Source of the DNA: a virus
Lineage: Duplodnaviria > Caudoviricetes
Length of the DNA: 53,146 nt
IMG/VR virus record: IMGVR_UViG_3300025108_000070
Coordinates: 1 to 53,146 of that record
Reading direction: 5' to 3' (one strand)
Part shown: in pieces, positions 1 through 53,146 of the stretch
How the letters are laid out: every line of letters starts with the position of its first letter
How positions within the stretch are numbered: position 1 is the first letter of the stretch
Notes under the pieces: model-generated
What the model was told of the DNA's origin: nothing
Databases searched by the model: none
Seen by the model: the letters and a program-made list of their open reading frames with translations, nothing else
Position numbers and translations under genes: made by a program

Positions 1-144
1 GAAGTAGTTAAAGAAAGCAAAGAACTAAATTCAGATGAAACATTTAAGAGTGTTGACTATGGTAAAATGGTAGCAGTCTTAATAAAGGCAGTACAAGAAC
101 AACAAGTTCAAATAGATGAACTTAAAACACAAATAGGAGAATAA
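1..144 (+). CDS. Partial CDS: C-terminus of a tail fibre with intramolecular chaperone (peptidase S74-like) tail
   Basis: Not in ORF track. Frame 1 reads EVVKESKELNSDETFKSVDYGKMVAVLIKAVQEQQVQIDELKTQIGE*; VDY..(L/M)...L..A(V/I)QE plus coiled coil is the typical S74 end. Confidence 0.8.
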   Translation, partial: EVVKESKELNSDETFKSVDYGKMVAVLIKAVQEQQVQIDELKTQIGE

Positions 145-145
145 C

Positions 146-385
146 ATGGCTAAAGTAATAGCAGAAAAAGCTAATGAAATTGAATCATCGCCAAAGCAAG
201 TTGAAATCAAACATACTAAAGTAATGCAGAATGCGTCAGGCAATAATGTTACTGTAATTGATTTCATTGAAACTAAAGGTGTTGATGAAGCAATTTCAGA
301 AGCAGAAGCACAATTAGTAACTGCAGAAGCAAGAGTAGCTGAATTAGAAGCAGACATTGTTGAATATAAAGCAATAAAAGGTTAA
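146..385 (+). CDS. Hypothetical tail-associated protein with C-terminal coiled coil
   Basis: RBS AGGAG; directly follows the fibre gene. Confidence 0.7.
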   Translation: MAKVIAEKANEIESSPKQVEIKHTKVMQNASGNNVTVIDFIETKGVDEAISEAEAQLVTAEARVAELEADIVEYKAIKG

Positions 386-389
386 TTAA

Positions 390-683
390 ATGCCAGTAAC
401 TGGTGCAGCACTAAACAATATTGGACCAATTAGAGTTAGAGGAAGTAGCGTTCCAGCAGATGACCAAACTTATACAGATGGTTTGTTTTACTGCGTACAC
501 GGAGATGCTCCTTTTGATGATGCTAATTTACCAAGTCAGACTACCAATTTTAGTTTAAGTACTTTAAATGGTCTGGTAAATAGCTTAGCAGTTAAACCAA
601 ACTATAGTTCGGGTTCAACTAATAAGGGGTTAAATGAATGTAGGGGTGCTATGCCACAAGCAAATGGTGGACCTGCACCATAA
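390..683 (+). CDS. Hypothetical small tail-associated protein
   Basis: ORF in operon; G/S/N-rich. Confidence 0.6.
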   Translation: MPVTGAALNNIGPIRVRGSSVPADDQTYTDGLFYCVHGDAPFDDANLPSQTTNFSLSTLNGLVNSLAVKPNYSSGSTNKGLNECRGAMPQANGGPAP

Positions 684-690
684 AGAGCAC

Positions 691-719
691 TTGAATAAAT
701 AATATTTATTTAATATATT
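691..719 (+). promoter_or_regulatory. Sigma70-like promoter
   Basis: TTGAAT-17 nt-TATATT in an intergenic gap upstream of the 755 ORF; AT-rich background lowers specificity. Confidence 0.5.
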
Positions 720-754
720 CTAACAACTATTAATAGTAAATAAGGAGAAATAAA

Positions 755-919
755 ATGGCTAAAGAAAAAGTAGAGCAACAACAAGAAATGAATTTAGAAG
801 ACACTCTAAAATCTATTGAAGCTCAAATAGCTGAATTACGTGGTATGCACAACTATATTTCTGGTTTGAAAGAACAAGGATTTAAAGTTGTACCTCCTGT
901 AAAACAAGAGGAAAAATAG
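755..919 (+). CDS. Small hypothetical protein (54 aa), not in ORF track
   Basis: RBS TAAGGAG; MAKEKVEQQQEMNLEDTLKSIEAQIAELRGMHNYISGLKEQGFKVVPPVKQEEK. Confidence 0.75.
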   Translation: MAKEKVEQQQEMNLEDTLKSIEAQIAELRGMHNYISGLKEQGFKVVPPVKQEEK

Positions 920-923
920 AAGG

Positions 924-947
924 GTGGGGGGAGCTAGTCTCCCCTAC
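924..947 (+). other. GC-rich intergenic hairpin (processing site, stabiliser or weak terminator)
   Basis: GGGGGAG-ctagt-CTCCCCT stem; no U-tract follows. Confidence 0.4.
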
Positions 948-975
948 ACTAACATTAAATTTGGAGTAAAAAAAC

Positions 976-1272
976 ATGGAAGTTGGAAAAGGAACAAAAC
1001 TAACATTCAGTATAGAAACTTTTGTGAGTATATCTGTAACTATATTCATGATAGTTGGTTTGTGGTTTAATCTTCAAGCAGAGATAGAACTTGCTAAAGA
1101 ATTACCAGAACCAGAAGTATCACGTATGGAATATGATTTGAAGGACCAAATGGTTCGTGATTCGATTATGAATACAGAAGAAAAGGTAGAAAAACTTGAA
1201 GAGAAAGTAGATTCAGTTAAAGATGACACAAGAAGTATTAATGAAACTCTTCTGAACATGAATAACAATTAA
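976..1272 (+). CDS. Membrane-anchored coiled-coil protein
   Basis: Hydrophobic FVSISVTIFMIVGLWF followed by heptad-like charged region. Confidence 0.65.
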   Translation: MEVGKGTKLTFSIETFVSISVTIFMIVGLWFNLQAEIELAKELPEPEVSRMEYDLKDQMVRDSIMNTEEKVEKLEEKVDSVKDDTRSINETLLNMNNN

Positions 1273-1281
1273 TGAGGTTTA

Positions 1282-1668
1282 ATGATGAACAACAAATTTA
1301 TATCATACTTGGTATTAACGCTTTTCTCGTCACTATCTTGTTTGCACTCACAATCTGTCAACTTAGATAATTTCGCAGAAATACAAGGGTTGAATATACA
1401 AAAGTGTGCTGTAATACAAGTTAATGCATCTTGGAATCACGCAAATCGAGTTCAGATAGAAAAATTAGCTGATTTGTGCTATGTAGCTGAAATAGATTTA
1501 ACTAATAAAGTAGTAGGTGCGGTTATCCAAAAAGAATGGAAAATCAAAGTAGTCCCTACTATTATTATTTTAAAAGAAGGAAAAGAAGTAATGCGTTATG
1601 AACCTGGTATTAGTATGAGGTTTGACGAACGTGAAGTTTTTGATAAGATTAAAAAAGAAATTAAATAA
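1282..1668 (+). CDS. Thioredoxin-fold-like protein with signal peptide, lacking CxxC
   Basis: N-terminal hydrophobic segment; IQVNASWN at the WCxxC position; WKIKVVPTIIILKEGKEV cis-Pro motif. Confidence 0.6.
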   Translation: MMNNKFISYLVLTLFSSLSCLHSQSVNLDNFAEIQGLNIQKCAVIQVNASWNHANRVQIEKLADLCYVAEIDLTNKVVGAVIQKEWKIKVVPTIIILKEGKEVMRYEPGISMRFDEREVFDKIKKEIK

Positions 1669-1679
1669 CAGGAGAAAAT

Positions 1680-1838
1680 ATGATAGAATTTATAATAGGA
1701 TTAGTTTTAGGATTTGGGTTGCATTATGCAATTTTTTGTTCAAAAGACCTTAAAAATAAATGTGTAAAATGTTATGATTTTATGCTATTAAAAAAGAAAG
1801 TTGTAAAAGCAAACAAGAAAAAGAAAGGTAAAAAATAA
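1680..1838 (+). CDS. Small membrane protein (52 aa), not in ORF track
   Basis: RBS AGGAG; MIEFIIGLVLGFGLHYAIFC... with Lys-rich tail; TAATG overlap with next gene. Confidence 0.7.
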   Translation: MIEFIIGLVLGFGLHYAIFCSKDLKNKCVKCYDFMLLKKKVVKANKKKKGKK

Positions 1839-2209
1839 TGCCTAGACTAGATATAGTTGCTGGTATTATTGATAAGGTTGCAGGTCATGTAGACAAGTTT
1901 ACTTTAGACAAACAGGAGAAAGCTGAATTGATTGCAGAAATCAACAAAGCACAAATGGAAGTCAATAAAGTAGAAGCTGGTCATACAAGTATCTTTGTTG
2001 CGGGATGGAGACCCTTTACTGGGTGGATATGTGCCACAGCATTAGGGTATCATTTTATATTGCAACCTCTATTAACATTCGTGTTATATAGTTTTGGAAA
2101 TGAAATAGCATTACCAACCTTTGATATGGGAACTCTTACAACAGTACTTCTCGGAATGCTCGGGCTTGGTGGAATGCGCTCGTTTGAGAAGGTAAAGAAA
2201 AGTGCCTAA
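1838..2209 (+). CDS. Holin (GTA 3TM-holin-like)
   Basis: GWRPFTGW...LLGMLGLGGMRSFEK signature, hydrophobic helices. Confidence 0.8.
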   Translation: MPRLDIVAGIIDKVAGHVDKFTLDKQEKAELIAEINKAQMEVNKVEAGHTSIFVAGWRPFTGWICATALGYHFILQPLLTFVLYSFGNEIALPTFDMGTLTTVLLGMLGLGGMRSFEKVKKSA

Positions 2210-3671
2210 AAAAGAATTAAATATAGTAGCTTTTCACGGAGGAATAAATGACAATGCTGACCCTAAGGATATACAAGAAATAGAGTTAGTTAGCGCTACT
2301 GGAATAAATTGTTCTAAAATTGGAAGAATAGTAGGCTTAGGAAATACTCATGCAACTTCAATAGAATCTCAACAATCATATGATATAGAAAAAGGATATG
2401 GTTTATTTTATTATTCTACGGACCACCAATATGATGGAAGTCTTGGAACTCAAGATTGGTTAACATATTTTCATAAAACTGATGGTAAAGTATATTTAAA
2501 GACTAAAGGAGCTTCAAATTTTCACAATTTTACTTTAGGAGCTGGAGCAAAACCTAATTATTTTGTAGGAGATGGGGCTTTGAGAGTTTCAGATAGTACT
2601 TTTACAAGAGATACAATGTGGAGAGGATTTGTAGATAGTAAATTGTTTCAATATGACTCAAATAAAACTGATTATTTGACTATAAATGAATGGGTTAATA
2701 CAGCTCAACAATTAAAAAGTTTTGATGATTTATCTGTAACTTTAACAACATTTGATGCTAGTTCTGCTAATCCAGGGACAAGTAATATAACTGATGTAAC
2801 TTTAGGTAGTGCTGGTCATATATGTTTATCATATTGGAAAAATGATGATGGAGATTGGAATGGTAATTATCAGTTTGCAGCAACTCCGATGTTTAAAGGA
2901 AATCAAGAAGGTCCTATGAGTGTTATAGCTCAAGGTATCAATTTTTACGACAATCAAGTGTCATTTCAAGTGTATGTATCTTTAGGAGACCAGACTTGGA
3001 GTGGTACAAATTTTACTCAATTATCAGATAATTCAGCCCATCCTTTAATAGATGATAGGATAATAGGAATTAATTGGTATTTTAGAAGAGACGCTGATGA
3101 CGATTGGGTGTTATTACAATACACTGATTTGTTAGAAGGAGATAAGTATTATTGGGGCGAATACAATACAACAGACCACCCTACTTATGGTATATTTTCT
3201 GGAAGCATTAATATAAAAAGTGGAAATAATTTAAATTTACACAAAGAAGATGATAGTGGAACTTTGTTAGGTGTAGATTTAAACGGAATAACTGTTCCAG
3301 CAGATGAAGTGGCTTCATATCAAAATGCTTTATTAAAAGTAACTGTTACAAACAATGCTACACCTGGATTTATTGGAAGAAAAGGATTTTTAAGAGCTTG
3401 GGGAGGTTTTATATCTCCAGTATATCTAAATGCAACTTCTAGTCATCCAAATGGTATTCCTTTAGATGACGCTTCAGAAGCTTATAATATACCTATTAAT
3501 ACTGGTGGAGCTGGAACAAGAGAATTTATGGTAGAATTATTAGACGAAAATTTATCTGTAATAGCCGCTAGTGATAAAGTAACTATTACAGTAACAGATG
3601 TAGGAACTGAACCTCCTCCTACATACGAAGAATCAGATGGTAGAAGCGGCGGAGGAAATCCTTATGGCTAA
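2202..3671 (+). CDS. Tail nozzle/stabilisation-like protein, N-terminal part
   Basis: Starts MPK...FHGGIN...DP.DI as in podovirus stabilisation proteins; beta-rich; precedes ejection genes. Confidence 0.55.
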   Translation: MPKKELNIVAFHGGINDNADPKDIQEIELVSATGINCSKIGRIVGLGNTHATSIESQQSYDIEKGYGLFYYSTDHQYDGSLGTQDWLTYFHKTDGKVYLKTKGASNFHNFTLGAGAKPNYFVGDGALRVSDSTFTRDTMWRGFVDSKLFQYDSNKTDYLTINEWVNTAQQLKSFDDLSVTLTTFDASSANPGTSNITDVTLGSAGHICLSYWKNDDGDWNGNYQFAATPMFKGNQEGPMSVIAQGINFYDNQVSFQVYVSLGDQTWSGTNFTQLSDNSAHPLIDDRIIGINWYFRRDADDDWVLLQYTDLLEGDKYYWGEYNTTDHPTYGIFSGSINIKSGNNLNLHKEDDSGTLLGVDLNGITVPADEVASYQNALLKVTVTNNATPGFIGRKGFLRAWGGFISPVYLNATSSHPNGIPLDDASEAYNIPINTGGAGTREFMVELLDENLSVIAASDKVTITVTDVGTEPPPTYEESDGRSGGGNPYG

Positions 3672-4104
3672 AGATGTATTAAAATTAGTTGAAAAAGCTA
3701 AACAATCATTTCCTAGATTTAGATATTACGCAGCAGGTAGTTGGGTTAGGAATGAAAAAGATTTTAAAGATTATGATATGCAAATACTTCCTCCAAGTAA
3801 ATATATAACGGGAGATTGGGAAAAAGTTTTATCTATATTCCACAATCAAATAGCTGAAGATGGAAAACATATTGATGTTCATATTTTTCCGTCAATAAAA
3901 GAGTTGTTACATTTAGATGGTCCTGAAATTTTTAAAATAAAAGATATGATAGTTCCAAGATATTTTTATTCAGAAAATAATCCAAATATAGAAGGCGCTA
4001 AAAAACTATTTGACAATTTATGGGTAAGGAATAGAAAAATTATAATGGACAAACACCAATCAATAGGATTAGCTAATTCTAAATACATAGTGAGGGAATT
4101 GTAA
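3664..4104 (+). CDS. Minimal nucleotidyltransferase-like protein (Pol-beta superfamily)
   Basis: AGSWVR-x6-DYD and later HIDVH third Asp; start moved to ATG 3664 after GGAGG. Confidence 0.6.
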   Translation: MAKDVLKLVEKAKQSFPRFRYYAAGSWVRNEKDFKDYDMQILPPSKYITGDWEKVLSIFHNQIAEDGKHIDVHIFPSIKELLHLDGPEIFKIKDMIVPRYFYSENNPNIEGAKKLFDNLWVRNRKIIMDKHQSIGLANSKYIVREL

Positions 4105-5297
4105 TGTCAAAAAGAACAGCATTAATGAATCCAGGGAAATATCATTTAGGTAATTTATTTATATTCCCCCCTGTGCAAAATAGAAAATATGTTGATGTAA
4201 ATTTAATAAAAAAAATTCAATGGAAAACAAGCGTTTTAATTAATAGAAGAGCTTATGTTGCTAATGTAAAAGTTGTAGACAAAGACAATACTTCTCATAT
4301 TTTTACTGATAGTATTTTTAAATCTAAATCCAATAAATTTGATGTTTTTACTATGGATAGAAGAATAGATGTAGCTGTTGGGGATGGAGAAGAAATTGTA
4401 AAATTAATAGGATATGCTGATAGATTATTGCAATTCAAGCAAAATACTTTACACGTTATTAATGTAAGTGGTCAAGCAGAATATTTAGAGGCTACCCACA
4501 AATATAAAGGAGTTTCTAACCCTAATCAAGTTTGTGAAACAGATTTTGGTGTTGCGTGGTGCAATAATAATGGAGTTTATTTTTACAATGGAGAAACTGT
4601 AACTGATTTATTTATAAAATCTGGAATAAAAGTTATATCACAAGAAAAATGGGATGCTTTTTATAACGACTCTAATGAAACTATGATAGGTTATTCTCCA
4701 GCTGAAAAACAATTAGTATTATTTCAAGATGTAACAAATGGTGACGATGTAATGGTTTATGATATGATTACAACGTCTTGGGTAGAAGGTGGCGGAAGAA
4801 CTGAAAATAAAGAAAAAACTAATTTTGTAAATATTTGGGATGGTAGATTAGCTTTTGGATATGAAAACAGTGCGGGAGCAACTACTATATCTCCATGGAA
4901 TCCTTCTCCTACTAGAGCAATTACTCCTTTTGCTATAGAGACAAAAAATCATAATTTTGGAACACAAGCCAACAAAAAAGTAACTAAAGTATATATTACA
5001 TATAAAGGAGGCAATGGACCTGATGATACTGAACAAGATGTTACTACAAAAATATTACCTAAATTTTCTACTAATGGTCAAGATTTTGATGGAACATTTA
5101 AAGATGCTGACGGAAATAATATAACTGATATACCAGGTAGCGTAAATTGGACTGAAATAGAAATGTTAACAGATGGTAATGCCAATAATGTAAAGTCTTT
5201 TGCTGTAAGATTAGAAGAAGTTTCTAGTCAAAGTGTTGTTAGTGATATACAAATTAACGATATAACTATAGTATATAGGACTAAGAGTGTCAAGTAG
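4104..5297 (+). CDS. Tail nozzle/stabilisation-like protein, C-terminal part
   Basis: Beta-propeller-like pattern (GDGEEIVKL...DRLLQFK...GVYFYNG); ends INDITIVYR. Confidence 0.55.
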   Translation: MSKRTALMNPGKYHLGNLFIFPPVQNRKYVDVNLIKKIQWKTSVLINRRAYVANVKVVDKDNTSHIFTDSIFKSKSNKFDVFTMDRRIDVAVGDGEEIVKLIGYADRLLQFKQNTLHVINVSGQAEYLEATHKYKGVSNPNQVCETDFGVAWCNNNGVYFYNGETVTDLFIKSGIKVISQEKWDAFYNDSNETMIGYSPAEKQLVLFQDVTNGDDVMVYDMITTSWVEGGGRTENKEKTNFVNIWDGRLAFGYENSAGATTISPWNPSPTRAITPFAIETKNHNFGTQANKKVTKVYITYKGGNGPDDTEQDVTTKILPKFSTNGQDFDGTFKDADGNNITDIPGSVNWTEIEMLTDGNANNVKSFAVRLEEVSSQSVVSDIQINDITIVYRTKSVK

Positions 5298-8200
5298 AGA
5301 GAGACAACTTAGACATTTAGCTCAATCTAAACCTAAATTTAGAGAAGATATTCCTGACAATGATAGCGGTAGAGATGGGGATATTGTATATGTAAAACGA
5401 AACAATATTACTGAAAGCTACATTAAAGAAGATGGGGAATGGATAAATTTATTTACTGGTACTGATGTTCAAAGAACTGCGCAACAAGGTGGTTCTAGGG
5501 TAAGAATGATAGGGGGAATGTCTGTTGCTGTTCCGAGCGGTGGAAGCGGAAATCACAATTTATTATTAAACCTAGACGATGACGACCACACTCAATATGT
5601 ACACAACATAGCTCCTAGAACTATTACAGCTAATCATACTTTTTCAGGCAATCCATCTTTTAGCGGTCAACCAGCTTTTTCTAATATAGATATTAATGGT
5701 GGAGATATAGCAAGTGGAGTAGTAATTAACAAATCTCCAGTAGTTAATTTTAATAGTGGAGATGTTCAAGGTTCTATAACATTAAATAGTTTAGCTAGTG
5801 GAACTGGTTCATTAACTATACAAACCGATGCTGTAGAAGGTTCTATGATAGCTGATAATGCTGTAAGTCTTACTACTCACACAACAGGTAATTATATGGT
5901 CAATGTAACAGGTAATAGTCAAGTATCTGTTAGTCATTCTCAAGGCGAAGGTTCAACCGCTGCCTTAAGTATTACAAATGATTCTATAACAAACACACAA
6001 TTGCAATACAATACTGGACAACATTTAACTACAAGTTCTAATGTTCAGTTTGGAAACATAAGCGGTAGCGCCATTACTGGAACAACATTAAATACTGGTC
6101 ATGGAGCAAATGAATTATATCCAATGAATCAAGCGGTAAGAACTACTGACAATGTTCAGTTTGGTGATATAGTTGTTTCTGGAGACGATATAAGTTCAGA
6201 CCCTTATTCATCAGGTTTTGCTGGTAGTGGATGGAAAATAGACAATACATCTACAGCTGAATTTAGTGATTTGATATTGCGAGGAAGTTTAACAGTATAT
6301 GAACTATTAATACAACAAATAAGAGCAACCAATGGTAATGTATTTATTACTAGTAGCGCTAAAGTAGAAAGCTCTAATAGTTTAAGCGCTAGTGATGATG
6401 ATGGTACTATAACATTTGAAGCACCCCAAAACAATTTATGTCCTTTTGTAGCTAACGATATTATAATGATGCAAAAAGTTAAACCTGGAGCTGCTGCTTC
6501 TGGTGCAAATATAATTAAAAAATTAGTCTACAAGGTAAGTTCTGTTTCTAATAATGTAGCAACAGTAACTAATATAGGATACAACAATAGCAGTTTTCCT
6601 GAGGCTGGAGATGAATTTGTTCGCATAGGAAATACAAGTGTAGCAACTAGACAAGGAGCTATATATTTAACTTCAGATGATTCTAATGCACCCTTTATTG
6701 ATATTAAAGATGGTGTAACTAGTTATGCTGATTGGAATGACGCTACAAAAACTAAGGTGCGAATAGGTAAACTTGATGGCATCACAGACACTAACGCTGG
6801 ACTAAATGGTAGTCAAAGTGATTTATATGGATTATATAGTGAATCTGTTTATTTAAAAGGACACATATATGCTACTTCTGGTGAAATAGGAGGCATATCA
6901 ATTAATGCAGGAACTTTAACTATTGCAGCTTCAGATATATCTGATGTTAACGCTTACACCACAGGACAAGATAAACAAAAATTAACACAGCTTTTAAACG
7001 ATAGTCCTACTGGTAGCGGTTTCTTTTTAGATGCAAATAAATTAGGATATTATACAAATGGAGCTTTTAAAACATATATGGCTCGTAATGGCGATTTTGC
7101 ATTAGTACAAACTGGTGGGAGTGCTAATAATACATTAACATGGGATTCTAGTACTGGTACTTTAAATGTAACTGGAGTTATTACAGTAACTAATACTGGA
7201 GATTTTGCTCCTACAAATGCTGAAGCAAATGATTCTGCACAAAATAATCCAACTACATATTCTTTTGGAGGTAATAGCGGCTTTACTTTAACTACAAATG
7301 GAACTCCTACTACTGGGTTAAATATTACTTCAGATTTTATGGGGTATTATGATGGTGCTTGGAAAACTATGATAAAAAATAATGGAGATTTTTTCTTAGG
7401 AGGAACTAGTGGTTCTTTAGTATGGACTCACGCTTCAAACACTTTAGCGATAAAAGGTTCTTTAACAGCAGAACAAGACGCACAAAATAAAGTAGAGATT
7501 TTACCAAACGATAGTAGTAAAGCTACTCTTACAGTTAAAAGAGCTAATGTAGATATATTTGAAGTAGGTAGTTCTACTCAATCCTTTGCTTATAATGATT
7601 TTATTGTAGCTGATAGTGCTCCTAGTTGGGGTGGGGGAACAAGTGATTTATCTGGTTCTACTGATGTAGTCTATGCAAAAAGATTATCTTCTGAAGACCA
7701 AATAACTAATAATATTATAGCTAATAGATTTTTTAAAGTAGATAGCACAGATGCAACTAAAACTAATTTTTATGTAAAAATAAATGATGATGATTTAAAT
7801 GCTACCGCAGTAAACGCTACTCCAGTAAATGCAGTATTTAGTATACAAAAAGATTATATAAGCGATTTTAGTACTGATAAATACATTAAACAATCAATGT
7901 TGTTTGATACACAAATAGATTCTGGTCACGCAGATGCTAATAATATGAGGTTTACTAATTCTAGTGGAGTAGGAACAAGCATCTATCAATTCCAAGCAAT
8001 AGTAAAAGATACTGCTACTGGCGATAACTATGCAGACGGAGCTTTATGTTTAATGGGATTAGATGTAGATGTAAGCAATTTAAATTCATTAGATAGAGAT
8101 GATTTTGTGTTTATACAGGCTAAAAATGGGTCTACAAAGAAGTTTCAGGTCCAACACGATGGTGATGTAGTCTCAGCTGGAAATATCACCGCATTTGGCG

Positions 8201-8505
8201 CATCTGGTAATTTTTTAAATGTATCGGATATTAGACTTAAAAAAGACATAGAAAGGTTAAAAGATTCTTCTGAATTAGTTATGCAATTAAAACCTAGTAC
8301 ATATAAATGGAAAGAAGATAATTTAGAGGATGTAGGGTTTATAGCACAAGAAGTAGAAGAAGTATTACCTAATGTAGTTCATGTTACTCCTGGATTTATA
8401 GGAGATGATGAAAAGGTTAAAACTGTATCCTATATAAAGATTATACCTTATTTAGTTGATACAATACAAGAATTAACAAAACGCATAGAGGAGCTTGAAA
8501 AATGA
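5287..8505 (+). CDS. Tail fibre/spike with C-terminal S74 intramolecular chaperone
   Basis: G/S/T/N-rich beta repeats; SDIRLKKDI...GFIAQEVEEVLP...VSY...L...IQEL. Confidence 0.85.
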   Translation: MSSRERQLRHLAQSKPKFREDIPDNDSGRDGDIVYVKRNNITESYIKEDGEWINLFTGTDVQRTAQQGGSRVRMIGGMSVAVPSGGSGNHNLLLNLDDDDHTQYVHNIAPRTITANHTFSGNPSFSGQPAFSNIDINGGDIASGVVINKSPVVNFNSGDVQGSITLNSLASGTGSLTIQTDAVEGSMIADNAVSLTTHTTGNYMVNVTGNSQVSVSHSQGEGSTAALSITNDSITNTQLQYNTGQHLTTSSNVQFGNISGSAITGTTLNTGHGANELYPMNQAVRTTDNVQFGDIVVSGDDISSDPYSSGFAGSGWKIDNTSTAEFSDLILRGSLTVYELLIQQIRATNGNVFITSSAKVESSNSLSASDDDGTITFEAPQNNLCPFVANDIIMMQKVKPGAAASGANIIKKLVYKVSSVSNNVATVTNIGYNNSSFPEAGDEFVRIGNTSVATRQGAIYLTSDDSNAPFIDIKDGVTSYADWNDATKTKVRIGKLDGITDTNAGLNGSQSDLYGLYSESVYLKGHIYATSGEIGGISINAGTLTIAASDISDVNAYTTGQDKQKLTQLLNDSPTGSGFFLDANKLGYYTNGAFKTYMARNGDFALVQTGGSANNTLTWDSSTGTLNVTGVITVTNTGDFAPTNAEANDSAQNNPTTYSFGGNSGFTLTTNGTPTTGLNITSDFMGYYDGAWKTMIKNNGDFFLGGTSGSLVWTHASNTLAIKGSLTAEQDAQNKVEILPNDSSKATLTVKRANVDIFEVGSSTQSFAYNDFIVADSAPSWGGGTSDLSGSTDVVYAKRLSSEDQITNNIIANRFFKVDSTDATKTNFYVKINDDDLNATAVNATPVNAVFSIQKDYISDFSTDKYIKQSMLFDTQIDSGHADANNMRFTNSSGVGTSIYQFQAIVKDTATGDNYADGALCLMGLDVDVSNLNSLDRDDFVFIQAKNGSTKKFQVQHDGDVVSAGNITAFGASGNFLNVSDIRLKKDIERLKDSSELVMQLKPSTYKWKEDNLEDVGFIAQEVEEVLPNVVHVTPGFIGDDEKVKTVSYIKIIPYLVDTIQELTKRIEELEK

Positions 8506-9101
8506 CATTACAACTTTCAGGACCTATAAGTTTTGGCGATATTAATGACGAAATGAATAATAATAATAACGATACATTAGATTTAAGAAGCGCATCAGCA
8601 GCTTTTAATTTAACAACTCCCGATAGTATGGATGAATTTTACGGGTTATCATTAGACCCTGAATGGTCAAGTGTATTTGGTAACTTTAGTTTTTCTACAT
8701 ATTATGATTCATCTGGAAGTACTTTTAATATATCTACTAGCAAGACAGCAGTATTAACTAATGGGAACAATGGAACTACTACAATTACTTGTGGAAATCC
8801 TGTATTTAGTGGTTTAGGTACTAATGTAGGGAATATGCGTGTTAGAGTAAGCACAAGCCCTATATCTAATGGAACTACAAATAACGGAAATGTTTCTGAT
8901 AGTGTAAGCATATCATTGTCTAGTAGTCCACAAACATTGTATATGAGATTTTATGTAGATTTTCCTAATGATACTGTAGATGCGAACTCCTATACTGGAA
9001 CTTCTACAATTACTTTATCTAACACTCCAAGTGGCGGTAGTACAGAATCTGTAACTAGAACAATTACTATATATGTACAGATGGATGAAGAAGGCGGATA
9101 A
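8502..9101 (+). CDS. Fibre-associated adhesin-like protein
   Basis: N-terminus MTLQLSGPISFGDIN...SMDEFYG, common in proteins following phage fibres; S/T-rich. Confidence 0.55.
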   Translation: MTLQLSGPISFGDINDEMNNNNNDTLDLRSASAAFNLTTPDSMDEFYGLSLDPEWSSVFGNFSFSTYYDSSGSTFNISTSKTAVLTNGNNGTTTITCGNPVFSGLGTNVGNMRVRVSTSPISNGTTNNGNVSDSVSISLSSSPQTLYMRFYVDFPNDTVDANSYTGTSTITLSNTPSGGSTESVTRTITIYVQMDEEGG

Positions 9102-9106
9102 AGTTG

Positions 9107-9138
9107 TTGAATTTTAATAATATTAACTGTAAATTAGA
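9107..9138 (+). promoter_or_regulatory. Putative late promoter, copy 1
   Basis: TTGAAT-17-TAAATT; 15-mer TAACTGTAAATTAGA identical at 44724. Confidence 0.65.
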
Positions 9139-9158
9139 TATAAAATCTGTGAGGAAAA

Positions 9159-10406
9159 ATGGCTAAAGTTAAATCAGCAAGAAGACGAGCTCAAGAATCA
9201 ATAGCAAATTATCAAGGAACTATGTACGATGCTATGGCTAATGAATATATATCAAATTTAGAACAAGACGATTACGTTCGTAAAGGTCAAAATATCTCCG
9301 ATACTACTAAATTGGTTGCTCAAGCTGGAAAGCTAATAGATAATTTTTATCAACAAAAAGAAGAAAACGTAGAATTTGAAGGTTATGTAGCAGATTTAGA
9401 AGGAGCTACTGGTGAAAAATTTAAATACGAACACGCTAGTTTTTTAGATGTGTTGTCTGGTAAGAATAAATTTGGTGAAATGTTCGAAGAAAAAATGACT
9501 TTCGGTGGAGAAAAAGTTACAAAAGGTCAAATAGAAGCAAGAGCTAAATTGCTAGACCCTGAAACTATTGATAGAAGTTTATCTTCTGGATGGAAATATG
9601 GAGATGAAACAAAAGCTTTGTCTGGAACTCAAAAAATAGGCTATAAAGCAGGTGCTTTAATGGACCGAGAAGTATCTAATACAGTAGGAAAAATGATTTA
9701 TGAAGGTCAAGGTTTTCAAGCATGGTCTACTAGAATGGCAGTATTAGACGATTTAATGCAAAGTGAACAAAATGCAGTTAATAATTGGTTCGACAAAGAT
9801 GAACAAAAATTGTTTTATCAACAAAAAGATATTTATGAAGCTGAAACTTCTACTGAGGCACAAAAAGATGCAGCTTCTGATGAATTAATGAAAATGTATA
9901 AATCTGTTAGCGAAGAAGTAAAAGGCACTAGAAGAGTACAATGGGATGATATAAAAAGTTTTATTGAAGCAAGAGAGTCTGAAACTAATTACGATATAGG
10001 TAAAAATTATACAGATGATGGAAAATTGGCAAGTTATGATATAGGTCCTTATCAAATTAATACTAATTGGATAATGCAAGGAGATGGTTCTTTTGAATTA
10101 ACTCAAGATAAAACTCCTTATGCCTTATATGATAATATAAATGAATATTTAGATACAATAACAGATTTTGAAACATTTGAAGACAGTTCTTTTTTTGGAG
10201 AGCGTGAAGGATTCTACGATAAAACTTTAAGTGCAAATCCATTAAAAAATATAGATTGGGCTGATTTAAAAGGAGATAGAAGTATATTTAAAAAATATAG
10301 AAATGAAGAAGTTATTGACCCGTTTGAAACAGATGAAGAGGGCAATAAAAGAAAAGAAGCTTTATTAAAAGCTGGATTAATTAACGAATATTGGGAGGTA
10401 TACTAA
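9159..10406 (+). CDS. Putative ejection protein with lysozyme-like/lytic transglycosylase domain
   Basis: EARES...SYDIGPYQINTNW resembles ES...D.G..QIN motif; first gene of the internal-protein block. Confidence 0.6.
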   Translation: MAKVKSARRRAQESIANYQGTMYDAMANEYISNLEQDDYVRKGQNISDTTKLVAQAGKLIDNFYQQKEENVEFEGYVADLEGATGEKFKYEHASFLDVLSGKNKFGEMFEEKMTFGGEKVTKGQIEARAKLLDPETIDRSLSSGWKYGDETKALSGTQKIGYKAGALMDREVSNTVGKMIYEGQGFQAWSTRMAVLDDLMQSEQNAVNNWFDKDEQKLFYQQKDIYEAETSTEAQKDAASDELMKMYKSVSEEVKGTRRVQWDDIKSFIEARESETNYDIGKNYTDDGKLASYDIGPYQINTNWIMQGDGSFELTQDKTPYALYDNINEYLDTITDFETFEDSSFFGEREGFYDKTLSANPLKNIDWADLKGDRSIFKKYRNEEVIDPFETDEEGNKRKEALLKAGLINEYWEVY

Positions 10407-10930
10407 TGCCTGCATGGTTAGCACCAGCATTATTTGGTTTACAAGTTGCTGGAACAATTGGTCAAGGAAGGAATACAGCAAGAGCTTCTAGAGCTAAGAT
10501 AGCAGCAGCTAAAGCTCAATTAGCTGACAATGAAACAGCTAGAAAAGAATTAAATATTGCTACGGCTCAACAAGTTGAAGCTTCTGAAGTAGATTATTTA
10601 TCATCATTTGAAAATGCTGGTTTTAAATCTAGAACATTGGCTCAAGAATTAGATAGAAATTATGAAGCTGGTTCTGGTGCGCAAGGATTTAGCTTTAGCG
10701 GTCAAGCTGCTGAAGAAAATAGATTAGGATTAGAACAAGTTAATGAAAATTTTACAAACACTAGAAGAGATATATTAAGAACTTTAGACAAAACACAAGC
10801 TGATATATTTGCTTTTGATTTAAAAGAGAAAGCTAGGTTGAGGGCAGAAGACACAAAACTAAAAGCTCAAATAGGTATGGCTAGTAAAACTAATAGCACT
10901 ATGTCGGCTTTAGGATGGGATATAATTTAA
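10391..10930 (+). CDS. Putative internal virion/ejection protein (likely start 10406)
   Basis: Hydrophobic Ala/Gly N-terminus then Ala/Gln-rich helix, T7 gp14/P22 gp7-like composition; synteny. Confidence 0.55.
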   Translation: MGGILMPAWLAPALFGLQVAGTIGQGRNTARASRAKIAAAKAQLADNETARKELNIATAQQVEASEVDYLSSFENAGFKSRTLAQELDRNYEAGSGAQGFSFSGQAAEENRLGLEQVNENFTNTRRDILRTLDKTQADIFAFDLKEKARLRAEDTKLKAQIGMASKTNSTMSALGWDII

Positions 10931-12388
10931 ATGGCACAGGGAGCAGAAGTATTAGCAGTATTAAACTCTATCTTTGAAAACAGAAGACAAGAGACAAGAG
11001 ATGATAGAGCTTTTGAATTGGATACTCTTAAATTTAGAGAAAGCCAAAAAATAGCTAAACAAGAATTAGCTTTTAAAAGTCAAGCTCAAAGCCTTGCAAT
11101 GCAAGAATTTGCTCTAAAGAAAAAAGCAGCATTTAGCAATGAAATAAAAGAAATACAAAAACCTCTTATAGCTGGTAGAAATTCAAGACTAGATTCTATA
11201 TTTAAAAGTCTTATATTGCCTGAATTAACAAACGAGGATAATGCTATTATAGAAATATCTGGTACTGGAGACAAGGCATCTACTACATATAGTTTAGAAA
11301 ATTTTAACAAACTTTATGTAAATAAATACGGATTTACTAAAGAACAATCTTCTGAATTATTTGGTCAATTAACAGGCTATCATCAAAATGAAACTAATTC
11401 GCAATTAATGGTTGATTATATGGAATCTATGATAAGATACAAAGGAGAATTGCCTCCAATGTTTGACGAAGTATTAGAAATGAATATGCAAGTTAAATTA
11501 TTAGACAAAGAACATTCTGATATGCAATTAGGCGATTATAAATTTAATGAATTAGCTCAATATTTGAATCAAGAAGATGTTGATGAATTAGTAGATATTG
11601 CAGAAGAAAAAGAAAAAGAATTAAAAGAAGAAGCGAATTATGTTAGCGATGATATAAATGTTAACAATGAAACAAAAGAATTATTAGATGCATATACTCA
11701 AAATTTAGGAATTAAATTAGATAAAGGTCCTGGAAGTGGAAATACTGGTAATTGGGTTTTAAATATGGATAATTTAAATTTTGATAAAAGCAATTGGGGA
11801 GAAATAGATAAGGGAATGACTTTTGGTGAAAAAGAAGCTATATTTGAAACTAGAATGAATGAAGTTAATAATGCTATATTGCAACAACAAGGCGGTATAA
11901 AAGATATTGTGGACTATAGAAATAATTTAGAAAATGATGCAAAATTAGGTGGACAAATACAATTAGATAAATTTAATCAAAGCTCCAAAGCGAAAGCGAT
12001 AGATGATGCTATAGAAAGATTAAGACATAATACACAAATATTACAAAGCGAACATTCAATGTTATCCGAACAAGAAGAATTATACGAATCTAAAAGACGT
12101 GGTGAAAATTTTGATAAGTTCTTAGAATTTGGTGACAAAACAGACTATTATTTAGGCTCTATAGTAAATATGTGGGGCGGTGCTACTGGAAATAAATATG
12201 AAGGAAAGCTTGGCTCAATCCCAGGCTTGCCAAGATACAATCCAGATACTGAAGTATTTAGATATGACAATGAACCAGATAAAAGAACTGCCGTTGGAGA
12301 TATAATGTATGGCGGGAAAAAAATGACTAATTTTCTTACGGATTGGTATGAAGATGTCACAGACTATCAAGAAAAGAAAAATAAATAA
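10931..12388 (+). CDS. Putative internal virion/ejection protein
   Basis: Helical, charged; synteny. Confidence 0.5.
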   Translation: MAQGAEVLAVLNSIFENRRQETRDDRAFELDTLKFRESQKIAKQELAFKSQAQSLAMQEFALKKKAAFSNEIKEIQKPLIAGRNSRLDSIFKSLILPELTNEDNAIIEISGTGDKASTTYSLENFNKLYVNKYGFTKEQSSELFGQLTGYHQNETNSQLMVDYMESMIRYKGELPPMFDEVLEMNMQVKLLDKEHSDMQLGDYKFNELAQYLNQEDVDELVDIAEEKEKELKEEANYVSDDINVNNETKELLDAYTQNLGIKLDKGPGSGNTGNWVLNMDNLNFDKSNWGEIDKGMTFGEKEAIFETRMNEVNNAILQQQGGIKDIVDYRNNLENDAKLGGQIQLDKFNQSSKAKAIDDAIERLRHNTQILQSEHSMLSEQEELYESKRRGENFDKFLEFGDKTDYYLGSIVNMWGGATGNKYEGKLGSIPGLPRYNPDTEVFRYDNEPDKRTAVGDIMYGGKKMTNFLTDWYEDVTDYQEKKNK

Positions 12389-12394
12389 TAAAGT

Positions 12395-15300
12395 ATGCCT
12401 ACTTTAGAAGAAATACTAAAAAAGCGATTTGAAAGCAATGTAGCTGGTGTTAGTCAAAACACTAGAAATATTGTGCAATCTGATAATACAGCTCAATCTA
12501 ATACAAACCCACAAAATCGTGGAATGAATTTTTATTCTCAATCTCAACCAGCTCAAATAAAAGAAAAATCTATGTATCAAGGTTTAGGTGCAGGTATGTG
12601 GGACTTTACAAGAGAATTTGGTGAAGGTTTATTTGATACAGCTACTTTTGGAGCAGTTAGTGCGCTTTCAGATTGGGAACCAGAAGACGATAAAGTATCT
12701 GAAGCTGCGAAATGGGGTGGAGATATTGGTACCGCAGCTGGTTTCTTAATACCTTTTGGAGCAGGTAAAGCAGCTATTAGTAAAACTGTTCAAGCTGTTT
12801 CTAAAGCTAGTGGTGTAAAAATAGGTAAAAATATTGCAGACGATGTTTTTAAACAAAGTGATGATTTAGGTATTGCCTTTGCTAAGAAAAATCTTGATGA
12901 AGGCGCAAGTGTTGTTGCTGATGATGTTACAAAATTAGGTATTGCTGGAGCTTTTAAAAAACACGTTTTAGATGAAAAATTAATTAAACCTTTAGCTGGT
13001 TTTGATGATGCTTTAGCTGATGCAACAAAACGAAAAGCATTTTGGGAACAAGTTGATGATGAGGGAATGACTATTTTAAGAGAATTTGCTGAAGCAAAAG
13101 GTTTTACTGTTACTGAAAAAGCCGCTAATCAAATAAATAGCATTGTAGTAAATTCAATAGCAAAAGGTGGAGGTAGACCTGTTTCTAATTTAGCTGGGTT
13201 GGTTGCTAAGAAATTAGGAGATGGTAAAAAAGCATCTTTTTATTCTCACATGTTTGAAGAAGCTATGGTTTTTGCAGCAGTTGACAATGTATTGCATGGG
13301 ATAGACGCTGCAGCTGGAGAACACGATTGGGACCCACTTTCTACTACTACTCATGCATTAGCGTTAGGACACGCTTTAGGAGCTGTTAGATTTATACCTG
13401 GTGGTATCAAAGGTGGTACTATGGGTATTTTTAATTTAAAAGGCGTAGACAAAGTAAGAGCAATAATGAAAGGAACTAGCGCTAAAGGATATAATTTAGG
13501 CACAGATGCTGGTCAACAAGCTGTTGGTAGACAATTTAGCGTATTAGGAGGTATAAATAGCACCGAATTAGGGGGAGTAGAATTGAGTAGAATTGTTTCT
13601 AGCTATTTAACAAGAGGTGGAGCAAAACCTGGACAAAAAATTAGTAAACAACATATTGAAAGATTAAGAAAATTAGGTTTAGACGAACCAGACCCAGTAA
13701 GTATTTTGAATAAATTAGATAACGGGACTAAAGAACAAAAAAAAGCGGCAGCTGAGTTAATGAGAGATGTAATACAAAACGTTCACGGACAAGCTAGAAA
13801 TCAATGGAAATCAGAATTTAAAAAAGCATTAAAGCAAGATTGGTTAGGTGGAGGAGAAGCTGGTATAGGTAGTATGCCTCGTATGCTTATTGGTGGAATT
13901 ACTATGGCTGGAGGTCCTGGAATATTTATGGATGAAAATTTAACAATGGGAGATAAAGCTAGAGCGTTGTTAATTGGTGCATTCTTATTAAAACATGGAA
14001 AAGAATTAACTTATAAAGATTACAATACAAAAACTTGGGAAAGATATGAAGGAACTTTTATGGGTGGTCGTAAACCTATGGGTTCTTTTAGTGAAAGATT
14101 TAGAGATGCTGATGTTTTAGTTAGAGCCTTAGGTGGTAAAATGGAAAGCAAAAACAATTTAATGTGGGGTGCTTTGCAGTATCAAGTATATAATGATGCT
14201 AGACATGATAGACACATGAATCAGAATAGTGAAGGATATAGTAATCCTGAAGTTTTAGATGGTCTTAAAAAATTATGGGAATTTAAATCTAATGAAAAAG
14301 CCGATGATATGTTTAGAGTAGATTTAGAATCAGAAACTTCTCAAAGAACAATAGAAAAAAACAAAAGAGGTCCTCAGGTAGAAGGAGAACTTGGTTGGAA
14401 ATTGCTTTATCAAAGAATGGCTACAGACTCTAAATTTGATTCTATAGTAGGAGAAGGAAAAAGACCTAAAGATTGGAGCGAACTTACTGTAGGACAAAAA
14501 AAGGTTTATATAGAAAAAATGAAAGAAATGAATTTTAAGCCTGGTATGAGAGGAATTGTAAAAATGAATAAATTGTATCATTCAGCAAATCATGATTTAT
14601 TCGACCTGGTTAAAAGCAATTTAACAGATAACGTTAAAGAAATTGCTAATATTTTAAATAATGAAGGTAAAGTTCCTGATAAATTATGGGAATTTGATAG
14701 CGAAACAAAAACATATACTTTTAGAAAGATAGAAATTAGTGAAGTAATTGGTAAATTAAACGAAGTGCAACAATGGCAAGTTATTCAATATAACCACATG
14801 ATTAATGCTATAGCAAAACATGGACCGCATAAAATAGCTAAAGAAAAAATTAAATTCAATGACAACACTATGCCAGGTAAAGAAGCTTGGGATAGCTTTG
14901 CTAAAAAAACTATTTTAGCTAAACAACAAAGTAATAAAGATTTTGGTATAGGAAAAGAATCTCAATTTGAATATTCAGATATGTGGTTTCAAAGCGCTTT
15001 TAATTATCATGAATTTTATAGAGTAAATGAAGTTTCTATGAAAGAATTGGATAGATTTGTTGAAAAAAATCCTGAAATAATAGCTCTTTTAAGAACTACT
15101 GGTTCTGATATGGCTGATGCTTCTATTGCTTTAAAAATAAAAATTAAAGAAGCTAAAAACGATAAAAACGAATCAGCAAAAGATATGGAAAGTAATTTAA
15201 ATGATTTCTTGAAAGCTGTAAGGTTGACACAAAGAAGTGCTGGAACCTTTAGTGCTGGAGCAGTAAAAGAACTTACTATGAAAGATGCTAGAAAAATTAT

Positions 15301-18300
15301 GAAATCTTTAGAAAATCATAAAGAACCTATTTTAGCTTTTAAAAATTATAATGATAAATATATGGCTAAACAAAGTAGAGAAGCTGCTTTAAATTCCAAA
15401 AAGAATGAATTATTAGATGAAACTTTAGTTCTAGATAGTGAAGGTAAAAAACAGCCCTTAACTGATGAAGATTTTAGAATAATTGAAATGTTAGAAGCTG
15501 AAAATATTATTTTACCTGGAACATTTACAATAAGAAGTTGGGCTAGAGAACTTTTTGATATTTCAGATGCATTGAGCAAAAAAGGAACTCCATTAGAATT
15601 TAAAGATAACACAGAATTTTTGAAAATATTAAAAGAAAATGGAGCAGATGCAAAAACTATAGAATCTGTAGAAAATTTATTAAAACTTGAATCTTTTGCA
15701 GGCTCTCCAAAAGCTATTCAAGATGTTATAAAAGTATACGAAAATAGTATTAAAAGATATATGCGTAACGAAACTAATGGTACAGGTATTTTAGAAAATT
15801 CACCTGGTGAAAAAATAGCATTAACTGAAATTCAAATTAGAGAATTAGTTGACAATATTAATAATTTAGAAAACGGAGGACAATATACTTCTGAAAAACT
15901 AATGCTAGAAGCGCTCAGAAAAGAATTTTTAGAATCTGGTAGAGATTGGAGTGCTTTTGAAAATGAAGCTAAGGCTAAAAAATACATATTATCAGCTCTT
16001 ACCAGTGGAAATTTAAAAAGTAAAGATGCAGTAGACGTTGTTGCCTTGTCTATGGAATGGGGAATTTATGATTTTTATGGAAGTAAATTTAAAAAACTAA
16101 ACGAGACGCAATGGCAAGGTGTTTTTGAAAAAATGAAAAAAGCTGTTGATACTCAATGGGTAGATTCTGAATCTGTTATACAAAGAAGATATGAAGAGCT
16201 TTTAGACCAAAAAGGAATAGACCCTGGCGAATATAATAAATTAGATATAGAGCAAGTATTAGCAAATAATAAGTTTGATAAATTTGCCGTTCCTAAAGAT
16301 TCTAGATTAAGTCATAAAGCATATATACAAAACAAATTTATGAACGAATATAATTCAGATATAAATAAATTCACTACAGACTTTATGCAAGATTTTATAA
16401 AAAACAATAAAGATTCTAGAGTAACTGATTCTGAAATGGCGAATACTGTAATCAGTTTATTAGCTGAAAACAATAAAAGCATAAGAATTAGAAAATATAA
16501 ATTTAACGCAGAAAGTCCTAATAAAACAACGCACTCAAATGATACTGTTAGAAAAACTCATGTCATAGATAGAATAGAAAGAATGTTTGGTCAAAATGCT
16601 GAAATTGCAATTTTAGAAGGAACAAATGTTACTTTTGGCGGTATGCGTGCAAGTTTGTTTAATACAGATAATAGAATCCAGGTAGGAGATGCTATGTTGT
16701 CTGGACAATATAGAACTCAAAACGAAAAAATGGATTTGTATGGAGATGGATTTGAATTTGGAAATACTTCTTATTTTATGTATCAATATGGCGGAAATAA
16801 ATACGCTTATTTAATTGAAAAAAGTAACTCTTCTATAAAAACTATGACTACAGAATATAAAAATTATTTAAATAGATTAGAAAATGAAGGAGTCATATCT
16901 AAAGAGGAAAAAGCAGAAAGACTAGAAAAAACTGGATTTATTACAGATGGTACAGAAATAACTTACAAAGAAGGAGCAACATCAGAAACCACTAATAATA
17001 ATTTAAAGAAAATGTTAGACGACTATATTTTAGGTGACATATTAGGAGAATCTGCTTGGTGGGGAGGAATACAAAAAAGCAAAGGAAAGGAAGCTGCTAA
17101 AATATTTAAACGATTAAAACTTTTTGATAACATTTCGGCTAAAAGATTTGATACTAAAACAGTTAATGAGCTATCTGATTTTGTTTCTAAGAATCCTGAT
17201 TGGTTTGGAGGAGATAAACAAGTAGGTAAAGATTTAAAAAGGTTTGCTAATGGAGAATGGAAAGAAGTTATTCTTAGAGATGAAGGGGGTAATAATACTT
17301 GGAGTTACGGAGGTCAAGACTTTGGTATAGCCGACATACATTCTGTTATGAAACAAGAAATACAAAACCTTGCAGATAAAATGTCTGAAATAGAAATAGC
17401 TAAAGCAAATAAAAAAATAAATTCAAACGATGCAGATACTTTATTAAATGGTCTACAAATAGAAATTGACAACCTAACAGGAGATATAGCTAGTGGTAAA
17501 TTAGCAGACGCTTCTAATGTTAATGGAATTACATTTGTAAGCGATAGAGCATTTAAAGCATTGCAAGTATTAGCTGGACACACAGACCCTGGTATAGGTG
17601 GAATTAAACCTATAGTTTTACGTACTGGAGAAAATATGTATGTTAATAAAACAGCTTTTGCAAGAAAAAGTGAATTTGCTCAATTATTTGCTAGTAACAA
17701 AGTTGACTTTATAACATTTACTTCAGCTTCTAAAAAAATAGGAGAATATAAAGTTCCAACATATAGCTCTCAACAATTTTTCAATGGATTAAAACCAGAA
17801 GTTGTATTAAAAGGTGGACTTGATGTTCATACAATTAGACCAGAAGATATGCAAATCGTTAGTGTTAAAGCAGCTAAAAATGAAGCTTCAATAGGTATTA
17901 ATCATGCTAACGAACTAACTACAAGTAGAGATAGTTTTATGAATTATGTTTGGGGTAAAGAAGGAGAAAGTAAGTTAGGAGAATTTAGAAACAAAGGTAG
18001 TTTGTGGACAAATCCAAAAAGATGGATAGAGCAAATTTCTCAATTTAAATTATGGAGAAAATCAAAAAGCCAAGAAAAAGGTTCTCAAGAATTAGATAAT
18101 GCTGATTTTGCATTATTGGATATTATGGCTGAAAACAATATTCATCCAGATTTGCTAAGATTTGAAAAAGATAAAATGTGGTTTACAAATGAAGTTGAAC
18201 CCTTATTAAAACCTAAATTACCTGGTGGTCAAGCAGTTTTAGTGCCAGATATAGATATTTCAGGTAAAAAAACATTAAGAGATACTATTTTAGTTGGAGA

Positions 18301-21082
18301 TAGGATTTACGATGCTGGTGAAATATTATTACCAGATAGTGCAAAAAATACTACTATTGATGCAGACAATACAAGTGTTTGGTTAAGAGTGGATGCTGGA
18401 TACGATAAACTTATAAGATTAAGTGAAGTAAAAGGTATGAAAAAGAATTATAGAAAAATACAAACATTGGGCGAATTAGCTGAAGCGTTGCCAGAAAATT
18501 ACCAAGTAAATATAGTTTCAGAAAGACAGCCACATACAAAAACTTCTAGTATTATGCCTGTTGCGTTAAAAGGCTTTAAAGATAGTAGAGATGGTAATAT
18601 TGTAGCATTAAATCAATCGGATTTAAAAAGAGCGGCAGAAGGTGATTTTGACATTGATACAATCAATTATTTTGCAAGTATGCCACACGATGTTATGTTA
18701 GAATACGCAGTAAATAGAGCTAGGGTTAGAGATTCCGTAGACACTATTGGATTAGGTGAAGGAAATAATATGGCAAGTTGGAAAAATTTAGATATGGACA
18801 ATCCAAATAGCCAAATAAATTATTTAAGACAATTAGAAAAAGCTAAGATACAATTAGGAACTACGATGAAATCTCAAACTAATTTAGCTTGGTTTTTAAA
18901 CAATGCAAGTAAAGCAGATTCTCAGTATAGAAGAATAGTAGACCCTATTTATGGTTCTGATGGCGCAGTTATGGGAAGCAATGGACCAGGTGAATCTGTA
19001 GGAGGTATGTTATTAAAATTACCAGAAAATACATATATACACTTTAAAAAAGGTGCAGATATAAATCAAGTATATCAAGAAATTGCTAATATGAATCAAC
19101 ATATTGTAGATATGGACAATGGATTTAATACTGGTGTATTTAAAGATACAAATAGCGTTTATAATAGAATATTCTTTGGAGAAAATGGATTATTTGAAGT
19201 GTATAAAATGTCAGAATTTAAAGTAACTGAAACAATTAATGGGCAAGTTCGTCAAAGAAGCGATAAAATGCTTGTTAAGCAAGATAGTGAAATAGATATT
19301 AAATATAAAGAAGCTATTACAAATCGTTTAATTAGACCTTACACAGAATTGTTAAATGCTTCTCAATATATATTTGATAAAGGTCAACAACAATCTCCTA
19401 GTCTAAATAATTTAATGAGACAAATTAAAGAATATAATAGTAACATGAGACAAGCTGAATATTTAATAGCTAAAGACTTAGGTGTTAAATACGAAAAAGG
19501 AACAATACTTGCAGGGTTTGGAGACAATGCTCAAATTAAATCTAATAGAACAGGAGAAGGTTTTAGTAGAACTAACATGGTATACGATACTTTATTAGCT
19601 CAAATATTACACGTAGGGGAATTAAAACTAAAAAATACTAGAGATAGCATTGTTGATAAAAGTGAGAATTTAGATGGGAGCTTAGATAAGTTTTTAATGA
19701 GTCAAGATATGATGGGAGATTTTAGTAGAAAAATTAAAAAAGATTCTGAAAAATGGGATTATGCAAATGCCTTAGAAAACAAAATTAGAGAATTGAAAAA
19801 ATTAAGAAACAAGACTATGTCTAATTTTACAAAAACTCAACTTTCTGAAAAAATTAAAAATTTAGAAGAATTTAAAGATAATATTAAAGAAGAAATAGAT
19901 ATTGGTCCAGATATCAGGAATCAAATAGTAGAACACAAAATGAAACAAGCTGAATATGAATATTATAAAGATAATCGTAAAGCAATGGATTCAGATACTA
20001 GAAAGAAAAAAAGAAAATTATTTGAAGAACAAGTTAAAAAAGGTAAAAATGTAGTAGAAGAAATAGGTTACGACCATGAAGTTGTAAGAGCTATGGCTTT
20101 AGTAGAAGGTTTTGGTAAATATACTAATATGAGTTTCTCAGAATTGGGAATGGATAGAACTAATTTTGCAGAATTAAGTAAAGCTGCTAGTGCTACAAGA
20201 CGTGATTTTGGTATTGCATGGAGTGCTTTTAGAAACGGAGAAACAGCACAATTAAGTCACCGTGATGGACAAGCTGGCGAAAAAATAGCTTTTGTAAATG
20301 AAGCACATATATATCAATATTTTACTAATAGAATGAGAGAAGAATCTGTAGGTTTTAATACTATGCAAGAACAAAATATTTATATTGCAAAAATTATGAC
20401 TCCTAAAGTAGATTTTACTAGAGTTATTAAATATAAAGACTTATATTTTCCTACTCCAGAATCTAAAAGAATTGAAAAATACATAAAACTTGGATTAAGA
20501 TATAATTCACAATTTTTTGGAAATCAAATGCAACTTAATTTCTTGAAAGGTATGTCTAAGTCTTATGAGATGTCATTACAGTATTTAACTACTGGGCATC
20601 CAAATTCTTTTGAATCTAATTCAATTTTAGGAGAAAGATTAAAACAGTCAAATGAAGGAGGATTTTATTTTGACCCATTTACTTACGCAGCTAATCACGG
20701 TAAAATAGATTTGATAAACGCTTTAAATCCTAATGCAACTGAATATTCTAGATTAAGCGGCTATCATCAAATGCATAAATTGTTTGGTACTGGATTAATT
20801 AAAGATACAGTTAATATGCACGTAATGAATGCAATACCTGTTGGTATGATAGGAAATGTTGGTAGACATTCTAGGGCAATATCTTTAAATGGACAATCTG
20901 ACTTGCAAAAAATGAATGAAATAGATAATAGTGTATTTATAATGAGCGGTAATCGAGGTTCTGTGTTTGATGTTGGTCAACAACTATATAATTTAAACCC
21001 TTACAAATCAGAACGCTCTAAATATTCTCCTAGTGAATGGACTGCTGAAAAAAATAAAGAAAACAATAAATGGTGTGACTAA
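12395..21082 (+). CDS. Giant virion protein with crAss-type single-chain two-barrel RNA polymerase domain
   Basis: EGDFDID (DFDID at 18644-18658) plus ordered NGITFVS, GGIKP, SASKK, GEILLP, ERQP, HIVD motifs. Confidence 0.75.
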   Translation: MPTLEEILKKRFESNVAGVSQNTRNIVQSDNTAQSNTNPQNRGMNFYSQSQPAQIKEKSMYQGLGAGMWDFTREFGEGLFDTATFGAVSALSDWEPEDDKVSEAAKWGGDIGTAAGFLIPFGAGKAAISKTVQAVSKASGVKIGKNIADDVFKQSDDLGIAFAKKNLDEGASVVADDVTKLGIAGAFKKHVLDEKLIKPLAGFDDALADATKRKAFWEQVDDEGMTILREFAEAKGFTVTEKAANQINSIVVNSIAKGGGRPVSNLAGLVAKKLGDGKKASFYSHMFEEAMVFAAVDNVLHGIDAAAGEHDWDPLSTTTHALALGHALGAVRFIPGGIKGGTMGIFNLKGVDKVRAIMKGTSAKGYNLGTDAGQQAVGRQFSVLGGINSTELGGVELSRIVSSYLTRGGAKPGQKISKQHIERLRKLGLDEPDPVSILNKLDNGTKEQKKAAAELMRDVIQNVHGQARNQWKSEFKKALKQDWLGGGEAGIGSMPRMLIGGITMAGGPGIFMDENLTMGDKARALLIGAFLLKHGKELTYKDYNTKTWERYEGTFMGGRKPMGSFSERFRDADVLVRALGGKMESKNNLMWGALQYQVYNDARHDRHMNQNSEGYSNPEVLDGLKKLWEFKSNEKADDMFRVDLESETSQRTIEKNKRGPQVEGELGWKLLYQRMATDSKFDSIVGEGKRPKDWSELTVGQKKVYIEKMKEMNFKPGMRGIVKMNKLYHSANHDLFDLVKSNLTDNVKEIANILNNEGKVPDKLWEFDSETKTYTFRKIEISEVIGKLNEVQQWQVIQYNHMINAIAKHGPHKIAKEKIKFNDNTMPGKEAWDSFAKKTILAKQQSNKDFGIGKESQFEYSDMWFQSAFNYHEFYRVNEVSMKELDRFVEKNPEIIALLRTTGSDMADASIALKIKIKEAKNDKNESAKDMESNLNDFLKAVRLTQRSAGTFSAGAVKELTMKDARKIMKSLENHKEPILAFKNYNDKYMAKQSREAALNSKKNELLDETLVLDSEGKKQPLTDEDFRIIEMLEAENIILPGTFTIRSWARELFDISDALSKKGTPLEFKDNTEFLKILKENGADAKTIESVENLLKLESFAGSPKAIQDVIKVYENSIKRYMRNETNGTGILENSPGEKIALTEIQIRELVDNINNLENGGQYTSEKLMLEALRKEFLESGRDWSAFENEAKAKKYILSALTSGNLKSKDAVDVVALSMEWGIYDFYGSKFKKLNETQWQGVFEKMKKAVDTQWVDSESVIQRRYEELLDQKGIDPGEYNKLDIEQVLANNKFDKFAVPKDSRLSHKAYIQNKFMNEYNSDINKFTTDFMQDFIKNNKDSRVTDSEMANTVISLLAENNKSIRIRKYKFNAESPNKTTHSNDTVRKTHVIDRIERMFGQNAEIAILEGTNVTFGGMRASLFNTDNRIQVGDAMLSGQYRTQNEKMDLYGDGFEFGNTSYFMYQYGGNKYAYLIEKSNSSIKTMTTEYKNYLNRLENEGVISKEEKAERLEKTGFITDGTEITYKEGATSETTNNNLKKMLDDYILGDILGESAWWGGIQKSKGKEAAKIFKRLKLFDNISAKRFDTKTVNELSDFVSKNPDWFGGDKQVGKDLKRFANGEWKEVILRDEGGNNTWSYGGQDFGIADIHSVMKQEIQNLADKMSEIEIAKANKKINSNDADTLLNGLQIEIDNLTGDIASGKLADASNVNGITFVSDRAFKALQVLAGHTDPGIGGIKPIVLRTGENMYVNKTAFARKSEFAQLFASNKVDFITFTSASKKIGEYKVPTYSSQQFFNGLKPEVVLKGGLDVHTIRPEDMQIVSVKAAKNEASIGINHANELTTSRDSFMNYVWGKEGESKLGEFRNKGSLWTNPKRWIEQISQFKLWRKSKSQEKGSQELDNADFALLDIMAENNIHPDLLRFEKDKMWFTNEVEPLLKPKLPGGQAVLVPDIDISGKKTLRDTILVGDRIYDAGEILLPDSAKNTTIDADNTSVWLRVDAGYDKLIRLSEVKGMKKNYRKIQTLGELAEALPENYQVNIVSERQPHTKTSSIMPVALKGFKDSRDGNIVALNQSDLKRAAEGDFDIDTINYFASMPHDVMLEYAVNRARVRDSVDTIGLGEGNNMASWKNLDMDNPNSQINYLRQLEKAKIQLGTTMKSQTNLAWFLNNASKADSQYRRIVDPIYGSDGAVMGSNGPGESVGGMLLKLPENTYIHFKKGADINQVYQEIANMNQHIVDMDNGFNTGVFKDTNSVYNRIFFGENGLFEVYKMSEFKVTETINGQVRQRSDKMLVKQDSEIDIKYKEAITNRLIRPYTELLNASQYIFDKGQQQSPSLNNLMRQIKEYNSNMRQAEYLIAKDLGVKYEKGTILAGFGDNAQIKSNRTGEGFSRTNMVYDTLLAQILHVGELKLKNTRDSIVDKSENLDGSLDKFLMSQDMMGDFSRKIKKDSEKWDYANALENKIRELKKLRNKTMSNFTKTQLSEKIKNLEEFKDNIKEEIDIGPDIRNQIVEHKMKQAEYEYYKDNRKAMDSDTRKKKRKLFEEQVKKGKNVVEEIGYDHEVVRAMALVEGFGKYTNMSFSELGMDRTNFAELSKAASATRRDFGIAWSAFRNGETAQLSHRDGQAGEKIAFVNEAHIYQYFTNRMREESVGFNTMQEQNIYIAKIMTPKVDFTRVIKYKDLYFPTPESKRIEKYIKLGLRYNSQFFGNQMQLNFLKGMSKSYEMSLQYLTTGHPNSFESNSILGERLKQSNEGGFYFDPFTYAANHGKIDLINALNPNATEYSRLSGYHQMHKLFGTGLIKDTVNMHVMNAIPVGMIGNVGRHSRAISLNGQSDLQKMNEIDNSVFIMSGNRGSVFDVGQQLYNLNPYKSERSKYSPSEWTAEKNKENNKWCD

Positions 21083-23805
21083 TGGGAAATTGTATACAAA
21101 CTGAACAAGAAAGAATTAATAAAAAAAACTTTTTAGAAATGGCTAAAGAATTTGAAACTCTTCCTGGTATAGAACAATATGGTAATCACGCTACTGGTAT
21201 GTGGAAACGAATTGTTCAAATGACTAAAGAAGCTAGTGAGGGTTATGATACAGTTAAAGGTGCAAAAAATAATGCTCCTACTGTAGAACAATTAAAGCTT
21301 ATGAGAAGAATTATGGATAGAGAAGTTAGGAAACTAACTAAAACTAGAGGCGGATTTGCTAAATGGCTATACCTTCCACAAGAAATATTTGGTGATGTAG
21401 ATTTTGTAGATAAATGGTACGTTGATGTACAGAAATCTAATGAAACATACAAAGGTCATACGCAATATTTTAATACACAGCTTAACAACATGATTACTGA
21501 ATTAACAACAGCTTCTGCTAACGCTGGTGCAAAATTTTCTAAATCTGAAAAAAAATTAAGAAAACATTATGCTAATTACAACAGAGAGAGAGTAAAAGGA
21601 AATCATGATAAAGCAAATGAAATAATGACAAACGAAATAGACCCTTTTATTAAAAGTAAAGAAGGAGAAGTGTTATCTGATTTTCATAAATTAGTTTCTG
21701 GAGGTAAGAAAAATTTTGAACAAAATAGTATAGGTAAAGATATAAATTTGAAAAGAGCTGCTGAAATATATTTAAATAAAGTTCAACCTAAGGCTACTGA
21801 AATTATGGTTCAAGGATTAAGAAACTATAGATGGTCTTTACAAAGAAATAATAGTATCTTAAAAAACTTTGAAAATTATTCTAAACTTACTAATAAAAAT
21901 AATACTGGTGTTTTAGATTCTATTATAGAAAGATTTGAATCAGGAAATTTACAAAAAGATGGATATTTTCCAGTATTAAGTTTTGATGTTATGCCTACAC
22001 TAGCTAGAGCATCAGAAAATATTTTTGCTTATGGAAATGGTAAAAAAAATCAAAGCGATTTTAATAAAGGCTATGATACTATTAAAAATTTAGACAAGAT
22101 AATAAATGAAAATATGTATATAAATAAACATTTAGGTAAAAGAACATTAGATATAGAAGGTCCTATAGATTACAATGTTATACCAATTATAGATTCTTAT
22201 GTTAGAAGTGCAACAAGATTTAATTATGTATCTTACAACAACGGTAAATATATTGATGTTATGAAAAATATAACAGATACATATAGTAAAGGTAAAAAAA
22301 CAGCGTTAGACAAAAAATTAAGCTTTTTAGAGTCTTATGTTTCTGACCACTATAATTTAATAACTGGTGAAAAAGTAAATAATAGTCCTGTAGCAAGTCA
22401 AATTGCTAGAAGTATAACAGCAGTTCAATTTGCTAGTAAACTAGGGTTAAATGTTAGAGGTGCAGCTAGAAACGCTACACAAAGTATGTTTAATTATATA
22501 TGGTTTGGTGCTAACGGAATGAATGAGCATAGAACTTTTAAAAAAGACGCTCAAATGCAAGAAAGATTAACTAACGGATTAGCAAATAATGGTATTTTGT
22601 TTCCAGAAATACAGGAAGTATATGGAAACTTAGCTTTAGATACAGTTTACGATGCTGGTACTGGTACATATAAATTAAAAATAGATAAAAGCATAGGAGA
22701 TAGAATAGGAGATGCTTTATCTAAAGTAGCTGAAAAAAGTGGTACTTTAATGACTTTAGTAGAAAATAAAGTTAATCGTAGATATACTTTTGAATTAGGT
22801 TACGCAATGCAATGGAAACTAGATAATGCAAATCCTAGATTAGAGGCTGAATTTCAACAATCTTTAAAAAGAGATTTAAAAAGAGAAGGTAAAAAAAGAA
22901 CTGTTGAAGAATTAAAAAGACCTGATGCTGAAAGAGATTTTCAGATATTTGAAAAAAATGATGCTACTGAATATCAGTATAGAATGGAAATGTGGAGAAG
23001 AAAACGTGCAGAAAATCATGGAAACAGTACTGTTAATAATCTTCATTACGACTATAGTATTACAGGTAAATCTAAAGTACTAACAACTCCTACAGGTTCG
23101 GTATTAGGACAATTCCAACATTATGGTTTAAACTTTTTTAATATGCAAAGAAAAATTGTAAGAGATGGTAAAGATGCTATGTTATCTGGTGATTGGAATA
23201 GTGCAGCTGGATGGAGAATGTATAGATTAGGTTCTATGTATGCTGTTATTAATGCAATAATTTCTCCTTTAACCAATGCAAACTGGGGAAATTTAGTACA
23301 AAACGACACTTATGAGCGTATACAAAATTATGTTGATGCAGCTTCTAGTGACCCTGAAAAAGCTAAAAAAGCATTCTTTGGTAAAGGTCCAGTATTAGGA
23401 ACTGTAGGTGGTCCAGCTATTGCAGATTTAGTTAGCTTAGGAAATCTATCTGGTCTGTATGAAATGAAAGAAGGAACTTGGGCTTCTTATCTTGCTGGTT
23501 ATCAGGATTGGACCGATACATCAGGAACAAGAAAAATGCAAGAACTTGTAAGAATTTTGAATACTCAGTTACATAGAAGTATATATTCTACTTTGCCTAA
23601 ATTTAGAGATGGAGTTAATCTTGGTGTTATTACTCAAGGAGAATTAGGATTATTTCCTACTAGTGAAACTAGAGATGCTAAAGAACGTTTACAGAAAATA
23701 CCAGGATTGGGACCTATGATAACTCCTAAAAATAAAGATAAGAAAAAATCTAAAGCTCCTAGAAACTTCAATGAAGAAGTCTTAAAAGCTTTAGATAATT
23801 TTTAG
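21082..23805 (+). CDS. Large putative ejection/internal virion protein
   Basis: 907 aa, helical, TAATG-coupled to the giant gene, last gene of + arm. Confidence 0.55.
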   Translation: MGNCIQTEQERINKKNFLEMAKEFETLPGIEQYGNHATGMWKRIVQMTKEASEGYDTVKGAKNNAPTVEQLKLMRRIMDREVRKLTKTRGGFAKWLYLPQEIFGDVDFVDKWYVDVQKSNETYKGHTQYFNTQLNNMITELTTASANAGAKFSKSEKKLRKHYANYNRERVKGNHDKANEIMTNEIDPFIKSKEGEVLSDFHKLVSGGKKNFEQNSIGKDINLKRAAEIYLNKVQPKATEIMVQGLRNYRWSLQRNNSILKNFENYSKLTNKNNTGVLDSIIERFESGNLQKDGYFPVLSFDVMPTLARASENIFAYGNGKKNQSDFNKGYDTIKNLDKIINENMYINKHLGKRTLDIEGPIDYNVIPIIDSYVRSATRFNYVSYNNGKYIDVMKNITDTYSKGKKTALDKKLSFLESYVSDHYNLITGEKVNNSPVASQIARSITAVQFASKLGLNVRGAARNATQSMFNYIWFGANGMNEHRTFKKDAQMQERLTNGLANNGILFPEIQEVYGNLALDTVYDAGTGTYKLKIDKSIGDRIGDALSKVAEKSGTLMTLVENKVNRRYTFELGYAMQWKLDNANPRLEAEFQQSLKRDLKREGKKRTVEELKRPDAERDFQIFEKNDATEYQYRMEMWRRKRAENHGNSTVNNLHYDYSITGKSKVLTTPTGSVLGQFQHYGLNFFNMQRKIVRDGKDAMLSGDWNSAAGWRMYRLGSMYAVINAIISPLTNANWGNLVQNDTYERIQNYVDAASSDPEKAKKAFFGKGPVLGTVGGPAIADLVSLGNLSGLYEMKEGTWASYLAGYQDWTDTSGTRKMQELVRILNTQLHRSIYSTLPKFRDGVNLGVITQGELGLFPTSETRDAKERLQKIPGLGPMITPKNKDKKKSKAPRNFNEEVLKALDNF

Positions 23806-24000
23806 TTATAGACTTTTACAAACTTCTGTAACTATTTTTAATTGATTTTTTACTTCTGTAAGTTTTTCTTGTTGTTCTTTTGTTAAACCTGTTTCAAAAT
23901 TATCCATTTCTATTTGTTTTGCAAATGCTTTCATGTCTTTTAGTGTTTTCCAAGCATAATTTCTTGTTGACCATCTAGTCGGTTTTTTAGTTTTTATCAT
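23806..24000 (-). CDS. Hypothetical protein
   Basis: RBS GGAGG; ATGA overlap with upstream gene. Confidence 0.65.
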   Translation of the reverse strand: MIKTKKPTRWSTRNYAWKTLKDMKAFAKQIEMDNFETGLTKEQQEKLTEVKNQLKIVTEVCKSL

Positions 24001-24440
24001 TTTTCCTCCATTAATGCGTACATTCCAATACAGATTGCGTCTGCATTTTTTAATGTAACTTTGTGATTATTACTTGCCCAATCTTGAGCAACTTTCTTAA
24101 AATATCTTTTTCGTTCTGCATAGTCTTTTGGTATCTCTCCTCCAATGAACTGTTGCCATACTTTAGGCAATACATCTACTCTTTCTAGTTTTAATGACGC
24201 TATAATACCTAACCAAACGCCATAATTTTCACCAAAAGTAAAAGCACCTCTTTCGTAAGGTCTAGCCCACACTCTTTCTATGTATACTTTAGGTTTCTTA
24301 CGACCTATAGCATTTCTTATAACTTTAACCATATCTTCAGGTTCCCTGGAAGTAGGACAATTGGTAGTGAATTGGAGGTTCGTTGAGTCGAAGAAAGCAA
24401 CTGCCCCACTCCATCCAGGGTCTATAGTTATAATTTTCAT
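23997..24440 (-). CDS. RuvC-like Holliday junction resolvase
   Basis: ITIDPG..GAVA, VYIE, FTFG..YG, P..WQ, ADAICI. Confidence 0.8.
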   Translation of the reverse strand: MKIITIDPGWSGAVAFFDSTNLQFTTNCPTSREPEDMVKVIRNAIGRKKPKVYIERVWARPYERGAFTFGENYGVWLGIIASLKLERVDVLPKVWQQFIGGEIPKDYAERKRYFKKVAQDWASNNHKVTLKNADAICIGMYALMEEK

Positions 24441-25789
24441 TTATTCATCATTCTAATTGCTTCATTTCGGTCAAAGTATACGCTACATTTATCTCCATTA
24501 AAGCCCATATTATAAGAGCCTAATTGTCCATATCTAGCTTTTTGACATATTACTTCAATCTCATACCTATCATTGTCTCTATTGTCTACCGCATAAGGAT
24601 AGTATACAAAGAACGCCGCTTCAGCAGTTTGTTCAATTACACCACTTTCCGCAAAGTCTGATAACTTAGGTCTAGGGTCTAATCTTCTTTCAATTTCTCT
24701 ATTTAATTGTGATACTAATATAGCACTACACTTAATTTTCTTACAAATCCACTTATAGTCAAGCATTATATCTTCTATTTCAAACCTTCTGTCCTTATTA
24801 CCTCCATCTGTACGAATAAGTTGGATATAATCATCAAGGACTACATCTGGTTTTTCTTTGCTTATCTCTTTCATGGCATCTGCGAGTGTTTTACAATCAT
24901 CTAACATAATTAAGTTCTTGTATTTTTCACCAAGAGCCTCTTTCTTTAAATTGATTTGTGTAATCTCTTTGCTAATATCAGATGCTTTTCTAATTCGTTC
25001 ATAACTAAACTCTTGAAATTCCATTACTAAAATCTTTTTCATCATTTCAACATTAGTCATCTCACGATTAAATAACATAACTTTCTTACCTTGTTCAAGT
25101 AATCGTTTAACAATATTAATAATCATAGTAGTTTTACCATGTCCTGGTCTACCACCTACAACTGTAATCTCACCTCTAGTCATACCACCAGCTGCTTTAT
25201 CTAGCTGTTCAATACCAAAGGGTATTAAGTTAGTCCCTTCTTTTAATGCTTCTACTGTATTGGTTAATATGTCTTTAGTTTCAACTACTTTACTTGGAGC
25301 AAAATCTTTTAAATCCTGTATAATCTTTTCATGTTGATGTAAGACTTCTACAATATCATCTGTATTTTGTAAAGTTAAGTTATATAATATCTGGGAACTC
25401 TTTACCGCTTTACGTTGTATAAACTTATACCAAATGTTCTTAGCGTAAGTTTCAGCGTTCGCAGTAGTAGGAACTCCATTAGCCATTCCAGTTAAATAAT
25501 ATGTAGTTAAAGTATGGTCTGTGCAATTATCTCTTAAATCTCCGAATACTGTTACCGTATCTATTGGAACATTGTTTTTATAAAGCCTTGAAAACGATTT
25601 CCACAACTCTTGATGCTTAGTGGTATAAAATGCTTTCTCTTCCCTTATAATAGATTTTGCTTTTTCATAGATTTCATCACCTTCTAACAAAATACTTCCC
25701 AATAAAGCTATTTCTGCTTCTTCATTCTTGGGCATAGGTTCCATACTATTTGTCTGTTTAAGTTTTCTTTTATCTGTTATCTCTTTCAT
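24437..25789 (-). CDS. dnaB: Replicative DNA helicase, DnaB family
   Basis: N-terminal EAE.ALLGSIL; Walker A GRPGHGKT; DYIQL; SQLNR; RPKLSD..ESG.IEQ. Confidence 0.95.
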   Translation of the reverse strand: MKEITDKRKLKQTNSMEPMPKNEEAEIALLGSILLEGDEIYEKAKSIIREEKAFYTTKHQELWKSFSRLYKNNVPIDTVTVFGDLRDNCTDHTLTTYYLTGMANGVPTTANAETYAKNIWYKFIQRKAVKSSQILYNLTLQNTDDIVEVLHQHEKIIQDLKDFAPSKVVETKDILTNTVEALKEGTNLIPFGIEQLDKAAGGMTRGEITVVGGRPGHGKTTMIINIVKRLLEQGKKVMLFNREMTNVEMMKKILVMEFQEFSYERIRKASDISKEITQINLKKEALGEKYKNLIMLDDCKTLADAMKEISKEKPDVVLDDYIQLIRTDGGNKDRRFEIEDIMLDYKWICKKIKCSAILVSQLNREIERRLDPRPKLSDFAESGVIEQTAEAAFFVYYPYAVDNRDNDRYEIEVICQKARYGQLGSYNMGFNGDKCSVYFDRNEAIRMMNK

Positions 25790-26631
25790 AACACCTCCGA
25801 TTCTGTAAATAAACTAATTTGTCTTTCTTTTGGAATATAGTTTGTAATAACTAACTCATTCTTTTTTTCATCACTATGTAATTGACCAGCATATTTAATA
25901 GGTATTATATCTATAAAATAAAATCTATACATTTGCCATATTTCAGGTCTATCATCATAAGACACCATAAACTTTCCCCCGCCTGCATCAATTTCATCGC
26001 AAACTTCTTTTAAGCCTAAGTGGTCGTCTTCTGTAAATGAATGTATATAGTAATCATTTCTATCTGTAGCTGCAAAGTAAGGAGGGTCTAAATACCACAT
26101 ATCTCCTTTTTTTGGCTCATACTTTTCAATTAACTTTCTAAAATCCATATTTTCAATAAATACATTATTTAGTTTTTTTCTACTTGGTTCTAAATCAGCC
26201 AGAATATCATCATTCCATTTAGCAGCGCTACTAATTGGCAAGAAAGGGCTTTTGTTAAACGCCGTTTTCAATACAAAGAAGTACATTGCCGCTCTTTTAT
26301 AATCTGGTATGTCTACTTTTGAATTACTATGTATTAGTTTTCTATAGTCTTCGTGAAGAGTTCTAGACAATAGTATATGTTTACAATAATGTCTAAACTT
26401 ATCGAAATCCTCCGCTACTGAAATATACAAATTTATTATATCATTATGCAAGTCATTTAATATGTTTACTTGTGCTTTGTCTTTTCTAAAGAACATACTT
26501 CCTCCACCAAGAAATACTTCAATATATCGTTCATGACTATGAAGCTTAGGAACAAGTTGTCTTGATAAACTATATTTACCTCCATAATAAGGGAATATAG
26601 TTGGACAATCATTCTTCATTTTTTGGTCCAC
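25786..26631 (-). CDS. N6-adenine DNA methyltransferase (Dam/D12 class)
   Basis: YYGGK, YIEVFLGGGS, ND, DPPY, FMVSY, ELVITNY. Confidence 0.9.
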   Translation of the reverse strand: MDQKMKNDCPTIFPYYGGKYSLSRQLVPKLHSHERYIEVFLGGGSMFFRKDKAQVNILNDLHNDIINLYISVAEDFDKFRHYCKHILLSRTLHEDYRKLIHSNSKVDIPDYKRAAMYFFVLKTAFNKSPFLPISSAAKWNDDILADLEPSRKKLNNVFIENMDFRKLIEKYEPKKGDMWYLDPPYFAATDRNDYYIHSFTEDDHLGLKEVCDEIDAGGGKFMVSYDDRPEIWQMYRFYFIDIIPIKYAGQLHSDEKKNELVITNYIPKERQISLFTESEVL

Positions 26632-26911
26632 TTCGGTATGTAGAGAGATAATGTTCTACTTTTGGTCCGCTACCAAATGTTTTCCAAAATATTAAATCGT
26701 GTGCATTTTCATAATATTTAAACATCCATTTATCTACAACACCACCAGCATAGTCTGGATGATATTCATTATTTAAGCACATATTAGACATCATTTGATG
26801 ATATACAGCTGTATAAAACATTTTATCACTAAGATAATCACCAATTACCCACCAAGGGTCATCTCCATTTTCATATATATCGCATAGTTCTTCAAAATTA
26901 TATCTCTTCAT
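26609..26911 (-). CDS. Hypothetical protein
   Basis: Overlapping operon ORF. Confidence 0.65.
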   Translation of the reverse strand: MKRYNFEELCDIYENGDDPWWVIGDYLSDKMFYTAVYHQMMSNMCLNNEYHPDYAGGVVDKWMFKYYENAHDLIFWKTFGSGPKVEHYLSTYRSGPKNEE

Positions 26912-27254
26912 TTTTGTCCCCTTTTACTTGCTTATATAAATCAATAAATGAATCATTGCTTTCTACGCCAACTGGTAAAACATGAGAACAAAGCCCAGCT
27001 TTCTTAAATCCTTTTCTACGTGCATCAGTCATTCCAACGTGTAAAGCACCTGGACCATTTCCTTCATCATCCATTCCAATAAAGAAAGTATCACCTTCAT
27101 CTGTTTGAAAACAAAGCCCAGTACCTTCTTCTGGATAATCTCTATCCCATTCTTGCCACCAAACATCTGTTATTGTTCTATTTTTTAATAGCATTTGTGC
27201 TGATTGATACCACATTTTAGTTCTATCGTATTTCTTTTGTAAACTTTCTTTCAC
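26898..27254 (-). CDS. Hypothetical protein (DDEGNGPGAL motif)
   Basis: RBS GGAGG; operon ORF. Confidence 0.7.
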   Translation of the reverse strand: MKESLQKKYDRTKMWYQSAQMLLKNRTITDVWWQEWDRDYPEEGTGLCFQTDEGDTFFIGMDDEGNGPGALHVGMTDARRKGFKKAGLCSHVLPVGVESNDSFIDLYKQVKGDKNEEI

Positions 27255-27452
27255 TTAACCCTCCATATGTTTAAGTCTTAAATGTTCATCTCTTAAGTGA
27301 TTTAATTCAGATATATCATCTTCTATTTCACCTAATCTTGACATAAATTCATCTGTTATACCTTCTGTATCTAAATAATATCCTGTTTCTTCATCAAAAG
27401 AATAATATATATTTACACTTATAGTGTCATCTATTTGTTTTTCTTTTTCCAT
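27255..27452 (-). CDS. Hypothetical acidic protein
   Basis: RBS GAGG; operon ORF. Confidence 0.65.
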   Translation of the reverse strand: MEKEKQIDDTISVNIYYSFDEETGYYLDTEGITDEFMSRLGEIEDDISELNHLRDEHLRLKHMEG

Positions 27453-27579
27453 AATCCCTCTTTCTTCTTATTGAGCTTATATTGTTAAAATACATATATT
27501 CAAATCCAAGCTCATCTAGTTTATCTATTAAATTTGCTATTTTTTCTTGCAATTTAAATGCTTTTTCAGCGTCACTCAT
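27427..27579 (-). CDS. Small hypothetical protein (50 aa), not in ORF track
   Basis: RBS AAGGAG; MSDAEKAFKLQEKIANLIDKLDELGFEYMYFNNISSIRRKRDYGKRKTNR fills the gap. Confidence 0.65.
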   Translation of the reverse strand: MSDAEKAFKLQEKIANLIDKLDELGFEYMYFNNISSIRRKRDYGKRKTNR

Positions 27580-27844
27580 TTCTATGCTCCTTCAATTTAT
27601 CATCAACTTTTTTAACGTTTTGGTAAAGTTCTTGATATTTATTATCATGGAAGATAATATTATTTTTATTCAAGTGTCCCTCGTGTTTAATACTCCAAGT
27701 AGTATCTTGTTTAGTATCTTCTATTTCTTCTTCTGTAGGTATATGGGGCATAGGATACTTGTCTACTCCGTCTTCAAAGTCTTCTGCGTATCTAAGTTTA
27801 TAATCATCCATTTTTTCTATTTCTTTTTTCTTAAAATATCCCAT
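27572..27844 (-). CDS. Hypothetical protein
   Basis: TAATG coupling to upstream gene. Confidence 0.65.
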   Translation of the reverse strand: MGYFKKKEIEKMDDYKLRYAEDFEDGVDKYPMPHIPTEEEIEDTKQDTTWSIKHEGHLNKNNIIFHDNKYQELYQNVKKVDDKLKEHRNE

Positions 27845-28161
27845 TACATTCTACTCCCTGCTGTAATTTTATCGTATTTATCTTTATTGCCTCCGCATTC
27901 TTCAGCAATTTTCTCACACCAATCAAAGTATGTCATAGGTGCTACTTCATCATTACAAATATTACACCAACGTGGAGTATCATCAACACATTCTGTTACT
28001 TCAAGTGTGTTCATATTAACCCACGCTTTTTCATCTACTTCTTCTGTACCACAATAATCACATACCCACATATCATCCATATCTATTTTTGAAACTCTTT
28101 TTGCATATTCTGAATCAGTTTCTACGTGTGCTTTAATATCTTTACTCATTTGTTTCTCCAT
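27844..28161 (-). CDS. Zn-ribbon hypothetical protein
   Basis: CDYC...WCNIC. Confidence 0.7.
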   Translation of the reverse strand: MEKQMSKDIKAHVETDSEYAKRVSKIDMDDMWVCDYCGTEEVDEKAWVNMNTLEVTECVDDTPRWCNICNDEVAPMTYFDWCEKIAEECGGNKDKYDKITAGSRM

Positions 28162-28384
28162 CCATAACTCTAAATTGTTCTATCCAACTATCTTTATATT
28201 TTGCTATTACTGATACTCCACAAAATACCCACCAAGCTCTACCGTGTTTTTCTGCAAACTCTTCACTAATTCTATCGTGCTCTTTTGTATAAGCATGTAA
28301 AGTTTTATGTTTGCTAAGTCTTTCTTTAAAGTTGCTTTCAAACTTCAAAGGATTATTATTTTTATCATGTAAACTTAAACTCAT
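28142..28384 (-). CDS. Hypothetical protein
   Basis: RBS AAGGAG. Confidence 0.7.
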   Translation of the reverse strand: MSLSLHDKNNNPLKFESNFKERLSKHKTLHAYTKEHDRISEEFAEKHGRAWWVFCGVSVIAKYKDSWIEQFRVMDGETNE

Positions 28385-28400
28385 TCTTTCTCCTTTTTTT

Positions 28401-28789
28401 TCAGAACTGAGATAGCAGAGGTATAGAATGCACAGCTGATACCTTTAACTATACTATACTATCTCTATTCTGATTTAAGCAACTCACCCCTTGCAACCAT
28501 AGGTTATATAGCTTTAGTTAACCTAAATTTATCGCTATAAATGGCACTAAGGGTGTATTGTCACTAATTAATAACTTAGGAGTAGCTAGTTTTGGCTTCT
28601 ATAGACTTTAAGTAAGACTCACCTTCTGTTGCTACTCCTAATGATTAAGCAGCTTATAAACTCTAGAGTCTACTGGCTAATCCATCACCGCTCAAATTAC
28701 TAGCAAGAGAATAAACTTTGAAGAGAGGGTCACGCTACGTTCTCTATATGACTTCTGTACAGTAGCCAGTCTCTATCAAGTGGTTTATA
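28401..28789 (-). ncRNA. Array of four putative structured RNAs (28401-28473, 28480-28560, 28576-28641, 28655-28789)
   Basis: Each closed by an inverted repeat, e.g. perfect TTAGGAGTAGC/GCTACTCCTAA; G.U wobbles favour - strand. Confidence 0.6.
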
Positions 28790-28830
28790 TCTCAGGGACC
28801 TTTATTAAGAAGCTATCTCCTTTTAGGAAC

Positions 28831-29616
28831 CTACGCTCTTGCTAATCTTGTTATTGTTGGATAAATCTGATTCTCCATAATGTGAATAGACTCTCTATCT
28901 CTATGTGCAACGTGTGTCGCTACATAAGTACAAGCATTCAATAAATCCCAATATGTATTCATATTATTATTTAAACAATACCTTGTAAAGTCTTCCATAT
29001 ATTGTTGTGGAATCAGTTTAGCCATATCAACTAAATGTTTACCTCTTAACTTAGTTTTTGTTAGTCTTGGAAATTCTGTTTCAAACATTTGAACTAACAT
29101 AGAAACTGTATCAGTAATAGTACTATCTATTTGATTAATGCTAGTATTATTATTCTTATGTACAGCTTTCTTTTTTGTTAAGACATTACCAATTGTCAAT
29201 CCATTCAAGCATACAAGCCTAAATGCACCACCCATAACATTAACAGATGTGCTACCATCGTAACTATTTGCTACTATTAATTGTGGATTTATTAAATCAC
29301 CTTTCTCAACCTTAACTTCGGTTTTAGGAAAATTCCATTTCCAAATAGCTTTTGAACCATTGGAAAATGTTCTAGCTTCTGATAATTCAGCACCAGAACC
29401 TTTTAATACTTTTTGAACTTTATCAACAACTGATTTGTTGTCAACTACTTTGTATTCATCAGTCATACAAGACAATACATCTCCTGTATCTTCTCTTATG
29501 ATGAATTTATGACCTGTACCAGCTACTAAAGTTCTTTTTTTACCTTCAGCTTTCATAAATGTTGCTGGAACTTCTTTAACTGGAAATAGAGTCTCCTCCA
29601 TTGCTACTATAGACAT
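28831..29616 (-). CDS. DUF932-like protein
   Basis: REDTG.VL.....Y.VV.N, NSYDGS, FRLVCLNG, W.L.NA.T. Confidence 0.8.
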   Translation of the reverse strand: MSIVAMEETLFPVKEVPATFMKAEGKKRTLVAGTGHKFIIREDTGDVLSCMTDEYKVVDNKSVVDKVQKVLKGSGAELSEARTFSNGSKAIWKWNFPKTEVKVEKGDLINPQLIVANSYDGSTSVNVMGGAFRLVCLNGLTIGNVLTKKKAVHKNNNTSINQIDSTITDTVSMLVQMFETEFPRLTKTKLRGKHLVDMAKLIPQQYMEDFTRYCLNNNMNTYWDLLNACTYVATHVAHRDRESIHIMENQIYPTITRLARA

Positions 29617-30040
29617 CTTTATACTCTCCTCTTTCTACTTTTACTTTCTTTGGTGTTCTACCAAACTTTTTTATTTCGTTTTCTAACATCTTATCTTCAT
29701 TTTCATATCCAGATATAATCATCTGTTTTAAATATGCAAATCCTTTACCTTGATACACGTGTTCACTTATATTGTATTGATGAATTGTTCTCGTTACAGA
29801 TATAGCTGGTATCTGAGATATTGCTTGCAGGAAATAGAATGTTTTTTGATTATCTTTATCAGAACTAATGTTGCTGCGAATTAATTTTATAACTCGTTTC
29901 AACATTTTTTGACAGATTGAACCGTCTCCTCTTTTTTCCAAGAGAGAAATGATACGCTTTGTTGGATTGTACTTTCTTCCCGTTTCGTGTCCACAAGCCT
30001 CGCATTTCATTGTTCCTCCACTAATGTACCAGCTGACCAA
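29576..30040 (-). CDS. Hypothetical protein with N-terminal CxxC, possibly replication-related (likely start MKCEAC)
   Basis: CEAC; GKGFAYLKQMI is only loosely DnaD-like. Confidence 0.55.
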   Translation of the reverse strand: MVSWYISGGTMKCEACGHETGRKYNPTKRIISLLEKRGDGSICQKMLKRVIKLIRSNISSDKDNQKTFYFLQAISQIPAISVTRTIHQYNISEHVYQGKGFAYLKQMIISGYENEDKMLENEIKKFGRTPKKVKVERGEYKDVYSSNGGDSISS

Positions 30041-30231
30041 CTATGTTTTCCTTTATAATAACTTTCGTTAGTTTTAAAGTGATGACTATCTGGTATACTG
30101 TACACCATTACTTCTGCATTAATACCAACGCTCAATAAAACACCTTCTGTTCCATTTTGATTAAATCTTGCACCTGGTTTTAATGTTCTTATTTCTACTT
30201 TTTTACCCAATTGTAACCTCTCTACTTTCAA
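30007..30231 (-). CDS. Hypothetical protein
   Basis: Operon ORF. Confidence 0.6.
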   Translation of the reverse strand: MKVERLQLGKKVEIRTLKPGARFNQNGTEGVLLSVGINAEVMVYSIPDSHHFKTNESYYKGKHSWSAGTLVEEQ

Positions 30232-30406
30232 CTAGTTTTTTCATTCTTCTTTTAGCTGCTACATTTTCCATTATACCTTCAAAATCTCCTTGCAATCTAG
30301 CTAAAGGTTCTTTCATAGTACCGTTTAATGTAGTATTTCTTAGTGTTTCAATCATAAGATTCAGTTCACTATCTGTTATTTTTAATGTAATTACTGCTTC
30401 ATTCAT
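30203..30406 (-). CDS. Hypothetical protein
   Basis: Start moved to ATG 30406, overlapping the upstream stop. Confidence 0.6.
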   Translation of the reverse strand: MNEAVITLKITDSELNLMIETLRNTTLNGTMKEPLARLQGDFEGIMENVAAKRRMKKLVESREVTIG

Positions 30407-30554
30407 TTTCTTTTTCCCATTCATCTTTCACAATATAATCTATCATATCTTTTGCGCTGGAACCTATTTCTAAGTTAATTTTTATACGTTGTATAATTTT
30501 ATTCCAGACAGTATTAATACGCAACAATTCTTGTGCTTGTTTAAGTTTATCCAA
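30399..30554 (-). CDS. Small hypothetical protein (51 aa, TTG start), not in ORF track
   Basis: Strong RBS AAGGAGG; MDKLKQAQELLRINTVWNKIIQRIKINLEIGSSAKDMIDYIVKDEWEKENE. Confidence 0.7.
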   Translation of the reverse strand: MDKLKQAQELLRINTVWNKIIQRIKINLEIGSSAKDMIDYIVKDEWEKENE

Positions 30555-30566
30555 AATTCCTCCTTA

Positions 30567-30856
30567 TATATGCGGACTTAGTAGCCAACCTTTCTACATT
30601 GATTTTCCATGGAACTACGGATTTCACGTAGATTTAGTCCTGGACCACAATGCCGAAACAAGTCCGCATATAATTTACTAATTTAAGACTAGAAAACAAA
30701 GAGAAATAGTAAACCCACTGACTTATTTTACTTGTTTTGTACGGTGGAGTTGCGCTACCATAGAAGCTTTCTCTTTATTTTCCAATATTATAAGCTGAGT
30801 GCCTACAAATCTAGTAGATAACCGAATGTTTTAAACTAGACGAGGCACCGCCGCTT
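30567..30856 (-). ncRNA. Array of three putative structured RNAs (30567-30672, 30689-30785, 30792-30856)
   Basis: Perfect 13-bp TATATGCGGACTT/AAGTCCGCATATA; 15-18 bp stem with wobbles; GTGCCT/AGGCAC plus TCTAGT/ACTAGA. Confidence 0.65.
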
Positions 30857-30869
30857 GGTTAATTACCAT

Positions 30870-31433
30870 TTAGAATGGTAAATCATCAACACTTACTTCA
30901 TCTGAAGATAATTTATCTCCGTCATCCCACTTAAATACATTAGTTACTTTAAGTGATTTACGTTCTTTACCTTCTGAATTAGTAAATGAAGTTTCTTTTA
31001 ATTCAATTAAACAAGGAAATCCTACAACATCCTTTTCTTCTACTTCAGCTAGTGTTGTATCTCCAGCATCATTGCTTGGAAATGCTACGCCTAACCCTTC
31101 AAAGAACTCTTTGTATCTTCTGTTCTTCCATCCTTCACCCTCTGCTGGGCTAGGAGTCAACCAAACACCTTTATCTACACGATATGTGTTTCCTGATACA
31201 AAACCAGCACTAACAACATCACCTGTAGGTACATAATTACCATTAGAGTCTTTAGTTAGTTTTGGTATTTCAATTTCCTTTGCTTCTTCTGCAACTTTAA
31301 AAGTAAGATTAAATACAATGCTACCATTATATTCATTTGATTCAAACTTGCTTACGTGTGCAGGATAAGTTCCTTCTGCTACTGGTACAAATCCGTCTTC
31401 TTTTTCGTTGTATGTCGCTTTAGTTTCTTTCAT
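30870..31433 (-). CDS. ssDNA-binding protein-like
   Basis: F.PV.EGTY.A.V N-terminus; acidic tail ending DDLPF; near the annealing protein. Confidence 0.7.
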   Translation of the reverse strand: MKETKATYNEKEDGFVPVAEGTYPAHVSKFESNEYNGSIVFNLTFKVAEEAKEIEIPKLTKDSNGNYVPTGDVVSAGFVSGNTYRVDKGVWLTPSPAEGEGWKNRRYKEFFEGLGVAFPSNDAGDTTLAEVEEKDVVGFPCLIELKETSFTNSEGKERKSLKVTNVFKWDDGDKLSSDEVSVDDLPF

Positions 31434-31723
31434 TTAGTCTCCCCTTCAGTGTACTTTTCAATTACTTGGTTAACTTCCATTTTAAGCTTAGTCATTTCTT
31501 TAGAATACTTAGCTCCTTTTAATCCCGCAAAATATAACATAGGTGATACCCAAGTGTTATCTCCTGTTTTAACATATCTACGAGTTGTGCCTCTACCTGC
31601 ACTAATTAGACCATCATCTTGCATTTTCTCAAGGTCTTCTTGTGTAAAGACACCATCTTTTACAAGCTCTTCTGCTTGTTTAAGTGTAAGTTTACCCATT
31701 TTCATCCTCCATAGGTTCTTCAA
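31430..31723 (-). CDS. Hypothetical protein
   Basis: Operon ORF. Confidence 0.65.
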   Translation of the reverse strand: MKNLWRMKMGKLTLKQAEELVKDGVFTQEDLEKMQDDGLISAGRGTTRRYVKTGDNTWVSPMLYFAGLKGAKYSKEMTKLKMEVNQVIEKYTEGETK

Positions 31724-31946
31724 TACTATAGGACAAATAACTTTGATTAATATTTAAATTAATATGTTCATTGTTTGTTTTCATAACAAATGTTAGCATT
31801 GGCTTTCCATGATATAATTTAGTTCCTGTAAATATTGCATTACGAAACTCTTTACCGTCATTTACTCCAATAGTATAACTATTATTTGTCTGATATAGTT
31901 CGTCTCTATAGTTTTCTTTTGGTTTATTTATTTCACTTAGTTTCAT
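31692..31946 (-). CDS. Hypothetical protein
   Basis: Operon ORF. Confidence 0.65.
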   Translation of the reverse strand: MKLSEINKPKENYRDELYQTNNSYTIGVNDGKEFRNAIFTGTKLYHGKPMLTFVMKTNNEHINLNINQSYLSYSIEEPMEDENG

Positions 31947-32542
31947 TTAGACGCTCTCTTTTCATCAAGTTCGTCTATGGCTTTTTTTACTTTATCCGCT
32001 TTACGCTTCAATTTCGCAAAAGCCGCTTTATAGTTAGCATCATTAATTGTTTCGTCTCCAATTTGTGCAACTATTTTAGCCTCAAACTCTTTATCGCCTA
32101 TAATAGCAAGTAAATCTAACATTGATTTGTATTGCTCTTTATTCAACGCATCTGGAGGTTGAGGTAAATCTTCACCAGCATAGATATACAATCCTAATCC
32201 GTGTAATGCTATTGCTTTTGCTAAACAACGTTGTATTGAATTGTTTATTTGAAAAGCATTAGGTTCAGCTACAGTTTTATTCATGTGGTCTAATACTGGA
32301 TGTACTTGTGTTCTTCTTACTGAATCTATACTTACTGTTACTTGTACAAATGCACCAGCTTCAGTACGCATATAAGGTGTTTCTAAACTATTATCAAAGA
32401 AGGTATGTACCTCCCAAGTAGCTTTAGGAAATTCCTCAAGTAATACTTTTACAGCCCAAGCCCAAGAAAGATATGTAAATTTACCTTTCTTTTCTGTATG
32501 CTCACTTACATCTATTTTACTTAATACACTAAATGCACTCAT
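31943..32542 (-). CDS. Sak/Rad52-like single-strand annealing protein (DUF1071)
   Basis: YLSWAWA...PVLD...IN.SIQRCLAKAIALHGLGLYIYAGEDLP. Confidence 0.9.
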   Translation of the reverse strand: MSAFSVLSKIDVSEHTEKKGKFTYLSWAWAVKVLLEEFPKATWEVHTFFDNSLETPYMRTEAGAFVQVTVSIDSVRRTQVHPVLDHMNKTVAEPNAFQINNSIQRCLAKAIALHGLGLYIYAGEDLPQPPDALNKEQYKSMLDLLAIIGDKEFEAKIVAQIGDETINDANYKAAFAKLKRKADKVKKAIDELDEKRASK

Positions 32543-32762
32543 TTAAATCCCCCCATCTTTCATACAAATTGTCAAAATTTTTCATAATTTGTTTCCAAGT
32601 AACTTTATCTAAGTTTGCACTATTTCTAGCTTCAGGACTATACATATTATGTTGTGCATCTTGTCTAACTTCAAGAAATGCTATCCATTCGTCTTTGTAT
32701 ATTTTGTTTATTGGATTGTTATCTTTTCCGTCTCCAACTATTGCATAATTATCTTTTAACAT
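32529..32762 (-). CDS. Hypothetical protein
   Basis: Operon ORF. Confidence 0.65.
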   Translation of the reverse strand: MLKDNYAIVGDGKDNNPINKIYKDEWIAFLEVRQDAQHNMYSPEARNSANLDKVTWKQIMKNFDNLYERWGDLNECI

Positions 32763-33385
32763 ATTGAAAACCCTCCTGATTGTTCTGCAAACTCAGCAAA
32801 GTGTTCTATGTTATCTCTGTTAATAGGATAACTAGCTGCCCAATTTCTTTCTTCAAGCAATTCATCAAATTGTTTCTTCAAATCTTTAGGATAATTCATA
32901 GGAACAATGTCCTCGTCTCCCGTCATTGTTATAGCAATTTTATTTAAAGCTTCTTTTTGTTCATTAAGCTTTTCATTATCTTTTTTTGCTTGTTGCATAG
33001 CTTTTGCATGATTATCAAGATATTCTTGAGTTTCAGGAGTTTCTAAAGCTTCCTTTAATCTTTCAGCTATTGCTACTGCTTTATCTTCAGTAATGACATA
33101 GTTATCATTGTAACATCCAGCATTCATGTCATCTTCTGTTAATATATCTTCACAATGTTCACAAGTGAATGTCCATAAAGGTCTCCACCACCAAACATTA
33201 TTTCTAAAATAATTTCCTGGATTATTAGTTTCCCATTCATCATTTAATTTCCAATACTCATCATTAAGTCCTTGTTTTTCTCTAAGTTCATAAGACATAG
33301 CACATAACTCTTCATATCGTTCGCTCTTCTTATCTGAAAAGGCTTTTACTACTTGCGGATTTTCTCCATATAAATCGAATCCCAT
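32756..33385 (-). CDS. Phage hypothetical protein
   Basis: MGFDLYG...YFRNNVWWWRPLW...SGGFSIC; RBS GGAGG. Confidence 0.75.
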   Translation of the reverse strand: MGFDLYGENPQVVKAFSDKKSERYEELCAMSYELREKQGLNDEYWKLNDEWETNNPGNYFRNNVWWWRPLWTFTCEHCEDILTEDDMNAGCYNDNYVITEDKAVAIAERLKEALETPETQEYLDNHAKAMQQAKKDNEKLNEQKEALNKIAITMTGDEDIVPMNYPKDLKKQFDELLEERNWAASYPINRDNIEHFAEFAEQSGGFSIC

Positions 33386-33388
33386 TTG

Positions 33389-33595
33389 TTATTCCTCCAA
33401 CTTTCTTTGTTTGATTTGTTTTACTATCATTTCTGTTACTTGTTTACCTTTATCAGCAAACATTAATCTAATCCTTGTAGGCAAGACTATATCGAAATTA
33501 CAAACTGCACAACATCTACCATCATTAATAGGTTCTGCATTATGTCCATAAGGGTCGTCATGCTCCTGTCCACATATACTGCATTCTAGTTTCAT
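33389..33595 (-). CDS. Small Zn-finger protein
   Basis: CSIC...GHNAEP...GRCCAVCN; RBS GGAGG. Confidence 0.75.
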   Translation of the reverse strand: MKLECSICGQEHDDPYGHNAEPINDGRCCAVCNFDIVLPTRIRLMFADKGKQVTEMIVKQIKQRKLEE

Positions 33596-33618
33596 TTAGT
33601 TCCTCCGTATTATATAGT

Positions 33619-34347
33619 TTAGATACTATATAGACCAGGACAATATTTGCCCTGAAATTCACAATACTTACATTCCCAATTATATACAGGAACATTAGCG
33701 CTACCTGGCTTTAACTGCTCAGGTTCATTGTCTACCTTCTCTTGCACTTCATTAAGTTCAGTCCAGTAGTCAAATGCTTCTTCTATGTAAAAGTCAGATA
33801 TTTTTTCTTCTCTCATCATAGAACTATCTTTATTATACCACATTATAGATAAGTTTACATCAGTAATATCATATTCATTACCTAAACCCATTCCATAAGT
33901 AGCTAATTGCAATTCATAGTTAATTGAAGGATTCTTGTCTGGATTTCTACCAAACTTCATTCTCCATTTCCAAGCTCCTGCAGTCTTTATATCATACACG
34001 TGTATACTATCTGTTTGTTTGTCTACAACTCCTACATCCAAATGTCCTACTACGTTGAGTTCAGGCATCTCTATGCGGTGTTCTGTAACTACATCTAAAC
34101 CTTTAGCTTTATAATCTACAAATGCTTCTTCAAAGTCTGCGTGCACTAGAGTTCCAAGTCTTAATAATCTATTAGATTTTTCATCCATTGGTTCTAGTGG
34201 TAAGTCTTGAGTTCTATGTAATTGCTTTCTAAAACAACTACCAGCTGCACTAGCTGAGAACCAACCACGATGTTCTGAATATTTTTCTCTATTCTTATGT
34301 CGTAGTTTTTCTAAGTAATCGTTATATATTTTAGGTATATTTATCAT
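33619..34347 (-). CDS. PD-(D/E)XK exonuclease, Cas4/RecB-like
   Basis: SAS.AG.C.RK, GTLVH, E, GHLD, DIKT, QL..Y, CKYC......C. Confidence 0.85.
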   Translation of the reverse strand: MINIPKIYNDYLEKLRHKNREKYSEHRGWFSASAAGSCFRKQLHRTQDLPLEPMDEKSNRLLRLGTLVHADFEEAFVDYKAKGLDVVTEHRIEMPELNVVGHLDVGVVDKQTDSIHVYDIKTAGAWKWRMKFGRNPDKNPSINYELQLATYGMGLGNEYDITDVNLSIMWYNKDSSMMREEKISDFYIEEAFDYWTELNEVQEKVDNEPEQLKPGSANVPVYNWECKYCEFQGKYCPGLYSI

Positions 34348-34363
34348 TGATTCCTCCGACTAC

Positions 34364-34392
34364 AATATAAACATATTTCAGGTTAAATACAA
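34364..34392 (-). promoter_or_regulatory. Sigma70-like promoter for recombination/replication operon
   Basis: TTGTAT-17-TATATT just upstream of the exonuclease RBS. Confidence 0.65.
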
Positions 34393-34407
34393 CACCTATT
34401 CAGGCTA

Positions 34408-34492
34408 AGGCTATCGGGACATTTTTGATAATATCAATACAAGGAAATATTATTAAATCGGATGAATACACGACCATCCTAGTCCCGTGCCT
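34408..34492 (-). ncRNA. Putative three-way-junction RNA
   Basis: CGGGAC/GTCCCG closing stem; inner GGATG/CATCC and ATAATAT/ATATTAT. Confidence 0.55.
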
Positions 34493-34497
34493 AATTA

Positions 34498-34755
34498 TTA
34501 TACAATCCTTCTATAATTATAAAATAGTTTATCATTATTTTCAGTATCTAGCATGACATATTTACCAAAGTTTGCTTCTTTGTGTTGTATTCTTTTAGTA
34601 TCAATATCAAAACCTTCTTCTCTAAGTCTAAATATAATAGCACTTAGCCTTGTTGCACGATAATGTTCAAACGCATCTAAGCTTGTAATGTTTCCATAAG
34701 TTTTTAAATGCCTTAATATTTTTAATGTCTGAGTATTCTTTTTAGTATAAAACAT
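34498..34755 (-). CDS. Winged helix-turn-helix DNA-binding protein
   Basis: IL.HL...G.IT.L.A...Y...RLSA.IF.LR..G..I. Confidence 0.8.
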   Translation of the reverse strand: MFYTKKNTQTLKILRHLKTYGNITSLDAFEHYRATRLSAIIFRLREEGFDIDTKRIQHKEANFGKYVMLDTENNDKLFYNYRRIV

Positions 34756-34991
34756 TAGTTCCTCTCAATCTTAATAGTTATTCTTTTCTTAAAGAATGAA
34801 CGAGTGTCTTGCATTAATCTAACAAGCCAATGTGTTCTTCTGTAATTATTTAAGCCGCTCAATATAGCTACAGCCTTGGGATTATTATTAACCTTATAAC
34901 CGTAAGGATGTGTGTATTCCCATTCACCATTTTCTTCGTACTCTCTATTAACTCTATTTCTATATTCTACCATCTCAAATTTGTTCATCAT
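34755..34991 (-). CDS. Hypothetical protein
   Basis: RBS GAGG; TAATG coupling to downstream gene. Confidence 0.65.
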   Translation of the reverse strand: MMNKFEMVEYRNRVNREYEENGEWEYTHPYGYKVNNNPKAVAILSGLNNYRRTHWLVRLMQDTRSFFKKRITIKIERN

Positions 34992-35493
34992 TTTCCTCTT
35001 CTTCTTTCTTTTTAGTTTGTGATAAGTATTTCATTTTACTTCTACCTTTAAGAACAATTCTACTTCTCCAGTCAAACGCTTCTAAGTATTTAATATGTTC
35101 TTTATAATCTTTAACAACTTGACAATTAATATCAGAACTATTGTCAAAGTTACTTAATAAGTCTGGACTAAGCTTGCTATATTTACTTTTGATTATATAT
35201 CTTTTTCTAGCTTCTATAATCTTTTGTTTCTTATCATCAGCTTCATCATACTCTTGTTGCCACTTAACTAATAAAACACATTCTGCTACATATTTATATT
35301 TAATTCTAAATCTTTTTAAATCTCTATAATGTTTAGGCTCGTGTTTAAATCTTTTATCAATATTATAAATCTTTTTTATGTCTTTTCTACTACGTTGATA
35401 ATGATATTTACATAGTTTGAGCTTCTTATTATATCTTTTATTCTTACAATTCTGTTTACTACAGTTATATGTCTTCCAATCTCTTTTCTTCAT
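34975..35493 (-). CDS. Basic protein with N-terminal C-x4-C...C-x2-H Zn motif
   Basis: CSKQNC...LCKYHYQR; RBS GAGGT. Confidence 0.6.
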   Translation of the reverse strand: MKKRDWKTYNCSKQNCKNKRYNKKLKLCKYHYQRSRKDIKKIYNIDKRFKHEPKHYRDLKRFRIKYKYVAECVLLVKWQQEYDEADDKKQKIIEARKRYIIKSKYSKLSPDLLSNFDNSSDINCQVVKDYKEHIKYLEAFDWRSRIVLKGRSKMKYLSQTKKKEEEENDEQI

Positions 35494-35533
35494 ATCTACC
35501 TCTTTTCTACTTTGGTTTATTATACAAATATTA

Positions 35534-35830
35534 AAATACGTCTATAGTAGGATTACGCATTGGGAAGCTATCCCCCTACAATACCTATATGATACATCTG
35601 CGCGTTTCGCATTTTGTAGGTATCTTGATTGACATAGGTTTGCTCAGTCATTTGACCATTGCCTAACTACTCAGATATACATTAGATATCTAATTGCCTC
35701 AAGGTGGATTATGCATGATGTTACATTGTTATCCACTAATATAGCCGTATTCTAATTCTTTAAATTAAAGGGACAAGACGAGGTAAATGAGATATACTAC
35801 TAACTGATATTAAGTAGAGTCTCGCCCCTT
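35534..35830 (-). ncRNA. Two putative structured RNAs (35534-35752 multibranch; 35768-35830)
   Basis: AATACG/CGTATT closing stem with several inner helices; 12-bp AAGGGGCGAGAC/GUCUUGUCCCUU stem on - strand. Confidence 0.6.
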
Positions 35831-35836
35831 AAATAT

Positions 35837-36028
35837 TTAATCGTGTAATTCTAATAACATTCTTAAAGCTTTGATACGTATTTTTAAATCTTTATCGGTT
35901 ATATTATTAATTAATAACCTACGCATCTTTAAATCACTCATAGATATTCCATAGTATTGTTTATATAGTATTCTATAATCACTAAACAATCTATCTCTAC
36001 GTTCATATCCTAATTCATAATAAGTCAT
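35837..36028 (-). CDS. Hypothetical early protein
   Basis: RBS GAGGT; leader shared with the gene starting at 35493. Confidence 0.6.
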   Translation of the reverse strand: MTYYELGYERRDRLFSDYRILYKQYYGISMSDLKMRRLLINNITDKDLKIRIKALRMLLELHD

Positions 36029-36044
36029 ATTTACCTCTTTTCTA

Positions 36045-36071
36045 TTTATCTAGTTTATCTAATTTATCTAA
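36045..36071. repeat. 3 x 9-bp tandem repeat TTTATCTA(G/A)
   Basis: tttatctag tttatctaa tttatctaa. Confidence 0.8.
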
Positions 36072-36079
36072 TGGCTACA

Positions 36080-36383
36080 CTTATACATTAATGCCTGGAT
36101 TTACATGTTCGATTTGTGCAAATATTTCATTCGTCTTACATCTCCCGTAACTGGACTTAAGCACCCTGTGCTAAATCTAAGACTCTTTACGTTTCAACTA
36201 CTTCACATAGTCTACGAACGCCCATAAGAGGTATAAGCTTCACCTAATTTTAACCAGAATAGATATCCCTTACGGACACTAACGCCCACGTCTGGGAATT
36301 GTGGAAGGCCGCTAAGCCTAAAACCCTATCCTGATTAAACTTTAATTCTCTATTTTCTTTAGCCCTTCAGTTACGAAAGGCTA
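36080..36383 (-). ncRNA. Two putative structured RNAs (36080-36237, 36249-36339) plus hairpin 36360-36383
   Basis: CTTATAC/GTATAAG with nested helices; 14-bp closing stem with two G.U pairs and three inner hairpins. Confidence 0.55.
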
Positions 36384-36391
36384 TGACTCTC

Positions 36392-36553
36392 TTAATAATC
36401 TTTAAGAAAGTGTAGGACTACATCAATCATAGTCCAGGTATCAACATTATCATCTGGGCATAACCCGCTCAAACGATAATACCACATACCATTGCCCTCG
36501 TAGCTTATCCTAAGATAAGGACCACTTAAGGACTTCTCTAATCGTATATACAT
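36392..36553 (-). CDS. Small hypothetical protein (53 aa), not in ORF track
   Basis: RBS GGAGG; MYIRLEKSLSGPYLRISYEGNGMWYYRLSGLCPDDNVDTWTMIDVVLHFLKDY. Confidence 0.5.
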   Translation of the reverse strand: MYIRLEKSLSGPYLRISYEGNGMWYYRLSGLCPDDNVDTWTMIDVVLHFLKDY

Positions 36554-36599
36554 ACATACCTCCATGTAGTTTATAGGTTAAAGTAATTCTAATTCTAGT

Positions 36600-36683
36600 T
36601 TATCCCCATGTTATACACATATCTCTATATATATAGGGTGTTATATCTCTATGTATCTACATTATATCCACATATTATACACA
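36600..36683 (+). promoter_or_regulatory. DnaA-box-like cluster, candidate replication origin
   Basis: TTATCCCCA 36600, TTATACACA 36611, ATATCCACA 36664, TTATACACA 36675, with AT-rich TATA runs. Confidence 0.5.
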
Positions 36684-36723
36684 TATTGCTATGTATTCTA
36701 CTGTAATTAATGGATGGAAGTGT

Positions 36724-36765
36724 AAAAAAGAGTAAGAAAGGGAGTTTCTGTTTCAGGTACTCCCT
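36724..36765 (-). terminator. Rho-independent terminator
   Basis: AGGGAGT/ACTCCCT stem followed on - strand by TTCTTACTCTTTTTT, just after the 36778 stop. Confidence 0.6.
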
Positions 36766-36777
36766 AGACCTAGACGA

Positions 36778-37077
36778 TTAGTCTTTTGGTGTAAGTGCAT
36801 CAACTAAAGTCTGAACGCCTGATAATAGCGCGTCTAACTTAGCATCCGTATTAGAGCTAGCTCCTGGAGCTGTGAATCCAGACTGACCTGCAACCTGTGC
36901 TGCATACTGTGGGTCTTTCATCAATGACTCATGTACTTGTGCTTCAGACTCAAACTGAAGTAAGCTTCTACCATCTTGTATAATCTGATAGTTCTGTACT
37001 TTAGTTCTTACACCAGCCATCTTAAGCCTAGTGTTAGTCTGAATAGCTGACCTTACGTGTTCTATAGTATTACTCAT
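36778..37077 (-). CDS. First gene of the - arm, hypothetical
   Basis: Start moved to ATG 37077 after GGAG; has its own terminator. Confidence 0.75.
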   Translation of the reverse strand: MSNTIEHVRSAIQTNTRLKMAGVRTKVQNYQIIQDGRSLLQFESEAQVHESLMKDPQYAAQVAGQSGFTAPGASSNTDAKLDALLSGVQTLVDALTPKD

Positions 37078-37186
37078 TGATTTCTCCAATCATTTGATTT
37101 TCAACGTAAATTCATATATCAACAACCACAACTTAGGGGGTAGGGTGTGTGTATGTAGGGCTACTTCAAAATCCTACAATTTTTTG

Positions 37187-37215
37187 TTGCAAATAACATG
37201 GGGTATGCTTAGATT
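37187..37215 (+). promoter_or_regulatory. Sigma70-like rightward promoter
   Basis: TTGCAA-17-TAGATT upstream of RBS AAGGAG. Confidence 0.55.
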
Positions 37216-37237
37216 AGATGTAAACAAAGGAGTCTGT

Positions 37238-37405
37238 ATGACGATAACTAGTAAAGATTTAAAAGGTGGCGGTGGTTTAACTGGAGTAGCTAGAAAAGAA
37301 GCAGAAAAAGCCCAGATGAATCAGAAGCTACTTGAAAATGCTATAGCGCAGGTTCAAGAAAATTTAAAGAAAAAGAAAGAACCAAAGAAAAAGAAATCTA
37401 CATAA
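37238..37405 (+). CDS. Small basic hypothetical protein (55 aa)
   Basis: Start moved from 37094 to ATG 37238 after AAGGAG. Confidence 0.65.
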   Translation: MTITSKDLKGGGGLTGVARKEAEKAQMNQKLLENAIAQVQENLKKKKEPKKKKST

Positions 37406-37450
37406 TCTACTATATCTACTAGTATCTACTATAGCTACGTAGACTGCTCA

Positions 37451-37479
37451 AAGATAAAGTGTTTTGTAGTACAAGTCAA
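37451..37479 (-). promoter_or_regulatory. Sigma70-like leftward promoter
   Basis: TTGACT-17-TATCTT on - strand. Confidence 0.55.
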
Positions 37480-37490
37480 GGAAAAAATGT

Positions 37491-37772
37491 ATGGGTACAT
37501 CAATAAATTGGTTAGCAAGACTATCTCAAAAGGACCAGGAACGAATCTTGGGACATATTGAGCGCTTGGTTAAGCTAGAAAGGAAGTTGTCTAAACAAAT
37601 CTTAGAAGATGAAGAGATGACAATGGAATATGTAGAAAATGATGGCGATGCTGACGAAGGAATCGAAAGTGTACCCATAGAAATTAATGGAATTAAACAT
37701 TGGGTTCATAAGGATGTTATGTATTTGATTGAATCCTTGCATAAACAATTAGCGAAGCAACGTGGAAAGTAG
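37491..37772 (+). CDS. Hypothetical protein
   Basis: RBS AAGGA; overlaps next gene. Confidence 0.7.
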   Translation: MGTSINWLARLSQKDQERILGHIERLVKLERKLSKQILEDEEMTMEYVENDGDADEGIESVPIEINGIKHWVHKDVMYLIESLHKQLAKQRGK

Positions 37773-38544
37773 AAAAATTAAACATACAAGACATTACGTT
37801 TATGATACAAACAAAGAGTTTATGAAGGACCATCCCAAAGGGATACTTCACTCCGAATGGAGAGATGCAAAGGAAGGTGATTGGGTAAAGAGTGATGATG
37901 GTCGTATTGTTCAACTTCTTAAAGTCTCCGAAAATCTATCGCATCCAAAAGATTCTAAAAATTATAAACAATCTAAAGGCTATGTAAGAACTGTAGTTGG
38001 CACATTTATCAACTCTAAGAAAACTTACATGGACACAGACTTTGAAAAACACCCAAATCGCTACACATTTAGCACCAAAATCAAGAATACTTCTTCTAGG
38101 GTAAAGGAGAGGTCCAATTGTACAAACAGAGAAAAAATTTTCGCCACGAGCGTGGCAGTAGGAAAAGATGCTGTGAGTGCTTATATGAAAGCATTTACTG
38201 AAAAAAATCGTAACACGGCTAGGAAAAAAGCTGTAATTTTACTTAAACAGGAGCGAGTAATGACTGAAATAGAAAAAACTTCAAAAGAGATAGCTAAAGA
38301 GCTAGGTATTGACCATTCATACATATTAGGTTCTTTAAAACAACTAGCTGATACAAGCGAAGACGAAAATATAGCGTTGCAATCCTTAAAAGAACTAGGA
38401 AAAGCAATCGGTACATTGGGTAATCAAGTTAAAAAAATAGAAACTGGAGTCGTAGGTATGTTCCAAGGATTTAGTCCAGACGAAATCGAAGGAGCGTCAA
38501 GAGCTATACTACCAGAAACAACTTCCGAGGAGGAAAGCAAATGA
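37762..38544 (+). CDS. Putative terminase small subunit with N-terminal extension
   Basis: T.REK.FA......DAVSAY.KAF...A..LL HTH-like region; upstream of terL. Confidence 0.55.
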   Translation: MESRKIKHTRHYVYDTNKEFMKDHPKGILHSEWRDAKEGDWVKSDDGRIVQLLKVSENLSHPKDSKNYKQSKGYVRTVVGTFINSKKTYMDTDFEKHPNRYTFSTKIKNTSSRVKERSNCTNREKIFATSVAVGKDAVSAYMKAFTEKNRNTARKKAVILLKQERVMTEIEKTSKEIAKELGIDHSYILGSLKQLADTSEDENIALQSLKELGKAIGTLGNQVKKIETGVVGMFQGFSPDEIEGASRAILPETTSEEESK

Positions 38545-39425
38545 TATGTCCACATTGTAGTAGTATGTTGACAAAAAAAGAAGGTAAGAAAAGAAACAAA
38601 GATACTGTTAAGCAACAATTTAGCTGTAAGTCTTGCGGTAAATGGTTTTCTATTCCTATTCCTTCTAATGTAAAAGAATACGACAAGAAACACATTGAGC
38701 CAGGAAAGTTATTTCAAATAAAAAGCGATGAAAAATTACGTGTACACGGATTAACTGATATACATGTTGGAGCTCACGAGTTTGACTTAAAGAAATTTCA
38801 GGAAGCAATTAAAGTTATATATGAAGACCCAAACGCACGATGGTTTGGTAACGGAGATATGATAGAACTGATTCCCCCTAATTATAACATAAATCAACGA
38901 GGACAGGCAATTCCACCAGAAGAACAATATCTTTCGTTCTTAAAGCTTGTTCAACCCATACAAGATAAGTGTTTATTTATAAGAGGAGGGAATCACGACT
39001 ATCTAAGAAGTTTTAACATATTAGATTTTGATGTATGTAAGACTTTAGCAAGTGAAATGGATGTTCCATATTTTAGATTGCCTGGATACGCACAAATCAC
39101 TATTGGTGACAAAGATTGGTTTCTTGTTAGTGGACACGGAAAAAGTGGAGCTAAAAACGGAGACACAGAATTAGATAAAATGGCTTCGGTTTATTCTGAT
39201 GGCGATGTATACTTTTTAGGACATAATCATCAGTTGTATTGTAAGCCAATTGATTCATTGACAATAGAAGACGGAGAAGAAAGTCTAAAACGTAAATGGT
39301 ATGTAAGAGGAGGGTCGTTCCTCAGATACGCAGACTATGCTCGTTATAGCTTTTATGGGATTCAACGTACGGGTTGGATTACTATGGAATTTACTAAAGA
39401 TAGAATAAATTGTTGGGAGAACTAA
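38541..39425 (+). CDS. Calcineurin-like metallophosphoesterase with N-terminal Zn ribbon
   Basis: CPHC...CKSC; DIH, GD, GNHD, HG, GHNH. Confidence 0.9.
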   Translation: MICPHCSSMLTKKEGKKRNKDTVKQQFSCKSCGKWFSIPIPSNVKEYDKKHIEPGKLFQIKSDEKLRVHGLTDIHVGAHEFDLKKFQEAIKVIYEDPNARWFGNGDMIELIPPNYNINQRGQAIPPEEQYLSFLKLVQPIQDKCLFIRGGNHDYLRSFNILDFDVCKTLASEMDVPYFRLPGYAQITIGDKDWFLVSGHGKSGAKNGDTELDKMASVYSDGDVYFLGHNHQLYCKPIDSLTIEDGEESLKRKWYVRGGSFLRYADYARYSFYGIQRTGWITMEFTKDRINCWEN

Positions 39426-39426
39426 A

Positions 39427-39618
39427 ATGGCATACGGAACAGGAACTACAAAAAAAAAGAAAAAGAAAAAGAAAAAGAAAATGAAAAGATTACTGCCTCA
39501 AGCAAAAAGAACTAACGGAAAAAAGAAGACTCGTCAGGGTCAAAGTAAAAATACAAAGTTTGGAAATAAGCTTAGTCCTAAGCACTATAAAAAAAGAAAG
39601 GTAGGTCAAGGTGGCTAA
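39427..39618 (+). CDS. Very basic small protein
   Basis: Run of ten Lys; K/R-rich throughout. Confidence 0.55.
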   Translation: MAYGTGTTKKKKKKKKKKMKRLLPQAKRTNGKKKTRQGQSKNTKFGNKLSPKHYKKRKVGQGG

Positions 39619-39853
39619 AATAAATAAAAAAACATTATCTAAACATGATTTAGTAAGAGGAATAAAAGAACTTACTATGCAATTGCAAATGTTGCACAGT
39701 CATGTAATGTTAATGGATAGCGTCTTAGATAAATACATACGTATGAATAAAGACGAAGATAAATTAAAAAAATACATGGAAAAAGAATCTAAAAAAGATG
39801 CACAAGATACAGAACATAAGCAAAGCGGAAGAAGCACTTCAGTTAGCAAGTAA
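39611..39853 (+). CDS. Hypothetical protein
   Basis: Operon ORF. Confidence 0.65.
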   Translation: MAKINKKTLSKHDLVRGIKELTMQLQMLHSHVMLMDSVLDKYIRMNKDEDKLKKYMEKESKKDAQDTEHKQSGRSTSVSK

Positions 39854-41369
39854 GGATATGATTGCTTTTGGTAAATTATTTTTACCAGACGATTTTATGC
39901 GAAGTGAAACACCTCCATTTCATTACGAGATGGCTGATGCTATTGATAACCCAGAAGTAAAACAATTAGCGGTTATTTTGCCTCGTGGTCATGGAAAAAC
40001 TGTGCTAACTAAATGCTCGATTATCAAAGATTTTTGTTTTTGCCCTAAAGACGATATGCTATTTTATGCGTGGGTGTCTGCAACGCAAAAGCTTAGTACT
40101 GGTAATATGGACTATATTAAATACCACTTTGAATACAACGATAAAATCAAATATTATTTTGGTAATTTGAAAGGAAAAAAATGGACAGAAGAAGATGTGG
40201 AGTTAAAAAATGGATGTAAACTCATTAGTAAATCGAATGTTGCGGGAATTAGAGGTGGTGCTAAACTACATAAAAGATACGACCTTATCATCCTTGACGA
40301 TTTTGAACACGAAGCTAACACTATCACAGCTGAAGCAAGGGCTAAAAACAGTAATCTCGTTACTGCTGTTGTTTATCCTGCTATCGAGCCTCATACTGGT
40401 AGGCTTAGGGTTAACGGTACTCCTGTTCACTTTGATAGCTTTATCAATAATCTTATCGTCAACTATGCTCGTCAAGGAGAAAATCAAAAAGATTTTGCAT
40501 GGAGAGTAATTACATATAAGGCTATATTGCCCGATGGAACTTCTTTGTGGCCAGGATGGTTTCCATTAGAAAAGTTAGAAGAGAAGAAAAAATTCTACCA
40601 AGATAGTGGAACTCCTTCTAAGTTTTACCAAGAATATATGATGCAAGTTCAATCAGAAGAAGATTCTATTTGGACTCAAAAACATATAAAATATTGGGAA
40701 GGTTTTTATGAATATGATGAAAACGATAAAATGGGTTATATAGTTAATGACGGAGATAGAACTCCAGTTACTACTTTTATTGGTTGTGACCCAGCTACCG
40801 ATATTGATACTAAAGAATCTGATTTTAGTGTAATAATGGTTATTGCAGTTGATGCAAATAATAATCGCTATGTTTTAGAATATGAAAGACATCGTAGTAT
40901 TCCTACATTAGGAGCAAAAGACAACAATGGTAAAATATTTGATAAGAAAGGAGTAGTAGATTATATTATTGAATTGTACAATAAGTATCATTGTAGTAGC
41001 GCAACAGTAGAAGATGTCGCTATGAATCGTAGTGTATTCCAAGCACTTAATGACGAAAGGAGGAGAATTAATCGTTATGATATTAGTGTAATTCCCGAAA
41101 AACCAGGAGGAACACAAAAAAGAAATAGAATTTATTCAGGTTTATCTGGTATCTTTAGTGTAGGTTCTTTATATTTTAGAGAAAATATGTTTGATTTAAT
41201 TAACGAAATCATTACATTTGGACCAAGAATGGCTCATGATGATACAATTGAGGGACTATATTATGCTAATTTACACGCTTTTCCCCCTAATTATAAACAA
41301 AATGGGACAAAAGATAAACCAAAATGGTATAAACCTAAAAGAAAAGCTAAAAATTGGTTAGTTGCTTAA
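39798..41369 (+). CDS. terL: Terminase large subunit
   Basis: Walker A PRGHGKT, Walker B IILDD.E, GTP coupling motif, FYQEY, GCDPA, HDD..E. Confidence 0.95.
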   Translation: MHKIQNISKAEEALQLASKDMIAFGKLFLPDDFMRSETPPFHYEMADAIDNPEVKQLAVILPRGHGKTVLTKCSIIKDFCFCPKDDMLFYAWVSATQKLSTGNMDYIKYHFEYNDKIKYYFGNLKGKKWTEEDVELKNGCKLISKSNVAGIRGGAKLHKRYDLIILDDFEHEANTITAEARAKNSNLVTAVVYPAIEPHTGRLRVNGTPVHFDSFINNLIVNYARQGENQKDFAWRVITYKAILPDGTSLWPGWFPLEKLEEKKKFYQDSGTPSKFYQEYMMQVQSEEDSIWTQKHIKYWEGFYEYDENDKMGYIVNDGDRTPVTTFIGCDPATDIDTKESDFSVIMVIAVDANNNRYVLEYERHRSIPTLGAKDNNGKIFDKKGVVDYIIELYNKYHCSSATVEDVAMNRSVFQALNDERRRINRYDISVIPEKPGGTQKRNRIYSGLSGIFSVGSLYFRENMFDLINEIITFGPRMAHDDTIEGLYYANLHAFPPNYKQNGTKDKPKWYKPKRKAKNWLVA

Positions 41370-41584
41370 TGTGGAAAATATTTAAAGACGAAAACGAATA
41401 TAACGAAAAGAATATCATAGGATTTCTTTCATTTACACTTATGTGCGTATTTGGTATTGTTGATTTAGCTATGGGAATTATTGGAATTGAACTTATGGTT
41501 AACGACTATATTTACAATTCATTTGTTTGGGTTACACTTGGTTCATTTGGAATTTCAGCATCAGAAAAAACTTTTAAAAAATAA
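41369..41584 (+). CDS. Two-TM membrane protein, holin-like
   Basis: Start moved to ATG 41369 (TAATG overlap); two hydrophobic helices, basic tail; near endolysin. Confidence 0.55.
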   Translation: MWKIFKDENEYNEKNIIGFLSFTLMCVFGIVDLAMGIIGIELMVNDYIYNSFVWVTLGSFGISASEKTFKK

Positions 41585-41594
41585 GGAATAAGTT

Positions 41595-42077
41595 ATGCCA
41601 CAAGTAGGAAATAAAAAATATCCATATACAAAAGAAGGTATTCAACAAGCTAAACAAGATACTGCAAAATATGGAATTACAGACCAAATGGCAGATGAAT
41701 GGTTAAAAAAGAATCCAGTAAACACAAAACATGGAGGGTACATAAAAAGAGATACTGTTCGTGAAATGATGAAGGATAGTCAATCTATGAAACCAATAAC
41801 TGTTACGCCAAATGATGGGCAATTGCCTAAAGGGCTGCAACACGATATGTCAAAAGAAAATGTGTTTGCGCATCAAAGAGATTTAAAAAAATTGGGTTTT
41901 TACGAAGGAGAGCTAGATAGTATTTGGGGACCAAAATCTCAAGCTGCTTATGAAATGTATCTTAAAAATCCTCCAAAAACTAAACAAGAACTTTCAGTAG
42001 AAAAGTTGAAAAGCGGTGGGGCGTTTGGTAAACAAGGAAAACGTATATTTGACTATATAAAAAGTTTAAGAGATTAA
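41595..42077 (+). CDS. Protein with peptidoglycan-binding-like domain
   Basis: V...Q..L..LGFY.G.LD.IWGP.S..A. Confidence 0.65.
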   Translation: MPQVGNKKYPYTKEGIQQAKQDTAKYGITDQMADEWLKKNPVNTKHGGYIKRDTVREMMKDSQSMKPITVTPNDGQLPKGLQHDMSKENVFAHQRDLKKLGFYEGELDSIWGPKSQAAYEMYLKNPPKTKQELSVEKLKSGGAFGKQGKRIFDYIKSLRD

Positions 42078-42079
42078 TA

Positions 42080-42472
42080 ATGCCAAGTTTTGGAAAAAAA
42101 TCACAAGAAAAATTAAATACTTGCGACCCAAGATTAGTAGAACTATTTGAAAGAGTAGTTGAAGATTTTGATTGTACTGTTTTACAAGGACATAGAGGTC
42201 AAGCAGAACAAGATGCATTATTTGTAGAAGGATTTAGTAAATTAAAATATCCAAAAGGAAATCATAACAAATACCCTTCATTGGCTGTAGATGTAGCTCC
42301 GTATCCTATAGATTGGAAAGATAGAGAGCGATTTACATATTTTGCTGGATTTGTAATGGGTATTGCAGCTTCAATGGGACTTAATATTCGTTGGGGTGGA
42401 GATTGGGATAGAGATAAAGATTTAAAAGATAATAACTTTGATGATTTACCACACTTTGAAATAAGGGATTAA
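42080..42472 (+). CDS. Endolysin, peptidase M15 (L-Ala-D-Glu peptidase-like)
   Basis: GHR....Q, H....S.AVD, RWGGDW, D.PHFE. Confidence 0.9.
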   Translation: MPSFGKKSQEKLNTCDPRLVELFERVVEDFDCTVLQGHRGQAEQDALFVEGFSKLKYPKGNHNKYPSLAVDVAPYPIDWKDRERFTYFAGFVMGIAASMGLNIRWGGDWDRDKDLKDNNFDDLPHFEIRD

Positions 42473-42473
42473 T

Positions 42474-44726
42474 ATGGCTAAACGAGGAAGAAAAAATAAA
42501 GCTGACGTAAATAAGCATTTGTTTCAAAAAGCAAATAATTATTTTAGAAAAAAATGGTTTACCGATTCTCAAAAAGGTATGGATTTTTATCTGAACGAAC
42601 AATTATCAGCAGAAGAATTAGAAGATTTAAGAAATGGAGGTATGCCTGATTTTATTATCAATAGAATAACTCCAGCTATTGATATTATGAAATTTTTTAT
42701 TACCGCTAACAATCCTAGATGGCAGGCGATTGGAGTAGAAGGTTCAGACGCTGATATTGCTCACGTACATAGTATGATTGCTGAATATTGTTGGCATTTA
42801 TCAAATGGTAAAAGTTTATTTGGTCAAGTAATACAAGACTCTTTAGTCAAAGGAGTTGGATATTTTAGAGTAGATGTAGACCCTAATGCAGACCAAGGAA
42901 TGGGAGAAGTTATATTTTCTACTATAGACCCTTACGATGTTTATGTAGACCCTCTTAGTAGAGATTTTTTATTTAGAGATGCTAACTATATAATTATACA
43001 AAAAAATCTTTCTAAAAGCTCTTTAATGCAAATGTTGCCTCAATTTAAAACAAAAATATCTAAAGCTTCAGGTTCAACAGAAAGTAAACAATACAGTCTT
43101 AGAGATGTTCATGAATCTGAAACAATATTGCCAGGAGACGTAGAGAATGAAGCGTTTAAATTAGATGGAGAGCAAGATGAAATCTTAGACTATTATGAAG
43201 TTTATAGTAAAGAAAAAATTCCTTTTGTAAATGTTTGGTTAAAACAACCCCCAACAGACCAACAATTAAAAGCTATTCAATCTCAAGCAGAAGAAGAAAT
43301 GCAATCTATGATAGAGGAAATGTCTGTTGGTATAAAAGAAAAAGAATTAGAATTAATGCAATTAGTTAATGAAGGCGAAATGTTGCCAGAAAGAATGCAA
43401 TTAGAATTAGAAAAATTTTCTAAAGAAATGCAAATGAGAATAGAAGAGCAACGAGCTTTAATGGAAGCTCAATTAGTTCAAGCTCAAACCAAAACTGTTC
43501 AAAGTGTAATAGATAAAAGTTCTTTTGATATACAAATGAAATCTGATACATTTGCAGAGTCTGTAGTTGAATATGTAGAATTTTTTAAAACTCAAGTAAA
43601 GGTATGTGCTTCAATTGGAGATATGTATTTATACGAAAGTTTATTGCCTATAGAAGATTATCCAATTATTCCAGTTATGTATACTCATACAAACACTCCT
43701 TACCCAGTGAGCGCCGTAACTCCTATGATTGGTAAACAAAGAGAAATAAATAAAGCGCATCAAATTATGTTACATAATGCTAATCTTGCTAGTAATTTAA
43801 GATGGCTATATACAGAAGGCGCTATTGACGAAGAAGAATGGGAACAATATTCAAGTTCTCCTGGAGCTTTATTAAAATACAGACAAGGATTTGATGTTCC
43901 TAACGCTATACAACCTTTGCCTATTAACAACGCTTTTTATACTGTTACTCAACAAGGTAAAAGCGACATAGAACATATCAGCGGTATTTCATCTAGTATG
44001 CAAGGAGTAGGAGAAGATAGTCACGAAACATATCGTGGTATGTTAGCTATGGATGAATATGGAACGAGAAGAGTAAGACAATGGGTAAATAATGTAGTGG
44101 AACCAGCTTTAGAACAAGTAGGTAGAGTCTTTAAAGAGATAGCTCAATTTACATATACTAGTCAAAAAATATTTAGATTAGTTCAACCAGAAGCTGGTCA
44201 AGGAGAGGGAGAAATTCAAGAAGCTTCTATTAATATTCCTATTTATAATGATTTTGGTGAAGTTATAAAAAGATATAATGATTACAATTCAAGTAAATTT
44301 GATGTTAGGATTGTATCTGGTTCAACTCAGCCAATTAATAGATGGGCTTTGCAAGATGAATATTTTAAATGGTTTCAAGCTGGATTAATAGATGATATAG
44401 CTATGATAGAGCAAACTGATATAAGAAACAAAAAACAATTATTGCAAAGAAAAAGCGTATACTCTCAAATGCAACAACAAATTGCTGGAATGGAAGAGCA
44501 GATGAAAGACCAAGAGGGAACTATAGAAACATTAGAAAGACAATTAGTTCAAGCTGGTATTAAAGATAAAATTAACCAAGCTGAAAAAACGATTGATAGA
44601 CAAGTTACTCAGACCCAAATGGAACAAAGACTTTTAGGCGGTAGAATGAAAGATACCGTTGATTTAGCAAAAAAAGAATTAGCACTAGAAAAGAAAAAAA
44701 TTAGTGTTGATAAACAGAAAAAATAA
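42474..44726 (+). CDS. Portal protein (P22-like)
   Basis: FY..EQ...G.P...INRI.P, G.GY..V, VYVDP, Q.EINK; lies between terL and scaffold. Confidence 0.85.
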   Translation: MAKRGRKNKADVNKHLFQKANNYFRKKWFTDSQKGMDFYLNEQLSAEELEDLRNGGMPDFIINRITPAIDIMKFFITANNPRWQAIGVEGSDADIAHVHSMIAEYCWHLSNGKSLFGQVIQDSLVKGVGYFRVDVDPNADQGMGEVIFSTIDPYDVYVDPLSRDFLFRDANYIIIQKNLSKSSLMQMLPQFKTKISKASGSTESKQYSLRDVHESETILPGDVENEAFKLDGEQDEILDYYEVYSKEKIPFVNVWLKQPPTDQQLKAIQSQAEEEMQSMIEEMSVGIKEKELELMQLVNEGEMLPERMQLELEKFSKEMQMRIEEQRALMEAQLVQAQTKTVQSVIDKSSFDIQMKSDTFAESVVEYVEFFKTQVKVCASIGDMYLYESLLPIEDYPIIPVMYTHTNTPYPVSAVTPMIGKQREINKAHQIMLHNANLASNLRWLYTEGAIDEEEWEQYSSSPGALLKYRQGFDVPNAIQPLPINNAFYTVTQQGKSDIEHISGISSSMQGVGEDSHETYRGMLAMDEYGTRRVRQWVNNVVEPALEQVGRVFKEIAQFTYTSQKIFRLVQPEAGQGEGEIQEASINIPIYNDFGEVIKRYNDYNSSKFDVRIVSGSTQPINRWALQDEYFKWFQAGLIDDIAMIEQTDIRNKKQLLQRKSVYSQMQQQIAGMEEQMKDQEGTIETLERQLVQAGIKDKINQAEKTIDRQVTQTQMEQRLLGGRMKDTVDLAKKELALEKKKISVDKQKK

Positions 44727-44738
44727 CTGTAAATTAGA
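44707..44738 (+). promoter_or_regulatory. Putative late promoter, copy 2
   Basis: TTGATA-17-TAAATT with TAACTGTAAATTAGA. Confidence 0.65.
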
Positions 44739-44752
44739 AGGAGAAATACAGT

Positions 44753-45622
44753 ATGAGTGAAATAACACAGGATAACCTACTTATGGATGATGCCGAAAGA
44801 GCAGAACAACAAGTAGCCCCTATAGAGCAAGATACTGTGGCTGAAGATTTTTTTTCTCAGCTTGATAAACAAGTTATGGGTGATGTTATATCCCAGCCAA
44901 TAGAAGAAGCTCAAGAACAACAGATAACTTCCCCTGAAGGGAACCCTGAAGTCGAGCAACAATCTACTCAAGAAGTAGATAATTTAGAAAAGAGATATAG
45001 TGATTCATCTCGTGAAGCTAAAAGACTTAACAGTCAATTACAAGAGATTGAACCTTATATGCCTTTACTAAATGCAATGAAAGAAGACCCGAATTTAATT
45101 AATCATGTGAGAGATTATTTTCAGGGTGGTGGCTCAGCACCCGAAAGTGTGAAAGAGCGCCTTGGCTTAGACGAAGATTTTGTTTTTGATTATGACGAAG
45201 CTTTGTCAGACCCTAAATCTTCATCTGCAAAATTGTTTAATGCAACTGTGGATGGAGTAGTGCAACGAAGATTAGGTGATTTTGCTCAACAACAATCTAT
45301 ACAATCACGTAAAGCTTTAGAAGAAAGTGCTTTTAAAGATAAGTACAAAGTTTCTAATGAAGATTACTCTGATTTAATGGATTATGCAAAATCGCATAAA
45401 CTAACATTAGAAGATGTTTATTATTTGAAAAATAGAGATAACCGTGATGCTCAAGTAGCTGAAGGTGCTCGACAAGAAATAGTACAACAAATGAAAAATG
45501 TTAGAACTATGCCACCTAGCGTTGCTTCGGCTGGGAACGAACAAAGAGATGAACAATCAGTAGACGATGCCGTTTTTGACAAGCTGCTATCACAAGGTGC
45601 AGGGCTAGATGAGTTAATGTAA
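44753..45622 (+). CDS. Capsid scaffolding protein
   Basis: Acidic N-terminus, coiled coil KRYSDSSREAKRL; between portal and capsid. Confidence 0.7.
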   Translation: MSEITQDNLLMDDAERAEQQVAPIEQDTVAEDFFSQLDKQVMGDVISQPIEEAQEQQITSPEGNPEVEQQSTQEVDNLEKRYSDSSREAKRLNSQLQEIEPYMPLLNAMKEDPNLINHVRDYFQGGGSAPESVKERLGLDEDFVFDYDEALSDPKSSSAKLFNATVDGVVQRRLGDFAQQQSIQSRKALEESAFKDKYKVSNEDYSDLMDYAKSHKLTLEDVYYLKNRDNRDAQVAEGARQEIVQQMKNVRTMPPSVASAGNEQRDEQSVDDAVFDKLLSQGAGLDELM

Positions 45623-45648
45623 ATAAAACAAACCCTTAGGAGGGAAAC

Positions 45649-47205
45649 ATGCCTAGTACACCTTTAGCATTGTCGACTTCTACTGGTTTACTTAACAGAG
45701 GGAGAGAAGTTGGTGGAGTTAATCCAACAACAGCATACCCTACTGGTGATTTACGTAGACGTTATGACTTTGGTGATAGATTTTCAGAACTTGCCATAGC
45801 TCAAACACCGTTCTTTAGACTTGTTTCTACAATGGCTAAAAAACCTACGGATGACCCAACTTTTAAGTTTACCGAGAAGAGACATTCATTCATGAAGCGT
45901 TATGTATATATCGTTGGAAGTATTAAATCTGCTTCAACCGATGTATTTGCAGACGCAACCCTAGCACAAGCAGCAAACACTTCAGCACCCGTTGTTGGAA
46001 GTGAAGTAAAGCTTTATGCAGGAACAGACTATTACTCAGCTGGAAACATTCAAAATGTTCAAGGCCAAAGTAATGGACAAATTAAAGTAGGAGTTGATGG
46101 TACAAGACCACAATTTCTACAACCTAATCAAATCCTTAAAGTACCTATGACTGACGCAGCTGGAAATGCAGTTAACGATTATATGTTAGTTCGCATTACA
46201 GCAGTAGCAGACGCAGCAGACAAAGACCTTAGTGGAGCTGGCGGTGCATCCGCTTCTAAACTATCTCTAATTACTGGTAAAGTTCTTAGAATGTCTAGTG
46301 GAGCTGAATTAGCATCTTTCTTAGCTAACAATAAACCTGACGTAGAAGTATACGCAGAAGATATTGCTGAAGCATTAGAAGGAAAACGTTCATATGTTGT
46401 TGGTACATCATATGGAGAAGGTTCTGAATTACTTGGACAATCTTGGAAAGATAACCCATACTCAACTGGTTACGGACAAACTCAAATCTTTAGAGGCGAG
46501 TTTGGTATGACTAATACTGCAAGAGCAACAGCTCTAAAGTATGAACCAAATGAGTGGGCTAGAACATGGAAAGAAAAACTTATTGAACACAAATGGGACA
46601 TTGAATGGGCTGGATTATTTAGTTCACAAGTTGCAGATGGTTCAGTTAACCACACTCAAGGTGCAATTGATTACATCTTGAATTTTGGTAATATCTTTAC
46701 ATTAGACCTAGCTACAAAAAGTATTGATGACTTCTTACAAGATATGTCACAATATTTTGACCCTAGATACAATCAAGACGGAGCAACAGTATTCTTATGT
46801 AGTACTGCTGTGTTTACTTGGTTGCATAAACTAGGTGGGTTCTTTAAGAATAACATTGCTATTGGCGATAATGGTAATAACTTTAATCGCTTTGGAGCAG
46901 ACTTAGCCGTTACTGGTAGAAAGAAAGTAATGGGATTAGACGTAACAGAAATACAAACAGTATACGGTAAAATGAACGTAGCTAGATGTATTGCCTTAGA
47001 TGGTTCACACGTTAAAATCGCTGCTATCAACATGAACAATGTTGCTTACAGACCACTAGTTGGTAATGGAGTTAATAGAGATACCTCAATTTACGTAGGA
47101 GTTAAGAATTTAGAAAACTCAGGTACGGATAAGAGAGTCGATATGATTCTAACTGAAGCTGGTTTCGAATATAAGATGCCAGAATCACACGCTATTTGGA
47201 AATAA
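45649..47205 (+). CDS. Major capsid protein
   Basis: TPFF.L, F.F.E, TQIF, EHK.DIE, TVYG...V, TEAG.E...PE.HA; synteny; C-ending codon bias of a highly expressed gene. Confidence 0.85.
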   Translation: MPSTPLALSTSTGLLNRGREVGGVNPTTAYPTGDLRRRYDFGDRFSELAIAQTPFFRLVSTMAKKPTDDPTFKFTEKRHSFMKRYVYIVGSIKSASTDVFADATLAQAANTSAPVVGSEVKLYAGTDYYSAGNIQNVQGQSNGQIKVGVDGTRPQFLQPNQILKVPMTDAAGNAVNDYMLVRITAVADAADKDLSGAGGASASKLSLITGKVLRMSSGAELASFLANNKPDVEVYAEDIAEALEGKRSYVVGTSYGEGSELLGQSWKDNPYSTGYGQTQIFRGEFGMTNTARATALKYEPNEWARTWKEKLIEHKWDIEWAGLFSSQVADGSVNHTQGAIDYILNFGNIFTLDLATKSIDDFLQDMSQYFDPRYNQDGATVFLCSTAVFTWLHKLGGFFKNNIAIGDNGNNFNRFGADLAVTGRKKVMGLDVTEIQTVYGKMNVARCIALDGSHVKIAAINMNNVAYRPLVGNGVNRDTSIYVGVKNLENSGTDKRVDMILTEAGFEYKMPESHAIWK

Positions 47206-47220
47206 TCTAAATAGTTAATT

Positions 47221-47277
47221 TGCATTGGGTCCTTGTAGGTTCTTTACCTCCTTTCTCCCTACGGGGACCTTAATGCA
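47221..47277 (+). ncRNA. Hairpin RNA element with anti-Shine-Dalgarno loop
   Basis: 6+13 bp stem (G.U on + strand); loop TTCTTTACCTCCTTTCTC. Confidence 0.65.
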
Positions 47278-47291
47278 TACGGAGAATAGAT

Positions 47292-49061
47292 ATGAAATTA
47301 TGGGAAAAAGTAAATAATATAACTGGTAACGATACCAAGGCTAGATATTTAGTAGAGTATATCAATGCTGGAGCTAAATTTATAGTAGCATCATTACCTG
47401 AAAAGTTTTTATGGACTATTGCTTCTGAAGTAGAAGTTACAGGTTGGAATAGTGCTGGTACTGACATTTTAGGAAACGGTTCTTCATTAGCGTATGATAA
47501 AATATTAGCAGTTTATCGTTTAGATAGTGGGAAAAAAAGAGTAGCTGTTGAAGCTCCTGATAATAGTATACATATATTTGACGAAGCTGATAGTTTGTTA
47601 ACGGCTACTGAAATGTTTCCAAAATACTATAAACTAAGTGGTAAAATTTATATTAAACCAGACCCTGATTATAATTCTTCAGGAGCAAATAAAACATATA
47701 CACCATTAGGGGGCAGTTCTACAACTGTTAATGCTGGTACTGGAGATAAAGGAGTGATTGTTTATTCAGCTCCCCCAATAATTGATGAAAATACAGATGA
47801 TTGGATTCTTACAGAATATGAAAATATTGCTATACTATATGCTTCTTCTTTAGATTATATGAGATTAGCACAATATTATAGAGGATTATGTAAAACAGAA
47901 ATAGATAAAATATTTAACACGACTATAGAATCTTTTTCTAGTGAATTGCCTAGTTCTACTCCTATATTTAATTTTAGCGATAGTGTTCCTTCTGGATTTA
48001 GCATAACAAGCACTTTGCCAAGTTTTAATTTTGCTGGAATTTTACCAACTAACATTAGCTTAACAAATTCTTTGCCTAGTTCTATAAATGTAACAAGTTC
48101 TTTACCTAGCGGATTAGTTTTAAGTAAATCGCTAGAAGATGACTATAACACATTAACTTCTTTACCTTCATACGATTCTGAATCTTTAGTTTTAAATTTA
48201 AGTAATTCTTTTGGAGATATAAATAATGCTGAATCAATACTAGAAAGCGGTTTTACTTCAGGAGATACTAGCGCCAAAGTAAGTAAATCAGCTATACATT
48301 GGTTGCAAGACGAAGACCCAGAAATGGCAAAAGCTACAACTGAAATTACTGAAATGGAATTAGGTATAGCAAAAGGAAGGTTGGATGTTGAAAGAACTAA
48401 CATAGAATCGTTTGCTCAAAAAGTAAATCAAAATACTAGTGTTTTTAATAGCAATTTAACTAAATATGCACAAGAATCTAGAACTGAATCTGAAAGAATA
48501 TCTTCTGGAGTAGCTAATTATCAAGCTGAAATACAAAAAGAAACACAAAGAATTAATTCTGATTTAGCTAAGTATACTAATGAATTACAAAAAGAAGTAC
48601 AAAGAATACAAACAGATATTTCTAAATATCAATCTGAGCTACAAAAAGAATCAGCAAATAAAAATATTGATACACAAAATTTTTCAGCAAAATTAAATGA
48701 AGCAATGCAAAGATTTCAATCAGATATTGCTAAATATCAATCTGAAATACAAAAAGAAGGTCAAAGAGTTCAAATAGATTTACAAAATTATTCGGCTAAA
48801 TTAAATGAAGCTAATATTAGATACCAAGCAGATTCTAATGTTTTTCAATTAAAAATTGCTAAAGCTAACACTAAATTACAAGAATCTGGTATTAGATTAA
48901 ATACAGCTAGTGCTTATACTCAAAAAAGTAGAGATAGCATTCAAACATCTCAATTATTTTTTCAAAGAGCTATAGGTGAATTACAAGCAATTACTGGCGC
49001 TATAGTAGCTCCTGAACAACAACAACAATCTCAAAGAAGAGAGCAAGGAGCAACATCGTGA
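47292..49061 (+). CDS. Structural protein with S/T-LP repeats and long coiled coil
   Basis: Follows capsid gene; ~11-aa ..S.LP repeats, then 18-aa YQ.E.QKE.QR...D..K repeats. Confidence 0.6.
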   Translation: MKLWEKVNNITGNDTKARYLVEYINAGAKFIVASLPEKFLWTIASEVEVTGWNSAGTDILGNGSSLAYDKILAVYRLDSGKKRVAVEAPDNSIHIFDEADSLLTATEMFPKYYKLSGKIYIKPDPDYNSSGANKTYTPLGGSSTTVNAGTGDKGVIVYSAPPIIDENTDDWILTEYENIAILYASSLDYMRLAQYYRGLCKTEIDKIFNTTIESFSSELPSSTPIFNFSDSVPSGFSITSTLPSFNFAGILPTNISLTNSLPSSINVTSSLPSGLVLSKSLEDDYNTLTSLPSYDSESLVLNLSNSFGDINNAESILESGFTSGDTSAKVSKSAIHWLQDEDPEMAKATTEITEMELGIAKGRLDVERTNIESFAQKVNQNTSVFNSNLTKYAQESRTESERISSGVANYQAEIQKETQRINSDLAKYTNELQKEVQRIQTDISKYQSELQKESANKNIDTQNFSAKLNEAMQRFQSDIAKYQSEIQKEGQRVQIDLQNYSAKLNEANIRYQADSNVFQLKIAKANTKLQESGIRLNTASAYTQKSRDSIQTSQLFFQRAIGELQAITGAIVAPEQQQQSQRREQGATS

Positions 49062-49336
49062 AGCTTTTAGAATTAATGGAAAGAGCAAATACTAGAGATA
49101 CAAAATTAGTCATTGCTTACGTTAAAGACGCAATAAACAAAATACAATCATCAAATGAAATTACTACAACAAGCGCTAAACAAAATATAGTTAAAAATCA
49201 AAGAGATTATAATTTGCCTGCTGATTTAATTGCAATTAAACATATTAGTGTTTTAGATACCGAAGATGATAATAAGTATAAAATTATTAGAAGATTAGCA
49301 AACGAACCTGTAGTTAGCGAGGATACAAACCCATGA
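49058..49336 (+). CDS. Neck/adaptor-like protein
   Basis: QR.Y.LP.D...I..I motif; synteny. Confidence 0.5.
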   Translation: MKLLELMERANTRDTKLVIAYVKDAINKIQSSNEITTTSAKQNIVKNQRDYNLPADLIAIKHISVLDTEDDNKYKIIRRLANEPVVSEDTNP

Positions 49337-49794
49337 GTTATGACACAGATAGAACTTATGCTTATATACAAAGCGGAAAAAAATTAAGACTTTATAAAAT
49401 TAGAAGAAGTTCTGGTAGAATTATTGATAATCAAGGTAGAGTCAAAGGCGGAGAATTTGATGATATTATATATCCAGATGAAGCAATTACTTTAGGATTA
49501 AGAGTAGAATATACAGCTATAGTAGACCCTTTTGTAGCTGAAGACCCTGAAACTACTTCAGTAGGTAGTTTAACTACAGTATCTTCTCCAATTGAATCTA
49601 CTCATATAAATTTAAATAGAATGTTAAGTCTAGCAGTTGTAGATTATGTACGTGCTATGATGGCTGAAAGACAAGGAGATATACAGGCAAAAGAGTATTA
49701 TTTAAGAGAATTTCATAAAAAGGTTGCTGACAATGAAAGCAACAGAAACAAAATGTATATCGCAAATACGATAAAAACGTATGCGGTAAAATAG
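49333..49794 (+). CDS. Neck/adaptor-like protein
   Basis: L.VEY...AVVDYV.A....G.....YY..EF; synteny. Confidence 0.5.
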   Translation: MSYDTDRTYAYIQSGKKLRLYKIRRSSGRIIDNQGRVKGGEFDDIIYPDEAITLGLRVEYTAIVDPFVAEDPETTSVGSLTTVSSPIESTHINLNRMLSLAVVDYVRAMMAERQGDIQAKEYYLREFHKKVADNESNRNKMYIANTIKTYAVK

Positions 49795-49803
49795 GGGAAT
49801 ATA

Positions 49804-50244
49804 ATGGCAAGAATAGATTATGCAACAAGCGTATCAGTAATACAAAGTACTACATTAGAAGGAAATACAGTAGAAGCTATTGATGCTGAAATTGGTAGAA
49901 GTTTAGGTGGAGGAAACTCTAGTTTAACTTGGGCTGGTTCAAATATTGATGCTTGGGCTGGTGGAGTTATGACACATATAGAAGCAACTACCACTCCAAC
50001 TCAAGTAGCGGCTAGTGGAGATGATGGTGTTTGGATAAAACACACGGGCTTAGAACATGTAACTGCAGCTCCTCATTTAGGTACGGCTGCTAATAATGAC
50101 GCTGTAACTATAAAATTAGCTTCAGCAAGTCTTTGCACACTAAATAGCGGAGATTGTATTTTTATACCAAAACCTTTGGGAGCTATTAATGTAGTAGGAG
50201 CAGATAATACTGGTCCAGCAATTGAATACGCAAAATTAACTTAA
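49804..50244 (+). CDS. Hypothetical structural protein
   Basis: Operon ORF, beta-rich. Confidence 0.6.
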   Translation: MARIDYATSVSVIQSTTLEGNTVEAIDAEIGRSLGGGNSSLTWAGSNIDAWAGGVMTHIEATTTPTQVAASGDDGVWIKHTGLEHVTAAPHLGTAANNDAVTIKLASASLCTLNSGDCIFIPKPLGAINVVGADNTGPAIEYAKLT

Positions 50245-50256
50245 CAGGAGAATAAA

Positions 50257-50493
50257 ATGGCAAAAGGACTTAATGATTACGCAGTACAAGAAAGTGTTGC
50301 TCCGTATATCAAAGCAGTAGTTGCAACGGGAAGTGACCAAGACGCTTGTAGAGCTGTGCACATGAAGGGCACATCAGCAAACGTTAATTTAACAGTAAAT
50401 GGTGTTGTAGTAGCATTTCATTTGTTAAAAGGACACACATATCCAATTTGTGCAACAAAAAGTAGTTCAACAGACGTAGTACTTTTATATTAG
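50257..50493 (+). CDS. Hypothetical structural protein
   Basis: RBS AGGAG. Confidence 0.6.
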   Translation: MAKGLNDYAVQESVAPYIKAVVATGSDQDACRAVHMKGTSANVNLTVNGVVVAFHLLKGHTYPICATKSSSTDVVLLY

Positions 50494-50502
50494 GAGTATA
50501 TA

Positions 50503-50850
50503 ATGATTACCGCAGAACAATATCAAGATATACAAATAATGCAAAATACTGATTTTGAAAACACTATTACATTTACAGCGCCACATGATACTGGTGATTA
50601 TGACTATAGAGTAATAATAGCTAAAGATTTTTCTTCAAGTGCTGATATTACATTAACTGTTGGTGCTGGATTAACTAAAACAAGTGCTACAGTTTTAACT
50701 ATGACAATAGCAGATACAGTTACAGATGATTTAGCTGATAATTATGAAGGTGTTTGGGAATTAGTATCTAAAAAAACTAGTGGTGGTAAATTAACAAGAG
50801 AAATACAAGGCGATGTTGTAGTTTCTCCTGGATTGGTAACGGCTTGGTAA
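50503..50850 (+). CDS. Tail-associated beta-sandwich protein
   Basis: I.Q.TDF...GVWEL......R.IQG.V.VSP pattern. Confidence 0.55.
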   Translation: MITAEQYQDIQIMQNTDFENTITFTAPHDTGDYDYRVIIAKDFSSSADITLTVGAGLTKTSATVLTMTIADTVTDDLADNYEGVWELVSKKTSGGKLTREIQGDVVVSPGLVTAW

Positions 50851-51242
50851 TGGCTATTAGTGCAAAAGTATCAACTCCTGTAGAGGTTAAGACTAATGTT
50901 GACAATCAAAGTGTTAACAAGTCCGTAGGCGTACAAAATGCGTCTAAAACCGATGATACGTTTACAATTAATGCTACTGAGATACCTATATCACTTACAG
51001 GCACAACAGCGGCTAATTTGCAAGATGCGGTGCAAGAAAATGTAGATGGTAGTGGAATTATTTCATCTTCAAATGTAACAACTACAGATTTAACAAAATT
51101 AAAAAATATTACGGCTACTGCTTCTGAATTGAATCAGTTAGACGATAAAGTAATAGGGGGAACTAATAACGATGATATTGTAGACGTAGGTTCTAATCAA
51201 ACGTTATCAGGAAAGACAATAGAGAGTAATACTTATACTTAA
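50844..51242 (+). CDS. Short tail-fibre-like protein
   Basis: TATASELNQLD and QTLSGKTI fibre motifs. Confidence 0.6.
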   Translation: MVMAISAKVSTPVEVKTNVDNQSVNKSVGVQNASKTDDTFTINATEIPISLTGTTAANLQDAVQENVDGSGIISSSNVTTTDLTKLKNITATASELNQLDDKVIGGTNNDDIVDVGSNQTLSGKTIESNTYT

Positions 51243-51258
51243 TAAAAGGTAAAATAAA

Positions 51259-52188
51259 ATGGCGAATACATTTCAAATAAAAAGACACTCAAGTAACACT
51301 AATAGTAGTGCCCCTGGAACTTTAGCAAATGGTGAGTTAGCATTAAATCAAGCGTCTAAAAAGTTATTTGTTGGAAGACATAATAATTCTAGCGTAGAAG
51401 TGTTTCACTTACCTACATTGCAAGATTTAACTTATGGTGCTGGTATTAGCGGTACAGTAGCTTCTGGTTCAGACAACAATGCATCTACAATAGCGGTAGA
51501 TTTAACTGACTCTAACATTTTTGCATCAACAAGTGCAAAAGGTATTGCTTCGTTTGCAAGTGCAGACTTTTCAGTATCTAGTGGAGTAGTATCTATTGGT
51601 TCAATAGGAACTTCGCAAATTGATGCTGATGCAATTACTGGTGCTAAAATAGCTGATGACCAAATTAATAGCGAACATATTGTAGCTGATTCTTTAGATG
51701 CTGAACATTATGCAGCTAGTTCTGTAGATACTACAGCTTTAGCTAATAATTCAGTTACTTCCGCAAAAATAGTTGATGGAACTATAGTTGCTGGAGATAT
51801 AGCTAACGATACTATTACAGCGGCTAAATTAGCGCATGATTTGACGCTACCTGGAAATATAACATCTGGTGGTAATCTAACAGTTACTGGTAATTTAACA
51901 GTACAAGGTGATACTACTACTTTAAATACAGCAACATTAACTGTAGAGGATAAAGAGATTGTTATAGCTAACGGAGCAGCAGATTCAGCGGGAGCAGATG
52001 GAGCTGGTATTAGAATAGACGGAGCAAGTGCAACATTATTGTATGACGATACTGGAACTCAATGGGAAATGAATAAACCCCTAGAGATTACTGGTACATT
52101 AGCGGTATCTAGCACATCTACATTTACTGGAGCTATTACAGCATCAGGTGGATTTACTAATACTACTTTTGATTGTGGTACTTATTAA
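51259..52188 (+). CDS. Tail fibre protein
   Basis: MANTFQIKR...L..GELA.N head; IT.AKIA repeats; GNLTV.G.TTT.N...L.VED..I; ends DCGTY. Confidence 0.8.
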   Translation: MANTFQIKRHSSNTNSSAPGTLANGELALNQASKKLFVGRHNNSSVEVFHLPTLQDLTYGAGISGTVASGSDNNASTIAVDLTDSNIFASTSAKGIASFASADFSVSSGVVSIGSIGTSQIDADAITGAKIADDQINSEHIVADSLDAEHYAASSVDTTALANNSVTSAKIVDGTIVAGDIANDTITAAKLAHDLTLPGNITSGGNLTVTGNLTVQGDTTTLNTATLTVEDKEIVIANGAADSAGADGAGIRIDGASATLLYDDTGTQWEMNKPLEITGTLAVSSTSTFTGAITASGGFTNTTFDCGTY

Positions 52189-52199
52189 TAGAGGGTTGA

Positions 52200-53146
52200 G
52201 TGGCAAATATAATAAAAATTAAGCGTGGTTCTGGCGAACCTGGAACTTCAGATTTAGCTTATTACGAGTTAGGTTATAGAACTGGTACAGAAGAGCTATA
52301 CATTAACGATGGCGGAACAATTCGTCAAGTTGGTAGCGGTAGTAGTGGAGGTGGAGCTGTAGATTCTATAGCTAACTTTGCTGACAATAGACTTCTTACA
52401 GCATCTGACGCTGATTCTATTAACGGAGAAGCCAATCTTCTTTTTAGTGGTTCTACTTTAGAAATAAACAATACTGGAGATTGGAGTTATATTCTTAACA
52501 ATACTAATTCAGGTGGACTAAGATTTGGAAGTAAAGATTCAGGTGGAACATTAGCATATCAAATAGAAATATCTAATACTGGTAATTATGTAAAACTAAA
52601 TGAAGATGTACAACTACCAGCTACCAAAAAACTTTACTTAGATGGTGGTGGTGATACTTATTTACACGAAGATTCAGCAGATTCAGTTTATATGGTTGTT
52701 GGTGGTGTAAATGTAATGAGATTTTATGAAACCAGTAGTGCAGGGTATGCTTATGCTCCTGATAACTTTTATGTTGGTGTTGGTAATGGAATTGATTTTA
52801 CTATGCGACACGATGGTAATAATAGTTATCTTAAAAACACAACTGGTAATTTACATATAAGAGGTAGAGATGATGGATATGTTACTATTGATAGCAACGA
52901 TGGAACTGAAAGCATTGTTTGTGATTTAAAATCTGAGGTAAAAATTAAACACGCAGGAACAACTGTGTTTGAAACAAATAGTTCTGGATTTCAAATGCCA
53001 GCAACTAAGAAATTTTACCTTGATGGTGGTAATAATACTTACTTTACAGAAACAGCATCAGACTTAGTAGATATGTATGTTGGTGGAGTTCTGATGATGA
53101 GATTTGAAGAATCAGGAACAGATTCAGTATTTACCAATGACAATGT
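52200..53146 (+). CDS. Partial CDS: N-terminus of a long tail fibre
   Basis: Not in ORF track. GTG start after GAGG; MANIIKIKRGSGEP...YELG, NRLLTA...NGEANL.F; frame appears open to the window end. Confidence 0.8.
   Translation, partial: MANIIKIKRGSGEPGTSDLAYYELGYRTGTEELYINDGGTIRQVGSGSSGGGAVDSIANFADNRLLTASDADSINGEANLLFSGSTLEINNTGDWSYILNNTNSGGLRFGSKDSGGTLAYQIEISNTGNYVKLNEDVQLPATKKLYLDGGGDTYLHEDSADSVYMVVGGVNVMRFYETSSAGYAYAPDNFYVGVGNGIDFTMRHDGNNSYLKNTTGNLHIRGRDDGYVTIDSNDGTESIVCDLKSEVKIKHAGTTVFETNSSGFQMPATKKFYLDGGNNTYFTETASDLVDMYVGGVLMMRFEESGTDSVFTNDN

Follow-up and report, generated by a model that had tools for sequence, protein, structure and literature searches.

The window analysed here is the whole of IMGVR_UViG_3300025108_000070, 53,146 nt of DNA from an uncultured marine phage (Caudoviricetes). 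Its − strand carries an early (replication) operon at about 24437-36565, in which open reading frames (ORFs) abut or overlap except at five gaps: 28385-28830 (446 nt), 30555-30869 (315 nt), 34348-34497 (150 nt), 35494-35836 (343 nt) and 36029-36391 (363 nt). Together these amount to 1,617 nt, about 13% of the − strand arm, and their surroundings are replication and recombination genes encoding SSB, Sak-like and exonuclease proteins. An earlier sequence-only reading had picked out five intergenic blocks in an otherwise gap-free arm and described them as about 12 unrelated structured units. Both observations are confirmed. The gaps can be divided into 14 units of 46-227 nt, with 2-5 different units in tandem at each of the five junctions and no element at about 20 other junctions of the arm. 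The closing stems are as it claimed, for example the perfect 13-bp stem closing 30567-30672, and no repeat is present between units, in keeping with its statement that they have no obvious sequence in common. The sole repeat, a 32-nt direct repeat at 36601-36696, lies in a sixth gap (36566-36777) outside the five islands studied.

Small protein genes can be ruled out as the content of these gaps. On both strands, the ORFs of at least 12 aa in or around them all lack an upstream SD-like motif, the longest − strand ORF there is 27 aa, and in the four large gaps each of the six frames is interrupted by two or more kinds of stop codon, so that no single stop-codon reassignment opens them. Indels of 2, 3 and 5 nt between copies of one unit, M4b, also rule out a conserved frame. 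The blocks are therefore non-coding, as had been supposed. ARAGORN found no tRNA or tmRNA gene in the window or in 20 related loci, and an Infernal search, proposed with the earlier reading, gave no Rfam 15 match at gathering score in the window or in 12 related loci (134,524 bases); the units belong to none of the Rfam 15 families. At E-values up to 5 on 28000-37500 there were five sub-threshold matches; the only one within a gap, let-7 on M1e, scored 23.7 bits where the gathering score is 53.5 and was rejected as a generic hairpin match. Riboswitch and leader families gave no match even at this E-value, and searches of cultured phages returned no match to the units. A CRISPR array or a solitary-repeat RNA anti-CRISPR, made of mutually similar repeats of 25-40 nt, was likewise rejected, there being no such repeat family in the gaps, where Tandem Repeats Finder reports only short AT-rich units repeated two or three times (a 5-nt unit at 28448-28462 and a 9-nt unit at 36028-36072). 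Terminator-like sites (G+C-rich hairpin plus T run) number three in 24000-38000 against 4.8 expected, all within coding sequence and none inside the five gaps, and promoter-like (sigma-70-type) sites show no excess (59 observed vs. 66.7 expected). The statements that the units lack U-tails and are neither tRNAs nor CRISPR repeats are thus upheld.

Do these units fold beyond chance? In unregistered 120-nt windows the gaps (n = 22, mean z −0.65) were indistinguishable from coding sequence (n = 163, mean z −0.60; Mann-Whitney p = 0.60), and the comparison with shuffles that had been suggested as a check went against the idea. When windows were registered to the stems, 8 of 14 units fell below the coding 5th percentile (z −2.83), a procedure that itself biases z downward; M1a, M1b, M1c, M1d, M3b and M5b did not fall below this value even when registered. 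It is covariation, not folding energy, that argues for folds beyond chance. Alignments for 11 units were built from relatives in IMG/VR and metagenomes, M1d, M1e, M3a and M5a having too few relatives for covariation. The check for covariation across related phages was positive: compensatory base changes occur in 8 of the 11 aligned units (M1a, M1b, M1c, M2a, M2b, M2c, M4b and M5b), in alignments that are shallow (5-16 sequences, 67-95% identity), so that several pair changes may be single inherited events. Covariation is well above slid controls in M4b, M2c, M1a, M1b, M1c, M2a and M5b. Over 12 alignments, G.U cells number 234 and A.C cells 12, a count that leans towards whichever strand is folded; the fair strand test is therefore independent folding of both strands. 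By this test the consensus energy is lower on the − strand in 10 of 11 alignments (the exception is M1a), in agreement with the proposal that the G.U pairs on the − strand reflect selection on the sense transcript. Very probably, then, the units are real, functional RNA structures of the sense strand.

All 14 units are assigned to the − strand, M1a provisionally. In the M1 island (28385-28830), M1a (28695-28802) is an irregular hairpin of about 100 nt with a candidate H-type pseudoknot which, where present, lies immediately past the DUF932 stop codon (gene 28831-29616). Its 27 pairs, including a 5-bp pseudoknot helix, are 99.7% paired across 14 distinct sequences with three changed on both sides, against 31-54% and none in slid controls. 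The end of this one gene lies upstream in 15 of 15 distinct sequences and the downstream sequence is variable; the antisense consensus energy is lower than the sense, the MFE z is −0.4, and some relatives with the DUF932 gene (L003, L166) are missing M1a. M1b (28645-28699) is a three-way junction of about 50 nt with a near-invariant core, a 21-mer of which is present in 15 IMG/VR contigs. Over 10 distinct sequences two of its 19 pairs are changed on both sides, and it is 100% paired in sense vs. 80% in antisense, with consensus energies of −18.1 and −9.2, respectively. M1c (28578-28641) is a hairpin with a closing stem of 9-11 bp and a large, weakly paired loop (five distinct sequences, 17 pairs, 88% paired, two changed on both sides) and in some relatives directly follows M1a, without M1b. 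M1d (28487-28576; MFE z −1.7) is a predicted branched unit and an orphan, with no homolog among the fetched loci. M1e (28401-28473; MFE z −3.6), a predicted long irregular hairpin of 73 nt, ends 16 nt before the start codon of gene 28142-28384 and has partial homologs only, one in L001 (72%) and others in L003 and L082, which keep the two ends around a different interior of 366 nt.

The M2 island (30555-30869) begins with M2a (30792-30856; MFE z −3.6), a 65-nt interrupted hairpin directly after the SSB-like gene, for which six distinct sequences give 18 pairs, 90% paired and two changed on both sides (G.U 12 vs. A.C 4). M2b (30684-30790; MFE z −3.9) is 107 nt long and closed by a long stem around a conserved core; six distinct sequences give 26 pairs, 91% paired and five changed on both sides, where slid controls are high (47-56% paired, 1-3 pairs changed on both sides). 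M2c (30567-30672; MFE z −4.9) is a 106-nt leader element whose closing stem of 13-14 bp stops one base before the AAGGAGG of gene 30399-30554, which has a TTG start. Inside the element, a hairpin and an unpaired stretch are both conserved. Across 13 distinct sequences it is 98.7% paired and 9 of its 18 pairs are changed on both sides (slid controls 17-53% and 0-2 pairs). In every aligned sequence, among relatives reached by BLAST or pattern, it precedes the same gene and runs into its ribosome-binding site; its fold leaves this site unsequestered and has neither an RBS-hiding platform nor a terminator. In the M3 island (34348-34497), M3a (34408-34492) is a predicted branched unit of 85 nt represented by three sequences only, with no pair changed on both sides and an MFE z of −2.9 on the − strand and −4.2 on the + strand. 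M3b (34348-34407; MFE z +0.5) is the 60-nt leader of a Cas4-like exonuclease gene (33619-34347). None of its seven predicted pairs is changed on both sides in 12 distinct sequences, and it is therefore better named a conserved leader, with its sequence kept and little structure.

M4a (35764-35834), in the M4 island (35494-35836), is a 71-nt hairpin with a wobble-rich 12-bp closing stem, located after gene 35837-36028. Its five distinct sequences (95% identity) are 100% paired in sense vs. 84% in antisense, with G.U 16 vs. A.C 0 and an MFE z of −3.6 on the − strand vs. −0.8 on the + strand; none of the pairs is changed on both sides. The most complex unit is M4b (35530-35756), a 227-nt multibranch RNA of 11 helices with near-invariant junctions and loops. 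In 12 distinct sequences its 67 pairs are formed in 99.8% of 804 cells and seven are changed on both sides, against 34-40% paired and 0-2 pairs changed in slid controls. The strands differ throughout: paired cells are 802 of 804 in sense vs. 738 in antisense, G.U cells 64 vs. A.C 0, consensus energy −53.6 vs. −37.1 and MFE z −4.4 on the − strand vs. −1.3 on the + strand. One of its strands is able to pair with either of two partners. M4b was found in 15 loci as strong matches only, with no diverged copies; it is 84-98% identical when present in a relative and otherwise absent, and is restricted to one phage family among the loci fetched. In the M5 island (36029-36391), M5a (36249-36339, 91 nt; MFE z −3.4) is predicted to comprise three hairpins and a closing stem of 13 bp; it is an orphan with a single partial homolog, and ARAGORN does not call it a tRNA. 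M5b (36080-36237; MFE z +0.2), a branched unit of about 160 nt, has 40 pairs in five distinct sequences, 95% paired and seven changed on both sides (slid controls 26-42% and 0-1 pairs). In relatives it usually lies 90-105 nt upstream of M4b, the order M5b to M4b being kept in L004, L166, L168, L174, L167 and L173.

Modules are gained and lost between close relatives like cassettes. The presence or absence of M4b, M5b, M1b and M1c is independent of the neighboring genes, and the gene that follows M4b or M5b varies from relative to relative. M2c and M3b each stay with a single downstream gene, M1a with a single upstream one. Every one of the 99 matches to modules in relatives has the orientation of the arm genes, and units are single-copy per genome, always in the same island, order and orientation. 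In 15 of 17 relatives, the modules that were detected show stronger conservation than the genes beside them (Wilcoxon p = 4e-5), a comparison biased by counting only modules detectable by BLAST at 70% coverage, which leaves out diverged copies of M2b and M2c. Relatives of the genes and of the modules both occur in RNA-library contigs of four studies, with DNA carry-over possible, and single contigs of this kind span the DUF932 gene into M1a, although as assembled contigs they cannot show RNA ends. In L003, a junction lies at a short motif common to M1a and M1e.

The islands, then, hold independent, selected RNA folds within a long early/replication transcript of the − strand, but what is their role? 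The sequence-only reading saw in them a repertoire of small RNAs cut from early transcripts, which might silence host genes, act as decoys for anti-phage proteins or be signals for a virion RNA polymerase. Its non-coding, unrelated, sense-strand structured units stand, whereas at least three of them (M2c, M3b and M1a) look more like cis elements than like free small RNAs, because each is tied to one neighboring gene. We favor, with a probability of roughly 0.45, a mechanism with two classes, cis boundary units and stable RNAs released from the early transcript. The cis class would comprise M1a, which directly follows a stop codon, three units adjacent to the next ribosome-binding site (M1e, M2c and M3b), and two simple long hairpins, M2a and M4a. 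These units may provide protected 3′ and 5′ ends for the flanking messages and set the translation of the next gene, by analogy with the intercistronic processing hairpins of T7. M4b, M5b, M1b and M2b, which are complex, sequence-invariant and gene-independent, would be freed from this transcript as stable non-coding RNAs and act via a specific partner, either protein or RNA, of host or phage.

Alternatively, all units could be cis punctuation of the polycistronic early mRNA, with none acting in trans: RNase III/E-type processing sites, 3′/5′ stabilizers or insulators between translation units. No promoters or terminators of the units' own were detected, every unit is co-oriented with the genes, and the islands occupy fixed junctions with their order kept, all of which suits this account, as does the position of M2c, M3b and M1e beside the next ribosome-binding site; the long irregular hairpins M1e, M2a and M4a may also resemble T7 RNase III sites. 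It is nonetheless somewhat unlikely, since about 20 junctions are bare while five hold several different units, since M4b, with its size, helices and near-invariant loops, and the M1b core go far beyond the needs of a cleavage hairpin, and since M4b, M5b, M1b and M1c come and go while the genes around them stay unchanged. Cis-regulatory sensors, i.e., riboswitch-like or protein-binding leaders or attenuators that tune downstream read-through or translation under the control of a ligand or of a protein from phage or host, are improbable for the set. M2c, with its covariation and conserved unpaired nucleotides one base before a single gene's ribosome-binding site, would fit such a sensor, M3b is a sequence-conserved leader of an exonuclease gene, and the M4b strand with two possible partners might mean alternative conformations. 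Yet the Rfam search gave no riboswitch or leader family, no terminator-like expression platform was seen, the M2c fold does not sequester the ribosome-binding site, and the genes after M4b and M5b differ between relatives.

The location of the islands among replication and recombination genes raises the idea that the structures act as single-stranded DNA, for example as origins, priming signals or sites where the neighboring SSB, Sak-like and exonuclease proteins carry out recombination, and the strand bias with its G.T wobbles would be compatible with a single DNA strand as well. Several units adjoin translation signals, however, and relatives of these regions occur in RNA-library contigs (a weak argument). 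Fourteen unrelated units at five sites, one of 11 helices with conserved junctions, are also unlike origins or priming signals, and we hold this explanation to be very improbable. There is equally little to recommend selfish or neutral DNA, whether MITE-like elements or decaying gene remnants folding by chance, even with patchy presence at high identity among relatives and the L003 junction in its favor. A MITE-like mobile element was rejected on the single copy per genome, the fixed island, order and orientation and the uniform co-orientation of matches; the direct-repeat list shows no flanking repeats, no residual reading frame is present, and compensatory changes with conservation above that of neighboring genes indicate selection on the fold.

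Several known systems bear on the proposal of cis boundary units alongside released RNAs. Phage T7 has RNase III processing signals, R0.3 to R1.3, between its early genes, with one simple hairpin per junction, each such intercistronic site consisting of one irregular hairpin with some 20 bp or more. Like these, the present units lack a U tail and lie between cistrons of a long early transcript in the direction of the genes, and M1e, M2a and M4a are comparable in size and shape, cleavage here being a proposal. In contrast to T7, there are 2-5 unrelated units per junction, the largest with 227 nt, 11 helices and invariant loops, M4b, M5b, M2b, M2c and M1b are branched, and most junctions are empty. 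Rfam includes large ornate RNAs associated with phages (GOLLD, ROOL and HEARO) and the marine IMES RNAs. M4b is similarly complex, multi-helix and phage-borne, with conserved junctions, and comes from marine samples; it is much smaller than GOLLD or ROOL, occurs in one phage family among the fetched loci and has no Rfam match, either at gathering score or at E up to 5. In phage T4, two small stable RNAs of unknown function, species 1 and species 2, are co-transcribed and processed with the tRNA cluster. They likewise are non-tRNA stable RNAs from a polycistronic phage transcript (release here being a proposal), whereas no tRNAs are present in this phage or in 20 relatives.

Structured RNA candidates of 29-151 nt have been obtained from IMG/VR intergenic regions, and cis-regulatory candidates upstream of genes are also listed (Fremin, Bhatt and Kyrpides, 2023; PMC10690425). 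That work shares with ours its IMG/VR source, its conserved intergenic regions of uncultured phages and its use of covariation; in the parts of the paper drawn on here, candidates are handled singly and islands of unrelated units are not described. Given the size range stated in those parts, the whole of M4b cannot be among the candidates. The PeSL (promoter-early stem-loop) cassettes of T4-type phages are multi-copy and mutually similar, and carry a sigma-70 early promoter beside the stem-loop. Reportedly described by Arbiol et al. in 2010, they too are intergenic early-region elements and mark where related phages shuffle content. Identity with PeSL cassettes is ruled out by the lack of a common sequence and of any excess of promoter-like sites. 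Unlike PeSLs, the units here are single-copy, mutually unrelated and without a promoter signal, and are themselves the content that is shuffled.

The record, which is 99% complete at 53,146 bases, changes the sign of its GC skew at ~24 kb and ~37 kb of the window. Its + strand carries packaging and virion genes, including those for the small and large terminase, a P22-like portal, an SU10-type capsid protein and a tail-fibre chaperone domain. A 2,895-aa protein encoded on the same strand (12395-21082) contains no Pfam family and has no TBLASTN match among 50,697 phage records. The only other arm, and the sole non-structural one, occupies ~24.4-36.6 kb of the - strand. It encodes a DnaB-like helicase, a DNA methyltransferase, a DUF932 protein, SSB-like and Sak-like annealing proteins, a Cas4-like exonuclease, a winged-helix protein and many small ORFs of unassigned function. 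Likeness to cultured phages at the DNA level is confined to the Sak-like gene and to 43 nt matching a Pelagibacter phage; these were the matches to 28385-36380 in a distant BLASTN search of cultured phages, and no module was among them.

The ORFs of this arm abut or overlap except at five gaps, M1 (28385-28830), M2 (30555-30869), M3 (34348-34497), M4 (35494-35836) and M5 (36029-36391), which sum to 1,617 nt or ~13% of the arm. No ORF of at least 12 aa with a ribosome-binding motif is present in the gaps, while arm genes mostly carry strong ones. In the four large gaps each of the six frames is interrupted by two or more types of stop codon and would stay closed under any single codon reassignment, and relatives of unit M4b differ from one another by indels of 2, 3 and 5 nt. 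From minimum-energy folds and break-points of similarity to relatives, the gaps were divided into 14 units of 46-227 nt (M1a-M1e, M2a-M2c, M3a-M3b, M4a-M4b and M5a-M5b), which have no sequence in common with one another. A 7-mer found in both M1a and M2c was considered as a shared motif and rejected, as it occurs four times in the window against 3.8 expected. ARAGORN found no tRNA among the units in the window or its relatives, no CRISPR-like array was detected in the gaps, Tandem Repeats Finder returned only short AT-rich repeats, and a terminator-type U tail is absent from all units. The sequence-only reading, which had described non-coding blocks filled with mutually unrelated units that are neither tRNAs nor CRISPR repeats and lack U tails, is thus borne out on each of these points. 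It had also proposed a comparison with Rfam; at gathering and E-value thresholds, no family in Rfam 15 matches the window or 12 relatives.

Relatives were identified with the Sak-like protein and four module cores as queries. They are contigs of marine phages that share the gene order and roughly 65-90% DNA identity, and they allow 11 units to be aligned. Covariation had been put forward as a check on the proposed RNAs, and compensatory changes are seen in eight of these 11 units, in alignments shallow enough that several of the changes may each be a single inherited event. M4b is the largest case: across 12 distinct sequences its 67 pairs in 11 helices are kept in 99.8% of 804 cells, with seven pairs changed on both sides, against 34-40% and 0-2 for slid controls. 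For M2c (13 distinct sequences, with locus L317 left out as a chance pattern match), 18 pairs are 98.7% paired with nine changes on both sides (slid controls 17-53%; 0-2). M1a, counted over 14 distinct sequences without the partial L192 and L184, has 27 pairs including a candidate 5-bp pseudoknot helix and is 99.7% paired with three such changes (31-54%; 0). The 19 pairs of M1b are 100% paired in 10 distinct sequences with two (33-52%; 0-1). Fewer sequences were available for M5b (five; 40 pairs, 95% paired, seven changes; slid 26-42%; 0-1), M2b (six; 26 pairs, 91%, five changes; slid 47-56%; 1-3), M2a (six; 18 pairs, 90%, two changes; slid 25-42%; 0-1) and M1c (five; 17 pairs, 88%, two changes; slid 38-47%; 0-1). 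M3a, M3b and M4a are conserved with no pair changed on both sides, and M1d, M1e and M5a are without usable relatives. The alignments suffice for covariance models of M4b, M2c, M1a and M1b, and are shallower for M5b; with such models, marine metatranscriptomes could be searched for RNA ends.

Folding energy (MFE) relative to shuffles, expressed as z, gave a different result. In 120-nt windows at 60-nt steps on the - strand, the gaps (n = 22, mean z -0.65) are no different from coding sequence (n = 163, mean z -0.60; p = 0.60), and whole-gap z ranges from -0.5 to -4.9 on the - strand and from -0.1 to -4.3 on the +. With borders set by their stems, which biases the score, eight of the 14 units score under the 5th percentile of coding sequence, and M1a, M1b, M1c, M1d, M3b and M5b do not even then. 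Since sliding z-scores fail to separate gaps from coding sequence, MFE was dropped as a discriminator and is not used as main evidence. The expectation that the blocks would stand out from shuffles therefore failed, while the broader proposal of structured, sense-strand, non-coding units stands through covariation.

Selection on the sense (-) transcript had likewise been suggested, from wobble pairs. G.U cells outnumber A.C cells by 234 to 12, although this count leans to the strand on which the structure was predicted. When each alignment was folded independently on both strands, consensus energy was lower on the gene strand in 10 of 11 (for instance -53.6 versus -37.1 for M4b and -19.4 versus -8.1 for M2c), in agreement with that suggestion except at M1a. 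Across 23 related loci, every one of 99 module matches has the orientation of the arm genes; the comparison of island content took features in the majority orientation, and no module match in the opposite one was found. We consider it very probable that the units are real, selected sense-strand RNA structures.

The units occupy islands at fixed junctions, namely downstream of the DUF932 and SSB-like genes, upstream of the exonuclease gene and in the arm leader, and island content varies between close relatives. Depending on the relative, the DUF932 gene is followed by M1a alone, M1a-M1b-M1e, M1a-M1c or M1b-M1c without M1a; in some, unrecognised inserts lie between M1a, M1b and M1c. In six loci 90-105 nt separate M5b from M4b; the window has a 63-aa gene and M4a in this space. 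Three different genes lie downstream of M4b across relatives. M4b itself is 84-98% identical where present and otherwise absent: a profile search of 199 loci recovered only 15 strong copies and no diverged ones. In relatives without M4b, its position is taken by ~1 kb of different sequence, also free of ORFs. Such leaders, lacking both M4b and M5b, were located in L001 (1704-2731), L005 (1980-2957), L006 (2263-3184) and L008 (1992-3087); they are mostly unrelated to the window units and to each other, and each has 4-9 homologous loci, too few for covariation. The arm leader is a hypervariable non-coding island across this phage family. The unit-homology tally took in module matches spanning at least 50% of a unit, and a count of module families by single linkage was abandoned when neighbouring units became merged.

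Sigma-70-like promoters show no excess, and no terminator-like site was found in the gaps by a scan limited to loops of at most 8 nt; the units are thus most simply parts of a long operon transcript. In 16 public RNA-library runs, 5-13% of sampled words of the region are present. Contigs of relatives in four runs cover both genes and modules, with DNA carry-over possible and uncovered parts carrying no meaning. Single contigs span the DUF932 gene into M1a, although contigs are blind to ends, strand and level. In one run contig depth reaches 67.6 at M1a and 55.6 at M4b against 3-16 for genes, which is a hint, as such depths cannot rank genes. A 16-mer of M4b has 120 matches in bacterial genomes, about the number expected by chance, and none extends past the seed in a profile search, so that the search says nothing about the host.

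If the units are selected as RNA, what do they do? We favour, at a probability of roughly 0.45, a reading with two classes. The boundary units M1a, M2c, M3b, M1e, M2a and M4a would act in cis, affecting the ends of messages and how the next gene is translated. M4b, M5b, M1b and M2b, which are complex, near-invariant and gene-independent, would be stable RNAs that are released from the transcript and function through a specific partner. Three observations argue for this division: different units are stacked at few junctions while ~20 junctions have none, the fold and junction conservation of M4b far exceed the needs of a cleavage hairpin, and the gain and loss of some units resembles that of cassettes. 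The same observations bear on the possible, though rather doubtful, alternative that every unit is cis-acting punctuation. Fixed position is clearest at the boundaries: where present, M1a always directly follows the DUF932 stop codon, M3b is always upstream of the exonuclease gene, and all aligned sequences have M2c ahead of one and the same small gene, with the closing stem terminating one base short of AAGGAGG. M2c and M3b are the most plausible cases for ligand- or protein-sensing leaders, an explanation that is improbable for the units as a whole.

It is very improbable that the units are single-stranded DNA signals. Selfish or neutral DNA is an equally improbable explanation; similarity of the modules to the window copies exceeds that of flanking genes in 15 of 17 relatives (p = 4e-5), in a comparison that took only BLAST-detectable modules, omits diverged copies and is biased upward. 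More tentatively, M4b, M5b, M1b and M2b, together with the unrelated ~1-kb leader-island counterparts of relatives, may be trans-acting accessory RNA genes, although we think this unlikely. Made first on infection and passed between phages much as protein anti-defence cassettes are, they would counter a host factor or a defence system by acting as decoy, sponge or ribozyme. On this view M4b would represent a new class of large functional phage RNA.

Structured RNAs are already familiar from the spaces between phage early genes. By function, the nearest parallels lie in the T7 early transcript, with its RNase III signals, and in the PeSL cassettes of T4-type phages. In type of evidence, the closest are the structured-RNA candidates of at most 151 nt predicted from IMG/VR by Fremin and co-workers (PMC10690425). 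Among the papers listed by full-text literature searches, none deals with the present RNAs or this phage group. What is new here, within the known early-operon structured RNAs, is islands of unrelated, exchangeable folds, one of them large and complex. This 53-kb marine phage devotes ~13% of its sole non-structural arm to at least eight different selected RNA folds that are exchanged in the manner of cassettes; the size and intricacy of one of them make it a candidate for a specific biochemical function. Should some of the units act in trans, phage accessory regions would hold RNA as well as protein genes for host takeover, and annotation pipelines restricted to ORFs would overlook them.

Several smaller features were also seen. 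The first three arm genes have the ribosome-binding motif GAGGUA (35497, 36032 and 36557), and M1e, M4a and M5b carry its complement, UACCUC, on the RNA strand (28418, 35780 and 36228), three of the four occurrences within 24000-37000 lying in gaps. In M4a it is in a conserved unpaired stretch, kept also by the otherwise different hairpin of L004. An anti-SD role was set aside, since the idea is post hoc and M5b relatives do not conserve the motif. Gene 35837-36028 has 3-5 copies of a 9-nt unit (36028-36072) immediately ahead of its ribosome-binding site. The 57-aa ORF at 36392-36565 has no ribosome-binding motif at its listed ATG, and GGAGGT followed by ATG lies a few codons inside; its true start is probably later than listed.

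At the head of the arm, a 23-nt motif on the - strand (36598-36620) is near-invariant in 12 related sequences, with conservation in sequence and not in pairs. Allowing up to three mismatches, the window has one copy of it; another, with four mismatches, lies 64 nt upstream (~36662-36684). The motif is a candidate early promoter, for a host or phage polymerase, or a protein-binding site. Directly after gene 36778-37089, a 7-bp G+C-rich hairpin with a 12-nt loop and T-rich tail (36725-36765, - strand) looks like a terminator parting that gene from the arm; it was missed by the terminator scan because its loop exceeds 8 nt. In the divergent region between the two arms, a 9-nt unit repeated 4.7 times (37396-37438) has the look of iterons or operators.

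Follow-up and report, generated by a model that had tools for sequence, protein, structure and literature searches.

In T7-like phages a strong hairpin lies after the major capsid gene (the T-phi terminator, RNase III sites), where it lowers tail-gene expression, leaves the message with a protective hairpin at its 3' end, or does both. T-phi, which serves the phage polymerase, includes a U-run, and the T7 loops are not sequence-invariant. A different set of bacterial RNAs presents anti-Shine-Dalgarno (anti-SD) motifs in exposed loops or untranslated regions. Per the excerpt of PMC4615179, the cuckoo or alpha-r14 RNAs of Alphaproteobacteria (CcsR, NfeR1) have loops with an invariant anti-SD-like motif on stems that are free to vary. 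In the icaR mRNA of Staphylococcus aureus, as the excerpted account in PMC3868564 has it, the motif UCCCCUG in the 3' UTR pairs with the Shine-Dalgarno (SD) sequence, blocks initiation and makes an RNase III substrate. Several Gram-positive small RNAs with C-rich loops, namely 6C (PMC6486639), RsaA (PMC3961350), LhrC (PMC4132741) and IsrR (PMC9410917), are described in the excerpted parts of those reports as binding the SD regions of several mRNAs without long complementarity.

The hairpin analysed here lies in a window of 53,146 nt, meaning the whole stretch of DNA under study, which is the entire source record of a whole virus (estimated 99% complete, 32% G+C). No tRNA genes were found in the 53,146-nt genome, and no phage RNA polymerase was recognised among its annotated ORFs. 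SD 4-mers precede 35 of its 52 ORFs, as compared with 11% of random 17-mers, and the host therefore reads SD sequences. Cultured or prophage relatives were found neither in the phage collection, by DNA or protein, nor in genome contigs, by capsid protein. The hairpin (47221-47277, plus strand; 19 pairs, one bulged base and an 18-nt loop) sits in the 3' untranslated stretch of the capsid gene, upstream of which are portal and scaffold-sized genes. The features of this region are the following.

45649..47205, plus strand: major capsid protein gene, 518 aa (ORF; phrog_1328; Pfam PF17236 SU10_MCP, E 1.6e-17)
47203..47220, plus strand: capsid stop codon and 15-nt spacer, with all three frames closed before the hairpin (codon listing)
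47221..47239, plus strand: 5' arm of the hairpin (fold and covariation)
47240..47257, plus strand: apical loop, 18 nt, pyrimidine-rich (fold; unpaired in the folds of 39/39 relatives)
47247..47256, plus strand: loop decamer CCUCCUUUCU, the 3' end of many 16S rRNAs (relatives' loops; excerpted Table 1 of PMC6288834)
47258..47277, plus strand: 3' arm of the hairpin, with one bulged base and no U-run after it (fold, terminator scan, relatives)
47281..47284, plus strand: GGAG Shine-Dalgarno sequence of the next gene, 3 nt past the stem and 7 nt ahead of the ATG at 47292 (sequence)
47292..49061, plus strand: next gene, 589 aa, N-terminal ~200 aa adaptor-like and C-terminal part variable (features, fold search, conservation)

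Both the letters and an RNA fold bear out the interrupted 19-bp stem and the 18-nt loop with an 11-mer at 47246-47256 that a first-pass annotation had reported. Folding of 47200-47300 returned the hairpin with an MFE of -29.4 kcal/mol, compared with -18.6 +/- 3.3 kcal/mol for shuffled sequences (z = -3.3), none of which was as good (0/200). Purines are nearly absent from the loop. The identity of the loop with the 16S tail, also claimed in the first-pass annotation, applies to the last ten letters of the 11-mer (47247-47256): in the excerpted Table 1 of PMC6288834, the 16S tails of several bacteria read GAUCA and then a decamer identical to that of the hairpin loop. The preceding 16S letters (GAUCA) are not copied in the hairpin loops of relatives. 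A single exact copy of the loop 14-mer exists in the 53,146-nt genome, whose sole strong anti-SD-loop hairpin is the present one; six other candidates are weak and intragenic, and none is comparable.

The next gene is likely, per comparisons of features and predicted structure, to encode a head-to-tail adaptor. Its N-terminal ~200 aa are conserved among relatives and the remainder is variable. Pfam gave no match for the gene or for its N-terminus, and the Atlas features of the N-terminus reach 0.96 to clusters carrying PF24175 (SU10_adaptor). An AlphaFold2 model of the N-terminus has moderate confidence (pLDDT 67), and its best nine Foldseek matches are chains of podophage portal-tail complexes, for example 8zkk_B (2.9e-4) and 7z47_B of SU10 (4.2e-4), with TM scores of only 0.28-0.36. 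Other features of the genome were observed in passing. An ORF of 2895 aa (12395-21082, plus strand) lies amid the tail and virion genes and has no PHROG or Pfam match; its product may be an ejected internal virion protein. By eye, the capsid leader (45619-45648) and the leaders of relatives appear to form a small hairpin with the SD in the loop and the 3' stem, and the stem letters of this putative hairpin vary between lineages. A hairpin with a U-run, likewise found by eye, stands at the end of the late block.

Relatives were gathered by capsid protein alone in two scans of viral contigs (46 + 80 = 126 loci), from which 38 duplicates, 5 loci too short past the stop and 5 with cut capsid genes were removed to leave 78 distinct regions. 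The hairpin was scored as present where CCUCC was unpaired in a loop at most 110 nt from the capsid stop. On this definition 39/78 distinct regions carry it, comprising 39/39 of those with a capsid identity of at least 57% and 0/39 of those at 56% or below. Because an independent classification recovers the same 39, the motif filter lost no ingroup locus. In regions with capsid identity of 56% or below, the capsid gene is succeeded either immediately by the next gene or by a hairpin that bears a U-run. Ordinary terminators follow the capsid gene in the outgroup loci L038, L041 and L158, and their loops share another short motif.

The loop sequence CCUCCUUU is unchanged in 39/39 hairpin-bearing relatives, and their stems have been rewritten with compensating changes. 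The first 8 letters of the decamer are the same in 39/39 distinct relatives, the ninth in 38/39 and the tenth in 37/39; rare loop variants occur in L027/L140 and L146. The base preceding the core varies (26 A, 5 U, 4 C, 4 G). These relatives have 14 distinct loops as compared with 25 distinct upper 5' arms. The capsid family is represented by ~1800 stored stretches in IMG/VR, as estimated from the second scan, and about half of the distinct regions sampled from it carry the hairpin. A search with the loop 22-mer retrieved 69 stretches, with an adaptor-like gene downstream in 69/69 and the capsid gene upstream in 66/69, the other 3 being cut by the contig end.

In genome contigs the loop 22-mer had two matches, L117 and L116. 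The L117 match was rejected, as it has no hairpin and resembles an SD leader on the opposite strand. The other match (L116:2940-3030, minus strand of the locus), on the contig of an Acidobacteria MAG, has the same 22 letters (loop and closing pairs) on a quite different stem. It lies in a prophage-like region with an HNH nuclease, an ECF sigma factor and HTH genes, and a second hairpin, also with CCUCC in its loop, follows directly; both hairpins have the same orientation as the genes around them. The 9.4-Mb genome has one copy of this element, and a search of 40 relatives of that genome found none.

Covariation was assessed on 28 distinct, well-aligned hairpins. As 11 of the 28 had been found by the loop 22-mer pattern, which makes them fair for stem tests and not for loop tests, judgements on the loop are free of this bias only in the 39-sequence set. 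Across the 28 hairpins 91.1% of cells are paired, and 13 of the 19 pairs have changed on both sides. A survey of relatives for an invariant loop on a covarying stem had been suggested in the first-pass annotation, and both are strongly evident: the loop core is constant in 39/39, and the covariation score is 0.482 as compared with 0.305 +/- 0.016 for shuffles (0/500 reach it) and with 0.09-0.19 when the partners are slid by 1-3 columns. Given this invariant loop core and covarying stem, the hairpin is a genuine RNA element under strong selection, with an exposed anti-SD sequence.

Because a MAFFT alignment of the 39 hairpins misaligns the divergent stems (RNAalifold on this alignment gives 10 pairs only), per-sequence folds and a covariance model built on the 28 hairpins were used. 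The model scores the window at 88.4 bits on the plus strand versus 14.9 bits on the minus strand, and G-U pairs account for 143 of the 793 pairs predicted in the 39 relatives. The many G-U pairs and the strand-specific model score together indicate that the structure is selected in the sense (plus-strand) RNA. The model also recovers divergent lineages, misses L027 and L146 at E <=1, and detects one outgroup hairpin (L178, E 0.0014), which lies after the second gene and before a weak adaptor match. The basal stem is separable in many lineages. A symmetric, G/A-rich 3x3 internal loop stands between the basal and the upper stem in L031, L133, L138, L142-L148, L168 and L172, and has been lost in the window's own lineage.

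Among the 39 relatives, the hairpin starts at a median of 12 nt (0-16) past the capsid stop, a figure that weak outer pairs make rough. An SD 4-mer of the next gene was found in 35/39 and lies at a median of 1 nt past the hairpin end (again rough, with two mis-picked starts). In L168 the loop is kept although the next gene has no visible SD. Two loci, L145 and L027, have an extra gene after the hairpin, whose stop overlaps the adaptor start, and L178 has an extra gene ahead of the hairpin; from these positions, the element marks the end of the capsid-protein block and not one fixed neighbour. Pfam searches of the inserted genes of L145 and L178 found nothing. The extra gene of L145 (3176-3735) and L027 (4584-5060) encodes ~155-185 aa rich in Ala, Gly, Thr and Val, without a family match, and its product may be a capsid-surface protein.

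RNA data were available as assembled contigs of marine RNA libraries, among which those from close relatives cover the scaffold and capsid genes. Contigs from two studies end 11 and 25 nt past the capsid stop, and a third runs through the hairpin. The contig that stops at 25 nt ends inside the 5' arm; in the one that stops at 11 nt, the letters after the end look like sequencing adapter. The contig ends hint at most weakly at an RNA end near the hairpin. No RNA contig covers the next gene at a likeness of at least 85%, which for assembled contigs is uninformative either way.

Our preferred reading, to which we attach about as much belief as doubt, is that the hairpin is an anti-SD loop on the capsid mRNA, comparable to cuckoo/CcsR, RsaE, 6C, RsaA and icaR, whose stem serves as mRNA end or processing barrier. 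The conserved structured RNA would ride on the sense (late, plus-strand) transcript of the capsid operon, and its long stem would keep the pyrimidine-rich loop open and so present the 16S anti-SD decamer. We infer that this loop pairs with purine-rich SD leaders, by which 30S subunits would be kept off; its partners would be the SD of the adjacent gene, on other molecules or after partial opening of the stem, and other strong leaders. Because the decamer is frozen even beside 4-mer SDs, many partners, or a partner that recognises the tail, are favoured over one local co-evolving partner. Occlusion of SD sequences, as the first-pass annotation had also proposed, would be the most economical reading. 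A further probable role of the stem is to bound or shield the capsid message: it would mark the 3' boundary of a heavily used message, as an exonuclease barrier or double-strand processing site, at a point where expression would step down, the capsid subunits numbering hundreds and those of the adaptor about a dozen.

Several considerations weigh against SD occlusion. No target is conserved, the best sites differing among five complete genomes, and the phage's own late genes, capsid included, would be hit too because they have strong SDs. A weak SD alone would also be sufficient to lower adaptor synthesis, which we count against the loop reading. A bolder proposal, possible but unlikely, is that the capsid message mimics the docking tail of the ribosome, either as the dominant late RNA competing for SDs or by soaking up a host factor or defence nuclease that targets the 16S tail. 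In small marine cells with few ribosomes, the loop could then compete with 16S rRNA and re-rank the messages that are translated; in either form, the decamer would be frozen as the 16S tail is, having to fit many partners. If the loop does act on ribosome-binding sites, widespread ocean phages would regulate translation via a copy of the ribosome's docking sequence in the capsid message, which would amount to phage control of protein synthesis without any protein.

The hairpin could be purely a device of the mRNA end (an exonuclease barrier, an RNase III-type site or a factor-dependent attenuator), with the loop kept for a reason other than SD pairing, such as binding of S1 or another pyrimidine-binding protein; we consider this unlikely. 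It would suit the location at the step in expression between capsid and adaptor, the ordinary terminators of distant relatives at the same place, the retention of the hairpin after the capsid gene despite the gene inserted before the adaptor in L145 and L027, and, weakly, the RNA-library contigs that end nearby. RNase III sites of phage T7 have a stem of about two helical turns into which an internal loop is often set, and the stems here have 17-20 pairs, with the 3x3 internal loop in many lineages and only one bulge in the window. A barrier or double-stranded site, however, needs no invariant loop core of 8-10 nt, pyrimidine-tract binders have no exact-sequence requirement, and the chance that a frozen core would equal the 16S tail is small. 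Termination fits poorly as well, given an 18-nt loop and the lack of a U-run in all 39 relatives. A canonical intrinsic terminator is in fact ruled out: at least 5 T in the 8 nt past the hairpin occur in 0/39 relatives, and the loops are too large, measuring 14-19 nt in 38/39 folds as compared with ~3-8 nt, on a G+C-rich stem, for intrinsic terminators, although the stem itself is stable. A terminator scan of 44500-50500 listed none at 47221-47277.

The hairpin also does not have the makings of a stand-alone transcription unit, in that it begins ~12 nt past the capsid stop, is adjoined by the next SD and is followed by no U-run; no promoter-like site is listed in the 12-15 nt ahead of the stem. 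Rfam gave no match at gathering score for the whole genome, and near the hairpin its only matches were three to unrelated families, at the level of chance (E 2-5).

The first-pass annotation had also raised tuning of the downstream GGAG in cis, which the geometry of this genome hinders, as that SD begins 3 nt past a stem of 19 pairs. A compact pseudoknot between loop and SD with the full stem intact is ruled out on geometric reasoning, a 3-nt linker being unable to span 19 folded pairs. From A-form geometry, we infer that the adjacent SD cannot reach the loop in this genome unless ~7 basal pairs open. In a purely local switch with an opened basal stem, the loop would form a pseudoknot with the next gene's SD. 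Ribosomes that finish at the capsid stop might do the opening, and capsid translation would thereby restrain that of the adaptor. The arrangement of the locus agrees with such a switch, in that the SD adjoins the hairpin (median 1 nt), the median distance of 12 nt from the stop places the hairpin where the edge of a ribosome would be as it terminates, 35/39 have an SD 4-mer, all three frames of the window stop before the stem, and many lineages have a separable basal stem. Nevertheless, we find a switch acting only in cis distinctly unlikely: opening the basal pairs costs about what 4-6 loop-SD pairs yield, the whole decamer is conserved when only 4-6 of its letters are able to pair, and L168 retains the loop without an SD.

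Toxins that cut the anti-SD region exist, and the loop might be a decoy of the 16S 3' tail that titrates a protein late in infection, such as a tail-cutting toxin or defence nuclease, or a ribosomal protein or initiation factor that binds the tail. The frozen part continues past CCUCC as it does in the 16S tails of the excerpted PMC6288834, which exceeds what 4-mer SDs need, and the loop is displayed single-stranded on a stable stem. We think a decoy quite doubtful, as the annotated ORFs of the genome (many of them without assignment) include no candidate partner protein and the letters ahead of the core, GAUCA in 16S, are not copied.

The pairing of the loop with two early leaders was a specific proposal of the first-pass annotation, which had pointed to a 13/14 match before 36028 and a similar one before 35493. 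The two leaders are the following.

36029..36043, minus strand: leader of the 63-aa early-region gene that starts at 36028, complementary to the loop at 13/14 positions (-14.4 kcal/mol)
35494..35508, minus strand: leader of the 172-aa early-region gene that starts at 35493, complementary to the loop at 12/14 positions (-14.5 kcal/mol)

The complementarity is as described: 36030-36043 differs from the reverse complement of the loop 14-mer by 1 mismatch and 35495-35508 by 2, and each site directly precedes a minus-strand start. Genome-wide, sites with at most 3 mismatches are not enriched (17, with 11.7 expected; 6/100 shuffles reach 17). The best predicted loop-leader duplexes among the 52 leaders are those of 39611 (-16.7 kcal/mol), 2202 (-14.6 kcal/mol), 35493 and 36028; since the last two rank third and fourth, the early leaders are good partners but not unique ones. 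Long gene-free stretches (35494-35836 and 36029-36777, minus strand) with near-identical leaders lie before 35493 and 36028; they resemble a duplicated promoter-leader cassette, and the second stretch is ~750 nt long.

That the loop silences these two early genes, and host messages, late in infection by covering their extended SD leaders appears improbable to us. Both duplexes do lie beyond the first percentile for random sites (-13.0 kcal/mol), and three of five complete relatives have a related leader, within 3 mismatches, at a matching place. The targets are nevertheless not conserved: the other two relatives have no leader within 3 mismatches, differences between relatives in the leader parts that pair outside the SD core are uncompensated in the invariant loop, and the best predicted sites vary from genome to genome. 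In addition, two late-strand leaders rank ahead of the early ones, and most of the complementarity is the SD itself.

Readings in which the element is not an RNA (chance, a recoding signal, a site on the DNA or a ribosome-binding site of the minus strand) are very improbable. The loop does give a perfect strong SD when read as its reverse complement, and 47225 is the start of a 44-aa ORF on the minus strand; the ATG of that ORF, however, stands 21 nt away from the SD core and relatives do not keep it, which rules out a ribosome-binding site for it. A frameshift or readthrough stimulator is ruled out by a stop in each frame between 47203 and 47220, the G-U pairs and the strand-specific model score indicate plus-strand RNA, and chance is opposed by conservation in 39/39.

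A full-text literature search found no description of an anti-SD loop after a phage capsid gene. We compared the hairpin with the systems introduced above. Unlike the hairpins of T7-like phages, it has no U-run, and no phage polymerase was recognised among the annotated ORFs of its genome. With icaR, per the excerpt of that report, it shares the placement of an anti-SD motif in the untranslated 3' region of a protein-coding mRNA; there the partner is the SD of the same mRNA, whereas here the SD of the capsid gene would be one among many possible partners, and the two are not homologous. The capsid leader is predicted to form six pairs with the loop (-10.7 kcal/mol), which many other leaders equal or exceed, and the capsid gene is unlikely to be repressed by its own loop. 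The 6C, RsaA, LhrC and IsrR RNAs, as their excerpted reports describe them, have shorter motifs (UCCC or C-runs) with no full copy of the 16S tail and are encoded by stand-alone chromosomal genes. The cuckoo RNAs, in the excerpt of their report, resemble the phage hairpin in a conserved anti-SD loop motif on variable stems; they are separate small-RNA genes with 2-4 adjacent hairpins and the loop motif CCUCCUCCC, whereas the phage element is a single hairpin in the capsid operon with another loop sequence, without a promoter or terminator of its own and without an Rfam family. The phage hairpin nevertheless shares with the class of anti-SD or C-rich-loop RNAs an exposed and conserved anti-SD loop on stems that vary, and it represents a known functional kind, the anti-SD loop, in a new setting, with SD pairing as a plausible candidate mechanism.
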